Source: Spizellomyces punctatus DAOM BR117
Lineage: Eukaryota
Length of the DNA stretch: 51,612 bases
Strand: one strand, 5' to 3'
NCBI GenBank assembly: GCA_000182565.2
Contig: KQ257450.1
This document shows, piece after piece, positions 1 through 51,612 of this stretch. Below the pieces are notes generated by a model. That model worked only from the letters and a program-made list of their open reading frames with translations. It searched no databases and was not told the DNA's origin. The position numbers were made by a program, and so were the translations under genes. The stretch's first letter is position 1, and each line of letters begins with the position of its first letter.

Positions 1-542
1 GAGATCACACAAGTGTTGACAGACATTGCATCAGTCCTACCATAGCGGGCATTCACAATCTCCAAGAAGGTGTGCGCATTCGGTGCTACGCGTTTAACTT
101 GGATGGCCTGGAGAACAAAAGATGACCAGTTCAGTCGCATGTGGAGTTTTCCCCTCATGTATTGGCACCTACCAGAATTGCGAATAAAAGAACTTGAATA
201 GTTGCTCCGGCCGCGTACCAGAAGGGTCCGGAAATGCCGTATCTTGACAAGCATGATGAGTATGTTTTCGGTGTATGCATTTGTACGCCTCAAGCGTGCT
301 ACTTACTGGTATGCAACACTAGAACTTTGCAAAAGGGTAGCAGCCCAGGTCCAGGAACTAACAACCGCACAGGCAACCAGGCCTGTTTTCATGGATCTTC
401 CGGCGGTCGCAAACATCTCAGATGTCTGCTCTTCTTGCATGTAACGTTTGAGCAAGTACGTAATGAGGGTAATTAAAAGCGAAAAAAAGACGCCGAAGCC
501 CAGGACAACCGCCCAGCCGGCTCCTTGCGGTAAGACAGCCAT
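1..542 (-). CDS. DUR3: Urea/polyamine active transporter (sodium:solute symporter family); 5' part only, continues beyond the window start
   Basis: Exons 542-307, 242-173 and 107-41 with GT-AG introns splice to [17 protein letters not shown]...[85 protein letters not shown], the characteristic DUR3 N-terminus. Confidence 0.95.
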
Positions 543-826
543 GGAGATCTGGGATATGAACAGAGGATGAAGCTAGAAAGGCTAGTCGGAAGCGTGAAGG
601 TAAGAGTTGGAGGAGCAGAGTGGGGCATCTTGAAAGTCCCGCCGAATTTAAAAGAACTGAGGGCAATAACTCAAAGCAGATTAAGACCCGGGCGGAAACC
701 GCCGGATCAGCTGCAAAAGCAGGAGTTACTGAGGTTCTTGCTCCCAACAATGCCCGTGTTCGTTGGACAGGTTTCACGGAACCCTTTGCCATTTCCTTTC
801 AAGGTTTTCTTTGCAGATGAACAGAG

Positions 827-1119
827 CTTATCAGAGTCGAGATACGAACCCCGCCTACCTCCTTCCCCACTCACGCGATCAGGTTGACGTTCGACAAGCG
901 GAGCATTTTCACATGTCTCGTGTGGAGGCAATCTTATCACAAATTCCAAGAGATCGCCATCGCGAACCCGGATATATGTTGGCCAATATTTTGGATTTTC
1001 GATAAGATTATAAAGTTACACAAATGTTGATAGATAAAGCCTTATCCTGCGCGTTTCATTAATTCCTTTGGATCTACAGGGGCTTTTACTTTCTGGTCAT
1101 GGTATTACTTTAGATTATC
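827..1119. promoter_or_regulatory. Cluster of GATA (GATAA/TTATC) elements upstream of DUR3; putative nitrogen-regulated GATA-factor sites
   Basis: CTTATC at 827, 933 and 1041; GATAAG at 1001; GATAGATAAA at 1029; TTATC at 1115. Confidence 0.5.
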
Positions 1120-1408
1120 TGCCACTTTAACAACCTAAAAAACACGGGAACAACTCATTTGTTGTAGTACGCTAGATTGTCTGGAAAGCTCACCATCGTC
1201 CAACGTACCCGAACGAACCAATGACAAGCCAATGGCTGTTCTGACGTTTGGTTTGGGCTACTGGGGTTGTTCATGCATCATGCATTTCCTGCTTTTGTTC
1301 TACCATTGAAACAGAAGGAGCTAGAGAATTAGAGAGTCTATGCAGAATTTCTTTTTCGCAGGTCGAAATTTATATCAATCCCACCGTAATGCAACTGAAA
1401 TAACTATT

Positions 1409-1488
1409 GCATAAAGGCCAAGTAATATAGATATCCTGTATTGTGAGAGCATAAAGGCCCAGTAACATAGATATCCTGTTCTGTGAGA
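1409..1488. repeat. Two-copy 40-bp tandem repeat
   Basis: gcataaaggccaagtaatatagatatcctgtattgtgaga followed by gcataaaggcccagtaacatagatatcctgttctgtgaga (4 mismatches). Confidence 0.9.
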
Positions 1489-1673
1489 TTGTACTGGAAA
1501 TACACTTTGTGGTGGGTTAGGCGGCAGTTAAAGCAGTAGAACCTATGTACTAGTCAGTTAATAGATATTTTAGTCCCCAAGCCACGGGTGGACTATTACC
1601 GATTAAGTAATCAAAAATGCAGCTGCTTTGGTTTGAGTTCAAACACTCAACAACGAGGAAGAACACTAGCACC

Positions 1674-2804
1674 ATGTACACCACAGAGCCTACCTCTCTT
1701 CCGCCCCGAACAACGATACGAACCTTATCCATTGCCCGACATGCTGATATAGTGAATACTCCACATTGGAGGCAAAAAGAAGTTGCAGCCTTGCGGAACG
1801 GAATACGGGCCACCGTATACATGACAAATGGTGATCGTTATGTAGGAGAATGGAAGGATGGTTTAAAAGAGGGTTAGTGAGTGTTATATTTTGGTAGACA
1901 AGGAAGCGGAGATTTATTTACAAAATGCATAGGCAATGGAACGTACTGTTACGCAAGCACGGGGGCCGTATACGAAGGGGAGTGGGCAAGAGATCTTCGC
2001 AACGGATTTGGAACATACTCTGTTCCAGCATTGCCTCAACCTGTTCAAGGAAAAACAAAAAAACCATTGCTTCCTTCGTTGCCCACCCTAAAAACGCCGC
2101 CTCGGGCGCAATCTACCCCAGGTTCTCATACTGGCCCTCTCCGCAAAGTCTATGCCGGGTCCTGGCTTGATGACCTCCGGCACGGCCGTGGCACTTGTTT
2201 CTACGAGGACGGCTCGGTATATGACGGGATGTGGGAGGAGGACGTCCGGGAGGGTTGGGGACGCATGACGTACAAAAGTAGTGGCAGCGTCTATGAAGGA
2301 GAATGGCATGAGGGAATGCGGCATGGGCAAGGCGTATTGGTCTTGGGTATGTATCTGCAATTGCCTTCATTTCCAATTCTGTATTTTCCTCACTCTCAAC
2401 CTGTGATAGCAAACGGAGACCGATACGAGGGAACTTTCCTCAACGACATGAAAGAGGGTCCTGGGCGATTTATTTATCGAACAAAGCGTCAATGTTATGA
2501 AGGTGAATGGGCATTGGACACGCCCAAGTGCGGGACGTTGCGGGACTTGCCCCCATTGGCTGGACCTGAGGGAATGGGCCCAAATGCTCGAAAGTGGTGG
2601 CCTATACCCGAGGTAAGCATTGCGGTGTGATAGCGAGACCGCTTTCGACATGTGGAGCTGTAAACTCACCCAGTTTTACACTATTGTTAGCTGAAATTGC
2701 AGGATCCTGCTGGTATTCTCGATCACGAACGCGAGGCTGTTCTGCAAGAACGTCTACAACGGATTATGGGAGAATCTTTGGAACATGATGGAGAAGCGGG
2801 TTGA
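1674..2804 (+). CDS. MORN-repeat protein, MORN3-like (flagellar/axonemal)
   Basis: Exons 1674-1872, 1933-2346, 2410-2612 and 2691-2804. Multiple MORN repeats (YVGEWKDGLKEGNG, YEGEWARDLRNGFG, YDGMWEEDVREGWG, YEGEWHEGMRHGQG) and a MORN3-like tail (PKCG...PIPELKLQDP). Confidence 0.85.
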
Positions 2805-3208
2805 ATCATAGCCACATATTTGAGCTCCATTGACTTTCCGGTGCTTGGCACTAACGAACACATCGTGTGCATCAATGTAGCAGCATTATAGCTGTCTATG
2901 TAGAAATAAGCAACATAACCACTTGCAATTGTCAAAAGGTGTGCAATGCCATTGCGACCTTCGTAATACCTCCTCAAGAAAATGGGTTGTATTACTGACG
3001 GAACGGCTTTATCTTAGTGTGGAGGTGATTGAAAATGGCACTAGGACCCTTTATTATCCGGATTAATCCGGTTAATCATATCGCATAATCAGCACCCCCT
3101 CTATTGCTCAAAACGGTGTGGCATGTATTGTAATGTTCGCCAAACTGTGGTGTGGCATGCATGTAATGTTTTTTTTTTTAAACTGCAGTGAGGCGCATGC
3201 CAAAGGTC

Positions 3209-3215
3209 TATAAAA
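3209..3215 (+). promoter_or_regulatory. Canonical TATA box
   Basis: TATAAAA followed by GGGGG and a pyrimidine-rich tract, about 95 nt upstream of the ATG at 3305. Confidence 0.55.
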
Positions 3216-3239
3216 GGGGGGCCTTTTCCCTCTTTCCTC

Positions 3240-3752
3240 TTTACCCATCCTCGACTCGCAAAACATCTGCGCAACGCTCACGCAGCACTCTCAAGTCCAT
3301 CATCATGAGAATGCCGCTCTGGTGCCGAGGACCTTGCCCTCCCGACAACAACAAACATAACCCCTTGCAAACGCTGCTACTACTATACTGCTACGATCGC
3401 AGGTATGCATTATCTTTGTATTTTCCCACGCGTATTCCCAGTCTAATTCCCATTACCTTAGTATCTGAACATCCTCCGACTAAAGAATTTCGGAAGGGCT
3501 TAGTAGGATTTCTCTCGTGTGGTGGGCTTAGTTACCCGGTTAGAACCAACCGTAATGTATTGCATGTGTAATTGGGCCTAGTGGTAGTTAGTGGAATCGT
3601 GCTGCTTTGCACGTACCCCAGTTCAACCCAGGCTGGAACCTGTAGCGAGTTAGGATAGGGGTGGGACTCGTTTGCAGGATAGGTTATGAAGGGTTGGACA
3701 GGCTGGCTAATTGTAAATTCGAACCGGCTGTAGTGGGTTGGAGGGAGCATTT
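3240..3752 (+). ncRNA. Candidate spliced, structured non-coding RNA or small-ORF transcript (34 aa, MRMPLWCRGPCPPDNNKHNPLQTLLLLYCYDRSI); ends approximate
   Basis: TATA box upstream. Canonical 59-nt intron at 3403-3461 (GTATGC...CTAAT...TTAG). Several long complementary segments with G-U pairs on the + strand. Confidence 0.35.
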
Positions 3753-3874
3753 GTCCCTAGTGACATTTTCTACCACCTGCACACTATCGTAAAAGGCAGC
3801 ATCTCATAAGCTTGTACAGCCCATCTTGATAAATTACAATTAACGAGTTTTTGAATGATCTTCATATTCCACGC

Positions 3875-3946
3875 AGCACCATAGCGCAGAGGAAGCGCGC
3901 AGGGCTCATAACCCTGAGGCCCCTGGATCGAAACCAGGTGGTGCTA
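3875..3946 (+). tRNA. Initiator tRNA-Met (CAT)
   Basis: 72-nt cloverleaf with acceptor stem AGCACCA/TGGTGCT (A1-U72), anticodon arm CAGGG-CTCATAA-CCCTG (three G-C pairs) and T-loop ATCGAAA (A54). These are eukaryotic initiator hallmarks. Confidence 0.97.
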
Positions 3947-3969
3947 CTAGTTGGATATTATCGTGGCAA

Positions 3970-3978
3970 TTTTTTTTT
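3970..3978 (+). terminator. Pol III oligo-T terminator of tRNA-iMet
   Basis: Run of T about 24 nt downstream of the tRNA. Confidence 0.75.
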
Positions 3979-4161
3979 CACTGTCCACTACATTGGAGGC
4001 ATTAACGCGCGCTAATGTACACCATATTTCTTTGGACTGTACCATAATCCTTGAACTAATGCGCTGAATTACTCTCTTTACCACACGAACGAGCATAAAC
4101 AAAAACTCGACATGCAGGAATAATACTGTTGATATGACACTACGGCTAATGAAATGTTTCC

Positions 4162-5392
4162 CTAGAACTGGTTCTTATTCTGCTTATGGAAGTTGTGATT
4201 CTGGTTGGATTTCTTCGAGTTATTGTTGTTGAAAGCTATGGAGCTGCTGGTTAATATCCGTATGAGACCATGCCAGATATGCACTAGGACATACCATTTG
4301 TGTTTGACAGGTTCTTGTGGTCCTTTTTGATTGAGTTATCCTGGTTCTTCTTGTGCAGCACGTCATTGTTGTTATTCGCTCTGAGATGATCCTTTTTGAG
4401 ATTGTTCTGGTTGAAGTTGTTCTGGTTGTTGTTATTCTGGAAAGCCGAATTCTTTTGATCCTTCTTATTCTGGTTGTTGATGATTTGAGGGCCCCACCAT
4501 CCGCCAGCAACTTCAACCTGTTCATTTTCGACCTCGGCAGCTTCAGCATCGTAACCGTAACCGCCGTAGGGATAGCCGTAGCCACCGTAACCACTAAACT
4601 TCTTGCCTTTACCGCCGTAGCCATAGCCATAACCGCCAGCAGCTTCAACCTCCTCGTTCTCTAGATCCGCAGCTTCAACATCGAACTTCTTGCCGTAACC
4701 GTAACCGCCGTAGGGATAGCCGTAACCACCGTAACCACCATAACCACCAAATTTCTTGCCTTTGCCGCCGTAACCCAAGCCATAACCGCCATAACCGCCC
4801 GCAACTTCTACCTCCTCTTCTTTGACATCCGCAGCTTCAACTTCGAATTTCTTGTTTTGCTTGTTGAAATGATTATTGTTGTTAACATTTTTCTTATTGC
4901 TGTTCTGGTTGTTTGCATTTTGATTGTTTTTATTCTGTAATGACGGGGAATCATGCGATAAATTAAATTCTGGCCCCAAACGATGAAAATCACAGCGTAC
5001 ACACCAAATGATCTTTTTTGATTGAGTTATTCTGGTTCTTCTTGTGCAGTACATTGTTGTTGTTGTTCGCTCTGAGATGATCCTTTTTGAGATTGTTCTG
5101 GTTGAAGTTGTTCTGGTTGTTGTTGTTCAGGAAAGCTGAATTTTTTTGATCCTTCTTATTCTGGTTGTTGATGATTTGAGGCCCCCACCATCCGCCAGCC
5201 GCTTGGACCTCTTCCTCTACAGCCTTAAACGATGAATGAAGGATGATGAGCAAGACGACAGGATGGGCCAAGGGACAGCCGCTGTAATCGACGGTGCAAG
5301 CATACCAAGTCTTGGGGCGCCGGAGCCGCGAGAGTAGGCGCAAAGAACAAGGCTGGAGCAATGCCGGCAGCAAGAAGATAGATGGTTTTCAT
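4162..5392 (-). CDS. Secreted repetitive protein with Asn/Gln/Lys-rich and Gly/Tyr-rich modules separated by acidic spacers
   Basis: Exons 5392-5306, 5223-5005, 4934-4295 and 4235-4162 splice in frame. Signal peptide MKTIYLLAAGIAPALFFAPTLA. TATAAAA on the minus strand at 5502-5496. Confidence 0.85.
4318..5199. repeat. Intragenic direct repeat of about 190 bp (4318-4508 and 5009-5199) flanking GGY-coding tandem repeats (about 4551-4810)
   Basis: Two near-identical copies encode AGGWWGPQIINNQNKKDQKNSAF...SIKKDH. Repeated (ccgtaa/ccatag) units encode GYG. Confidence 0.9.
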
Positions 5393-6024
5393 GTTGGCGG
5401 ATAAGCTGATGTATAGTAGGCTTTTGAATGGTAAGCGTAGAGCAAGTTGATGACAACGGATAACTGGGTAGATGGGGCCCAACATGACGATCCCATTTTA
5501 TAGACAAAATTTGTATTCACTGTAGAGGAAGAACTCAGAGGATGGGAACTGGTAGGGATTGGGAAGATAGAGAGGTTTCAAACTTAAAAATTCAAAAAGG
5601 TTAACCTTAAAAGTCATCACCAGTCTTCAGTATCATACATTCATCCCTGAGACATTGAAATTGCGAGTGTTCATGCCGCCTCCACTGCAGTGAAGTTCAA
5701 CGACGCTTTCACCTGACCAACGATAATGGCTTGGGAGGTTGTTTCTAGCGGATCACCCCTTTTTGAGCCTGACGAGTAGCGCTTACAGCTACATAGTCAT
5801 CATCTGAACATGTCGATGGAACCTTGGCATGTCGCTCATAAGGTTTACGCAAGGACACGATAGACCCTCTGACGTACACATCCTTTCTGGTGCCAACGTT
5901 TTCTTGTTTTCCATGAATACTCTCAACCTGGATTTACCCATTTCGAGCAAGACGTTGAAATAGACAGCACTATGAGATGGGCTACAAGGGAGCTATCTGG
6001 TGCGTCTACGCTACAGGCTGGCTA

Positions 6025-7783
6025 TCAGACGGGTAAGGCAACCTTTACGAAACTTGAAATGCGCTTCAGATCATGCCAATATATCGCAATTTTCGTTTCG
6101 GAAAGGATAATAGCTGAAAGAGAATGGATAAGGGCAAATATATTTACAGAGACTAACTGGGCAACATACCATCATTCACAATGTAGGTGGGATTCCTGTA
6201 TCCAGCCATAGCTACTGTTCCTCGACCATGATAAGCTCGCGCTGTTTGAAATTCTGGATCTTTCAGAGCTGGCAAAAATATTTTGGAAGCGTCATCATTG
6301 AGTTCAGTGCCGTCCTCGGCCAGATCGTCTCCGATCCTGGAATCGCCTATCCAAGGTATACCGGTCCCATCACCCAGATTTACGCGACAGCTCACTTCGC
6401 CCCGAGGCACATTGACGTCGCCAGTAATTTTGTAAAAGACGAGGTGAATGTCTTGTACAGAGGCGTCCAGCGCATTTGCAACCCACTCGTACCGCAGCAG
6501 AACATATTCAATTCCGTGTGACCCATAAGTACCAGCCCAAATTCCTTCCAAAGGTTTTATCACCATATTTGACGGCGCTATCGCGCTCTTGTGATTCGCG
6601 TCGAGCTTAATTTGACTCCATATTGTCTGATATCTTCCCGTTTTAAATCGCAGTTCACCTTCGGGGGCTCGAAGGGTCACAGTCCGGACGCCATACTCAT
6701 GGCATTTGAGAGGGCAATGAATCGTTAAAGTATTTGCTGGCATTTCCCAGGAGGCATCCTCGAGCTCGCCATTTGTCTGAAGTAACGGGTTGAACGCGAG
6801 AGGCGGCTCGTTAGAATCAAACATGGTAATCAGAGTGCCTTCCGCACGGAGGACACGCGAATTCTCCGGGTACGGCCATAAGCCTGTGGATGGGGATGGT
6901 CGGAAATATGGGAAATGATCTGAAGACATATGTGGATTAAACAGTAGAAGACGGGCTAGAACTGTGTCCGATTAAATCCATGCTATGGAAGTTACCTTGG
7001 CATAGCTGATAACTACGGAAAGTTTCCTGTCCATCATCGACAACACTCATATGTTTCCGCAGTGTTGTAGATTGTGCTCTGTTCCCAAAACATATCGTAT
7101 AGCTCGAGATTCCCTCTTGATCGTACGCGGATCCAATAGCATCCTCGGTATTTTCGAGAGGGGCACTCGTTCTTCGGCGCCTTCTCGATACTTGTTCAGG
7201 GCCGTCAAAGGATGGGGAGACACGGTGGAGCCCTTCACCGCACGGCTCAAAGCATATCTCGAATACCCTCGTACGACTCAATGATAGCTGTAAACTGTCA
7301 ACTGATACCCCTTGGATCGCTCCAAATTGTTGCTCTGAGATTGGAGATATGTTGGTGGCAGAGAGATTTTCTCCAATGATACTAGCATCAGTAGGATTGA
7401 TACGAACTTGAAGAAGTTGACCGGTGAAGAATGGGTAATTGGCCTGTTGTCGTCGACTTCCTCAAAATTGGATCTATAAACCATTTTCAATGACGCTGTC
7501 TTACCTGCCAGAGCCCTAGCATCCAGCCATAGCGGGCTAATACACCGACATAAAACCCCCTAATAGTTCGATACGGAAAAACATGCAAGTGTGTCTTTGC
7601 CTCGACTTTGTAGTTGACGAGGCACAAGCGTTGCCATAAAGTATCGTCGTTGGCAGCGGAATACAAGGTCCTAGAGACGGCCGATACAGTCGCGAGCTGC
7701 GACGCAGAAAGGAAGGAGAGGAGGTGAATGAGACATTCGCAAGGTAGGGCAGTCAGTGAATTAGGATGTGAAGAATTCAACAT
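6025..7783 (-). CDS. F-box protein with an FBXO31-like C-terminal beta-barrel (DUF3506/cyclin D1-binding type)
   Basis: N-terminal F-box LTALPCECLIHLLSFLSASQLATVSAVSRTLYSAANDDTLWQRLC. C-terminal motifs GIWAGTYGSHGIE and KITGDVNVPRGE. Exons approximately 7783-7505, 7443-6996, 6919-6170 and 6113-6025. Confidence 0.8.
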
Positions 7784-8139
7784 GGTGGTTATGGGTGCTC
7801 ATGACGCGTGCAGGAATGACTTACACAAGGCAATTGACACCGCCTGAAAATAAACAAGCACTGGGAGGGATAAGTTACGATGAGGTTATCTCAACCAAAC
7901 AAATCGAAAGCTGCCTTGGACGGAGAGTGCGTTGCAAGCTGTTGTGCACTTTTTGACGAAGCTGCATATATTGATTTTCTCTGGCATCTTTTGTATCAAT
8001 ATTTAGAATGTCGTCTTCCTTCATCAAATTGTGAACTCTCTCAAGTTAAACATATACAAGCGTCACTACTAACTAACACTACTTTTTTAAAACATGTACA
8101 GGACATAAATCACGTTTCTAGGTGAGGGACTCTTATAAC

Positions 8140-8870
8140 CTACTCTTCATTTGGCTCTTCATTGTGATCATCTTCGACGGGACGCTCTTCTAGCTCCATG
8201 TCTCGACGGATTTTCTTTGGAGGCACCGGTCGCAAAGCGGCTCCACCCAGGTTCAGCACAAACGGAGGCGTTGGTGTTGGTGTTGGTGAAGCTGTGGTGC
8301 TGCTTACTTTTGCGGAGCTTGTTGTTGCAACAACAATCTTCTCTGATGTCCCAAACGTTGCCGTTCCAACCACTCCATAAGCCTTGCTCATATCCAACAC
8401 ATCATAGCAGACTGCAACTTGGACCCAACCCCCTGGTTGAACTGCGTTGTTTACGCCATTGATTGGTGTGGCTCGTAGATTGCCTCCTTGATTCTCTTGC
8501 CAAATATCCGCGACTGCGTTGGAGATCCACCAGACCTGACTATTGGTGAGGATGATATCGAGAGTCCAAATTGTGGATGGATACCAATAGGCAGCACTGG
8601 GATTGTGGGTGATGTTAAATGTTCCGCAAAAAATTCCGTTCCTGGCGTCTTGAAAGGTAAAGGCCATGGGAACTGTCACGGTAGATAACGGAGTAATGTT
8701 GGCGGGGAGGGATGTATCTATCGGGGCGAGGTCAGCAATGGCCGTCTCAGCGTAAAATCTTTCTATTAGCATTGGTACATACCACCGAGAACTTGTCTAG
8801 CAATTAAGCTTCTTGCTTGGCTGCTCCCCACTAGTAGAATAGCGGCGGCGACAAAGAACCACAATGCCAT
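8140..8870 (-). CDS. Secreted protein with a CBM2-like carbohydrate-binding module and a Ser/Thr/Pro linker
   Basis: Signal peptide MALWFFVAAAILLVGSSQA and one GT-AG intron (about 8782-8718). A domain of about 100 aa is bracketed by Cys (IFCG...AVCY) and has spaced Trp residues and NNAVQPGG. It is followed by a PTPTP linker and a KKIRR plus acidic tail. Confidence 0.65.
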
Positions 8871-11020
8871 TATAGCTCTCGAGCTGCGAATTCGTGTAGA
8901 TGTAATTATGGAGAGTGCTGGTGTCTGGCAAGGCTCGCGAGGAGAATGTCCGATTTGAATAGATTTCGTTCAGACACGAGAGTGCTAGAATTCCAAAAAC
9001 CCTTAAGCATGATCAAACTTGAGGGTTTGACCCATCAGCAATCGCAAAATTAATGTACCATTCCTCTTTCGTCGCCTTTAACATGGCTTCCTTGGCCTCA
9101 TCAGGGTCATTGACCAAGTGGTTTTCTTGGCCTCCATCCACACGAGGGTGTCGCCATCTGCCGTCTTCAAGATCGCAGATAATGGTGTCATGGATGGAGG
9201 TGATGTAGACGGCTCGGCGATACTGGTATCTTTTGGAGCCAGGGTTCGGACAAGGTCATCCCATTAGCGCATATACTGAGCCCCATCCATCCAAACACGT
9301 TGCCTTTTCCATTGGAGACAGCTAGTGGAATAGTCAGGCCTATTTCTAGGTGGGGCGAGTGCGACAGAGGCAACTTACTAGCCCCATATAGCCCCGTACA
9401 GTTCACCAAACGGCTCTTCATCTACAGCCGGTTCATGCAAGACGACGTCAAGCACTTGTGCGAAGGTGCTACCTTGACTTATCATCTGCAAGGATCCACA
9501 TTAGAGATGGGCTCGCACCATGACACACGAATGTATTTATCATCTCTAAGCGTGATAAGAAATCGCAAAAATTCGGAAAAGACATGGACTTCATCGATGA
9601 AGGTTTCTGGGGTATTTCAGCAGAAGACTATCCAGCTACAAAGGCACAAAATCGTGGCCATATACAAATGTGAACTATGTTCATTTCACCTTTCATTCAT
9701 ATTCTCATCATAGTGAGACTGCCAAACCACTATCACCATTTTCTTATCTCTCTGTCCTTCTTTCTTTACCAGTGTCGGGAATGTCTCTCTGGGACCTTGG
9801 GTCAAGATAGTAGCAAAGGAGTTGCATGCAGAAAGCAAAATATGGAACGATGGTAGATGGCCTTTGTCTTCAAATTTTGAATGGATCAGATACCTAGCTA
9901 GAAAGCGTAACCCAACAGACTTACAGCCGTGATCGATAGTTTTATGAACCTGTTTGGTGGGGTTGATAATTTTGCCAAGCTTTGATCAATCCAAAATTCC
10001 AACACAATCGCTGTAAGTTCTCACCAAGCTAATACTAATGCATGAAGGTACCCATATAACATGAAAGCTAGGTGACCTGATTGGTACTAGAGGAATGGGT
10101 TACGCTGTGATAGTCCTCTACTCGATAGAGAGATGGCATTTATACTACCTGTAACCTGAAACATTGTTAGCATGCAATGGAAAAGCGTGCCAGACTAAAT
10201 ACTTTTGCGCGCATTGTTAGTATGGAACTTTGGATACTGTAGCCATCGATATCAAGAATTCACAAAGTGACAGTATGGCTTCACACAAGAGCAAACATTG
10301 ACCGGTGACATGACGGCTCTTGATACCTGTCCTGGGCACGACAATGAACTCATTATCCCTCACGGCAAAAGGCAAAATGTATTGTAATACAAGACTTGGA
10401 TCTATTTACTCTAGCATTTCTCCAACCTTCATGGAGCTGTAGCCGTTTGCAGTGTTTCTGAATTTCCAGGAAATATTAGATATGGCGATGGCGGAGTGTC
10501 GCCTAGCTTTGCTGGATGTAGCCACGCTTTTGCACGTTTGTAGCTAGTATTCTCGATTTTGCTTAAATACATCCGTGATCACAGAAACACTTTCAAAATA
10601 GTGCAAAGAGGCCAACGCCATGCGACGATCAGCATCACTGAAAGAAGAAGAGAGACTAAAGCCTTGAATTCAAATATTGTCTGCTCATGACCATGCAGGC
10701 CACTCCCAAGAATGCACCAACACTTGTCTGTACTTTGGCCCCACGTCAACAGCTGCGTCCAGCCCAGCTTGAAAACGAGATGCTGACAGCAGAAGGAATC
10801 ACGTGCGTCCCTGGGGGCCACAAAAGCGGCCAAACTGTGCCAGCTGTGCCACATGCGCGTTCATTCTAAAATTTGGAATCGAAGGGAGACAAATTCTGCG
10901 GCCCTGCGGAAAAGGAGCTTGTCGTCTGTGGGGGAAAGGTTGTTCCGGGGAGGCATTCCCAATCTGCTCGCCTTCGTCTTTCATCCCCGACTCTCAGTGT
11001 TACTGACAGCAGGAAGAAAG

Positions 11021-12709
11021 ATGCTCGCACGAATCCTATCAACCGCGTTTGTCCTTCTTCCGCTGGTCACAGCGCAGACTCCAATTAATATTCCTGCTCC
11101 CGTTGAAGGGGATCCCGCAACACAGCCTGCCAACGATCCTACATATGCTTGCCCGGCGACTTGTGTGCCTCCCGCTTGCGTTTGCGCATCCACAAAGATT
11201 CCTGGTGGTTTGAGCGTAGAGCAGACGCCCATGTTTGTTACTCTCACTGCAGACGATGCCATTCAAGATCCGACCTACGAGCCCTTTAGCCAGGTTTTGA
11301 ACTCTACGGTGAATCCAAATGGATGTAATCTTCCCTTTACGTACTTTGTCAGTACCGCCTGGACCAATTTCTGGCTGATTACGAGGGCATATAATCTGGG
11401 ACATGAAATCGGTGCTCATACTATCAATCACCCTGGTAATGCGTATAGCGCTTTGACGTCCAAAAAAGTACCCTCACTGATAAGTTTCCAGATCTCACAA
11501 CTGTGTCAGCCACAGTGCGTGACCAAGAGATCCAAGGTTCTGCGCAAGCGGTCATGACCTATGGCGGGATTCCGAAGAGCGACCTTGCAGGGTTCCGTCA
11601 TCCGTTCTTGGCATTCAACAAAGACTCATTTGACTCTGTTGCCAAGGCTGGGTTCAAGTATGATTCGTCAGTTACCCTAGATCCTTTGACCCAGCCTTAT
11701 TGGCCACACACGCTGGATTACGGCTTCGCCTACTACCCGCAACCATGCATCAAATGCCCGTAAGTCTAGGCTGTCCCTTAACAGCAGGGGATCAAAACTC
11801 ATGAAAACTGTTTTCTCTCTGTCAAGTTCCGGGCCTTCTATGCAATACAAGGGAATGTGGGAGATCCCAATGTACAATTTGCTCACTAATGACTCAAAGC
11901 TCTGGTCTAGTATGGATCCTATCATCAATCCCCAGGTGAGTGTGAGACCACTAGACAGGCTATCGGAAATTGAAAACATCTAATTTACATCTTATTCCCT
12001 TCAGCTTAACGACTATGACGTGGCATTGTCCAATATCAAGGCCACTTTCCAAGTGCACTACAAAACGAAACTTCCCTTCGGCCTCTACCAGCATTTAGCG
12101 CAACTGGTAGCGTGGGGACCAGAGGTGGAGGTCAAAAAGGTTCAACTCCTCAAAGATTTTGTGGCGTGGACTCAGAAAGAGTTCAAAGACGTTTGGTATG
12201 TCACCAATCAACAGTTGATCTCATGGATCCAAAAGCCAGTGCCTGCCGATCAGATGCGAACGTTTCTCCCGTGTCGTCCACCCGCAGTGGACAAAGCGAA
12301 TAAAGAGATCTGTGACGGTATTGATAACGATGGCGATGGAATCATTGACAATGGCGTAGTCGAAACCTGTCAAGTGACCGAGGAAGTTAGTTTCCAAAGT
12401 TGCTACGGATGCCCGACACTCGTTCCCAATATCACACAACCGGTTCCACCGCAGAAGGGAAATGCTACAAGGAAGCCTGCGCCCGATGCAGCGTGTCCAA
12501 ATGCTGGGACTTGGGATCCCATTGCGGGCGCTTGCATCACTTTAACAAGGCCACAGGTCAAAATTCCTGATAGCAATGCGTCTGGGTCAAAACCTAGCGG
12601 TACCAATGGAGATCAGTCGAAGGGAAGTGGGACAGTGGCAGGTGCCAAGGTAGCCAAGACGTCTGTATTTGGTGCGACCCTCCTCTTAGTGGCAGTTTTG
12701 AGTGCCTAG
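11021..12709 (+). CDS. Secreted, probably GPI-anchored polysaccharide (chitin) deacetylase, CE4 family, animal-CDA-like subgroup
   Basis: Signal peptide; Cys-rich CPATCVPPACVCAS; motifs PMFVTLTADD, HEIGAHTINH, GFRHPFL, YDSS, WPHTLDYG, WEIPM and DVWYVTNQQLISW; three GT-AG introns; hydrophobic C-terminus after an S/G-rich stalk. Confidence 0.9.
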
Positions 12710-13146
12710 CGTTATCCTTCCTCGTTGAATACTGGTCATCTTCTATGCATCCTAATCTATGTAGTATAAAGTTTAATGTAAAAGTGTACAGTTCTAGTTC
12801 TATGAGCCCGCTACACTCTTCTATCCAGGGCTTCTGCATCCCACCTCTTCCTCTGGGATGCTGGGGAATAACTCGATGAAGCAATGCATGGCTTGGGCGA
12901 ACTACAAGTGCTGTAAGCCAACTACAGTCGTGGTTCCAGCAGCTGTTCCATGCTGTCGGGGAAGCGGACATTTTGCTATTGCTTCCTTCCATGCTTTGTG
13001 AAGAAGATCCATGCTATCATGTAGTCGATCTCCAATACTGCAGTCGTCTTAGAAGCTGGGCGACATTGGAGCCAATAGCTGCCGATTATCATCTGCAGGC
13101 TCCCCGCCTACACTTTTGCGCACTTGTAGCTAGACTGGTCTTCTGC

Positions 13147-13935
13147 TTAAATACATCCAGCTGCTCGCTCTATTATCAGCAATGCAACACTTCCAATTTC
13201 TCTTGGTACTTGTTCCTTCCCATCTACCCTCCACGCTTCGCCCCATCCTCCAAACCTGCGCTTATCTACAATCCTGCACCGCAGATTCCATTTTTCTAGT
13301 AAAGGCTGAACCGTTCGCCGCGAGCTCCGTTCCTGATATGCAGTGATAAACTTGGCGGATGGTCGGCTTTGTGAGAGAATATATGCCACGCTGGCAATGA
13401 GATCGTCAAAGTCCCGAGGTTCGTAAAACACGTCGGCACCAAGAATGAAATCAAACAGGTAAGAAGGATCCGACAACGGCGGGAACTTGCCCCATTTCAA
13501 CCCGATTACACTACATACATCATCCACTTGATTAGCATGCACTGCATGCTGTGCATTCTTTAGTAGATGCTCTGCATCCGGTAAATCTGATAGTACGACA
13601 CGTTTAGCACCCAGCTTCGCCGCCAAGAGACCAGGTAGAGCTGTGCCGCATCCGACTTCCAGAACTTGCTTGTTGAAAAATCGGCCTGCATTCCAGTATA
13701 CAAATGCAGAAAGAACTAACGCAGAGGGCCAAAGGTAACTACCATAATCTGGATCTAGTAGCTCATGTAAGATAACTTGTACGGGCTGCTGCTCAACGGA
13801 AGTTCCTGTGCTCTTCAGAAAAGTGACATTCCGCGAATGCCCGGTGCCAGCGCCTGCGAGATGATTTGCCGTTTCCCCTGTATATCGTGGCTCTTCATCT
13901 GAGGATGAGCCGTAGTCGGGAGGCACCAAGGACAT
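13147..13935 (-). CDS. Family-16 SAM-dependent protein methyltransferase, METTL23-like
   Basis: Single exon with YGSYLWPSALVLS, VLEVGCGTALPGL, VVLSD, GLKWG, DFILGADVFY and AYQERS. Confidence 0.88.
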   Translation of the reverse strand: MSLVPPDYGSSSDEEPRYTGETANHLAGAGTGHSRNVTFLKSTGTSVEQQPVQVILHELLDPDYGSYLWPSALVLSAFVYWNAGRFFNKQVLEVGCGTALPGLLAAKLGAKRVVLSDLPDAEHLLKNAQHAVHANQVDDVCSVIGLKWGKFPPLSDPSYLFDFILGADVFYEPRDFDDLIASVAYILSQSRPSAKFITAYQERSSRRTVQPLLEKWNLRCRIVDKRRFGGWGEAWRVDGKEQVPREIGSVALLIIERAAGCI

Positions 13936-14140
13936 CTCGGACACGAGGAGATCTAGGACGTTGAGTGATTGAAGTGCGTCGTCTACCCTGTCTACATGGT
14001 AATTGGGGTTAGGTAAGGACCAGTGTCACGTGTGTGTTCCAACCTTCACCCTCCGATCAACCTTTGGCAAAAACCAAGCGTCGGCCTTCCACAAGAGATC
14101 TTTGGCGTAACGTCTATGTTATGTAGCGGATACATGTCGC

Positions 14141-17100
14141 ATGGTATATCTTGATCCTACTGCTAATGGCATTAGTTCCCGGTATATAGTCAAGCCAATG
14201 GAGCATGACATCATGTTACCGCGACCGGAACCGCCTGCACCACATCCGCATCCAGCATTGGAGTCCCATAACAGATACGGAAGCGCCATACAAAATTTAA
14301 ACGCAGGCGCACCAGCTCCAGTTAGTTCAACAGTACGCGCTCGAGCGATGCAATTGCAGTTGCAACGAACAGATGCACGAGCGATGAGGAATGGTCGAGT
14401 GAGGGTCGCCGCAGGTAGCGCTACAAAGACAACCGGGAAAAGTGGAGGCGGACCTGTTTCAGTTGAAGATGGAGGAAAAGCTCCTTTTGTAGTGCAATCC
14501 GCGACCATGAGAATGAGTTTGAATGAAGAGACGCCTTTCCCTCCACGCGTCGACAGGAAGACTTCGTCGGTGAACGCGGTCCGCGTACCGTACCAAGGGC
14601 GTAATATTGCGACAAATTACAAGTTTGTTCCACCTGCCGCTGCTAAATACTATCTATGGTGTGTGCAAGCATGTTGGGAACGGTTTGCCGGAGATGAAAC
14701 TCAAGAACTTCTTGAATAGGGACACTACAAGTGTAGGCCCGACGCATCTTCTCACTTCCGATCAGCTTTGTCCAGACAACATTCGCCTGCAAACTACAGC
14801 TATTCGCGCAAGTCTGTCTTTAGATCGCCCGCCGGTTGCAACAACATGGCAAGGAGTAATGTTGCAGGGCTTCTTCATCGGTCGCTACGTACCGCTGCAG
14901 TCGAGTGTTATCTTAGAATCTGTGCACCAGTTGAGTACCAAGGCGCTCGTGCTGGATAGATTTGACGCTGGACGAAGGTCCTCGCATACAGAAGTTGGAT
15001 TAGAGCCTACATTTGTTACCGGTGGAGATGCTGTAGTTACAGTGAGTTGATCAGCTGCAACTTGGTGCAATACTGCACTGCAAACGTCTTATGATATCTT
15101 TTTACGGCTCAAGGTTCTCCGACGAGTGCATGATGACAAAGAAATGATGTCACAGGAGACAGGATGCTGGTCATCGATGGAGTATGGATATGTTTTCAAC
15201 GTGCGTCGGGAGGCATTGATAGACTACATGCCGATGATTAACCGGCACTTACGAAATTGCTAGACTTTGCGAGAGCGCCTTAAGCGGCTAGATGACTGCG
15301 CTAACTTGGATATCGCTACTGTGGTTCTCAGTATGGATCTGGACAAGTCATTCCAACTCCAAGGATTAAAATGTGAATGGAGTGTGATCTTTTGCCAACA
15401 CATTTAGCGAGTACTTATGCTCATGTGAACAAGGCCAGGCGCTAATTCCCGATGTGATCCTCCGCGCACACCTGATCAATCCTTTGATGATTGTGCCCAC
15501 AACTTTGACAACGGATCTGTTGAAGCCACTGTCTGTAGCGGGAGAACAGGTTGATTCTGGGTAGGCATCTGCTGCTACCAACACATCAGAGTCTGTTACT
15601 GAACGATGGTTCACACCAGCTATGTCGCCATTGACCAAGCGCGTCATGTACTCACCCTTACCTGCAATGATCCTATGGCAACATCGCTGCCTTTAGCCGG
15701 AATGTGAGTGGACAGAAGTCGTATTTCGTATGCTTCGATAACTGATGGAAATGTGACAGTTGGGTGAAAGGCGCGCGACATATCCGAGACCCGAGTGTAC
15801 AATGTGCTTGCATTCGGTATATATGGAATTCAGTCATCAAGAAGTTGGATATGGGTAAATCGCAAGTGTTAGTCATCATATTCCAAAATTTCACATCTGG
15901 AACACCCCAGTTTTATGAATGCAATTATGAGGTGAGAATGGTTGTTGGCGCCCACTCTTCCGTTGATTGCTGACCAGCTCAAAGATCAGCGAAATTCCAT
16001 TCGCTCTCTACGAAGCGTCGTTACCAGTCCCGAAAGATGAGCACAAAGGAGACCTGAAAGCATGGCAGGACGTGCTTTCAGTCAATAATGGATTTGAGCT
16101 TAAGAAGGTCAACATTCGCGAATACTCTGGCGCTTGTGAAGCTATTGAAAGCGTTTTTGACATGTGAGCAGGCTTGGTAACTGGCAAAGGAGCTAGTTTG
16201 AAATGAACCTGATCGTATTGTTACTATCAGCCCAGTTGCAAAACGCCAAGTATCGAGTTTATCTCCACCCGCGGCGGTCGTTAAATCATCAGCCTCGCCA
16301 TTACGTGTTGCGGATGACAAGAATGTGGCTGACATTGCGATCACCGTCGACACCAATGCTTCTATTCCCTGGTCATCAACAGACGACGCCAATGCTTCGG
16401 CTCCCTCTTCATCAACAGACCAGGCAGAAGACAGAGCGTCATTCTGTGATGATCCTGGACAGAGCGTACGGGTGGATCAGGAACCGAAGACAACCGCAGT
16501 ATCTGTTCCACGTCAGGGCGACACAACTCAAACAAATGACAATGAGGACGTCGTTGTTAACGCCGTGTCAGAGCAGCAACAGTCGTATCTCAAGTTCCTC
16601 CAGCTGCAATTAGACATGCTTAAAATGCAAATGTCAGGCAAACAGGCTGCGAGCTCCTCCAAGCTGCAGTTTTGGCCGATGATCCCGATGTTTCCTTCCC
16701 CAGTCATGTTGACGACGTCAACGTCGTCTGATCCTGTTACTAGACGTACGGACGCTCGTATAGGTACGGGATGCGATGCAGCAACGAACACGACGGTATA
16801 TGTCGGGCATGACGATGTGCAGGCTCCGTTCTCGTCCAAAGAGGTCGGTGAACTATCGTATGATCTCAAGTCTGTTAGTATCCGCTGCTAAGATATCCGG
16901 CTTCCTTTGATAGTCCCAGCAAGCAGCTGAAAACAAGGAAACACAAATTCATGCAGTCTCTGAGAAGGCGGATTCCTCACCTCCCACCCGCCGAAAATCA
17001 AACAACGCACCAGCGGTGACACCCACGCTTGGAACTACTGATCTGGAATCAGTATTAAAGCGTATTAATCAGACTGATATCGAGCGAACATACCATTTAC

Positions 17101-18134
17101 CTGCGGACACGGGTAGTAACTACGAGGCTTTCTTCCAGTATGACCCGATTACAGATGAGGAAGAAAAACAGACTCAGGAGGACATTGTCCCCGGGCACAT
17201 GGATATTGAACAGGATGGCAATGAAATTGCAATTAAATCATCATTAATTCAAGGGCGTAGCGAATCTATCAAAAGACCAACATCAACTGATGAAACAAAA
17301 TCTCCGCCTACTGCGGACGGTCATTGCATGAGATCAGAAATCCGGGAAGTGACCGAAGGACGGACCCCCGTCGGAACGTTACTACGACGAGTAGCGGAGG
17401 TGCTAGAAAAGTCGCACGAGGATCCTCTACAAGATGACGTTGCCGTAAATGTGTCATCTGTGGAGGAGGTAGGAGAGGGCAAGACAGAATTGATACATAA
17501 CAGGAGTGTCCATGGAGCAAAGGATATCATCGCACGGTTAGCGAGCCATCCAGAACAAAGCTTCATCGTCATGGCTGACCACGGTGATTTTCCCTGTGAA
17601 AATCTTGTGGAGCAGTCAGTTGTGCTCAATACACCAAGGAAACAGACCATAAGGTCTAGTCCAGCCGTGGATCGAAACGATGTTACCGCAATTGTCCGGA
17701 ATTCGAAGCCTACACAGCTTACCGCTTCTCAAAACAAGAACGAGACAACCTTGTATCCCGTTATTGCATCGAAGGTAAAAATGTAGACAGCAGGCATTCC
17801 TGTCTAAGCACTAGCTGACATGCTTTCGGGTTGCCAGATGGAACCCATTTACAGAAAGAATCCGAGAAGCCCCTTAAAGATACTACAAAACTCAAATCTG
17901 AAGGCTGCCGAGTCCGACCCTGATACAACTTGTGAACAGTTCTCCCGCGCGACGCTCGAATATCTGCATAAGTACGGACTGCTGGATGCAGAAGAAATCC
18001 CCGACGTTAGGGTGGCATTTCAGACTTTAAATACAAATCGTACGGATTTGCAAGATTCTGTAAGAGGAGACGGTGATGCTTACACGCGGATACTTGATAT
18101 TACGCGAATTCAAACATTACCGAAACTGCATTGA
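14141..18134 (+). CDS. STIL: STIL/Ana2/SAS-5-like centriole duplication protein (multi-exon; internal exon boundaries only partly resolved)
   Basis: The intron at 14659-14719 gives FVPP...YLWDTTSVG. N-domain motifs GFFIG and LVLDRFDAGR. Central short coiled coil EQQQSYLKFLQLQLDMLKMQ. STAN-like FSRATLEYLHKYGLL. Terminal TIM-like ILDITRIQTLPKLH*. Confidence 0.75.
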
Positions 18135-18242
18135 TTGGAGAAAACCTGGGGGTGCTTCGTCTAGTTACAATAGGCTAGATCTAGTCAAATGTAGCCTGCC
18201 TGCGCCGTCTATCCTACATAACATGATACTACAGACTTAAAC

Positions 18243-21200
18243 TTAAAACAACCCAGAGACCCTTCCCGTCTCGGGATCCAAATCGACGTCGTAAAAGCAT
18301 GGACGCTATGATCAAAAGCATCAGCATCCAGCATCTGTTAAACACAGATGGCTTCAAAAACATATGTACACGTACCGTAGGTAGACCCGGCATGGTTTGC
18401 ATCTCTCCCAACAGAGGATACAAGAACCCAGCACCAACGGATGCTCGAATGTCTCGCACCGGAACCGTAAAGCCTGTGGAGTCATTATCAAAGTTTAGGT
18501 TTCGTTGGCCCATGATCTCAACACCAGCCGCAAGCCACGCATACCCATCGGAACGCCTTTCAACTTCGGATCGTGGGATAAACTGAGATGAGTCTTCGCC
18601 ATGCAAATAGGCAGTTTGTCGAAACCCTAGAGTTAAATCCGTTTTAGCGCCTTTTGAGGAACCATGTCATACCGGCTAGCGATTGCCTACTTGTGACGTG
18701 TACAATTGAATTTTGCTTTTTGCTACGTCGCTCAACTCCACGCCATCGGCTCCGTACATTTCCTTCGCAATGGTTTCGATTTTGTCCACGATAGGGAGGT
18801 TTACATCATAAAGGTACTTGAACGAAGCACCGCCCTCGCGCTTTGATGTATTGCAAACATCCACTACTGCCTTGGCCAAGTCCAAAGCCCCAGCACCACC
18901 TCGCGCCCAATGGTCAGTTACAACGGCTGCTGACGCACCGGCTTCGATCGCCGCTCGTTTCACTGTGTCAAGTTCCGCCTGTGTATCGGAACTGGGTACA
19001 ACAACAGAACGTGAGTTTGGTTGTTGAGGCCGTTTGCGCGCATAAAATAGCGCACCTGAATTTATTGATCGCCACAACAACGCTGATTCCAAACTTGCGC
19101 GCATTTTGGACGTGCTTTGCTAAGTTTGCACAGCCTTTGGCCACTAATCCAACGTCTTCCTGTGAGTACACGTCGCTGATGGGCTTGCCGGCCACGACCT
19201 CAGGACCCCCGCCATGCATCTTCAAGGCCTTCACTGTAGCGACGAGGACCACAGCATTGGGAACTAATCCGGAAGTCCTACACTTGATATCAAAAAACTT
19301 CTCCATGCCAATGTCGGCTCCAAAACCCGCTTCCGTCACAACATATCCGGGCTCGTCGTCATCTGCCAGTCCTGACGTACCGGCAAGTTTTAAAGCAATC
19401 CTATCAGCTAGGATCGATGAGTTACCGTGGGCAATATTAGCGAACGGTCCCGCATGCACAAACACAGGTGTTCCCTCCAGTGTTTGCATCAAGTTGGGTT
19501 TAATGGCATCTTTCATCAATACTGTCAGTGCCCCGCCCACACCCAGATCATCTGCCGTGACGGGCTCTCCGGCCATATTACTGGCAACAACCATGCGGCC
19601 GAGTCGCTCTCGCATATCCTTCAGATCGGTGGTCAACGCTAGCACAGCCATAATCTCGCTGGCAACAGCAATGTCAAAACCGGTTTCACGAGTACGCCCC
19701 TTTTCTTGAGGCCCCATGCCCACCATAATTTTCCGCAAGAAGCGATCGTTGGTATCCATCACACGTTGCCAGGTGATAGTCTCTGGGTTAATATCAAGCC
19801 TAGCAAAGCGACGCTTCTCCTCAGGCGTCAGGGTGTCAGGATCAGTTTCCTTGATACCTAATCGCTGCAGACGCCTAATCATAATATCGGAGAACTTCCG
19901 CACGCCCTTTTTCGCGGGGACAAGGCGATTGAACAACGTTTCGTCGTTAGGAGTAGTTGCTTCGTGGAACATCCGCGCATCTATTGCAGCAGCCAAAAGG
20001 TTGTTCGCCGCGGTTACGGCATGATTGTCGCCGGTCAAATGCAGATTGAACTCGTCCATGGGTATGACTTGAGAATATCCTCCACCTGCTGCACCTCCCT
20101 TAATTCCGAACGTAGGCCCTTGTGAGGGTTGTCTGACACATGCGAATGCTACTTTCTTGAGATTCGCTCCTAGGGCCTGGACTAGGCCAATACAGGTCGT
20201 TGATTTCCCTTCTCCCAAAGGGGTTGGTGTGATGCCGGTAATGACCACATAATTCGCATCCTGACGATGTTTGAGGCGATCCAATACGGTGAGGTTGACC
20301 TTCGCCTTGGTTGGACCGTACAGTTCGAACTCGGAAGGGAACAAGCCTAATTCCTCTGCCACAATTTTGATCGGCTTCGGCTTTTGTGCCATGGCAATAT
20401 CGATATCGCTTGGAACGGGTGTTTTGAGATCCAGTTTTAGATACTGGGTAGGCCTTCTGTAGCCTTTGAGGGAGCGCTTTGCACTTAGAACGGTGTTGTA
20501 CATCAGCATTGTCACAGTCATTGGTCCAACGCCGCCGGGAACGGGTGTAATCGCCGACGCTATTTGAGATGCAGATTCGAAATCAACGTCTCCCACCCAA
20601 CGTATTCCAGATTTCTTCGTGGAGTCGGGAATGGGATTTGTTCCAACATCGATTATCACTACTCCGGGTTTTAGCCACGATCCCTTGACCATCTGAGGTC
20701 TGCCAATAGCAGTCACCAGTATATCAGCAGTCCGCACAATATCCTCTAAGTTCTGTGTCCTGGAGTGGCACACAGTTACAGTTGCGTTCTCGCCCTGAAG
20801 CAGATGAGCAAGCGGCATGCCGACAATATTACTCCTCCCAACCACTACTGCTTTCTTTCCATTGAGATCCACCCCTAGTAATATTCTCCTCATATCAGAC
20901 AAATCGCATTGCAGTTGTAGAACTGCCTAAATTGCATACCAGCATGCCTCAAAAGCTCAATGCATCCTTTCGGCGTACAGGGTTCGAACAATGGCTCGTG
21001 ATCCCTCTTCGCAAGCAGACCGATGTTGAGGGAGTGAAATCTGGCGCAAAAAGACATGAGCCAATGTATAAGTATGATCGCTGCAACGCAAGTAACAGTA
21101 CCCATCGACATCCTTATGGTAATCAATCGCTTCCGTTACCAATTTCTCGTCCATACCATCGGGGAGGGGCAGTTGCACAAGTATGCCATGGACCCTGTAA

Positions 21201-21897
21201 TCATCATTAAGGGCATGAACAACCGAAAGGAGCTGGAAAGAAGTCTTCGTGTTGATCGAGGATATCTTCAGTAGCGCTCTTAAATCATGAAGCCTACCTC
21301 TGCCTGCGAAACGGTAGCTTCCAATTTGTGATGGGTGAATTTCATCCCAATCTAGGACATGGATAAAGTCAGTCTTTGCCTCGCGTGATTATGCGACATT
21401 TGATGACGCAGATTCCAGCCAAGGTACCTTGAGAGCTGCCTGCTGCTTCTGTCTCACATACAAGCTCGAATCTTCACGGTCGCCAACCTGAATAATGGCT
21501 AGGTGCGGAATGAACCCGCCGTTATTCTCGGAGAGATCGGTCACCTCATCACGAAGCTTTGCACGAATGGACCTGGATATGTCTGCACTCGTTAGTTCAT
21601 CGCCCACCGAACACGGGGCAGTTTCGAGTATAAATGAGGTACTGACTCTGCTAAGGCTTTCCCATCAATAATCTTTGCTCCAGCAGCCATGCTTCGTTTT
21701 ATATGTTGCTGCTGTGGTATCGGCGCTAAAAAGTTACGTTTCGTGGTATGAGCAAAACTGGGGCGTGCAGGTGGGATTGACAATCGCGAAGTATGCGTAG
21801 TAGAACACCGCACTGTAGAGGCGGAACACGTCAACAAGCAGCGAGGTATCACTGAGAATTCAAGCGGTAAAGATCGTAGCAGGAATCGGATGTGCAT
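18243..21897 (-). CDS. MTHFD1: Trifunctional C1-tetrahydrofolate synthase (ADE3/MIS1/MTHFD1 type) with a putative mitochondrial presequence
   Basis: [32 protein letters not shown] and [12 protein letters not shown], then the formyl-THF synthetase domain ([42 protein letters not shown]...GLF*). In-frame ATGs at 21897 and 21690. Confidence 0.97.
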
Positions 21898-21953
21898 AAA
21901 GCTCACCGTCTAGTAGTCAGCCCCAGAAAATGCCAACAAGGAGGTGATCGGTG

Positions 21954-21961
21954 TGACTCAT
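21954..21961. promoter_or_regulatory. TGACTCAT, a Gcn4/AP-1-type (also Bas1-core) site upstream of C1-THF synthase
   Basis: Exact TGACTCA about 57 bp upstream of the first ATG. Confidence 0.4.
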
Positions 21962-22418
21962 CGAATATAAACAATACAGTCAGTACTTGTAGTTAGGTGA
22001 AACATAATGGCCATTTTATTGGTCGAAAGAAGCTGCCTTCTGTCCTCCTCGTTTCTTGTTGCACTCTTATTGTCCCACGTCCCTCATCAAAAACCTGGAC
22101 CCAAAGTCCTCTGGTGGGTCAGTACACTCATCCCGAGAAGTTCTCAAAAAGTCGACTGCCGGCTGGCCCGTCCCTTTTCAAATCTCGAATAGCAGATGTC
22201 CGTGAAACCAGCGGATCATTGCAATGTCCATATTACCAATTGTGTTAGAGAGTCCTACCATCCTTACCTTGTTGCGCGCTTCTCTAAAACTTAAGTTCAG
22301 GATGGACCCTGTGTATCGACTGACGGAAGGGAGTCAGATTAGACTGTATAGAAGTGGCTAGCTTCACATTAGAACTTTCTAATTGATTAAGAAGCACTAA
22401 AGTGTTATAGATATAATG

Positions 22419-25400
22419 CTAGTCCTGAGCCAAATAACCTCCTCTACTACTTTCAGCCCGCACCTCCCATTCATTTTCAAGAAGCCAGTCAAGCGCTTTC
22501 TTTCGCGCACCCCAGGTTCCGTTCATCTCGCAATGACGCAAAAACGCCTGGATAAATGTGGCTAACAGCAGGTCCATTTCCAAAGGGTTGGATAGATTAG
22601 GTGATTTGGGGACATAGACGGGTTGCTCCGTTACGGGAAGCTCTTTGAACGAAGCAGGAAATACTATTTCGGTCACCCGCGTCTCACTTTGGTTGACGTT
22701 TGTCTGTTCGCACGGGGGGGCGGCAACACAGTCCAGCTGCTTATGCAGACCGCTCTTTTTGCTTGCTTTTGACTTCGTTTTGGCATCGACAAGAGTCCAA
22801 AGTGACAGAATAGCATCCCAATACTCCACCGCCCCCCATTCGAGCATAAACCTTTCCGCATCGGGTTTCGCCCGCGCTTTGTTGACTACGATGAAATCAC
22901 GCTTCACATCTTTTACGTGGTGGAGATTCGACACTAGCGGCCAGAGGGCATACATGCCAAAGGTGAACGCCTCGCACGCTGTTAGGACTCGGTCAACTTT
23001 CCATGCGTCAAACTTCAGCGATGATATTGTTCCCTCGCCATCAGCGGTGTTAAGAGAATCAGTAAAATCAGGGTGAATAAGACCTTCCCGCCATAGGATT
23101 TGCAGTCCTTCGTCATTATCGGTTCTGCATGCGAATGCTTTGACGCTCATCTCGTGTATCCAACGTCTCAGTCCAGTCAGCCAGGTCCGAACTGCCCACC
23201 AGCCCTCTGCTGTGGCAAGACCACGAATGATTTGAACCGGCGCCCGCGGCGTAATTGGACACCCATCCTCTATCATATTCCGGATGACCTCCTTTGCCTC
23301 GCCATGCATGCGTGCTGCCATGAAATATCCAACCATCGTTTCATATATCAACGGGTTCGGTGAAGAATCCAGCTGCGAGAGTACTTTTCGGTATTGAGCA
23401 TACACGGAACAGATGGCATTCCGGGAAGTTAAAAACTGCTCTGAATCCGGTGGTTCCCCTTTATGATTCACTATTTGTTCGTTCATCCCCTCTGTGTCCG
23501 TCAGACGTTCCTCCTCCCCAGATACAAACTTGTCAGCCAGCCTACGGACAAGTGCCTCGTATATCATCGAGGGAAGAACAACGCCCGTTTCTGTGGCTTC
23601 CACGAAGATTTCAAGCGCAGCCGCCACATCTTGCTGTGCAAGACAGGTTTTGATGAAAACTGCACCACTTTCCTCAGTTAATGTTATTCCGTCGATTTTC
23701 CTTGAAGCCATCCATTGCATTGCTCGGTCAAAATCGTTCTGAGCAGCAAAAGATCGCACTATAACCGCGTAGAGGAGAGCATCTGGAGACATCCCAGAGC
23801 TCTGCATGGCTTGAAACCATCGTGTGGCACCTTGTACATCATTTCCGCTTATGTGCGCATTTATGAGAGCAGTATAAGTGGCAACAGTGGGCTTCACACC
23901 GGCACTTAGCATTTCGGAAAAGAGCTGCCGACAGAGTTGTAACTCTCCTCGGCGGCCGTACGCATCCAACAAGCTTGTGTACGCATAGGCGCTTGGTTCG
24001 AGACTTGCCCCTTCATTGCCGGATTTCCATGCTGAAAGACCTTCATCGAACCAGCTCTTCGCTCCATCCACATCTCCTGCCTTGACATGCGCAGAAATAA
24101 GAGCGGCAAAAGTCCACCGGTCAGGCACAAGTCGCTGGTTAAGCATCGCGGTATAGAATTCGCGGACGTTGTTCAACCGTCCTGTTCTTCCGTATCCATT
24201 TATAAGGATATTATAAACGCCGACGTCGGGTTGAATCCCGTCTTCGTATAACCTGTTCAAAAGGCGGCCGACCTCTCTCATATGTCCTCGCTTTGCGTGA
24301 ACACTCAGTAGCAGCGAGTAAAACACGAGGTCCGGCTTTACATTCATGTAACGAAGTAGTCGATGCACCTTGCCCGCCGAATTCACATCTCCTTTTTCCA
24401 CATACCCCTTCAGCAGCAATGTGAATGTGCCTATGTTGGGTTTCTGGCCACATTTTACCATCGAATTGTACAGGTCCATAGCTCGATCCATCCGTCCACG
24501 ATCACAAGCAAGCTTTATCAGCCGGTTAAATGTGCGTAAATTTGGTGGTCGCTTAGCACTAGAATCTCTATGGTTCTCATTCTTCTGTATTATCCCCAGT
24601 CGTTGATTCATAATCGCCCAATACTTCTCCGCCATTTTCAAGTCTCGGGCACGTTCATACACTTCGATCATGAGGACAAGTGTTACTTCAGTTACCGAAG
24701 TCTTTGTCTTCTTCATTTCTCTATACCATCTTTCGGCACCAGCGGGATCGCGCGCATGCACAAACGCCTCGATCACACCATTCCAACAACTGGAATCTGG
24801 TTTCATGGTATCACGCACCCGATCGAAGACGCGCAGAGCCCCTTTCACATCGTGATTGCGACCGAACGCTACAATGAGACGGCCCCAGTCCAGGGCATGT
24901 GGTTGTATCCCAAGAGCGACCATATCCTCCATAATCATACCAATGTCTTTGGAAGAAATATTTCCAGCACGCAAAAGCAAGCCGATCAGGGCGCGGAAAT
25001 CTTTCAAGGTTAGGCTGCGAAGTAACGACCCGCATGCAGTCTCAGATCCAGAGGGTGAACGAAGATAGCAATAGTTGGCATGCAACCGAGCGGCTTCACG
25101 ACTCAATGCATCCTCAAAAAAGGGGAGGAAGCGGGCCCGGCTCACTTCTTCGACTTCGCGGACAAAGGATGTCACAAGGGACTCGTGGTTGACAAGATAT
25201 CTTGGATATGCAGTCTCCCCTTCTATACTTTGCGCTGACGCCGAGTGGGATGAGCGATACTTGATACTAAAGGAAGCTTCCCTCCGACAACCGTTGCATA
25301 TGTTCACACGCGGTACCGCTACATATTGGCGCTGCGTTGAGCGAGGGAAGGCAGCGTACCCTGCGACCTGTTGAACGCTAGCATGCGCTGCAAAAGACAG

Positions 25401-25499
25401 TAGCGCTGCAAGGGCGGGCGACTGTGTACGAAGAGAGTTCGACAGTCTCAAGCATCGGTGAGCAAATGTGTGCTGTCGCAGATCCCGCTCATAGCGCAT
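22419..25499 (-). CDS. Pentatricopeptide-repeat (PPR) protein, probably mitochondrial
   Basis: Intronless ORF of about 1026 aa from the ATG at 25499. Tandem 35-aa repeats (PNLRTFNRLIKLAC, PDVGVYNILINGYGRTG, PSAYAYTSLLDAYGRRG, PTVATYTALINAH) follow an Arg/Ser/Leu-rich N-terminus. Confidence 0.93.
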   Translation of the reverse strand: MRYERDLRQHTFAHRCLRLSNSLRTQSPALAALLSFAAHASVQQVAGYAAFPRSTQRQYVAVPRVNICNGCRREASFSIKYRSSHSASAQSIEGETAYPRYLVNHESLVTSFVREVEEVSRARFLPFFEDALSREAARLHANYCYLRSPSGSETACGSLLRSLTLKDFRALIGLLLRAGNISSKDIGMIMEDMVALGIQPHALDWGRLIVAFGRNHDVKGALRVFDRVRDTMKPDSSCWNGVIEAFVHARDPAGAERWYREMKKTKTSVTEVTLVLMIEVYERARDLKMAEKYWAIMNQRLGIIQKNENHRDSSAKRPPNLRTFNRLIKLACDRGRMDRAMDLYNSMVKCGQKPNIGTFTLLLKGYVEKGDVNSAGKVHRLLRYMNVKPDLVFYSLLLSVHAKRGHMREVGRLLNRLYEDGIQPDVGVYNILINGYGRTGRLNNVREFYTAMLNQRLVPDRWTFAALISAHVKAGDVDGAKSWFDEGLSAWKSGNEGASLEPSAYAYTSLLDAYGRRGELQLCRQLFSEMLSAGVKPTVATYTALINAHISGNDVQGATRWFQAMQSSGMSPDALLYAVIVRSFAAQNDFDRAMQWMASRKIDGITLTEESGAVFIKTCLAQQDVAAALEIFVEATETGVVLPSMIYEALVRRLADKFVSGEEERLTDTEGMNEQIVNHKGEPPDSEQFLTSRNAICSVYAQYRKVLSQLDSSPNPLIYETMVGYFMAARMHGEAKEVIRNMIEDGCPITPRAPVQIIRGLATAEGWWAVRTWLTGLRRWIHEMSVKAFACRTDNDEGLQILWREGLIHPDFTDSLNTADGEGTISSLKFDAWKVDRVLTACEAFTFGMYALWPLVSNLHHVKDVKRDFIVVNKARAKPDAERFMLEWGAVEYWDAILSLWTLVDAKTKSKASKKSGLHKQLDCVAAPPCEQTNVNQSETRVTEIVFPASFKELPVTEQPVYVPKSPNLSNPLEMDLLLATFIQAFLRHCEMNGTWGARKKALDWLLENEWEVRAESSRGGYLAQD

Positions 25500-25620
25500 C
25501 CCTTGGTGGTCAGGCAGTTCCCAACTGCCTGAGGTTGGGTCTTTCCACTGTTGCCATGGCCACCAAGTCACAACTGGGCAGGCAGCCGTAAGTTGTAACT
25601 CAGTCAGAGTGAACAACAAG

Positions 25621-26118
25621 ATGACTGCGTATGAAATTCAGAACCCGTCGTACCTTACGCTACCGCACCCGGCAACTGGACGGTTCAGCTCCTTTCAAAC
25701 ATTCTACCCATTTTATCTCGGAGAGCACGCGAACAAAACCTGCCGGCGGTTACATGTTGTGGGTGAGTTTTGGCAATTGCCAACTTTGGCCATTTCACGA
25801 GTGGAAGTCCTCGCTAATGGTTTTCTCATACCTATGCAGGAACATCCTTTGTGACAGGAACAATTATCTATGCAATCACAACTGCAACTGCTTCAGCCCT
25901 GAAGTGGGTTCCTATTCTAGGATATGGATTCGCCTGGGCAGGACATTTCTTTTTTGGTCCGTGCATAAAACCATAAATGGCATTACACACTGATAGACTG
26001 ATTAGATTGCCCATTTACAGAAAAGAATAAGCCTGCGACGTTCAAGTATCCCTTGTGGTCGCTCATGGGTGACTTCAAAATGTTTTGGGAGGTGATATCA
26101 GGGAAGAGGGCATTTTAG
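25621..26118 (+). CDS. DUF962 / Mpo1-like small membrane protein
   Basis: Three exons splice to ...FSSFQTFYPFYLGEHANKTCRRLHVVGT...GYGFAWAGHFFFEKNKPATFKYPLWSLMGDFKMFWEVISGKRAF*. Confidence 0.9.
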
Positions 26119-26415
26119 ACCACGTCTGCGTCCAGACCTCCATTTTCCATGTTTCGTTCCGCCCCGTAGATAGTGTATTAATTGTGTATAGTTCTCTCTT
26201 TCATGGACCAAATTACATGTATATTCTGTGATAGTACCGGTTCCGAGCCAAAGGCTAACTGATGATATCGATCGGTATTATGTCTCATGCAGTAAAATGA
26301 AAGCCTATATGATTAACTCTAACCCTCTTGTGTTTGAAATAGGTTATATCACATCATCATTAATAGGAAAAATGTGTGCATCGCCTCTAATAGCCACGTT
26401 TACGCTAAGCAAGTA

Positions 26416-28419
26416 CTACATATAGGCCGAACCTCCTGCCCGAGGAAACGCATTTCTATTCCGTGTCAACATAGTACGACCTATCACCAAAATTTTAGTT
26501 GCTGTTACGCAAGTCTATCAGTGTACCGGCTTACCGTCATGAAAACTGGCACCTGATATTGGCGTGGTCGTATAGCTCGGTAGCCCTAATGAATTTTGCA
26601 TGTACTCGTTCGCTGCGCCGGAAGATCGGTTGAGCAATGGACTCGTCATGCTGCTGGACATAATCGACCCAGGCCCTTGCGGGTTAAAAGGTACCCGCAT
26701 TGCAGTACGTGGTCTAGAATTAAAAGATCCCATACTGGAGCTGTTTTTCACAGGCGTGCGCGGAATGCCATTCGCCATGTATCCGGCATTACTAGTTTGC
26801 GCTATATTGCCAGGTCCGATCGGATTAAACTGATTTTGAGTTGTACGCGGTGATGTTGCACCGTTCGTTGGACGTGAGTTGAAGTGAGAGTGACCCGTCC
26901 AGGGAGTCTGATGGTAACCAGTGGCCACTTCAGCAGTTGTCCCAGGTCCAATTCCCCTGTATGAGTCGTGGTTGGCGTACAGCGGAGTTCGATAATGGTT
27001 CTGATTTGCGAACGTGGCATCGTTTTGTTGATGCGAATGAGGATACATTACTTGATTGCTCTGAAGGTCCATTGGATCAGGCTGAAATGATACTGCTGCA
27101 ACATCTTGGAAATGATTTACACCATTTATGCTGCCAGGTCCATTGACCCCTCGGGAATTCGGTCGTAAACTAAGTCTCGAAGGAGGATTTGGCGTCTGGA
27201 TTGCCCGTTTTGAATTGCGGCTTGGTGAGGTACCGAGTGATCGCGAACTGAAGACATCTAGTTCAAGAATCGGTCATATTCGCAAAGAAATGTCTGCATT
27301 ACCTGTTAGGTCTTGAGTTCCCTGTTGTCGGGCTCCGCTCTGTTAAAGGAATACCATTATTTTTGGGAACTTCTTTGAGTCGCGTGGGCGATTCAGTTGC
27401 GATGCTCTGCTTCAGGAGCTCCATTTGATGCCTTTGGGTCATTATTTCATCCTGCGCTTTATTTAATGTTCTGAAAAAAATGTGTTTATGTGTAGATCTG
27501 GCATACGACTCTTTGGACATATACCTCACGGCCTCTCGATATTTCCGGTTGTACTCGCTCGTTTTGATCTTCAAGTAGCGTAGGAGTCTTACTGCATTTC
27601 CGTACTGCAGCTGGTAGGAGCCCGGCTAAGGTTAGTTCCAACACGATAGACGGCCTGTCATGCAATCAACGTATGCCTACTTTCCAGACTTTCACTGTAT
27701 CCTCAAGGTGAACAATTGCGGGGATGAATATTTTCTCCACTTCTTCTGGTATCTATCATTGATGGCAAAGACATGGGCAGGTTAGAGATCACACTTAATG
27801 CGCGGTCAGACCAGCGGTAAATCATCAACCTCCTTTCGCAGCTCCACCACGGCGGCGGGTTGCCCACAGACAGGACAGACATGCTGCTTGTTTGTATCAA
27901 TACGACTGCGGCTGACGGCCAAATTCCCCGCGTCGCCATTCTCCTGGCGTATACTATACATTTGGAGGCGTCAGTTCAGAGTCCATCACTTAAGTACAAT
28001 GGAAGATTTGTTTACCAAGTTTCGCAGGCAATATGGGCACAGTTAGTGACGTAGAATACAGTACCAACGGACGCCCCGTTTCCTGCATTACGCGGATTTT
28101 CCCCCAGCGGACATTGTATTGTATGGTCGTATGCGTGACAGCTGAGGTTCGTCCGTACACAAAAAAAGGAACGATATAAAACACGACAAACTGTAAGCTT
28201 TCGTAGTAGAACTGATCTGTCATCGCACATCCACATGTGTACCCCAGTACGAGCGTGGCGGTATGCTACCGGAGTCCTAGAGGCAGAAAAGTGTGTACGA
28301 CTTGATAGCGTGCCTTACCGTCCGCAATGCAACCACTCCAAGCCCGGGTCGTATGCAGCATCCAGAGTTTCCGAGTCACGAGCAGCGGTGGATGTGTCTT
28401 TTGCGGGTGAGTCCACCAT
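26416..28419 (-). CDS. RNF212/Zip3-like RING finger protein (meiotic crossover E3 ligase family)
   Basis: Spliced N-terminus EWLHCGRC...FYVTNCAHIACETC...VCPVCG (C3HC4), then IPEEVEKIF, a coiled coil and a long S/P/N-rich tail. The last intron donor GTAAGC is near 26534. Confidence 0.7.
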
Positions 28420-28855
28420 AGCGTTAGGGGATCGTGGCGGCGACGGTGGGCGGCGGTAAGGGTGTGGTCCGAGATGAGAAGCGCTATGGGAAATTCCTGT
28501 CCGTGTGTGATGAGGGACGAAGCTGACGAGAATGGTTACATTGCCATTAAGCCAAAAGTAGATTAATTGCGATAACGCAGGCCAGCAGATGTCGAATTCG
28601 GCTGGCCTGGTGCATGAACGAGCAATTCTTTTATGGAAAAACGGTGTGCGTTGACAGGCAAGCAGCATTAGTTTTTTGCCAAATTCCAGTAAGTCTCGGC
28701 CTCTTTTTCTGCTAGCCTCATCCGGTGTTCTAACATCCACCTTTCTCTCCCTTAAGGTGATACACCCAAGTGGGCAGAGCAGCCTGTACTGGTCGCTCCA
28801 CATAACGTGCACGGCGAATCTCTTTGTGAAGGCTATTTGGGATTAACAGAGTACG

Positions 28856-30228
28856 ATGGGTGAAGTTTATCAAAAGATGCCGGCTTTTGCTCGGTTAAGT
28901 GAGCGAGTCTGCAGTGAGTTTCTCGTGGTCCGCTGTTTAGATTTGCAGAGTAACCTGATGCAGCCCTCTCTTACAGCTGTTCTAGGCCTGAATCCAGGCA
29001 AGTATCCCTACAGAAAGTACCTTGGATTTTCTACACCGAGCTGAAAAACTACCTTATCGTTGCAAAAGGAAAATTTACACTTCAAGGGTGGGTTGGCTGT
29101 AAAACCATCAGCAACCTTTACTACGTACATAAACCAAACTCTAAGGTCTGCATTGTAAACCCAGGACAAACACATACTTGGTTGGAACAGGTCATCGAAG
29201 GATATTGATAGGTGCGCAGAGTTAGCCGAGAACAGTTCATGTGATTCACTTTAATGTTTGCGTTTAGATACAGGCTCCGGTGTTGCGGACTTTGAGGAGC
29301 ACCTGCGGACTTCACTAACGAGAGCTGGTGGAATAGGCATATCAAGTATCATTTGCACTCATCGTCATATGGGTATGCAATCTTATTTGAGCAATGATTT
29401 TTTCAATTGAGATCTTAAATCCTGTGAAGATCATATATCTGGAATTCCTCAAGTACTGGCACTTCATGGGGGCGCCGATCATATACCCATTTACAAGTAC
29501 TTGACGGCCAATGACATCCCACCCTTCCCTTATGAGTATACCGCGATCCGAGATGGTCACATATTCAAGACCGAAGGTTTGAAAAACATTGGATATACTT
29601 TTGACGTCGTAAGCATTGAAGAGTGTTGTGTTACCAGGTGCTACGCTCAGAGCCGTACATACACCAGGGCATTTGGACGACCATGTATGTTACCTACATC
29701 CTGGTTACGCATTCGTCTTCGCTTATCAGTCTTCGATAGGTGGTTCTGTATTTGGAGGAAGAAAACGCCGTATTCTCGGGTGATTGCGTATTGGGGCAGG
29801 GTACGGCGGTGTTTGAAAACCTCGCAGAATATATGAGCTCCCTTCGCCGGATTATGGAGCTGCAGCCAGGTCGCTTATACCCTGGACACGGACCGGTGAT
29901 AGAGAACGGAGTGCAGAAAATAGAAGAGTACATTCGGCATCGACAGGTTCGGGGCTTTTCGGCAGGCAACGTGTCTTACATCTTGATTCATGGTCGATTA
30001 TAACAGGAGCGCGAAGAGCAAATTGTCGCCTTATTGAACACTAATCCGCCAGGCTCAAAGGATGGAGCTTGGTCCAGTCGCCAGCTGGTTGAAACAATAT
30101 ATGCATCATATCCACAAAGCTTGTACGATGCAGCCGAAGGGTCGCTACTACATCACTTGAACAAACTTTTGAGCGAGGGGAAAGTTCAGCATGTAAAAGG
30201 CAAATGGTTATTGACTACGGACAAGTAA
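28856..30228 (+). CDS. LACTB2: Metallo-beta-lactamase-fold endoribonuclease, LACTB2-like
   Basis: Many short exons splice to VLGLNPGKFTLQGTNTYLVGTG...LIDTG...THRHMDH (HxHxDH)...TPGH...FSGDCVLGQG...LYPGHG, followed by a C-terminal winged-helix-like segment. Confidence 0.88.
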
Positions 30229-30318
30229 CTTCCTTCTACATAGTTTCAAAAATTATGCAAAAACAACATAAGAAAACTATCATAGCAATTCAATATATAC
30301 ATTTGTAAATCGGGAGTG

Positions 30319-32601
30319 CTAAATATACTCATTGCCAACGAACCGTATATCCTGTTCATACTTATTTATCCACCTCCGATTAATAATAAATTCGCTCAGC
30401 TTGTTACAGCCGTATACCTTGACCTTGCTCAGTGAACGGCTATTGGCCAGTAACTTCTCCAGAATTGAGTCGTTGACATTTCTACACAAGGAGAGTCAGA
30501 TACCATATTGATGAAACAGAGAGCTGACACTGCGTACCTTATCCAGGAGACATCCAACTCAGTCAAGTTTGGGCACCCAGTAGCAACTGCTCCAAGAGAG
30601 TAGTCTGTGAGCTCGTCCAAACCGTTCAGGTTCAATTGTTGCAAAGATGTCCCGAAATGGTTGACAATCGCCACAATCACATCGTCGTTCATGTGTACGT
30701 TCCGAGATAGACTCACAACTGAAAGGCCTGATGGTGCTTTCAGCTTTCCAAAGAAATCTACCATTCCTGCAGATGTCAGCCCCTCGCTCTCCTCCATTGA
30801 TATCTCTTGCAGTCTCTCACAAGTGGGCACGATCGCTTCGTTGAGTACTTTGTCGGTCAAGTGAGAATGTCTGCGTACCGCAGGTAAAATGGTAATGGTT
30901 TAGTGAGTACCGCAATCTATGAGGTGTACCAGACGGATTAGACTTACCCATTCAGTGACAAGACTCGCAATTGTGCACCGACTGTCCGAATTACATGTAT
31001 CAATGATTCCTCCGACACCTTTTCCCCTAAGCGACTCAACTCCAAAAAGTCCAAGTGCTTCAGGTCCGCAATCAGCCGTATTCCCTCATCGCCCAGTTTG
31101 AGACACTGATCAAATCGCAGCAAAGTTAAATTCGGACAGCGCTGCACCAGAACCTCAACTGCCGCCTTGTCCAATTTTGCCGCGTGCTGTAAACTCAACT
31201 CTTTGAGCTTCTCGCCCAACCCTTGAAAAAGTGTAATAAAGCCAGAACTCGAGGGGAGAAAGGGACCGCTTAATGAGAGCGACGCAAGGCTGGTGCAGTT
31301 TTCGCCAATTATTTTCAGCACGTTATCTACCAAGTGCGTGAGCGGAATATGCCGATGGGAGCATATGACAATATAGGATACCTGTTATGCGGCCACAGTT
31401 ACCAAGGTATAGTTGATGCACGTTAGGCGACATGTATGCGACCTCAGAGAGTGCCTTCTCGTCCAAGTAAGTGCACTCGGAAAGATTTAGTCGGTCCTCG
31501 CCTGGCCCGATAAACAAACGAACATTTGTACTATTCAACTGTCGATACCGCCCAATAATCTTGGCTATTTGGAGTTTGGTTGCTTCCGAGATATCTCCAA
31601 ACTAGAAAATCATGCTCAGCGCGTTACGCTGGGAAATATGCTCAACATGTGGCAATACCTCCTCCACTTGATCAATATAATCCGCGATAAGCTGAGAAAT
31701 ATGGACGCTCCGGTAAGAGAAAGACAAGTGAAAGTGTACGGTACGCTATGCGTCATTAAGCTACCTTGATGCACAAGTTTCTCAACGACTTCACGGGTCC
31801 TCCTTCATCTGAACCTTCGGGAATCACTTTTCCTCTTTTCTTGCGGCCCTTTCGGAGTACTTCTGCCCCAGAGCGATTTGTCTGGATTGACAGGCATGCG
31901 GGACATAGAGCTTGAGCATCATCCTCCACCAGGTACCTTCTCTGGCATCGATCGCAAAAGCTTATGGAACCATTGCCGCCCGCATTGCCCTTTTGTGGCG
32001 GTTTTCCGCGTCGCTTTGAATGATTGGATCTTGAGGCAATGTGCTTCGTGCATTCTCCTTCTTGAGAGTCCTGATCATCGTCAGAATCGAAGCTTTTCTT
32101 CGCCCTCTTTCGCTTCGACGATGCGGCAAGGTGGCAGTCGTCTTTCTCCTGTCCAGTCAATTTTGTCTTTGATCGCTTTTTTGCGCCAGGCCCATTTGCT
32201 ACAATATTTTCCATGGCTTGCTCCATTTCTGTGGTCAAATTTACCCCGAGCTCTACTTGCATTAACGTGGTCTCCAAGCCCACATTTGCGTTAGGGGATG
32301 CATGACTTGAACCATGTACAGGGACAGTTGCTTCTCCACCCAGTTGACCTTGGTAACCTCCTTCACTACCACCTGTTCCAGCGGCAGTATCCCCCTCAGT
32401 GCTCTCTGCCAAACGACCTGCGATTTCACCCTCATTAACATTCCCCGCGGCTGCACGTCGTTGCCAGACGTTGCGTGGAGCCCGAATCCCCCGCTCACGC
32501 AAAAAGCTAAAGAAGATCAGCAGCGAGCATGATTTTTACCAGAAAAACTTTCATTCCATACCTTGATATGCAGAGGATTGTACTCCGCACCCTGATTGTT
32601 G
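30319..32601 (-). CDS. RAD7: DNA repair LRR protein Rad7-like (5' end runs into the assembly gap)
   Basis: SFLRERGI N-terminal motif, CDRC...CPAC zinc knuckle, SLRNLCIKV, and leucine-rich repeats (LSLSGPFL, LNLNGLDELTD, LDVSWIR), ending in FVGNEYI*. Confidence 0.8.
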
Positions 32602-33560
32602 NNNNNNNNNNNNNNNNNNNNNNNNNNNNNNNNNNNNNNNNNNNNNNNNNNNNNNNNNNNNNNNNNNNNNNNNNNNNNNNNNNNNNNNNNNNNNNNNNNN
32701 NNNNNNNNNNNNNNNNNNNNNNNNNNNNNNNNNNNNNNNNNNNNNNNNNNNNNNNNNNNNNNNNNNNNNNNNNNNNNNNNNNNNNNNNNNNNNNNNNNNN
32801 NNNNNNNNNNNNNNNNNNNNNNNNNNNNNNNNNNNNNNNNNNNNNNNNNNNNNNNNNNNNNNNNNNNNNNNNNNNNNNNNNNNNNNNNNNNNNNNNNNNN
32901 NNNNNNNNNNNNNNNNNNNNNNNNNNNNNNNNNNNNNNNNNNNNNNNNNNNNNNNNNNNNNNNNNNNNNNNNNNNNNNNNNNNNNNNNNNNNNNNNNNNN
33001 NNNNNNNNNNNNNNNNNNNNNNNNNNNNNNNNNNNNNNNNNNNNNNNNNNNNNNNNNNNNNNNNNNNNNNNNNNNNNNNNNNNNNNNNNNNNNNNNNNNN
33101 NNNNNNNNNNNNNNNNNNNNNNNNNNNNNNNNNNNNNNNNNNNNNNNNNNNNNNNNNNNNNNNNNNNNNNNNNNNNNNNNNNNNNNNNNNNNNNNNNNNN
33201 NNNNNNNNNNNNNNNNNNNNNNNNNNNNNNNNNNNNNNNNNNNNNNNNNNNNNNNNNNNNNNNNNNNNNNNNNNNNNNNNNNNNNNNNNNNNNNNNNNNN
33301 NNNNNNNNNNNNNNNNNNNNNNNNNNNNNNNNNNNNNNNNNNNNNNNNNNNNNNNNNNNNNNNNNNNNNNNNNNNNNNNNNNNNNNNNNNNNNNNNNNNN
33401 NNNNNNNNNNNNNNNNNNNNNNNNNNNNNNNNNNNNNNNNNNNNNNNNNNNNNNNNNNNNNNNNNNNNNNNNNNNNNNNNNNNNNNNNNNNNNNNNNNNN
33501 NNNNNNNNNNNNNNNNNNNNNNNNNNNNNNNNNNNNNNNNNNNNNNNNNNNNNNNNNNNN
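32602..33560. other. Assembly gap (N run)
   Basis: Run of N. Confidence 1.
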
Positions 33561-34214
33561 CCCCTCATAGTGCAGATTCCTTCCAGGAGTATATTAGCTT
33601 GTTAGCAGCGACCGCTGGTTTCATAAAAATTGGATTGGGGAAGGGGGAATGCTACGATGCCCCCCAATGTACTAGCGGCTCTCGCCACAACGCATTTACC
33701 GCCTCTCCTGTGTGCAAGTTACCACGCTGAGGAAAAAGAGCCCTCATTATCGCAGAGCTCAACAAAAATGTCCAGGATTGTTTTGTATTTAAAAATGTCC
33801 GAGTATGCATCGGATGGGACCCAATACAATGTATTTGCCGATCTGTCGGAATTGATCGGACTATTTTCGTACGCATGATGCTCGCTGTATGACACATTTA
33901 GCTCAAACAACAATAGAGCGAGCTGGACCCTTTGCATCGTGTTCCATATCTGCTGGGCCGGATCATTTTATACCCTTAAAGCCATTAGGGCTCTTTGTGA
34001 CAATTCGTCCGACCGCCATTCGGAGAGGTTACTTCTGAAGTATTTCAAAGCGACGTTGTTCCTCCACTCGCTGGTATATCCTTCGCCTGCAACATTAGGT
34101 GGAAATCCTCTGTTCAGGTTGCAGTGTGTAACTGATCGTGGATAAGAAACCTTTGGCTATATTGGCACCGTGGTAGATTGAAAAGTTTTGGTTGTATTGT
34201 GAGTTGTGGAGACG

Positions 34215-36538
<2,324 letters not shown>

Positions 36539-37357
36539 GTATGACAAAAATCATTGGAAAAAAGAACGTAAAGTAGGTTGGAAACAGGGACATATCACGG
36601 GGGGACTGTCTGCCGATTCTCATGTACTCGACGGAAGAGGGTGTCAGTAGAGATAATATGATGTTAGTCGATTCATTCATCAAGTAGACACAGTTTGAAA
36701 TCTTGTATTCTTTGACTGTGGTCCAATATCGGAGCTGCTGCCCAACCAGGCAACGTCGGCTTATGAACGAGCGCCTATTGGATAAAATAAATACAGGCAG
36801 GACAAAATGGAATCAAGAAAGAGAGGGCGTTTTGTTGAGTGGTCTCTGCCAGGTTCGAACTGGCGACCTTCAGTGTGTTAGACTGATGTGATAACCAACT
36901 ACACCAAGAGACCTCTGTGAGGATGTGTGCGCATGGGGATATTTATAGACTAGGCGATGGAATGTGCAGTTCATCCAAAAGTTCGACCAGATTCTCCTCG
37001 TTGTGTCTTTTACTTACCGAAAGGTGCCCAACATGGCAGTGCTGAACGCATGGTGCATGTAAATAAACGATGAAAAAGTTAAATGGCTGATCATTAAAAT
37101 GACACCAGGCGCCTTTTAGTGACACAAGAATTTTGGCCAGATTTTGCTGCTAATGTCGTGTCTGCATTCTGAACGCTCGGCAACAATTATACTGCGACTT
37201 GTTTAGCTAGAGGCTGCCAAATTGTCAAGTTACGAAAACCCCCCTTAGCGTGCCTAGAACGTTTGAGTGTTGGGAAGGGTGTTGCACTCGCGAACAAACC
37301 TGGAAGGGATTCACAGAGCCGACCGCTCACCACTCCGAGAGATTCTGTCTTTGAAGA

Positions 37358-40300
37358 ATGGTGTCGTCCAGTGCTGAAGCTCCAAAGTTTACTGTCCGGT
37401 AAGCTTCAACTCCTGGCAACCGGGTTGACCAATTATATGTTCTATTAACCCATTATTGCCAAACCGCAGCTGGTTTCATGCTGTTGACGTACCCAAGCAC
37501 GATTCTAGTCCTTTCAAGGTTGTCAGTACTACAACCGCTCAAAAACCTCCTTCTTCATGGTAGTTTGGTGCTCGTGATGTTGCTTAGTCTTGAAGGACTA
37601 CTTTTAACTTCGTTATTTGGTAGGAAACCCTTTTCCGAGAGAGACTCTGCAGATTTAGAAGCGACATGGCGGCGACTACAGAAGAGTATTGAGAAGCGCA
37701 AGAGTGACGGGGATCCAAGTACCGCGGAGATTCAAGTTGATAGCAAAGTTCCCGTCAATGAAGACCATCTATTCGAGGCCGATGTTGAGAAGATGGAGAC
37801 TTATCCCGGTAGAGTTCCGCCCTCTGTAATGGCGTAGTAGAACGCTCTCTTACTGGAATTTTCATAGTGTATTGGCATGGGCCAACGTACGATATTCGGA
37901 GAGGGACATGGTTCTATGCAGCGTTTGGAGGAAATTACCTACCCTGTGACGAAAATCTATCTCGACAGATAGAAGACGGTTATCGGTATGCCCAATCATT
38001 TAAGAAGGGACGTGTGTGGTTCAGCTCTAAATCGTCTGCCATTAACTGTGCAGCAAGTTTCAACCATGGAAGACCGCTCCCCAGCAATCCACCGGAGTTC
38101 CAAAATCCATTTCATCCTCGACCCCGAATACTTCCGAAACAACAGAACATGGGAGTAAGAATTTTCATGATCAGAAAGAACAGGTGGGTCAAGCTTACCA
38201 TGTTGGCAGCATTCTCCATTCTAATAAGTGCGTTTGCCCTACTCAGCGTTGGGCACTTTTTGGTCCATATATGAATCAGTACGTCGTGTACCAAGGACCT
38301 CATATTGCATTCCAGTTTTCGGATCTTCTAAGCAGTAAAATCGGCCGCGCGGTTATGAATATTGGTGGAACGCGCTTGATTCGTGGATGGGACGAGGTAG
38401 AGCGGCTGAAAAAGACGAAAGCGCAGGTTGCGAAAGAAAAAGAGAAAGAGAAAGAAACATCAAAGGATAAGACCGGCGAAGAGCTGAAAGATGATACCAC
38501 GGATGTGCAAACGGATCCTCTGCAAAAAGCTGGAGATAAGGTCTCCATCGCGTCTCTAATTGCCGAGATGACCCCGGCTACCTCATCTACAAATACAATC
38601 ACGCCAGACCAGGCCGAAAAACTTCAGGAGAAGACTGAAGCTGAGGATTATAGCGAATCTGATGATAGCGACCGAACTATAAATCACTTGGTTCTGGTCA
38701 TTCATGGGTATGGTTTTTTTGGGTTAGGTCTCGTAGCACCACCATCTGACTCTTTCGATCACTCTTTAAGAATTGGGCAAAAACTTGGAGAGAGGGTAGA
38801 AGCCGTTAATTTCATACATGGTATGGGTATGAGTGGCAGCTTGCATTCCCACAAATTGCCTAAATATTGGATGTCGTGTAGATTGCAACATACTTCGACG
38901 AACCATCAAGGAATCTTCTCGACAGTATGCTACTGCAAAGGACCAGTTGCGATCGAGCCGAAAGGCGGGGCTAATCAGTATGCCTGATGACGGAGGAGTT
39001 CAGATCTTGCCTGTACAATGGCGTCAGAAGATACAATTTGGCATGTCACGGAAGATGAAGGCTGCGGGAACGAATGATGCTGAAGCGAATGAGCAATTCG
39101 AGACAGAGACGACATTGGAAGACATCACGTTAGAGGGCGTACCCAGTATTCGGCAATTGGTGTCAGATGTGGTCTTAGATGGTGAGATTGTTGTACTTTC
39201 TTGAAACATTCGCCCCAGTCTATAACCCAAGCAAAATTCGCCTACCCAGTCCTTCTCTACATGACCCCTCGATATCGGCAGGAAATGATCAAGCATGTGA
39301 CAGAGGAGCTCAACCGAATATATCAACTTTTCAAAGAACGAAATCCAAAATTCAACGGAAAGGTGTCAATCTTTGGTCATTCACTGGGCAGTCTACTGGC
39401 ATTCGATATTCTCTGCAATCAACCTTTCAAACGCAGCGGGATACCTGTTGTGGATTTGCAACCACCAACACCTGGAGGAATCAAACGACCTGCCGAAGTA
39501 GATTTGACGGACTTACTACACGGCGCAATGAGCGCGGAAGATCGCAGAGTTAAAGGCTTAATGGAGAGAACAAATATGAGATACGATCAGCTAGAGTTCG
39601 AGGTTGATAAATTATTTGGTAATGATATGACTTATTGCAGTCGAATTAGAACTCGTCTAATGCAGCTTACGTTTGACGTAGTTGTCGGATCGCCCGTTGG
39701 ATTATTCCTCTTGCTTAAGGGTGACAAGCTTCAGGCACGTACACCCGATATGGCTCCCCCTCCATCAGAAGGTGATCAGGTGGAAGGTGTCTCATACCCT
39801 GCGGTCAACGCAATCTACAATATTTTTCATCCACACGGTACGTCCTTGTCTTGATGTAGATCTGTGTTCAAAAGTTCATCTGCCGGCTTATTGACAGATC
39901 CCGTTGCGTATCGGATTGAACCCATCATCAAACGAGAATTCGCCGAGATCAAGCCGGTGCCGATTCCATATACCAAAGGGGGACTAAAGGTAGTCATTGA
40001 ATATGTTAATCCTGCCGACAAAGGTCTCCCGAAATTAACTCTGCGCCGTGTGCCATGTGCTGTGTTATAGGGTACCATTGTAGGCATTCAGGATCTTGGG
40101 AATGATATCGCGGATAGAGGCCGAAGCATGTTAGAAGCAGCAAAACTGGGGATTGTATCCACCACAGCAGTCGTTACCAGTGGTTTAACGTCTAGCGTCG
40201 GGAAAGTAGTGACCATGGTAAGCGCGATCAACGCATTTAAGCCAACGGGGCAGACATCGCCCCATACGGAAGGAAAACTTGACGACGAGGGCCACGAGGG

Positions 40301-40934
40301 TCTTCCAACCGTTCTTGTTGGGGATGACGGAAATGTTGGTACAAAAGGCGATACCCGCGCCCGCGACACAAGGACAGAACACCATGAGAGCGAGGTGGAG
40401 ATGCAGGAGATTGTACGGTCCGGACCTGAAGTCACTGGCGTGGAGCGGCTAAATCCTCGAGGGAGGATTGACTATGTCCTTCAGGAAGGCATGTTGGAGA
40501 ATCCTTACATATCCGCCCTCGGTGTTCACATGAACTATTGGAGCGATCCAGACTGTGCACTGTTCGTCCTGCGTGAATTGTATGGAGAAACGACTGGGGA
40601 TAGTAATCGATTGAGCGGGAGTTGGTCGAACCTGACAGGCGGACGCCGGGGGAGTGGCGGTGAAGGTGGCGGGGAAAAGCCTCATGGAACCGGTGAGGGA
40701 GACTCACACGCCGGAAGGGAACCTCATGGTGGTGCAAGCGGCAGCGGCAACACCAAATCAAACAAGTCGGGCGGATTTAGTGCGTTTGTACGAGGAACTA
40801 CAAAGCGAGTGAGCCAAATGGCGCCCGATGATCTCTCGGTGTTTGGGAAGGGCAAGCCATGGGACATGTCTATTCCGGTGGTTTTTCCCAATACTCAAGG
40901 GTCACCGACCCTGGATGCCTTTTCAATATTGTAA
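37358..40934 (+). CDS. DDHD-domain intracellular phospholipase A1 (DDL1/DDHD2-like)
   Basis: WFHAVDVP, VPVNEDHLFEAD, IRRGTWF, HLVLVIHGIG, the lipase motif GHSLG, VGSPVGLF, YNIFHPHDPVAYRIEP, GRIDYVLQ and HMNYW; multi-exon. Confidence 0.93.
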
Positions 40935-41560
40935 GTTGGCGTGCGTGTGCTTGTAGAGATGAGTACGATAATTAAACCTAAATTTTTCGGCTGTTCCTTT
41001 TTCTTGACGCATTTTATAGACACATTGTCGTCTCCATTATTACCAACATTGTTCTCACCGGCATACGAATCGTGTCGCTACTCGTTTTTCCGCTATATGG
41101 GCATAGACCGTCATAGATGCTCAACTCAGCATCCACCTCTCCGCCGCCCACGTGTACAGATATGACTTTAACTTTCATATTCTTTTACGTTTAGTACCTC
41201 ATATGTTTATATTACGTTGTCTTTTTATTGTACATGACGTTTTCCAACTTATCTCAACTTATGATACTGAGAACGCTAAAAACAAGTTAATACATTTAAT
41301 TCTAGTGAATTTTACAATTTAGACTTTGTACAAGTAATTAGCAATTGCATTCATTTAATCAACAACCTTTCTACTGAGTGACAATATACACAAAACTCAA
41401 TAAACAACCTAATGAAACAAACCATCCTACACTTTTGATCACCCCCCCTCCTCATACACAATTCAAACCTCAGCGAAACCAAATTATAAATATGCTACAT
41501 CTGTACAAGGGTATCCTCGCCATTCCCGACCCGCCCGTGTTTTGCAGGCTGAAATCGCCG

Positions 41561-44167
41561 CTAGCCTACCATTCCACCCACACTAGTCCCGCCTTGTGGC
41601 ACTCCGGTCTTTAAACCAAACTCTTGCACAATTTCCCGAACTTCACGCTCGTCCAGTTCAGCCAGAATGCTGCGGAGTAATTCCAAGTTGGCCCGATTTC
41701 CCTTGCCAAGGTTTGCGGCTGCTAGTACTGACGGTGGTACGTGCGTTGGCATAGCCGGAAGATCCGGTACTATGAAAGGCACAGAATCTTCGCTACTTTT
41801 ACTGGGCAAGTCTTGTTGCGAAAACTTCACCTCTAGGCTTTCATCTTGCGCGCTTCTGGGGATGGGTGTCGGTCCAGCATAGTGTGATGGCGAAAGGGGG
41901 CCGCAAGTAGACTGCGAAGCACCCGGCAGGTCGCCCTGGTTGCATGGGATTTCCGTCAAAGTCGCACTTGAGACGTTTCTCGAATCATTGCCACTGGCCT
42001 CTGTTAGGCAACTCATGCTCTTCGATCTCACTATTCCCGAATTCAATGATCGCATGCTGCCAGTTTTGCAGGATTCGTTTAGATTTGAGGCCTGGTCATC
42101 CTCACTTGCAGGATCTGACTCAAAACTGTACATTTCCAGCTGATCCAACAACATTTGCAAATTTTGCTGAGATCGCTGTAACCTTTTAGGAGTGCTGGCG
42201 GCAGATGGGGTTGGAGCAGGGGTAGGTACAGGAGTTGATGATCTAGAACTGATATCAGAGTGGGTCTTGATAATTCCATCTGACAAGGAAACGGGTGCAG
42301 GTGCAGGAACTGGAATGGGTGCAGCAAAGATGCCTCCATTTAAAAGTCCTTGTTGTGCTTGCTGTTGTTGTTGCTGTTGTTGTTGCGCCAGACGGGAAAT
42401 GTCCTCCGAGGAACGATATCGTCGCATAGCAGCCTGGCGAGACTGCGCTGCTGCGGTTTGACTTGATGTCATCAGTGGTGGTTGTTCTTGTTTGTCCCAA
42501 GGCCCACTTTCAAGCTCTCGAACGTCAATCCGGCTATCCGCAGTTGAAATCATCGATGTACGGGAAGCAGCATATACGTCTGAATAACCACTTGCAACGG
42601 TGGACAGCGTGGGAGCAGTGGACCCCAAACTGTGTTTGCGTGCACTCATGTCGGGAATGTAGATTCCCGAATCTTGCTGAGGCTTACAGGAGGACGACGA
42701 CGAGGTACTGGATGCCGATGACCCTTGGCGTGGAGCAAGCGATTCTGAGCGAGCCGGAATGGCGGATACCGGGAGGATTGGGCCCGGTGATGATGGTCGC
42801 GACCCACTACTCCCGCTACTCGTGACTAGAGATCGAATGACATGCCTAGATTCGTCCGGCAAAGCGGACGCGTACGCTGGGCTACGTTGAAAGGCTCGCC
42901 AAGCTCGGAAGACCATGTCTCTTCTGAAGCGGATACTGTCGGGCCGTGGCGGTGGCAGAGGGTTCAAAGCGGGCGCGTGTGACGAAGAGGAGCTATCGGC
43001 CCGCGGGCGACCCGCCATTCCGTCGGTCACACTGTTCGTTGGCGCACTGGCAATTGCATTCGCATCACTTGTAGAGGTGGTAGACATATCAGTGCATATT
43101 GAATCGCGATTCGGATCCAGCATGGTGACGCCATCCTGAGTTCTCGATACTGCACCATAAACTCGTTCGACCGCCGCACCAGTGGATTGGGTGGACACTT
43201 GGGAGTGTCTGGTTGCCCCGCTTTCACTGCCGGCATCGGATCCTACGACAGAGGCGTTGGACGGACGGCGGATATTGCGATACAGAGGCGAGAGCAGTCC
43301 TGCTCCATCAGCCCTGGCCGCTAGACCGGCCGTAACCATAGAGCGCGATTGTTCCTGCGCGATTAATATCAATTGCCTGAAACAGTGGGCTACTGATTGC
43401 GGCGCCATGACTGTCGTCTCAGTGAAAGGTAGGCGCAAGAGATTGGCAAAGGACTGTCCCATGTCTCTAGTGACTTGACGTGGCCGCTTGTCGAGTAAAT
43501 GTACGGTCGGATCCGACGTAACGTTATCGACCATATTTCCCAGCATCATGATGGGGACGTCATGTGGTCGAGCCCATTTCGTTTCCACAATTAGTCGGTA
43601 AAAGCCCCACATTGCCTCAAACGACTGTCGACTTCCGACATCATATACTAGCATAAATGCATCGGCAGCGGCAATGGCGGACGCCCATATGGTCCCATAG
43701 AACGGGTGCCCGCCCACGTCGCTAAGGGTAAGTACGATGCGCTGCCCAGTTCGTTTCTGCCACAGATCTTCTTCCGTTATGACAGGTGTCTCATCCGATA
43801 CATCATCACTCAAAGTACTCGCGGATGATGAGCTGTCCGCAGGTGACATAGGACTGACTCCTGCATTGGTCGAAGAGGACGGAAGGATGTACTGGACCGT
43901 GTCGGACGATTCTATCGTTGGGTCGTATGAGCCTTGCCAGGGCCCTCGCGTTCGGACACGATTCGGACCACGGGCAGATCCATTCAGGAAGGCAGTTCGC
44001 AATGATGTTTTCCCCACATGTGCCGGTCCTAAAAGAAGGACGTTCAAATGGGTAATATTTCCCGCTTCATCCAGTAGCAGCATCGCGTGCCTGGCGAGAT
44101 GCGAGAAAACAGCCCTAGAGACTTCCATGTTAGGGAGCAGTTCTGCAGCATTTTGGCGCCAAAACAT
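41561..44167 (-). CDS. Atypical Ras-superfamily GTPase with a long low-complexity C-terminal extension (start uncertain; an upstream exon is possible)
   Basis: G1 GPAHVGKT, G2 YDPTIE, G3 DVGG, DAFMLVYDV, G4-like NMVD and G5-like ETTV. About 590-aa S/P-rich tail with polyQ. A TTTCAG acceptor lies just upstream, in frame. Confidence 0.8.
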   Translation of the reverse strand: MFWRQNAAELLPNMEVSRAVFSHLARHAMLLLDEAGNITHLNVLLLGPAHVGKTSLRTAFLNGSARGPNRVRTRGPWQGSYDPTIESSDTVQYILPSSSTNAGVSPMSPADSSSSASTLSDDVSDETPVITEEDLWQKRTGQRIVLTLSDVGGHPFYGTIWASAIAAADAFMLVYDVGSRQSFEAMWGFYRLIVETKWARPHDVPIMMLGNMVDNVTSDPTVHLLDKRPRQVTRDMGQSFANLLRLPFTETTVMAPQSVAHCFRQLILIAQEQSRSMVTAGLAARADGAGLLSPLYRNIRRPSNASVVGSDAGSESGATRHSQVSTQSTGAAVERVYGAVSRTQDGVTMLDPNRDSICTDMSTTSTSDANAIASAPTNSVTDGMAGRPRADSSSSSHAPALNPLPPPRPDSIRFRRDMVFRAWRAFQRSPAYASALPDESRHVIRSLVTSSGSSGSRPSSPGPILPVSAIPARSESLAPRQGSSASSTSSSSSCKPQQDSGIYIPDMSARKHSLGSTAPTLSTVASGYSDVYAASRTSMISTADSRIDVRELESGPWDKQEQPPLMTSSQTAAAQSRQAAMRRYRSSEDISRLAQQQQQQQQQAQQGLLNGGIFAAPIPVPAPAPVSLSDGIIKTHSDISSRSSTPVPTPAPTPSAASTPKRLQRSQQNLQMLLDQLEMYSFESDPASEDDQASNLNESCKTGSMRSLNSGIVRSKSMSCLTEASGNDSRNVSSATLTEIPCNQGDLPGASQSTCGPLSPSHYAGPTPIPRSAQDESLEVKFSQQDLPSKSSEDSVPFIVPDLPAMPTHVPPSVLAAANLGKGNRANLELLRSILAELDEREVREIVQEFGLKTGVPQGGTSVGGMVG

Positions 44168-44731
44168 GATGAAATCACTAGCGCCTGAAATTGTTCAGAA
44201 ACATACCTTTTAAACTCCTGTCAAGCAGATTTGGCGTCCTGCGGCGGAATTTGCGATACAGGAGCGAAGCCTACTACTAGACAAGGGCTTAGTTATCATC
44301 GGCGTGTTAAGGCAGAGATCACGTCCGAACGCATGCATGCATGCCACATGAATGGTCAACAACCATGTGTTGAGCATTTGCATTCGTTGCATTCCAAACG
44401 TCAGTGGGGAATGCGACATTACCCAAACCATATGCCGATCTACGTCCAGCATTCAAGCTCTTTTAAACTTGCCACAGTCCCAGTTGAAGGTGGTCTTCCT
44501 CACGTCGTCTCCCCTTTAGCGCCCCTGGGTTTCCCACCCCCAACCCGCCTTTTTTTTTGTGACTTTTGCGACCGACATGAGCAACTTACCCAAGAGCAAG
44601 ACGCGTTCTCGTGTTGGGTATTCACTGGGTACACTGAGCAAGGTGGGAAAACTCTCCAAGAATGCAATGGCGACCAGTAGACCAGTATTACTTGTGAAAG
44701 AGCGCCGATTTCTCTTACCAACATGTTGCTT

Positions 44732-44870
44732 NNNNNNNNNNNNNNNNNNNNNNNNNNNNNNNNNNNNNNNNNNNNNNNNNNNNNNNNNNNNNNNNNNNNN
44801 NNNNNNNNNNNNNNNNNNNNNNNNNNNNNNNNNNNNNNNNNNNNNNNNNNNNNNNNNNNNNNNNNNNNNN
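44732..44870. other. Assembly gap (N run) abutting a (GGA)n microsatellite at 44871-44888
   Basis: Run of N followed by ggaggaggaggaggagga. Confidence 1.
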
Positions 44871-45487
44871 GGAGGAGGAGGAGGAGGAAGGACAGTTTGC
44901 AAAAGGGACAAGGAGATGAAAGGGGAACAGAAAGTAATGAAATCGCGTCTTTTGAACAAAGGGGGGTTCTTAACCACACCATTAGAACAAAGGGGGGAAG
45001 ACAAACCAACGGGGAATAATATTGCTCCTTTTGTCTCCTTCCTTCCTCCTACTGCTTTTCTTTTCATACTACAAGAAGGATCCATCAACGATCCGCCGGC
45101 CGTGGTCGTCAAGCGGTTACGGATGCGCCCAACATATACGCGTTACTCTCCCAACAATGCGGCCAAACCAGTCGGCGACGATCACTCCAGTTGCACCCCG
45201 TGGACCCCATCCAAAAAGGTAACATCCTTGGTGCTTTCTCGTCCATGATTGTTTAGAGTTTTAATAGAAAATAAAAAACGATTTTTCAAGCCACAAAGAT
45301 CCGCCATGATCGCGTGCAGCGTTCCATTGCTGCATGCACCATCTACTTGGAAATCAAAATAACACAGTTTGTAGCAGCATTAGCATTTGTTGTCATTGCA
45401 TTGTTGGGTTTGCCCTCAGAGCCAGTTTTTGTCCATTTGTAAAAACCAAAGCCCCCAAAAAAAATCTAAACATAAAATATTCAACAA

Positions 45488-48400
45488 CTACCTTCGCCGC
45501 TCCCTTTCAAGGGCTGCGACGGCTTCCCTGACGCTTCCCTTCCTAACCGGCATCTCTCCATCAGTAATAACTGGTCTGATGGGTCTCCCTTGTGAGGCAA
45601 GCGGTGTTTTAATGTGGGCAGTTTGGAGAGGTGGTTTGGGCGGTCGGGGAGCATAGGTAGGGGGCAAAGCCATGGATGGGGATAAACCAGATCTAATATT
45701 ACCATGTGTCGCCCGCGGGATATACTGACTCGCAGATGAAGAAGTCGAGGTCGAGACCGTGGAAGGGCGACCGGTGCCGTACTTGCGGCCCATCGAAAGT
45801 GTTCCCTCTCGTCTAACAAGATTCGAGGTGATGTGATGTGACAGTGGCTTGGGTGGTGAAGGTGTCAGAGGTGAATGCGTATATGTCGCTGTCGGCGTTG
45901 TCATGGGCGATGTGTCTGCTGATGCCCCACTGGAACTTGTATCCCCATCTCCCTGCAGGAACTTGAGATCTATGGGTGTGGCCTCAGATCTTGCCACGGA
46001 CGGTCGTCTACTCCGTTGTATACGGGATCGGGTCGGGGTTGTGCTTGAGGGCTCGTCGGATGGCGGGGTTGGCAAGAGACTTACAGATGTAACAATCTGA
46101 AGAGGTGGGGGTTTCTTGGGTGATGAATCAGGTGAAGGGGATGTTATTGAATGACCTCGCATACGCGTCAGTGTTGCTGGTGAGGCCTGAGTGGCGATGC
46201 TAGTGACAATCGAGAGTGATTCGCTGGACTTGACCGCCGCTGGTGTTATACTTGTGTGGGATGTTGGTGCTGGCAATGGAATATGCGGTGCTGGTGGTGC
46301 TGGTGGTGGTCGAGCGGCTGCTGAAGATAATGCTGATGGTATTGGTATCTCAGGCTGAACACATGGCTCAATGTCCGTTTTCGAGCTTGACCCGAGCGAT
46401 GTGACCGTTCTTGTCGCTATCGAGTCATTCAATGTGTCTGGATCTAATGGTCGTACGCTCGCCGCGGTGGCACGCGTAGGGGGCAAGGACGGCGGGGAGA
46501 CCCGGCGAGGCAGCAGCGATGGGGCCACGTCTGCCAATTCTGAGTGGGATGTCCTATTTGGGGTGGAAGGTGGTGACGTTATTGATTTCGCGGCCGGTAT
46601 CGAGGCTGATAGGTCGGAGGTGCTGCGTCGCACGAAAGTAGGAACGGGAAGCATTGAGACTGGCAAACTATCTATGCTTCCATGTCGCGATGAGCGTGGC
46701 GACGTAAGGCGGTTTGTGGGCTCCGGTGGCCTCTCTTGTGTGCTTGATATGCGCAACGGTGTGGTTGGTTGACTGACTGCCGTTTTGAGTTGGTCTAAAT
46801 CGCGCTCTGTATTTCTGGTATCGGCAATTCCATTTCGTTCCGATAGAGAGACCAAAGTGATAGGCATGTCTTTGGTCGCACTCTCAGATTTCCCTTCGAC
46901 AACGGCTGCTGGCACATCCGCGAGCGCGTCACCAACTTTACTAGGTGCAGATGAGATTTCATCCGCATTGCCAACGTCTGTTTCATGCGGAACTAATTGT
47001 TCCACGGGCTTGGGCACCTCCCCGCTTATGCTTGCTAGATTTGGCAAGCAACTTTCGTCCGTCTTGTGCGCTGCAATTTCCTCTATATTCTCATCAGCGT
47101 CTTCGGGTTCTATCTCATCGTTTGGCTCTCGAATTTCTACATCATCATCGTCCCCCAGGCTTTCATAGTATTCCTCGGGGGGTGGGAATCTTTCCTTGAG
47201 ATCTGCGCATCAAATCAAAACGCAAATTAGTGGGATGCTTTTGAGGCGAAGAAGGATTGCGATTATTCAACCATTACACAAATTACGTACCGCTGATGAT
47301 CTGCAGAATCTCGCCAGCTTTCTCTTCCAAAACAATATCTTCTGGCGCTTCTCCATCATTATTTATTGGTATCAATTCGATCGGCCCATCAGGTGGACAG
47401 AATACCCATTCATCATTTTCCATCCACTGTACTAATCCGACGTCCCTTGCTTTCCGCTTTCCACCTTTCTCGCTTCTCCCTTGGCACGCTCCCAGTAGCC
47501 GCACAACATCAACGTGCCCTTCTGCACAAGCGCAATGGAGGGGTGTCCAACCCTCCGTATCTCGCGTGTTAACCAAAGTCGATGTCTGTTCTAGTAATAG
47601 CGCAACGATTTCTGTTTGCCCATGGGTGCAGGCTTGGTGTAGTGGAGTCAAGCCCTTCTGGGGAGTGAAAAGGGTGTTGATATCGAACGTTTCATGTGAA
47701 ATGCATGACTTTACGGAATTAAGGTAGTTGGGGTCTTCAGAGGCACCGTATTGACATAGATGGAGCAACAGTGTGGGCGGGTCGAATCTTACAGATTTCT
47801 TCTGGACATTCCGCTCCTCAGGTCTAGTTCTCGGGAAGCTGGATTTGCGCGGCGTTGTTCTGGGTGACTTTTTAGAGGCAGAGGTACTAATATTTACCAG
47901 TGCCTCTTGGGTCATCTTGTCCACACCAACGACCACCACGTTGGCACCGGCCATTCCCTTCCCGAGCCCCAAAAGAGAGCTTGAGGATTTTATAGACGCT
48001 AATTTTTCTTCTGGCGATATTACAGCTGAGCTTGCTGCGATACTCTCCAAAATTGATTTGCCTTCATCCACTGATACACTTTTCGTATGTCGGCCAGATT
48101 CCTTGTCTTCCGCAAAGATCGGTAGACTGACTTGTTTGTCGAGCGGTGCTTGCTTTGTTCGTGCCAAGTTCTCCATAGAGGAGAATGTTGGTGGCGAATT
48201 ACTTATCACTACCGACATTGGTGGGGGTGGGGGTGCAACTGTAGATTAAAAAATGTAAGGCATATCATGGGCTACCATACAAAGTTCGCTGGAAAAAGAC
48301 ACTCATGCAGCGCACCTTCGTAATTATTCCCAAACATCTCTCTGGTAACATCGTCATCCGCACAATCCACTGGCATGTAATTTCTCTCATTCTTCTTCCG

Positions 48401-49159
48401 ACTTGCCGCTCCAAGTTCCAACAGTCTTTTCACTAGTTCGCTCATACCCTGAAATGACGCCAAGTGCAAGACAGTATTGCCATTGCCCCAGACCCGCCCC
48501 ATGAATTCATATAGAACTTTGCGCGACTCAATCTCTTCAGTTACGCGGGCAACAAATTCAAGAATGTCAAGAGCAATGTCCTCTTCGTTCAGAACACAGG
48601 CAATTTGAATAGCGTTAAGTTGGGAAATGCTGCGACAATTGGAAAAGAGTGTTTAGGCGATATCTTGCAATACGCGCCATAAATGGCACAGCAGCAGCTG
48701 GAGTATGCCAGTACGGGGTGTCAACAAACCTAGGTCCCAGCAATTCTGCTGCATCGTTCAGCACCTCTTCGTCAAGTTGATAGAAACCATCGGCGTTCGG
48801 ATATGTTGTTGTCAACAAGAGCTGAAGAACATCGGTAGGAGCCGGATAGTTGGCAAATAGATCCAGTAGGGTATCTCTGTCATCGTCATTGATTGCCGTA
48901 AATATTATACGCTTCAGTTCCGTATCCCGTTCCAAGGCACTGCCTGGAGAGCTCGCGCTGATAAGGAAGACGTGTTCAACATGCGATACCGTTAAGAGCA
49001 CGTACCTTGGAAGCCAGACCGGAGAGACAGTGAGTCACTACTACTATCTCTACTGTGCGTTGAAAATGGTGATGCTGGACGCTCGTAGGATGGGGACACT
49101 AGGGTCGGAACGGAAGAGGACAACCGCGTGGATACGCTTAGGGAGATAGGAGAAGCCAT
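45488..49159 (-). CDS. Ankyrin-repeat protein with an RVxF-like motif and a long Ser/Pro/Thr-rich tail (putative PP1 regulatory subunit)
   Basis: Ankyrin repeats GNTVLHLAS, GLTPLHQAC and GWTPLHCAC; KKSVRFD directly precedes the second ankyrin block; multi-exon from the ATG at 49159. Confidence 0.75.
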
Positions 49160-49732
49160 ATCTTAGGAAAGTCATATAGTCATAAAGAGCTTCGCGTGAA
49201 TAAAATGGCAGCAGGGAAATAGGCAGCAAGATATACAAAGGGCAACTAGGAAGAATTAACGGAAATAAGTTTGCAAAACCGTGTTGATCCTCCCCGGAAT
49301 GCACGTATTACGTAAGCTACCTTACGGCAGCAGATCCCGTACAAATACGCTAGTTCTAGGAGGATATCTTGAGCGCAGTCATTTAAACAGGGATATGACT
49401 ATCATCACGCTTCAGAATGCATGCAATTCAGTTAATCTCTTTGAAATTATGTAAATACCAATCAAGCCAGCTGTCCTGGGGAACCTTGGCCGGAATTTTC
49501 GGAAAGCTAAAGAAAAAAGTTGATCATGCATAGGGTCTTAATGTACAAGCATGCGCACTCTGTTGCTAAACGGTTCGTAAAACGTGGTAGGGCTGTATTC
49601 CGACACATGTAGTCGACAGCGCGGATCGGAGACCTCCGTTCGGCTAATCTGATGGAGAGGATCGCGTAAGCACTTGTGATTGGTGGCTTGGCGATTGCTT
49701 TCAAAGCGATCTTGCTAGAGATTCGTCTGAAC

Positions 49733-51612
49733 ATGCTCAGATCAGCAGGCATGCGACCACAGCGGATAGCTAGGCGCACTTCCACTCGTCTTTGCGTGGT
49801 CCCTGTTGACATTGGGATCGGTTATTTACATGGCCCACTTGTGCCACCTTCAAACAGGATAGCGACTCCCCTTTGTAGATTTCAACAGTACACCACCAAA
49901 AGCACCTTTCCAAGAACAACAGGACCGGCATCGCAGTCGGCAAAACAGCCGTGGATCCGACCGAGAAAGCCAGTCAAGAACAACACACCCAACGACGACA
50001 TATTTCCAGCAGATTTCGAATCTCAGCTTCGCTCTCTTAACTTGCCCGCCTCGATCCCTTATCTCGATTCCCCAGAAACTCAATCGCCATATACATACCA
50101 TGAAGAAGCTACCATAACAATATTTGCCACAAGCGACAGCGGCCATGGATTTGGAGTTGGTAAGGACAACTGGCTTATTGCGGTACCGTCAGTATTGGAA
50201 GGGGAGGAGGTCGTTGTAAAGATTTATCGTGACGGGTTGGGCTTCTCACTTGGAGAACTTGTGAGCGTTCAAAAAGCCAGTGAGTTGAGGACAGATGCAC
50301 AGTGTAAATACTTTGGAAAATGTGGAGGGTGTGGGCTTCAGCACGTGCAATATGAAGAACAGCTGCGAAGGAAACGGCGGACAGTCCTGAGGGCTTTTGC
50401 AAAGTTCGCCACAGAGCTGGGCATACCAGAAACTCAAGACAACGGTCTTGTGTCCTCCGTGATACCGTCACCTCTTCAGTACAACTATCGCACGAAGATG
50501 TCTCCCCACTACGATCGGCGAAGACCCAACGTGCCGCTTGATGGCATTGGGTTCAACGAGCGGGGCCGAAAGTCAATTCTTGATGTTGAGTATTGCGCGA
50601 TAGCGACAAAGGAGATAAATCAGCAATACTCGAGGGCTAGAGCGGCTTTAATAGGACAAGTGTCACCGACAGCCGTCAATGGTGCAACCCTCCTTTTCAG
50701 GCATACCTTGATACCCCCAAGCAATTTGAATGTGAAAGAGCTGCGGAAGGGCCTTGTTGATAAGTGCCATGCTAGCAATGAGACATTGAAAGACGGCGTA
50801 TCTGCAGAATGGCCTCCAAAAACGTTCAAGTCGGCAGCCGTTGTAGCTCATCGAGCGCCCGTTCTTGATGTCGTAAACGGTTATATCTTCCAGTATCCCG
50901 CCAACACCTTTTTCCAAACCAACTCTTCAATCCTTCCACATCTTACCGACTACATTCGCTCCCAGCTTCGCCAGCACAGACATCATCCGAGCTATCCTCC
51001 GCTATCTACCCTTGTTGACGCTTACTGCGGATCTGGTCTTTTTAGTATAACCGCTCACAACGACTTTAGTCGAACGATCGGTATAGAAATCGAAAAAACG
51101 TCTCTTCATTACGCCACTCGCAATGCAAAAGTAAACGAAGCCCGCAATTGCTTCTTCTACGAAGGCGACGTGAAAGCCATTTTCGATAGCCTTCCTGCGT
51201 CACTAAAGTTGGATCCAAATGCGACGGCAGTTATAATTGATCCTCCTAGTAAAGGTTGTGGACACGATTTTTTGAATCAGCTGTTACGTTTCGGGCCCAG
51301 GGTGGTCATATATGTCAGTTGTAATGTAAAATCTCAAGTCGAAGATTTGAGATACTTGATGCGAGGGGCCAGAGCCGGCGTTATCCCACCAGCTACTACC
51401 GGGAAAGATATCGACAACTCCCAAAAACATTCGGAAACAGGAGCTAACAAAACCCTATATGTAGGTGGAAAGAGGATTGAAGTAACGTCGACGGGGGAGT
51501 ACAGGGCTGTGGATGTTACTCGCATTAGCGCAGCAGATGGTGGTGCAAAGATGAGCCCTGGACCATTACGGGCGCCGGTAAAGCTATCGCATAGAGGCAA
51601 TACAACCGTGAA
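49733..51612 (+). CDS. TRM2: tRNA/rRNA (uracil-5)-methyltransferase, Trm2/RlmD family; 3' end lies beyond the window
   Basis: Open frame from the ATG at 49733 (MLRSAGMRPQRIARR) to the window end, so it is missing from the ORF track. TRAM-like region, CKYFGKCGGC, YNYRTK, FFQTN, LVDAYCGSGLF, IIDPP and YVSCN. Confidence 0.88.
   Translation, partial: MLRSAGMRPQRIARRTSTRLCVVPVDIGIGYLHGPLVPPSNRIATPLCRFQQYTTKSTFPRTTGPASQSAKQPWIRPRKPVKNNTPNDDIFPADFESQLRSLNLPASIPYLDSPETQSPYTYHEEATITIFATSDSGHGFGVGKDNWLIAVPSVLEGEEVVVKIYRDGLGFSLGELVSVQKASELRTDAQCKYFGKCGGCGLQHVQYEEQLRRKRRTVLRAFAKFATELGIPETQDNGLVSSVIPSPLQYNYRTKMSPHYDRRRPNVPLDGIGFNERGRKSILDVEYCAIATKEINQQYSRARAALIGQVSPTAVNGATLLFRHTLIPPSNLNVKELRKGLVDKCHASNETLKDGVSAEWPPKTFKSAAVVAHRAPVLDVVNGYIFQYPANTFFQTNSSILPHLTDYIRSQLRQHRHHPSYPPLSTLVDAYCGSGLFSITAHNDFSRTIGIEIEKTSLHYATRNAKVNEARNCFFYEGDVKAIFDSLPASLKLDPNATAVIIDPPSKGCGHDFLNQLLRFGPRVVIYVSCNVKSQVEDLRYLMRGARAGVIPPATTGKDIDNSQKHSETGANKTLYVGGKRIEVTSTGEYRAVDVTRISAADGGAKMSPGPLRAPVKLSHRGNTTV

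Follow-up and report, generated by a model that had tools for sequence, protein, structure and literature searches.

Between positions 3209 and 3752 of the 51,612-nt stretch of Spizellomyces punctatus DNA analysed here (the window), a TATA box is followed by an intron, a very short open reading frame and several possible RNA helices, and the question raised by this locus is what kind of unit these features belong to. A sequence-only reading had proposed a novel structured noncoding RNA, a small-RNA precursor or a conformationally switching small-ORF mRNA, and the gene annotation of the locus, as given in the supplement of PMC10432273, does not include the spliced unit. Taken as a whole, positions 3209-3752 are very probably best explained as the interior of a ghost Spu-1 element occupying window positions 3015-3786, so that what had been taken for a novel structured ncRNA gene is really the inside of a catalogued many-copy repeat.

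A catalogued ghost Spu-1 element at 3015-3786

The element at 3015-3786 derives from SPu-1, a terminal-inverted-repeat transposon of S. punctatus, but is non-autonomous and lacks Fanzor. It is already known, as Saito et al. 2023 (PMC10432273) name the same locus a 'ghost Spu-1 element' in their Supplementary Data 2. The flanking text of the corresponding supplement entry (tRNA-Met, SPPG_00200, SPPG_00201) is identical to window 2400-2498, the tRNA-Met of the entry falls on window 3875-3946, and its two 'end' features, 517..546 and 1259..1288, map to the left-end and right-end inverted repeats (IRs) at 3015-3044 and 3757-3786, both listed on the + strand. The repeat thus measures 772 bp, with IRs of ~30 nt at its ends. 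Searched within the window, these ends are found as a 38-nt inverted repeat, 3008-3045/3756-3793, that is 82% complementary (E = 5e-4). At the left IR, 31 nt are identical between this copy and one ghost copy in the supplement, which holds near-identical ghost copies. TA dinucleotides lie at both termini (3015-3016 and 3785-3786) and, TA being palindromic, are counted within the IR; the SPu-1 description also has TA at the termini and terms the TSD 'putative' (Bao & Jurka 2013, PMC3627910). The two bases before the left IR (3013-3014) are CT, and the conserved CA that forms part of the CATA TAM, present in other ghost copies, is missing here. Because this is a single-base difference and the authors list the locus, membership was not taken as excluded.

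Ghost loci (n=134) are described in PMC10432273 as lacking an Fz ORF, with 30-nt IRs at their ends and a right end that encodes an omegaRNA scaffold. In the window copy a Fanzor ORF is likewise absent between the IRs, the longest stop-to-stop frame being 129 aa. Among proteins of 70-226 aa nothing homologous to this frame was found, six frames tested gave no Pfam family at E <= 1, and a PDB search revealed no similarity of the ghost frame to SpuFz1. A LAGLIDADG match (E = 0.3) was set aside as chance, with Pfam blind to it and a 4-nt insertion breaking the frame in both sister copies. Three further identities were rejected: a hAT-like element, whose terminus would fit YARNG, yet the 8-bp flanks agree at only 2/8 positions; a solo LTR, since the depth edges lack TG..CA ends and an IR of 30 nt would be unusual for one; and a decayed fold-back element, since half-to-half pairing is not above that of shuffles. 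With regard to the rest of the window, a C1-THF synthase ORF shows 98% identity to a Spizellomyces protein cluster, and six overlapping 'ORFs' at 32507-33730 are spurious, produced by a run of N.

The element is multi-copy and dispersed. Summed contig depth in the DNA runs X1 and X2 is 35-312 inside the element versus 2.3-3.2 outside it, and the depth jump falls exactly at 3014/3015 and 3786/3787, where the X1/X2 contigs end or diverge into unlike flanks. Self-BLAST of positions 2800-4100 returned no second copy within the 51.6-kb window, and 24 nt taken from exon 1 had 0 matches in a metagenome scan. Next to the left IR, on its inner side, is a palindrome of 12+12 nt without spacer (3053-3076, 92% complementary), which is also found in the other ghost copies compared. 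Upstream of the TATA box, a 14-nt motif occurs twice on the + strand at a distance of 34 nt (3115-3162, 93% identity) and is a candidate promoter element; sister copies have one unit only, and X1/X2 contigs jump 34-35 nt at 3135->3170. These and the other comparisons of the window copy with ghost copies relied on visual reading of the supplement text rather than on an aligner.

Compared with known systems, the copy shares with the ghost Spu-1 elements of PMC10432273 the same 30-nt IRs, the lack of a Fanzor ORF, a putative right-end scaffold region and the presence of many copies. It departs from them in the 712 nt between its IRs, where PMC10432273 gives 'around 550 nt' for ghost Spu-1, and from other ghosts in the CT that replaces CA before the left IR and in a diverged scaffold middle. 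Full-length SPu-1 elements, which encode SpuFz1, have IRs related to those of the ghost with 7/30 positions different (PMC10432273). Both types end in TA and carry, 135-165 nt inside the left IR, a TATA box; they also share the same layout, with the omegaRNA of full-length SpuFz1 loci at the transcript 3' end. The full-length element, however, is ~2.1 kb long and carries an intronless Fanzor ORF of 633-638 aa, whereas the ghost has an intron and no such ORF. The ghost also resembles Tc1/mariner (Stowaway-like) MITEs, being <800 bp with terminal IRs, TA ends, no transposase and many dispersed copies, but unlike ordinary MITEs it contains a putative guide-RNA scaffold, an intron and what appears to be a strong internal Pol II promoter. 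According to PMC10432273, no cognate transposase of Spu-1 is known and none lies within the IRs.

The ghost interior is strongly transcribed and spliced

The TATA box TATAAAA (3209-3215, + strand) is kept in four other ghost copies compared and coincides with a steep step in RNA depth. In RNA-seq run X3, of which ~6 in 100 was sampled, + strand depth rises from 4.9 in bin 3129-3209 to 13,570 in bin 3210-3290; it is 13,570-27,661 in the exon bins versus 5.5-36 in the adjacent MORN gene. Since this + strand MORN gene yields first mates on the + strand, the transcript is also from the + strand, and read orientation bears out the strand that had been favoured from G-U pairing. A 2.4-kb stretch accounts for 171,697 of the 26,394,413 reads sampled from X3 (0.65%); these are standard 60-nt RNA-seq reads, which are blind to omegaRNA processing. 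Run X4 contributed a single record, at 4615-4745, unrelated to the spliced unit.

Exon 1, which is non-coding, extends on the + strand over 3240-3402, with a 5' end somewhere between 3216 and 3260. At 3259/3260, 17,832 X3 reads begin to fit; transcription may start here, or the copies may differ here by an indel. The exon is followed by a 59-nt spliceosomal intron with GTATGC...TTAG ends (3403-3461, + strand). Junction 3402/3462 is spanned by 394 X3 reads with a gap of exactly 59 nt and GT..AG ends, 12,567 more reads start at 3460 with an unaligned exon-1-like head, and depth is 4-46 within the intron versus 6,900-36,000 in the exons; splicing at this junction is near-complete. The intron occurs at the same position in three other complete ghost interiors compared. 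As the junction reads are cis, a spliced-leader RNA gene was rejected. Exon 2 extends, as judged by RNA depth, from 3462 to the right end of the element at 3786 (+ strand). The sequence-only reading had thus placed TATAAAA at 3209, the 59-nt intron at 3403-3461 and a 34-codon spliced ORF correctly, and the junction check that it called for found splicing. X3 depth and junctions together establish a TATA-associated, efficiently spliced transcription unit without a convincing ORF.

What the reads confirm is transcription of the repeat family, which is very strongly transcribed from the + strand and almost fully spliced. Nearly all of the RNA stems from paralogous copies, and the window copy contributes at most a few per cent. 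Window alleles are seen in <= 2% of X3 reads: 3263 A in 53 of 20,887, 3271 G in 315 of 29,790 and 3335 T in 198 of 9,543 reads and, in exon 2, 3720 C in 4 of 1,342 and 3748 C in 9 of 1,316. Up to 3614, + strand depth in exon 2 is 27,661 and 25,760; from there to 3776 it is 812 and 1,395. Past 3589 most reads (9,544) run on into a different sequence, and most exon 2 reads must therefore come from another subfamily; a ghost copy of another subfamily has an exon 2 unrelated to that of the window. None of the X3 reads shows the transcript of the window copy passing 3786, and the depth of 98.7 in bin 3777-3857 is explicable by reads that end within the element.

The right end and a possible role in omegaRNA supply

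The strongly conserved parts of ghost loci are the IRs and the omegaRNA region, according to the legend of Extended Data Fig. 3 of PMC10432273. In the window copy, 3712-3786 (+ strand) is positionally homologous to the 75-nt ghost omegaRNA scaffold, of which it is a putative divergent variant. Visual comparison with the Ghost1-4 scaffolds shows a similar 5' stem arm and a similar 30-nt IR part but a different middle, and the predicted fold is no better than that of shuffles (z = +0.37). Given the architecture described in PMC10432273, the adjoining flank at 3787-3801 (+ strand) would, should this copy produce an omegaRNA, supply its 14-15-nt guide. Native omegaRNAs of 88-90 nt have been demonstrated for four Fz loci (PMC10432273), while the available text of the same paper makes no statement of native omegaRNAs for ghost loci. 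Ghost scaffolds function with SpuFz1 in human cells, as reported in PMC13434818. Two ghost entries also contain starts of annotated host mRNAs, which favour read-through of the right end: in one, the mRNA of exportin CRM1 begins with the ghost ATG, is spliced at the ghost intron and continues across the right IR, and in another, ghost exon 2 holds the start of the SPPG_03226 mRNA, which likewise extends past the right IR.

We give about even chances to the Pol II ghost transcript being the precursor or host transcript of ghost omegaRNAs. RNA polymerase II would start ~30-50 nt past the TATA box and read through the right end into the flank, and the 3' part of the RNA, consisting of the 75-nt scaffold plus 14-15 nt of flank, would be cut out as the omegaRNA. 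The SpuFz1 nuclease, encoded by full-length copies, would then use the ghost omegaRNA in trans. In such a scheme the spliced ghost leader would take the role played in full-length elements by the Fanzor mRNA, which has the omegaRNA in its 3' UTR. Host transcripts of snoRNAs and miRNAs are spliced Pol II RNAs without conserved coding capacity from which a small RNA is cut out; the ghost transcript would be comparable, except that its small RNA would lie in the 3' exon and flank and not in an intron. Among the three options put forward from the DNA alone, a small-RNA precursor comes nearest, as the unit runs into the right end with its putative omegaRNA scaffold and so is a candidate precursor. 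More tentatively, and at somewhat less than even chances, ghosts may be mobile guide-RNA expression cassettes, in which a strong TATA-driven Pol II promoter and an efficiently spliced noncoding leader would serve solely to deliver an omegaRNA, made up of the right-end scaffold and a guide from the flank of each locus, to SpuFz1 produced elsewhere.

The main alternative is a relic or selfish promoter, a strong TATA promoter with first exon and intron that the ghost would have either retained or gained, and whose abundant spliced RNA would be a by-product without a role in omegaRNA supply; we regard this as a substantial possibility, though one that we would not bet on. Its main consequence, which we consider similarly plausible without favouring it, would be that the copies act as mobile promoters or 5' exons for downstream sequence. 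Annotated host mRNAs that begin inside ghosts, using the ghost intron (CRM1) or exon 2 (SPPG_03226), are consistent with this alternative, as are an exon 2 that is not conserved between subfamilies, the frequent indels with which ghost copies evolve, and a downstream + strand that holds, in the window, only a tRNA gene. A transcript that is merely a by-product is harder to reconcile with its course straight into the conserved IR and omegaRNA region (PMC10432273). It also sits uneasily with the like layout of full Fz loci, where the omegaRNA is at the 3' end of a TATA-driven transcript, and with the finding, in PMC13434818, that ghost scaffolds work with SpuFz1 in human cells.

The small ORF and antisense RNA

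When spliced, the unit contains a sole ATG ORF of >= 20 aa, the 34-codon ORF across the splice at 3305-3468 (3305-3402 joined to 3462-3468, + strand). It is probably not a conserved coding sequence, judging from how it changes between copies. In favour of the spliced RNA being a small-ORF mRNA for a micropeptide, MRM... from 3305, the ATG and first ~15 codons resemble each other in the five copies compared, and weak support comes from the read substitutions in 3305-3402, of which 5/8 are at the third codon position and 4/8 are synonymous. This account is nevertheless very unlikely, as only 1/8 exon indels among the reads is a multiple of 3 and 7/8 are not. The ORF has 34 codons here, but in sister copies its length and C-terminus vary as a result of 1-, 2- and 4-nt indels. 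Moreover, the ORF has no homologue among proteins of 70-226 aa and no Pfam family, and the best PDB match is at chance level (E = 0.3). The earlier suggestion of a small-ORF mRNA is thus not borne out.

Low antisense RNA is present around the promoter (first mate on the - strand, depth 94-105 at 3129-3290), which, together with a few strand-switching X3 reads at hairpins and the many-copy nature of the element, would be compatible with a hairpin or antisense source of siRNAs that silences the SPu-1 family. In the exons, however, sense reads are more than 100 times as numerous as antisense reads, and the transcript contains no extended inverted duplication, and we consider such a source highly improbable.

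Apparent long-range helices follow from base composition

The sequence-only reading had described long-range, mutually exclusive RNA helices. All five helices form, with duplex energies of -21.2, -14.8, -9.1, -14.8 and -9.7 kcal/mol, and they appear in the MFE fold. The two halves of the region differ in composition, with a GC skew of -0.35 at 3200-3399 and +0.29 at 3500-3699, consistent with the C/A-rich 5' and G/U-rich 3' composition that the same reading had noted. The MFE of the whole region has z = -0.73 on the + strand, where 24/100 shuffles fold as well, and z = -0.30 on the - strand. When the halves were shuffled separately the value was z = -1.43 (8/100), and the spliced RNA gave z = +0.48 (69/100); the energies, including those from per-half shuffles, thus contain no signal of structure. 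The inter-half duplex is weaker than in 260/300 per-half shuffles, and the best local inter-half pairing score is equalled by 16/100. The only helix that beats shuffles is a local hairpin at 3639-3678 (+ strand, -17.7 kcal/mol, z = -2.66, 2/200 shuffles), which is identical in one sister copy and has one mismatch (3670 G>A) in the other.

Changes within the helices, taken from two sister copies and from read variants, comprise 3 that are one-sided and wobble-compatible, at least 9 that are disruptive and 0 that are compensatory. The disruptive, uncompensated changes are at 3362, 3670, 3313/3748, 3751, 3720, 3538 and 3592-3594, and C>U at 3372 and 3388 keep their pairs as G-U. In addition, most transcripts with the 5' arms lack window-type 3' arms, as 9,544 reads diverge past 3589 and depth falls from ~25,000 to ~800-1,400. 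The long-range helices are therefore a by-product of skewed base composition, arising from a C/A-rich 5' half facing a G/U-rich 3' half, and are not conserved. The pairings described earlier do exist, but shuffles show them to be within chance and sister copies show them not to be maintained; composition and lack of conservation, which the earlier reading had itself named as refuting, largely dispose of the structure and leave the transcript untouched. A search of Rfam 15 matched only the tRNA-iMet at 3875-3946, in agreement with the earlier failure to assign a known RNA family. Four other matches at E <= 10 (E 2.9-6.2) are far below gathering scores and all on the - strand.

A structured ncRNA switch, in which the long-range helices (3356-3373/3669-3688 and others) alternate with the local hairpin, is accordingly extremely improbable, for although its helices form in the MFE fold, its hairpin beats shuffles and two C>U changes retain G-U pairs, it lacks an energy signal (with the inter-half score reached by 16/100 per-half shuffles), its disruptive changes are uncompensated, the exon 2 of another subfamily is unrelated, and most transcripts that have its 5' arms are without its 3' arms. 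Where a C/A-rich half is joined to a G/U-rich half, apparent long-range helices need per-half shuffles before they are believed.

Implications for ghost loci

Inside the ghost element lies a genuine and very active transcription unit that has a TATA box and an intron and is presumably transcribed by Pol II. No description of its TATA promoter, intron or high expression was found in the literature; in the main text of PMC10432273, 'TATA' and 'intron' each occur 0 times and 'promoter' refers to U6/GAL only. The finding bears on the native transcription and maturation of Fanzor omegaRNAs and on the purpose of the >100 ghost loci, questions left by PMC10432273 and PMC13434818. An active ghost unit, a layout shared with Fanzor loci and host mRNAs that start in ghosts make both the precursor and the mobile-promoter ideas directly testable and, as S. 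punctatus is transformable, testable in the native host. If ghosts are indeed guide-RNA expression cassettes, they would supply a large and highly expressed guide repertoire, at least 0.65% of the sampled RNA-seq reads falling on the family, and would, as a side effect, equip host genes such as CRM1 with promoters and first exons.

The interval belongs to a ghost Spu-1 element

The interval 3209–3752 sits in a gap of ~1 kb, flanked by a + strand MORN-repeat gene (Pfam MORN, E = 6e-25), whose 3′ end faces it, and by a tRNA-iMet gene (3875–3946). It is part of a ghost Spu-1 element, a transposon derivative without the Fanzor (Fz) gene, and this element has its own TATA box and intron. Repeat searches and self-BLAST within the window revealed a 38-nt inverted repeat (IR) at 3008–3045 and 3756–3793 (82% complementary, E = 5e-4). 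In X1 and X2, two low-coverage DNA runs from the same organism, contigs switch to unlike sequence precisely at 3014/3015 and stop at 3786/3787, which are symmetrical positions in the IR. The summed contig depth is 2.3–3.2 in the flanks and 35–312 over ~3014–3787, which we take only as a sign of many dispersed copies and not as a copy number. The depth is highest in the left part (210–312) and falls to 36–55 beyond 3615, so the right part represents a smaller subfamily.

A C1-THF synthase ORF elsewhere in the window shares 98% identity with a protein cluster from Spizellomyces, followed by hits in other Spizellomycetales, which confirms the chytrid origin suggested by the sequence-only reading. 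Saito et al. 2023 (PMC10432273) report that S. punctatus DAOM BR117 carries SpuFz1, the Fanzor nuclease gene, at 42 loci, alongside 134 ghost Spu-1 elements. According to the same report, ghosts have two IR-homologous regions but no Fz ORF, and share a conserved ~550-nt interior, 30-nt IRs and a conserved CA preceding the 5′ IR. A 75-nt ghost region including the right IR resembles the scaffold of the omegaRNA, the SpuFz1 guide RNA; native omegaRNAs reach 14–15 nt into the flank, which is the guide, and the target-adjacent motif (TAM) is CATA. The parent SPu-1 element is described as about 2,100 bp long with 33-bp TIRs and a putative TA TSD (Bao & Jurka 2013, PMC3627910), in agreement with the TA found at 3015–3016 and 3785–3786. 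A text search of the PMC10432273 supplements located ghost copies nearly identical to 3015–3330, as well as this very locus: an entry with tRNA-Met has deleted-flank text identical to 2400–2498, “end” features corresponding to 3015–3044 and 3757–3786, and its tRNA-Met at 3875–3946. The element, its family and the exact locus are already known.

Between its IRs that supplement entry carries no annotated feature. The words “TATA” and “intron” are absent from the PMC10432273 main text, where “promoter” is restricted to U6/GAL constructs. The ghost coverage seen in PMC13434818 is limited to 74–76-nt scaffolds, and the term-searched passages of 10.1101/2023.08.09.552727 and PMC3627910 do not describe a TATA-driven, spliced ghost interior. 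Within these texts and our literature searches we found no published description of such a highly expressed unit; the supplements of PMC10432273 may show it, as may its figures, among them the IR-to-IR alignment of ghost loci in Extended Data Fig. 3a,b.

The product of a neighbouring minus strand gene (4284–5126) is repetitive, has a high content of Gly/Tyr and Asn/Gln and matches no Pfam family; a contig from a metatranscriptome matches the repeat region of this gene only. Farther along the window, six overlapping ORFs of 324–387 aa are pseudo-ORFs produced by a run of N at ~32602–33560, which is either a gap in the assembly or withheld sequence.

The ghost interior is transcribed and spliced

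The + strand TATAAAA (3209–3215) and 59-nt intron (3403–3461, GTATGC...TTAG) proposed in the sequence-only reading are both present. We sampled ~6 in 100 of the 60-nt reads of the RNA-seq run X3, and 171,697 of 26,394,413 sampled reads (0.65%) fall within 2400–4800. The first mate is sense in this run, since the + strand MORN gene shows a + depth of 5.5–36 versus 0–1.8. The + strand depth is 4.9 immediately upstream of the TATA box (3129–3209), 13,570 at 3210–3290, 19,166 at 3291–3371, 27,661 at 3453–3533 and 25,760 at 3534–3614, followed by 812 at 3615–3695, 1,395 at 3696–3776 and 99 at 3777–3857. The element's first 200 nt on the left combine the top DNA depth with hardly any RNA; therefore the signal is not DNA contamination, and transcription begins downstream of the TATA box. 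Splicing at 3402/3462 is confirmed by 394 reads that skip the 59 nt with GT..AG ends, and the listed positions have a total depth of 4–46 in the intron versus 6,930–36,283 in the exons. A further 12,567 reads, which start at 3460 with an unaligned, exon-1-like head, are spliced reads of paralogues. On the minus strand, antisense or divergent reads surround the ghost promoter (3129–3290, first mate on –, depth 94–105), again at the family level.

The TATA box is preceded by a duplicated 14-nt motif (3115–3128 and 3149–3162; spacing 34 nt). Some DNA contigs hold one unit only (X1/X2 skip 34–35 nt, 3135 to 3170), as do two sister ghost copies of the same subfamily, and by eye a full Fanzor locus has a similar motif at a similar distance upstream of its TATA box. 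The duplicated motif is a candidate family promoter element. A perfect-looking 12+12-nt palindrome immediately inside the left IR (3053–3076), found also in the other ghost copies examined, could be a protein-binding site.

The RNA derives almost entirely from other copies. Only in part do 165,046 of the 171,697 reads fit the window, and non-window alleles predominate at 3263 (A>G, 20,834/20,887), 3271 (G>C, 29,475/29,790), 3335 (T>C, 9,345/9,543), 3720 (C>A, 1,338/1,342) and 3748 (C>A, 1,307/1,316); 9,544 reads pass after 3589 into a different, uniform sequence. Because of these partial fits and alleles, the transcript is established for the family and not for the window copy, which has every signal intact yet is at most a minor contributor.

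The spliced RNA contains a single ATG ORF of at least 20 aa, the 34-codon ORF noted previously. Indels of 1, 2, 3 and 4 nt make the ORF frames differ among copies, and of the 8 exon indels tabulated from the reads, 7 have lengths not divisible by three, so the unit is non-coding or encodes at most unconserved peptides. In a + frame of exon 2 (3460–3568), 36 aa are similar (E = 0.3) to the region of the second LAGLIDADG motif in two homing endonucleases of solved structure. This likeness is probably due to chance; Pfam is silent and a 4-nt insertion disrupts the frame in both sister copies.

Long-range helices are neither unusual nor conserved

Long-range, mutually exclusive helices had also been proposed. 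The five helices can form (duplex energies of –9.1 to –21.2 kcal/mol), the halves are skewed as described (5′ C-rich, 3′ G-rich; GC skew –0.35, then +0.29) and Rfam detects no family in the region apart from the tRNA. Nonetheless, the long-range pairing does not exceed chance. Folding of the 544-nt region yields –167.8 kcal/mol, and dinucleotide shuffles average –163.1 ± 6.4 (z = –0.73; minus strand, z = –0.30); shuffling per half, the control called for in the sequence-only reading, gives z = –1.43 with 8 of 100 shuffles folding as well, and the spliced RNA has z = +0.48. The inter-half duplex (–122.4) is weaker than the per-half shuffle mean (–130.5), 260 of 300 shuffles being at least as strong, and the inter-half local pairing score of 41 was equalled or exceeded in 16 of 100 per-half shuffles. 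The only unusual helix is the local hairpin 3639–3678 (z = –2.66). RNA-seq strand switches at small hairpins (3508–3557 and 3639–3679; 3–19 reads each) are consistent with snap-back cDNA artefacts from a very abundant RNA.

We compared by eye one full Fz locus, ghost copy 1 from another subfamily and the two sister copies, all from supplement text. Ghost copy 1 matches the window in the left IR, upstream region, TATA box and ATGAGAATG start, and has an intron at the equivalent position (GTATGT...CTGAC...AG); it lacks the 3′ arms of the helices because its exon 2 is unrelated. In the first and second sister copies, respectively, pair 3372–3670 (C-G in the window) is U-G and C-A, 3362–3682 (C-G) is C-G and G-G, 3388–3587 (C-G) is U-G and unchanged, and 3310–3751 (A-U) is A-C and A-G. 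Pair 3313–3748 (G-C) is A-A in both, and 3543–3720 (G-C) is G-A in both and in 1,338 of 1,342 X3 reads. The outer 3 bp of helix 2 (3592–3594) are lost to a 13-nt deletion in the first sister, and the second has a 4-nt insertion in the arm. The reads also carry 3538 G>A (16,779/29,972) with no partner change listed. In the sister copies and the reads together, we count three one-sided wobble-compatible changes, each of them C>U, and nine or more disruptive ones, with compensation in no pair. The helices are not conserved.

Possible guide RNA precursor or mobile promoter

The family-level transcript is very abundant, + strand, spliced and directed toward the right end. In the full Fz locus the left IR is followed by about 135 nt and TATATAAA (by eye, PMC10432273 supplement), and the annotated mRNA extends beyond the right IR. 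The ghost layout is equal, but a short spliced non-coding unit replaces the gene. We consider the chances about even that the Pol II ghost transcript is a precursor RNA, from which an omegaRNA (scaffold plus flank guide) would be cut and loaded onto SpuFz1 supplied by full-length copies. The scaffold of the window copy itself is a divergent variant whose folding stability does not exceed that of shuffles (z = +0.37), and this copy has CT at the TAM-side CA position.

The main alternative, which we regard as possible though doubtful, is that the ghost promoter represents a relic or is selfish, and that it would chiefly provide a mobile promoter together with a 5′ exon.

Deposited gene models at other ghost loci support transcripts that begin in ghosts and cross the right IR. 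In the model for exportin CRM1, the mRNA opens at the ghost ATG and is spliced at the ghost intron before it passes the right IR, with the ghost ATG exon and intron serving as its 5′ UTR; the SPPG_03226 model begins in ghost exon 2 and likewise crosses the right IR. Ghost copies may thus serve as mobile promoters for host genes.

Follow-up and report, generated by a model that had tools for sequence, protein, structure and literature searches.

Acidic V-E-x-A-G-G spacers and two kinds of cationic core in a secreted repeat protein family of Spizellomyces punctatus

What becomes of a secreted protein in which acidic spacers alternate with cationic cores of two unrelated kinds: is it cut, at which residues, and what would the pieces do? 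The question is raised by a gene in a stretch of 51,612 nucleotides from Spizellomyces punctatus DAOM BR117 (contig KQ257450.1), hereafter the window. A first-pass annotation had described its product, the window protein, as a secreted, modular chain with two core types under one spacer type, a description that the analysis supports. Chytrid adhesion proteins are listed as an open question in one source (PMC10512372), and another describes what repeat precursors do in early-diverging fungi as unknown (PMC6339444). The window protein and its single paralogue would supply named chytrid adhesion candidates with predicted termini. Cleavage behind A-G-G or at Lys-Lys, if true, would extend the processing rules of fungi and reveal what escapes surveys that look for dibasic sites; an uncut wall protein would be a lineage-restricted, low-complexity protein of modest interest.

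Gene model and modular layout

The window gene lies on the minus strand, with its start codon at 5392 and its stop codon at 4164-4162. As predicted from the sequence, splicing joins four exons that encode 339 amino acids with one terminal stop. A TATA box (5496..5502, minus strand) stands about 104 nt upstream of the start codon and is the clearest block conserved with the upstream region of the paralogue. Exon 1 (5306..5392) encodes the predicted signal peptide (aa 1-22, 5392-5327) and the beginning of spacer S1, exon 2 (5005..5223) the end of S1 (to 5191) and the first 62 residues of module A, exon 3 (4295..4934) the end of A followed by S2, B, S3, B', S4 and most of A', and exon 4 (4162..4235) the last part of A' and the stop codon.

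The three predicted introns are all GT-AG. For intron 2 (4935..5004, 70 nt, GTGTGT...CAG), 29 options were tried, of which 9 were in-frame, and only the one drawn yields a 91-residue module A with KK at 12/35/50/58/76/90. Likewise, among 45 options for intron 3 (4236..4294, 59 nt, GTATGT...TAG), only the one drawn yields a 92-residue module A' with KK at 76; both choices agree with the KK register of the paralogue's A modules. Intron 1 (5224..5305, 82 nt, GTATGC...AAG) was placed by taking the GTATGC donor and the nearest in-frame acceptor out of 18 options, and since 6 of these are in-frame, the length of S1 is less certain. Intron positions are not the same among the four A modules of the two genes.

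The predicted signal peptide is the sole strongly hydrophobic segment of the protein (Kyte-Doolittle 11-mer 2.17, against a later maximum of 0.63), and in both paralogues T-L-A precedes the cut predicted by hydropathy and the -3/-1 rule. Comparison of the module copies gave pN 0.05, pS 0.37 and dN/dS 0.09 for A versus A' (Fisher p 7e-7), and dN/dS 0.28 for spacer plus B versus spacer plus B' (p 0.025). This selection, read from pN/pS, rules out an artefact or a non-coding repeat: the window gene is a real secreted-protein gene under purifying selection.

Behind the signal peptide come S1, A, S2, B, S3, B', S4 and A', all on the minus strand, giving the layout A-B-B'-A'. Spacer S1 covers aa 23-40. 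Module A (4848..5190, aa 41-131) has 91 residues, spans intron 2, consists of Asn and Gln to 49%, carries a net charge of +13 and follows a 23-residue period. After its terminal KK comes S2 (4794..4847, aa 132-149, net -6, ending VEVAGG), and then module B (4686..4793, aa 150-185), 36 residues with 78% Gly and Tyr and a net charge of +5. S3 (4632..4685, aa 186-203, net -7, ending VEAAGG) again follows KK and leads to module B' (4554..4631, aa 204-229), which has 26 residues, 77% Gly and Tyr and a net charge of +3. S4 (4500..4553, aa 230-247, net -6, ending VEVAGG) has no basic residue before it, and module A' (4165..4499, aa 248-339, 92 residues, 45% Asn and Gln, net +10) spans intron 3 and keeps the KK register of A. 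The spacers of the window protein have 18 residues each and net charges of -4 to -7. The layout, the four AGG-ended spacers, the two KK-F-[ED] junctions and the starts of A and B were thus all found as first described.

The 23-residue period of the A modules gave a lag-23 count of 18, against 15 for the 95th percentile of the best lag in shuffles. Both proteins are devoid of Cys, with 12 and 9 Ser plus Thr per whole chain, and their AlphaFold2 models are of low confidence (pLDDT 57.5 and 43.9), without a confident fold. The 69 Asn of the window protein form 3 N-glycosylation sequons; the paralogue has 75 Asn and 0 sequons.

A paralogue and the marks at module boundaries

One further locus turned up when the genome was searched; it lies on contig C11 (L008:4491-6170), where an inferred seven-exon model would encode 428 amino acids laid out A-B-B-B-A'. 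Three protein searches of the genome gave these two loci only, with no third family member. A genome scan with the spacer-end pattern returned 17 matches, as many as the control; 7 fall within the two genes, and the remaining 10 have unrelated contexts. Synonymous sites are saturated between the paralogues (pS 0.97 and 0.81), and the first 59-61 residues of their A modules are 68-69% identical. The first annotation had proposed that the spacers and KK positions of a homologue should be conserved while module number varies, and this is what the one homologue found displays: the module number differs between the two genes, and both the V-E-x-A-G-G spacer end and the A modules' KK register persist.

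All four A modules measure 91-92 residues. Three of them share KK at positions 12, 35, 50, 58 and 76; the fourth has its three middle KK displaced by one residue and differs in the outer ones. Between the first A modules of the paralogues, identity reaches 11/12 for KK residues and 29/36 for Asn, and falls to 10/18 for hydrophobic and 8/25 for other polar residues.

The spacer end is the most regular boundary mark. It reads V-[EQ]-[VAT]-A-G-G in 8 of the 9 spacers of both genes, the paralogue's first spacer ending in A-G. Its residues V, A, G and G never vary among the eight AGG spacers, yet they are written with 4, 3, 3 and 3 codons respectively; that this end is kept despite varied codons and saturated pS argues for a processed precursor. 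The other end is also regular, as the internal spacers begin [FYL]-[DE]-[VA]-[DE]-A-A in 7/7. What follows the nine spacers varies: Trp in 4, Tyr in 2 and KK-F in 3. This one kind of spacer precedes cores of two unrelated kinds, and it also comes immediately behind the signal peptide.

The role of KK is a different matter. The window protein contains 14 KK against 4.0 in shuffles and the paralogue 22 against 6.5, and none of 10000 shuffles reached either count. KR, RK and RR number 0 in both the 339 and the 428 residues, which include 2 and 1 Arg in total. KK had been taken as the mark of the cassette boundary; however, far above chance as it is, it precedes only 3 of the 7 internal spacers, the other four coming after a G/Y block without a dibasic site. 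A dibasic site follows the spacer in 3 of 9 cases and is absent in 6; the paralogue has KK directly between spacer and B core in 3/3. In the window protein 12 of the 14 KK stand away from spacer starts, and most KK lie inside cores. KK is therefore selected, yet it is not the cassette boundary mark.

Acidic residues cluster right behind KK: the four A modules together contain 18 acidic residues, and 13 of these have KK immediately before them, with hypergeometric p values of 1e-3 to 1e-4 per module that are not four independent proofs, since the KK-D statistic reflects one repeated motif. Cuts at KK-D alone would release pieces of 23, 23; 23, 23; 23, 23; and 24, 23 residues from the four A modules. 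An acidic residue occupies P1', P2' or P4' of 8 of the 14 KK runs in the window protein and 10 of the 22 in the paralogue. All 12 KK runs in B blocks are preceded by Gly, and Gly before a dibasic site has the form of an amidation signal. The X-Ala/X-Pro dipeptides of the Ste13 type, which follow the dibasic site in alpha-factor-type pheromones, number 0 at the three KK-led spacers, and 2-3 after the signal peptide and at the four Tyr-led spacers.

Cut or uncut: weighing the readings

The genome contains two kexin-type loci (C5 and C23), each with S8 and P domains and a C-terminal hydrophobic segment. Over its catalytic domain the C5 kexin aligns with furin and Kex2 and keeps the acidic pocket motifs, whose residues in those enzymes are linked to a preference for Arg. 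One DPP IV/Ste13-type gene, three tyrosinase matches and one lysyl oxidase gene (C21:68644-68862, with an apparent signal peptide) were also found; none of the kexin, DPP IV, tyrosinase or lysyl oxidase genes lies near the window gene or its paralogue. Yeasts are described as having one kexin gene (PMC2515848), and the two found here possibly differ in specificity. Kex2 sites are generally KR or RR, and KK to a lesser degree (PMC6339444), while killer-toxin sites are reported to depend on a P1 Arg (PMC13404059). Acidic residues at P1', P2' and P4' were over-represented at cleaved Kex2 sites according to Bader 2008, in whose test one third of the predicted substrates remained uncut (PMC2515848).

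We lean, with some reserve, towards internal processing of the window protein, mainly because a single conserved spacer type is shared by two unrelated cores and recurs directly behind the signal peptide; there it stands where a pro-segment would, which again speaks for a processed precursor. For cleavage count the acidic residues after KK together with the two kexin genes. Against cleavage by kexin count the absence of KR, RK and RR, the sparse dibasic sites at spacers and the lack of a Ste13 ladder after the KK-led spacers. The odds given to this and to the competing readings are judgement, not calculation.

The fuller reading that we rank first, though at somewhat less than an even chance, is that of a polyprotein whose cationic fragments, some N-rich and some G/Y/K-rich, would act as coat or adhesive once cut apart. 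The window protein would be a secreted prepro-polyprotein of repeated cassettes, each an acidic spacer plus a cationic core. Within the secretory pathway, the spacers would neutralise cores that are cationic and prone to aggregate. Some of the KK sites, KK-D and KK-F/L-D/E being the likeliest, would be cleaved by a kexin, and a second, putative protease would strip the spacers up to V-E-x-A-G-G. The freed pieces, either N-rich peptides of about 21-23 residues or the entire 91-residue unit, plus G/Y/K-rich peptides, may then assemble extracellularly into a coat, wall or adhesive, possibly with cross-links through Tyr or Lys. Such a protein would work like Rep1 of Ustilago maydis, described as the Kex2-cut source of water-repellent surface proteins (PMC7329392), rather than in the manner of a cyclised RiPP or a pheromone. 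If the chain is processed, a material role is favoured over signalling by the Rep1 precedent and by cores that are long, variable, of low complexity, Cys-free and without a confident fold.

The proposed analogy with Kex2-processed repeat proteins survives in part. Like KEPs, the window protein has a signal peptide, internal repeats, many dibasic sites and a kexin in the genome; unlike them, it uses KK only, not every one of its cassettes is flanked by dibasic sites and its acidic V-E-x-A-G-G spacer is conserved. An Umemura-type rule (at least 3 repeats of 8-100 residues between KR, KK, RK or RR), applied as an approximation at 60% identity rather than as the published code, leaves out the window protein (13 fragments, largest group 2) and takes in the paralogue (16 fragments, groups of 4 and 3); the surveys accept KK. 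These report two repeat types in 77 of 1193 KEPs, and 178 chytrid KEPs in 19 strains (PMC7329392, PMC6339444). We thus file the family under secreted repeat precursors, not as textbook KEPs; its new features are a dibasic code confined to KK, the V-E-x-A-G-G spacer as a portable unit and the N-rich module of fixed length.

A possible, if less probable, reading is that only the signal peptide is removed and that the uncut chain is a block polyampholyte, whose acidic and basic blocks co-condense, with G/Y and N-rich segments as stickers and KK and Tyr providing cross-links or register. It would account for dibasic sites that are without Arg throughout, for KK spread at fixed spacing over all cores, and for an A module that measures 91-92 residues in 4/4 copies with a 23-residue period. 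Charge blocks alternate and sum to near neutral: the spacers total -23 in the window protein and -40 in the paralogue, and the mature chains +8 and +6. This balance is known from two proteins only and suits the processed, the uncut and the diffusible-peptide readings alike. The genome's tyrosinase and lysyl oxidase genes would provide for cross-linking, and Lys-rich secreted proteins such as these two are candidate lysyl oxidase substrates; in the set of 24 fungi treated by Grau-Bove 2015, LOX is reported from one chytrid and one monoblepharid only (PMC4448552). A model exists in the glue of the sandcastle worm, in which polybasic, Tyr-bearing and polyacidic partners among Pc1-Pc5 balance charge and are cross-linked by tyrosinase curing (PMC11277488). 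Module B is likewise rich in Gly, Tyr and Lys, whereas both charges here reside on one chain, and the likeness is one of description. The Pc1 repeat may closely resemble module B, a likeness that a literature search did not bear out. An uncut chain leaves two features unexplained: the V-E-x-A-G-G end conserved in spacers that precede either core type and in the position behind the signal peptide, and the acidic residue after KK; moreover, a disordered chain with 14 KK would encounter two kexins in the secretory pathway.

More doubtful, and nearest to what the first annotation had in mind, is the view that the B cores are diffusible G/Y-rich cationic antimicrobial or signal peptides, kept inactive behind acidic pro-segments as in animal multi-copy precursors. 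The B cores, with 26-45 residues, net charges of +3 to +11 and acidic spacers in front, have a suitable build, and the paralogue's KK between spacer and B core, like the Gly before every B-block KK run, would suit release. However, B blocks are 40-50% Gly, which makes Gly before KK cheap, and an amidating monooxygenase domain (PF01082) gave no match in the genome, where the control was silent too. The B copies, moreover, vary in sequence and in length, both inside each gene and from one gene to the other, as receptor ligands do not, and the 91-residue N-rich unit makes up more than half of the window protein.

The sole outside matches, eight proteins (P0004-P0011) that we presume to be of animal origin, are themselves multi-copy G/Y precursors of like design. 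Acidic spacers alternate in them with G/Y-rich cores, and Gly precedes the dibasic site. In contrast to the window protein, each contains 2-12 KR, placed on both sides of the core in P0005-P0009, and the N-rich module is absent, as are AGG and KKD (0/8). These KR-bearing proteins are clearly convertase precursors, which counts against kexin cleavage of a chain with KK only. Homology was rejected at a best pairwise alignment E of 2.0, and we regard these precursors as analogues in design, not homologues. The KR-flanked G/Y cores of P0005-P0009 end in W-G before KR and resemble amidated peptide precursors.

Returning to processing into structural pieces, a more specific version is a long shot at present: an undescribed eukaryotic secretory code in which a dedicated protease acting after V-E-x-A-G-G, in convergence with bacterial double-glycine leaders, and a Lys-Lys-tolerant kexin acting on the opposite side would together yield a two-component chytrid glue or cyst coat. 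Its components would be cross-linkable peptides rich in G/Y/K and self-stacking N-rich peptides of 23 residues, and the number of modules would fix their ratio.

Least probable by far, and largely refuted by register and missing enzymes, is a RiPP precursor with modified, Tyr-rich cores behind Nif11/NHLP-like double-glycine leaders or of the ustiloxin type: the acidic stretch and Ala-Gly-Gly end do recall the N11P (TIGR03798) and NHLP leaders and the N11P motif ELSDEELEAVAGG, in which Leu at -12 and -7 and Val/Leu at -4 precede Gly-Gly (Haft 2010, PMC2887384), but the register of the eight AGG spacers is off by one (Val at -6 in 8/8 and Val/Leu at -11 in 7/8, against Leu at -7 in 0/8 and at -12 in 1/8, with Val at -4 in 2/8), several spacers share one chain behind a signal peptide, Cys is absent and Ser/Thr are few, NCBIfam matches at E <=10 appeared in 0/3 sequences, and the genome's sole C39 match is a Guanylate_cyc_2-family gene rather than a C39-ABC transporter (the C39 control was positive in 7/14 genomes). 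The Nif11 likeness first suggested was accordingly rejected as homology on the shifted hydrophobic register, and the AGG resemblance is best read as convergent or due to chance. DUF3328/UstYa matches were absent from the 41 window ORFs, as the first annotation had stated for the vicinity, from the 4 ORFs of the paralogue locus and from the genome as a whole, where the control was silent. The neighbours, unrelated and different at the two loci, also speak against a RiPP.

Relatives and gene surroundings

Outside the genome, exon 3 retrieved 1 match among 8000 scored, at 11% coverage, from 5.8 billion proteins, and the same single match from 1.84 billion representatives. The A-module alignment found 0/8000 among longer proteins, and the two-paralogue alignment 7/8000, all G/Y precursors with KR. 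As these protein searches returned neither the window protein nor its paralogue, which the libraries may lack or filter, they are weak negatives for outside homologues. Against metagenome, prokaryote and viral contigs, 0/597, 0/602 and 0/599 pattern matches of the A-module alignment were confirmed, and a KKDH...KKNQ DNA pattern hit 22 metagenomic loci, 0 of them in the N-rich frame. The ESM Atlas gave no usable match, and Pfam nothing under E 0.09 for five exon sequences. A literature search with five motifs from both proteins gave unrelated matches only and no description of the two-gene family; a motif search of the KEP survey supplements gave nothing, although the rows shown of the Umemura table carry accessions and either gene may be a row there.

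The 41 window ORFs chosen for scanning gave matches to the MORN, F-box/cyclin-D1-binding, polysaccharide deacetylase, lysine methyltransferase, C1-THF synthase, PPR, kinase, DDHD, Ras and ankyrin families, and the paralogue is surrounded by a pyridine nucleotide-disulphide oxidoreductase, a Cx9C protein and a HECT ligase. A gene cluster was rejected, the neighbours being unrelated, none common to both loci and none a tailoring gene. Two of them, 3-7 kb upstream of the window gene, are possibly wall-related: a probably secreted protein at 8140-9421 (minus strand), two ORFs of which were scanned and matched no Pfam family, and, at 10787-12709 (plus strand), a polysaccharide deacetylase whose C-terminus is hydrophobic.

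Elsewhere in the window, a run of N (32602-33560) produces a dip in GC and long false ORFs at that place. tRNA genes are found at 3875-3947 (tRNA-Met(CAT), plus strand) and 36839-36913 (tRNA-Val(AAC), minus strand). About 600 nt past the 3' end of the window gene, a TATA-led short frame with W-C-R-G-P occupies 3182-3571 (plus strand), and repeated GTGGCATG-like motifs (3110-3200, plus strand) stand directly upstream of the TATA box at 3209.
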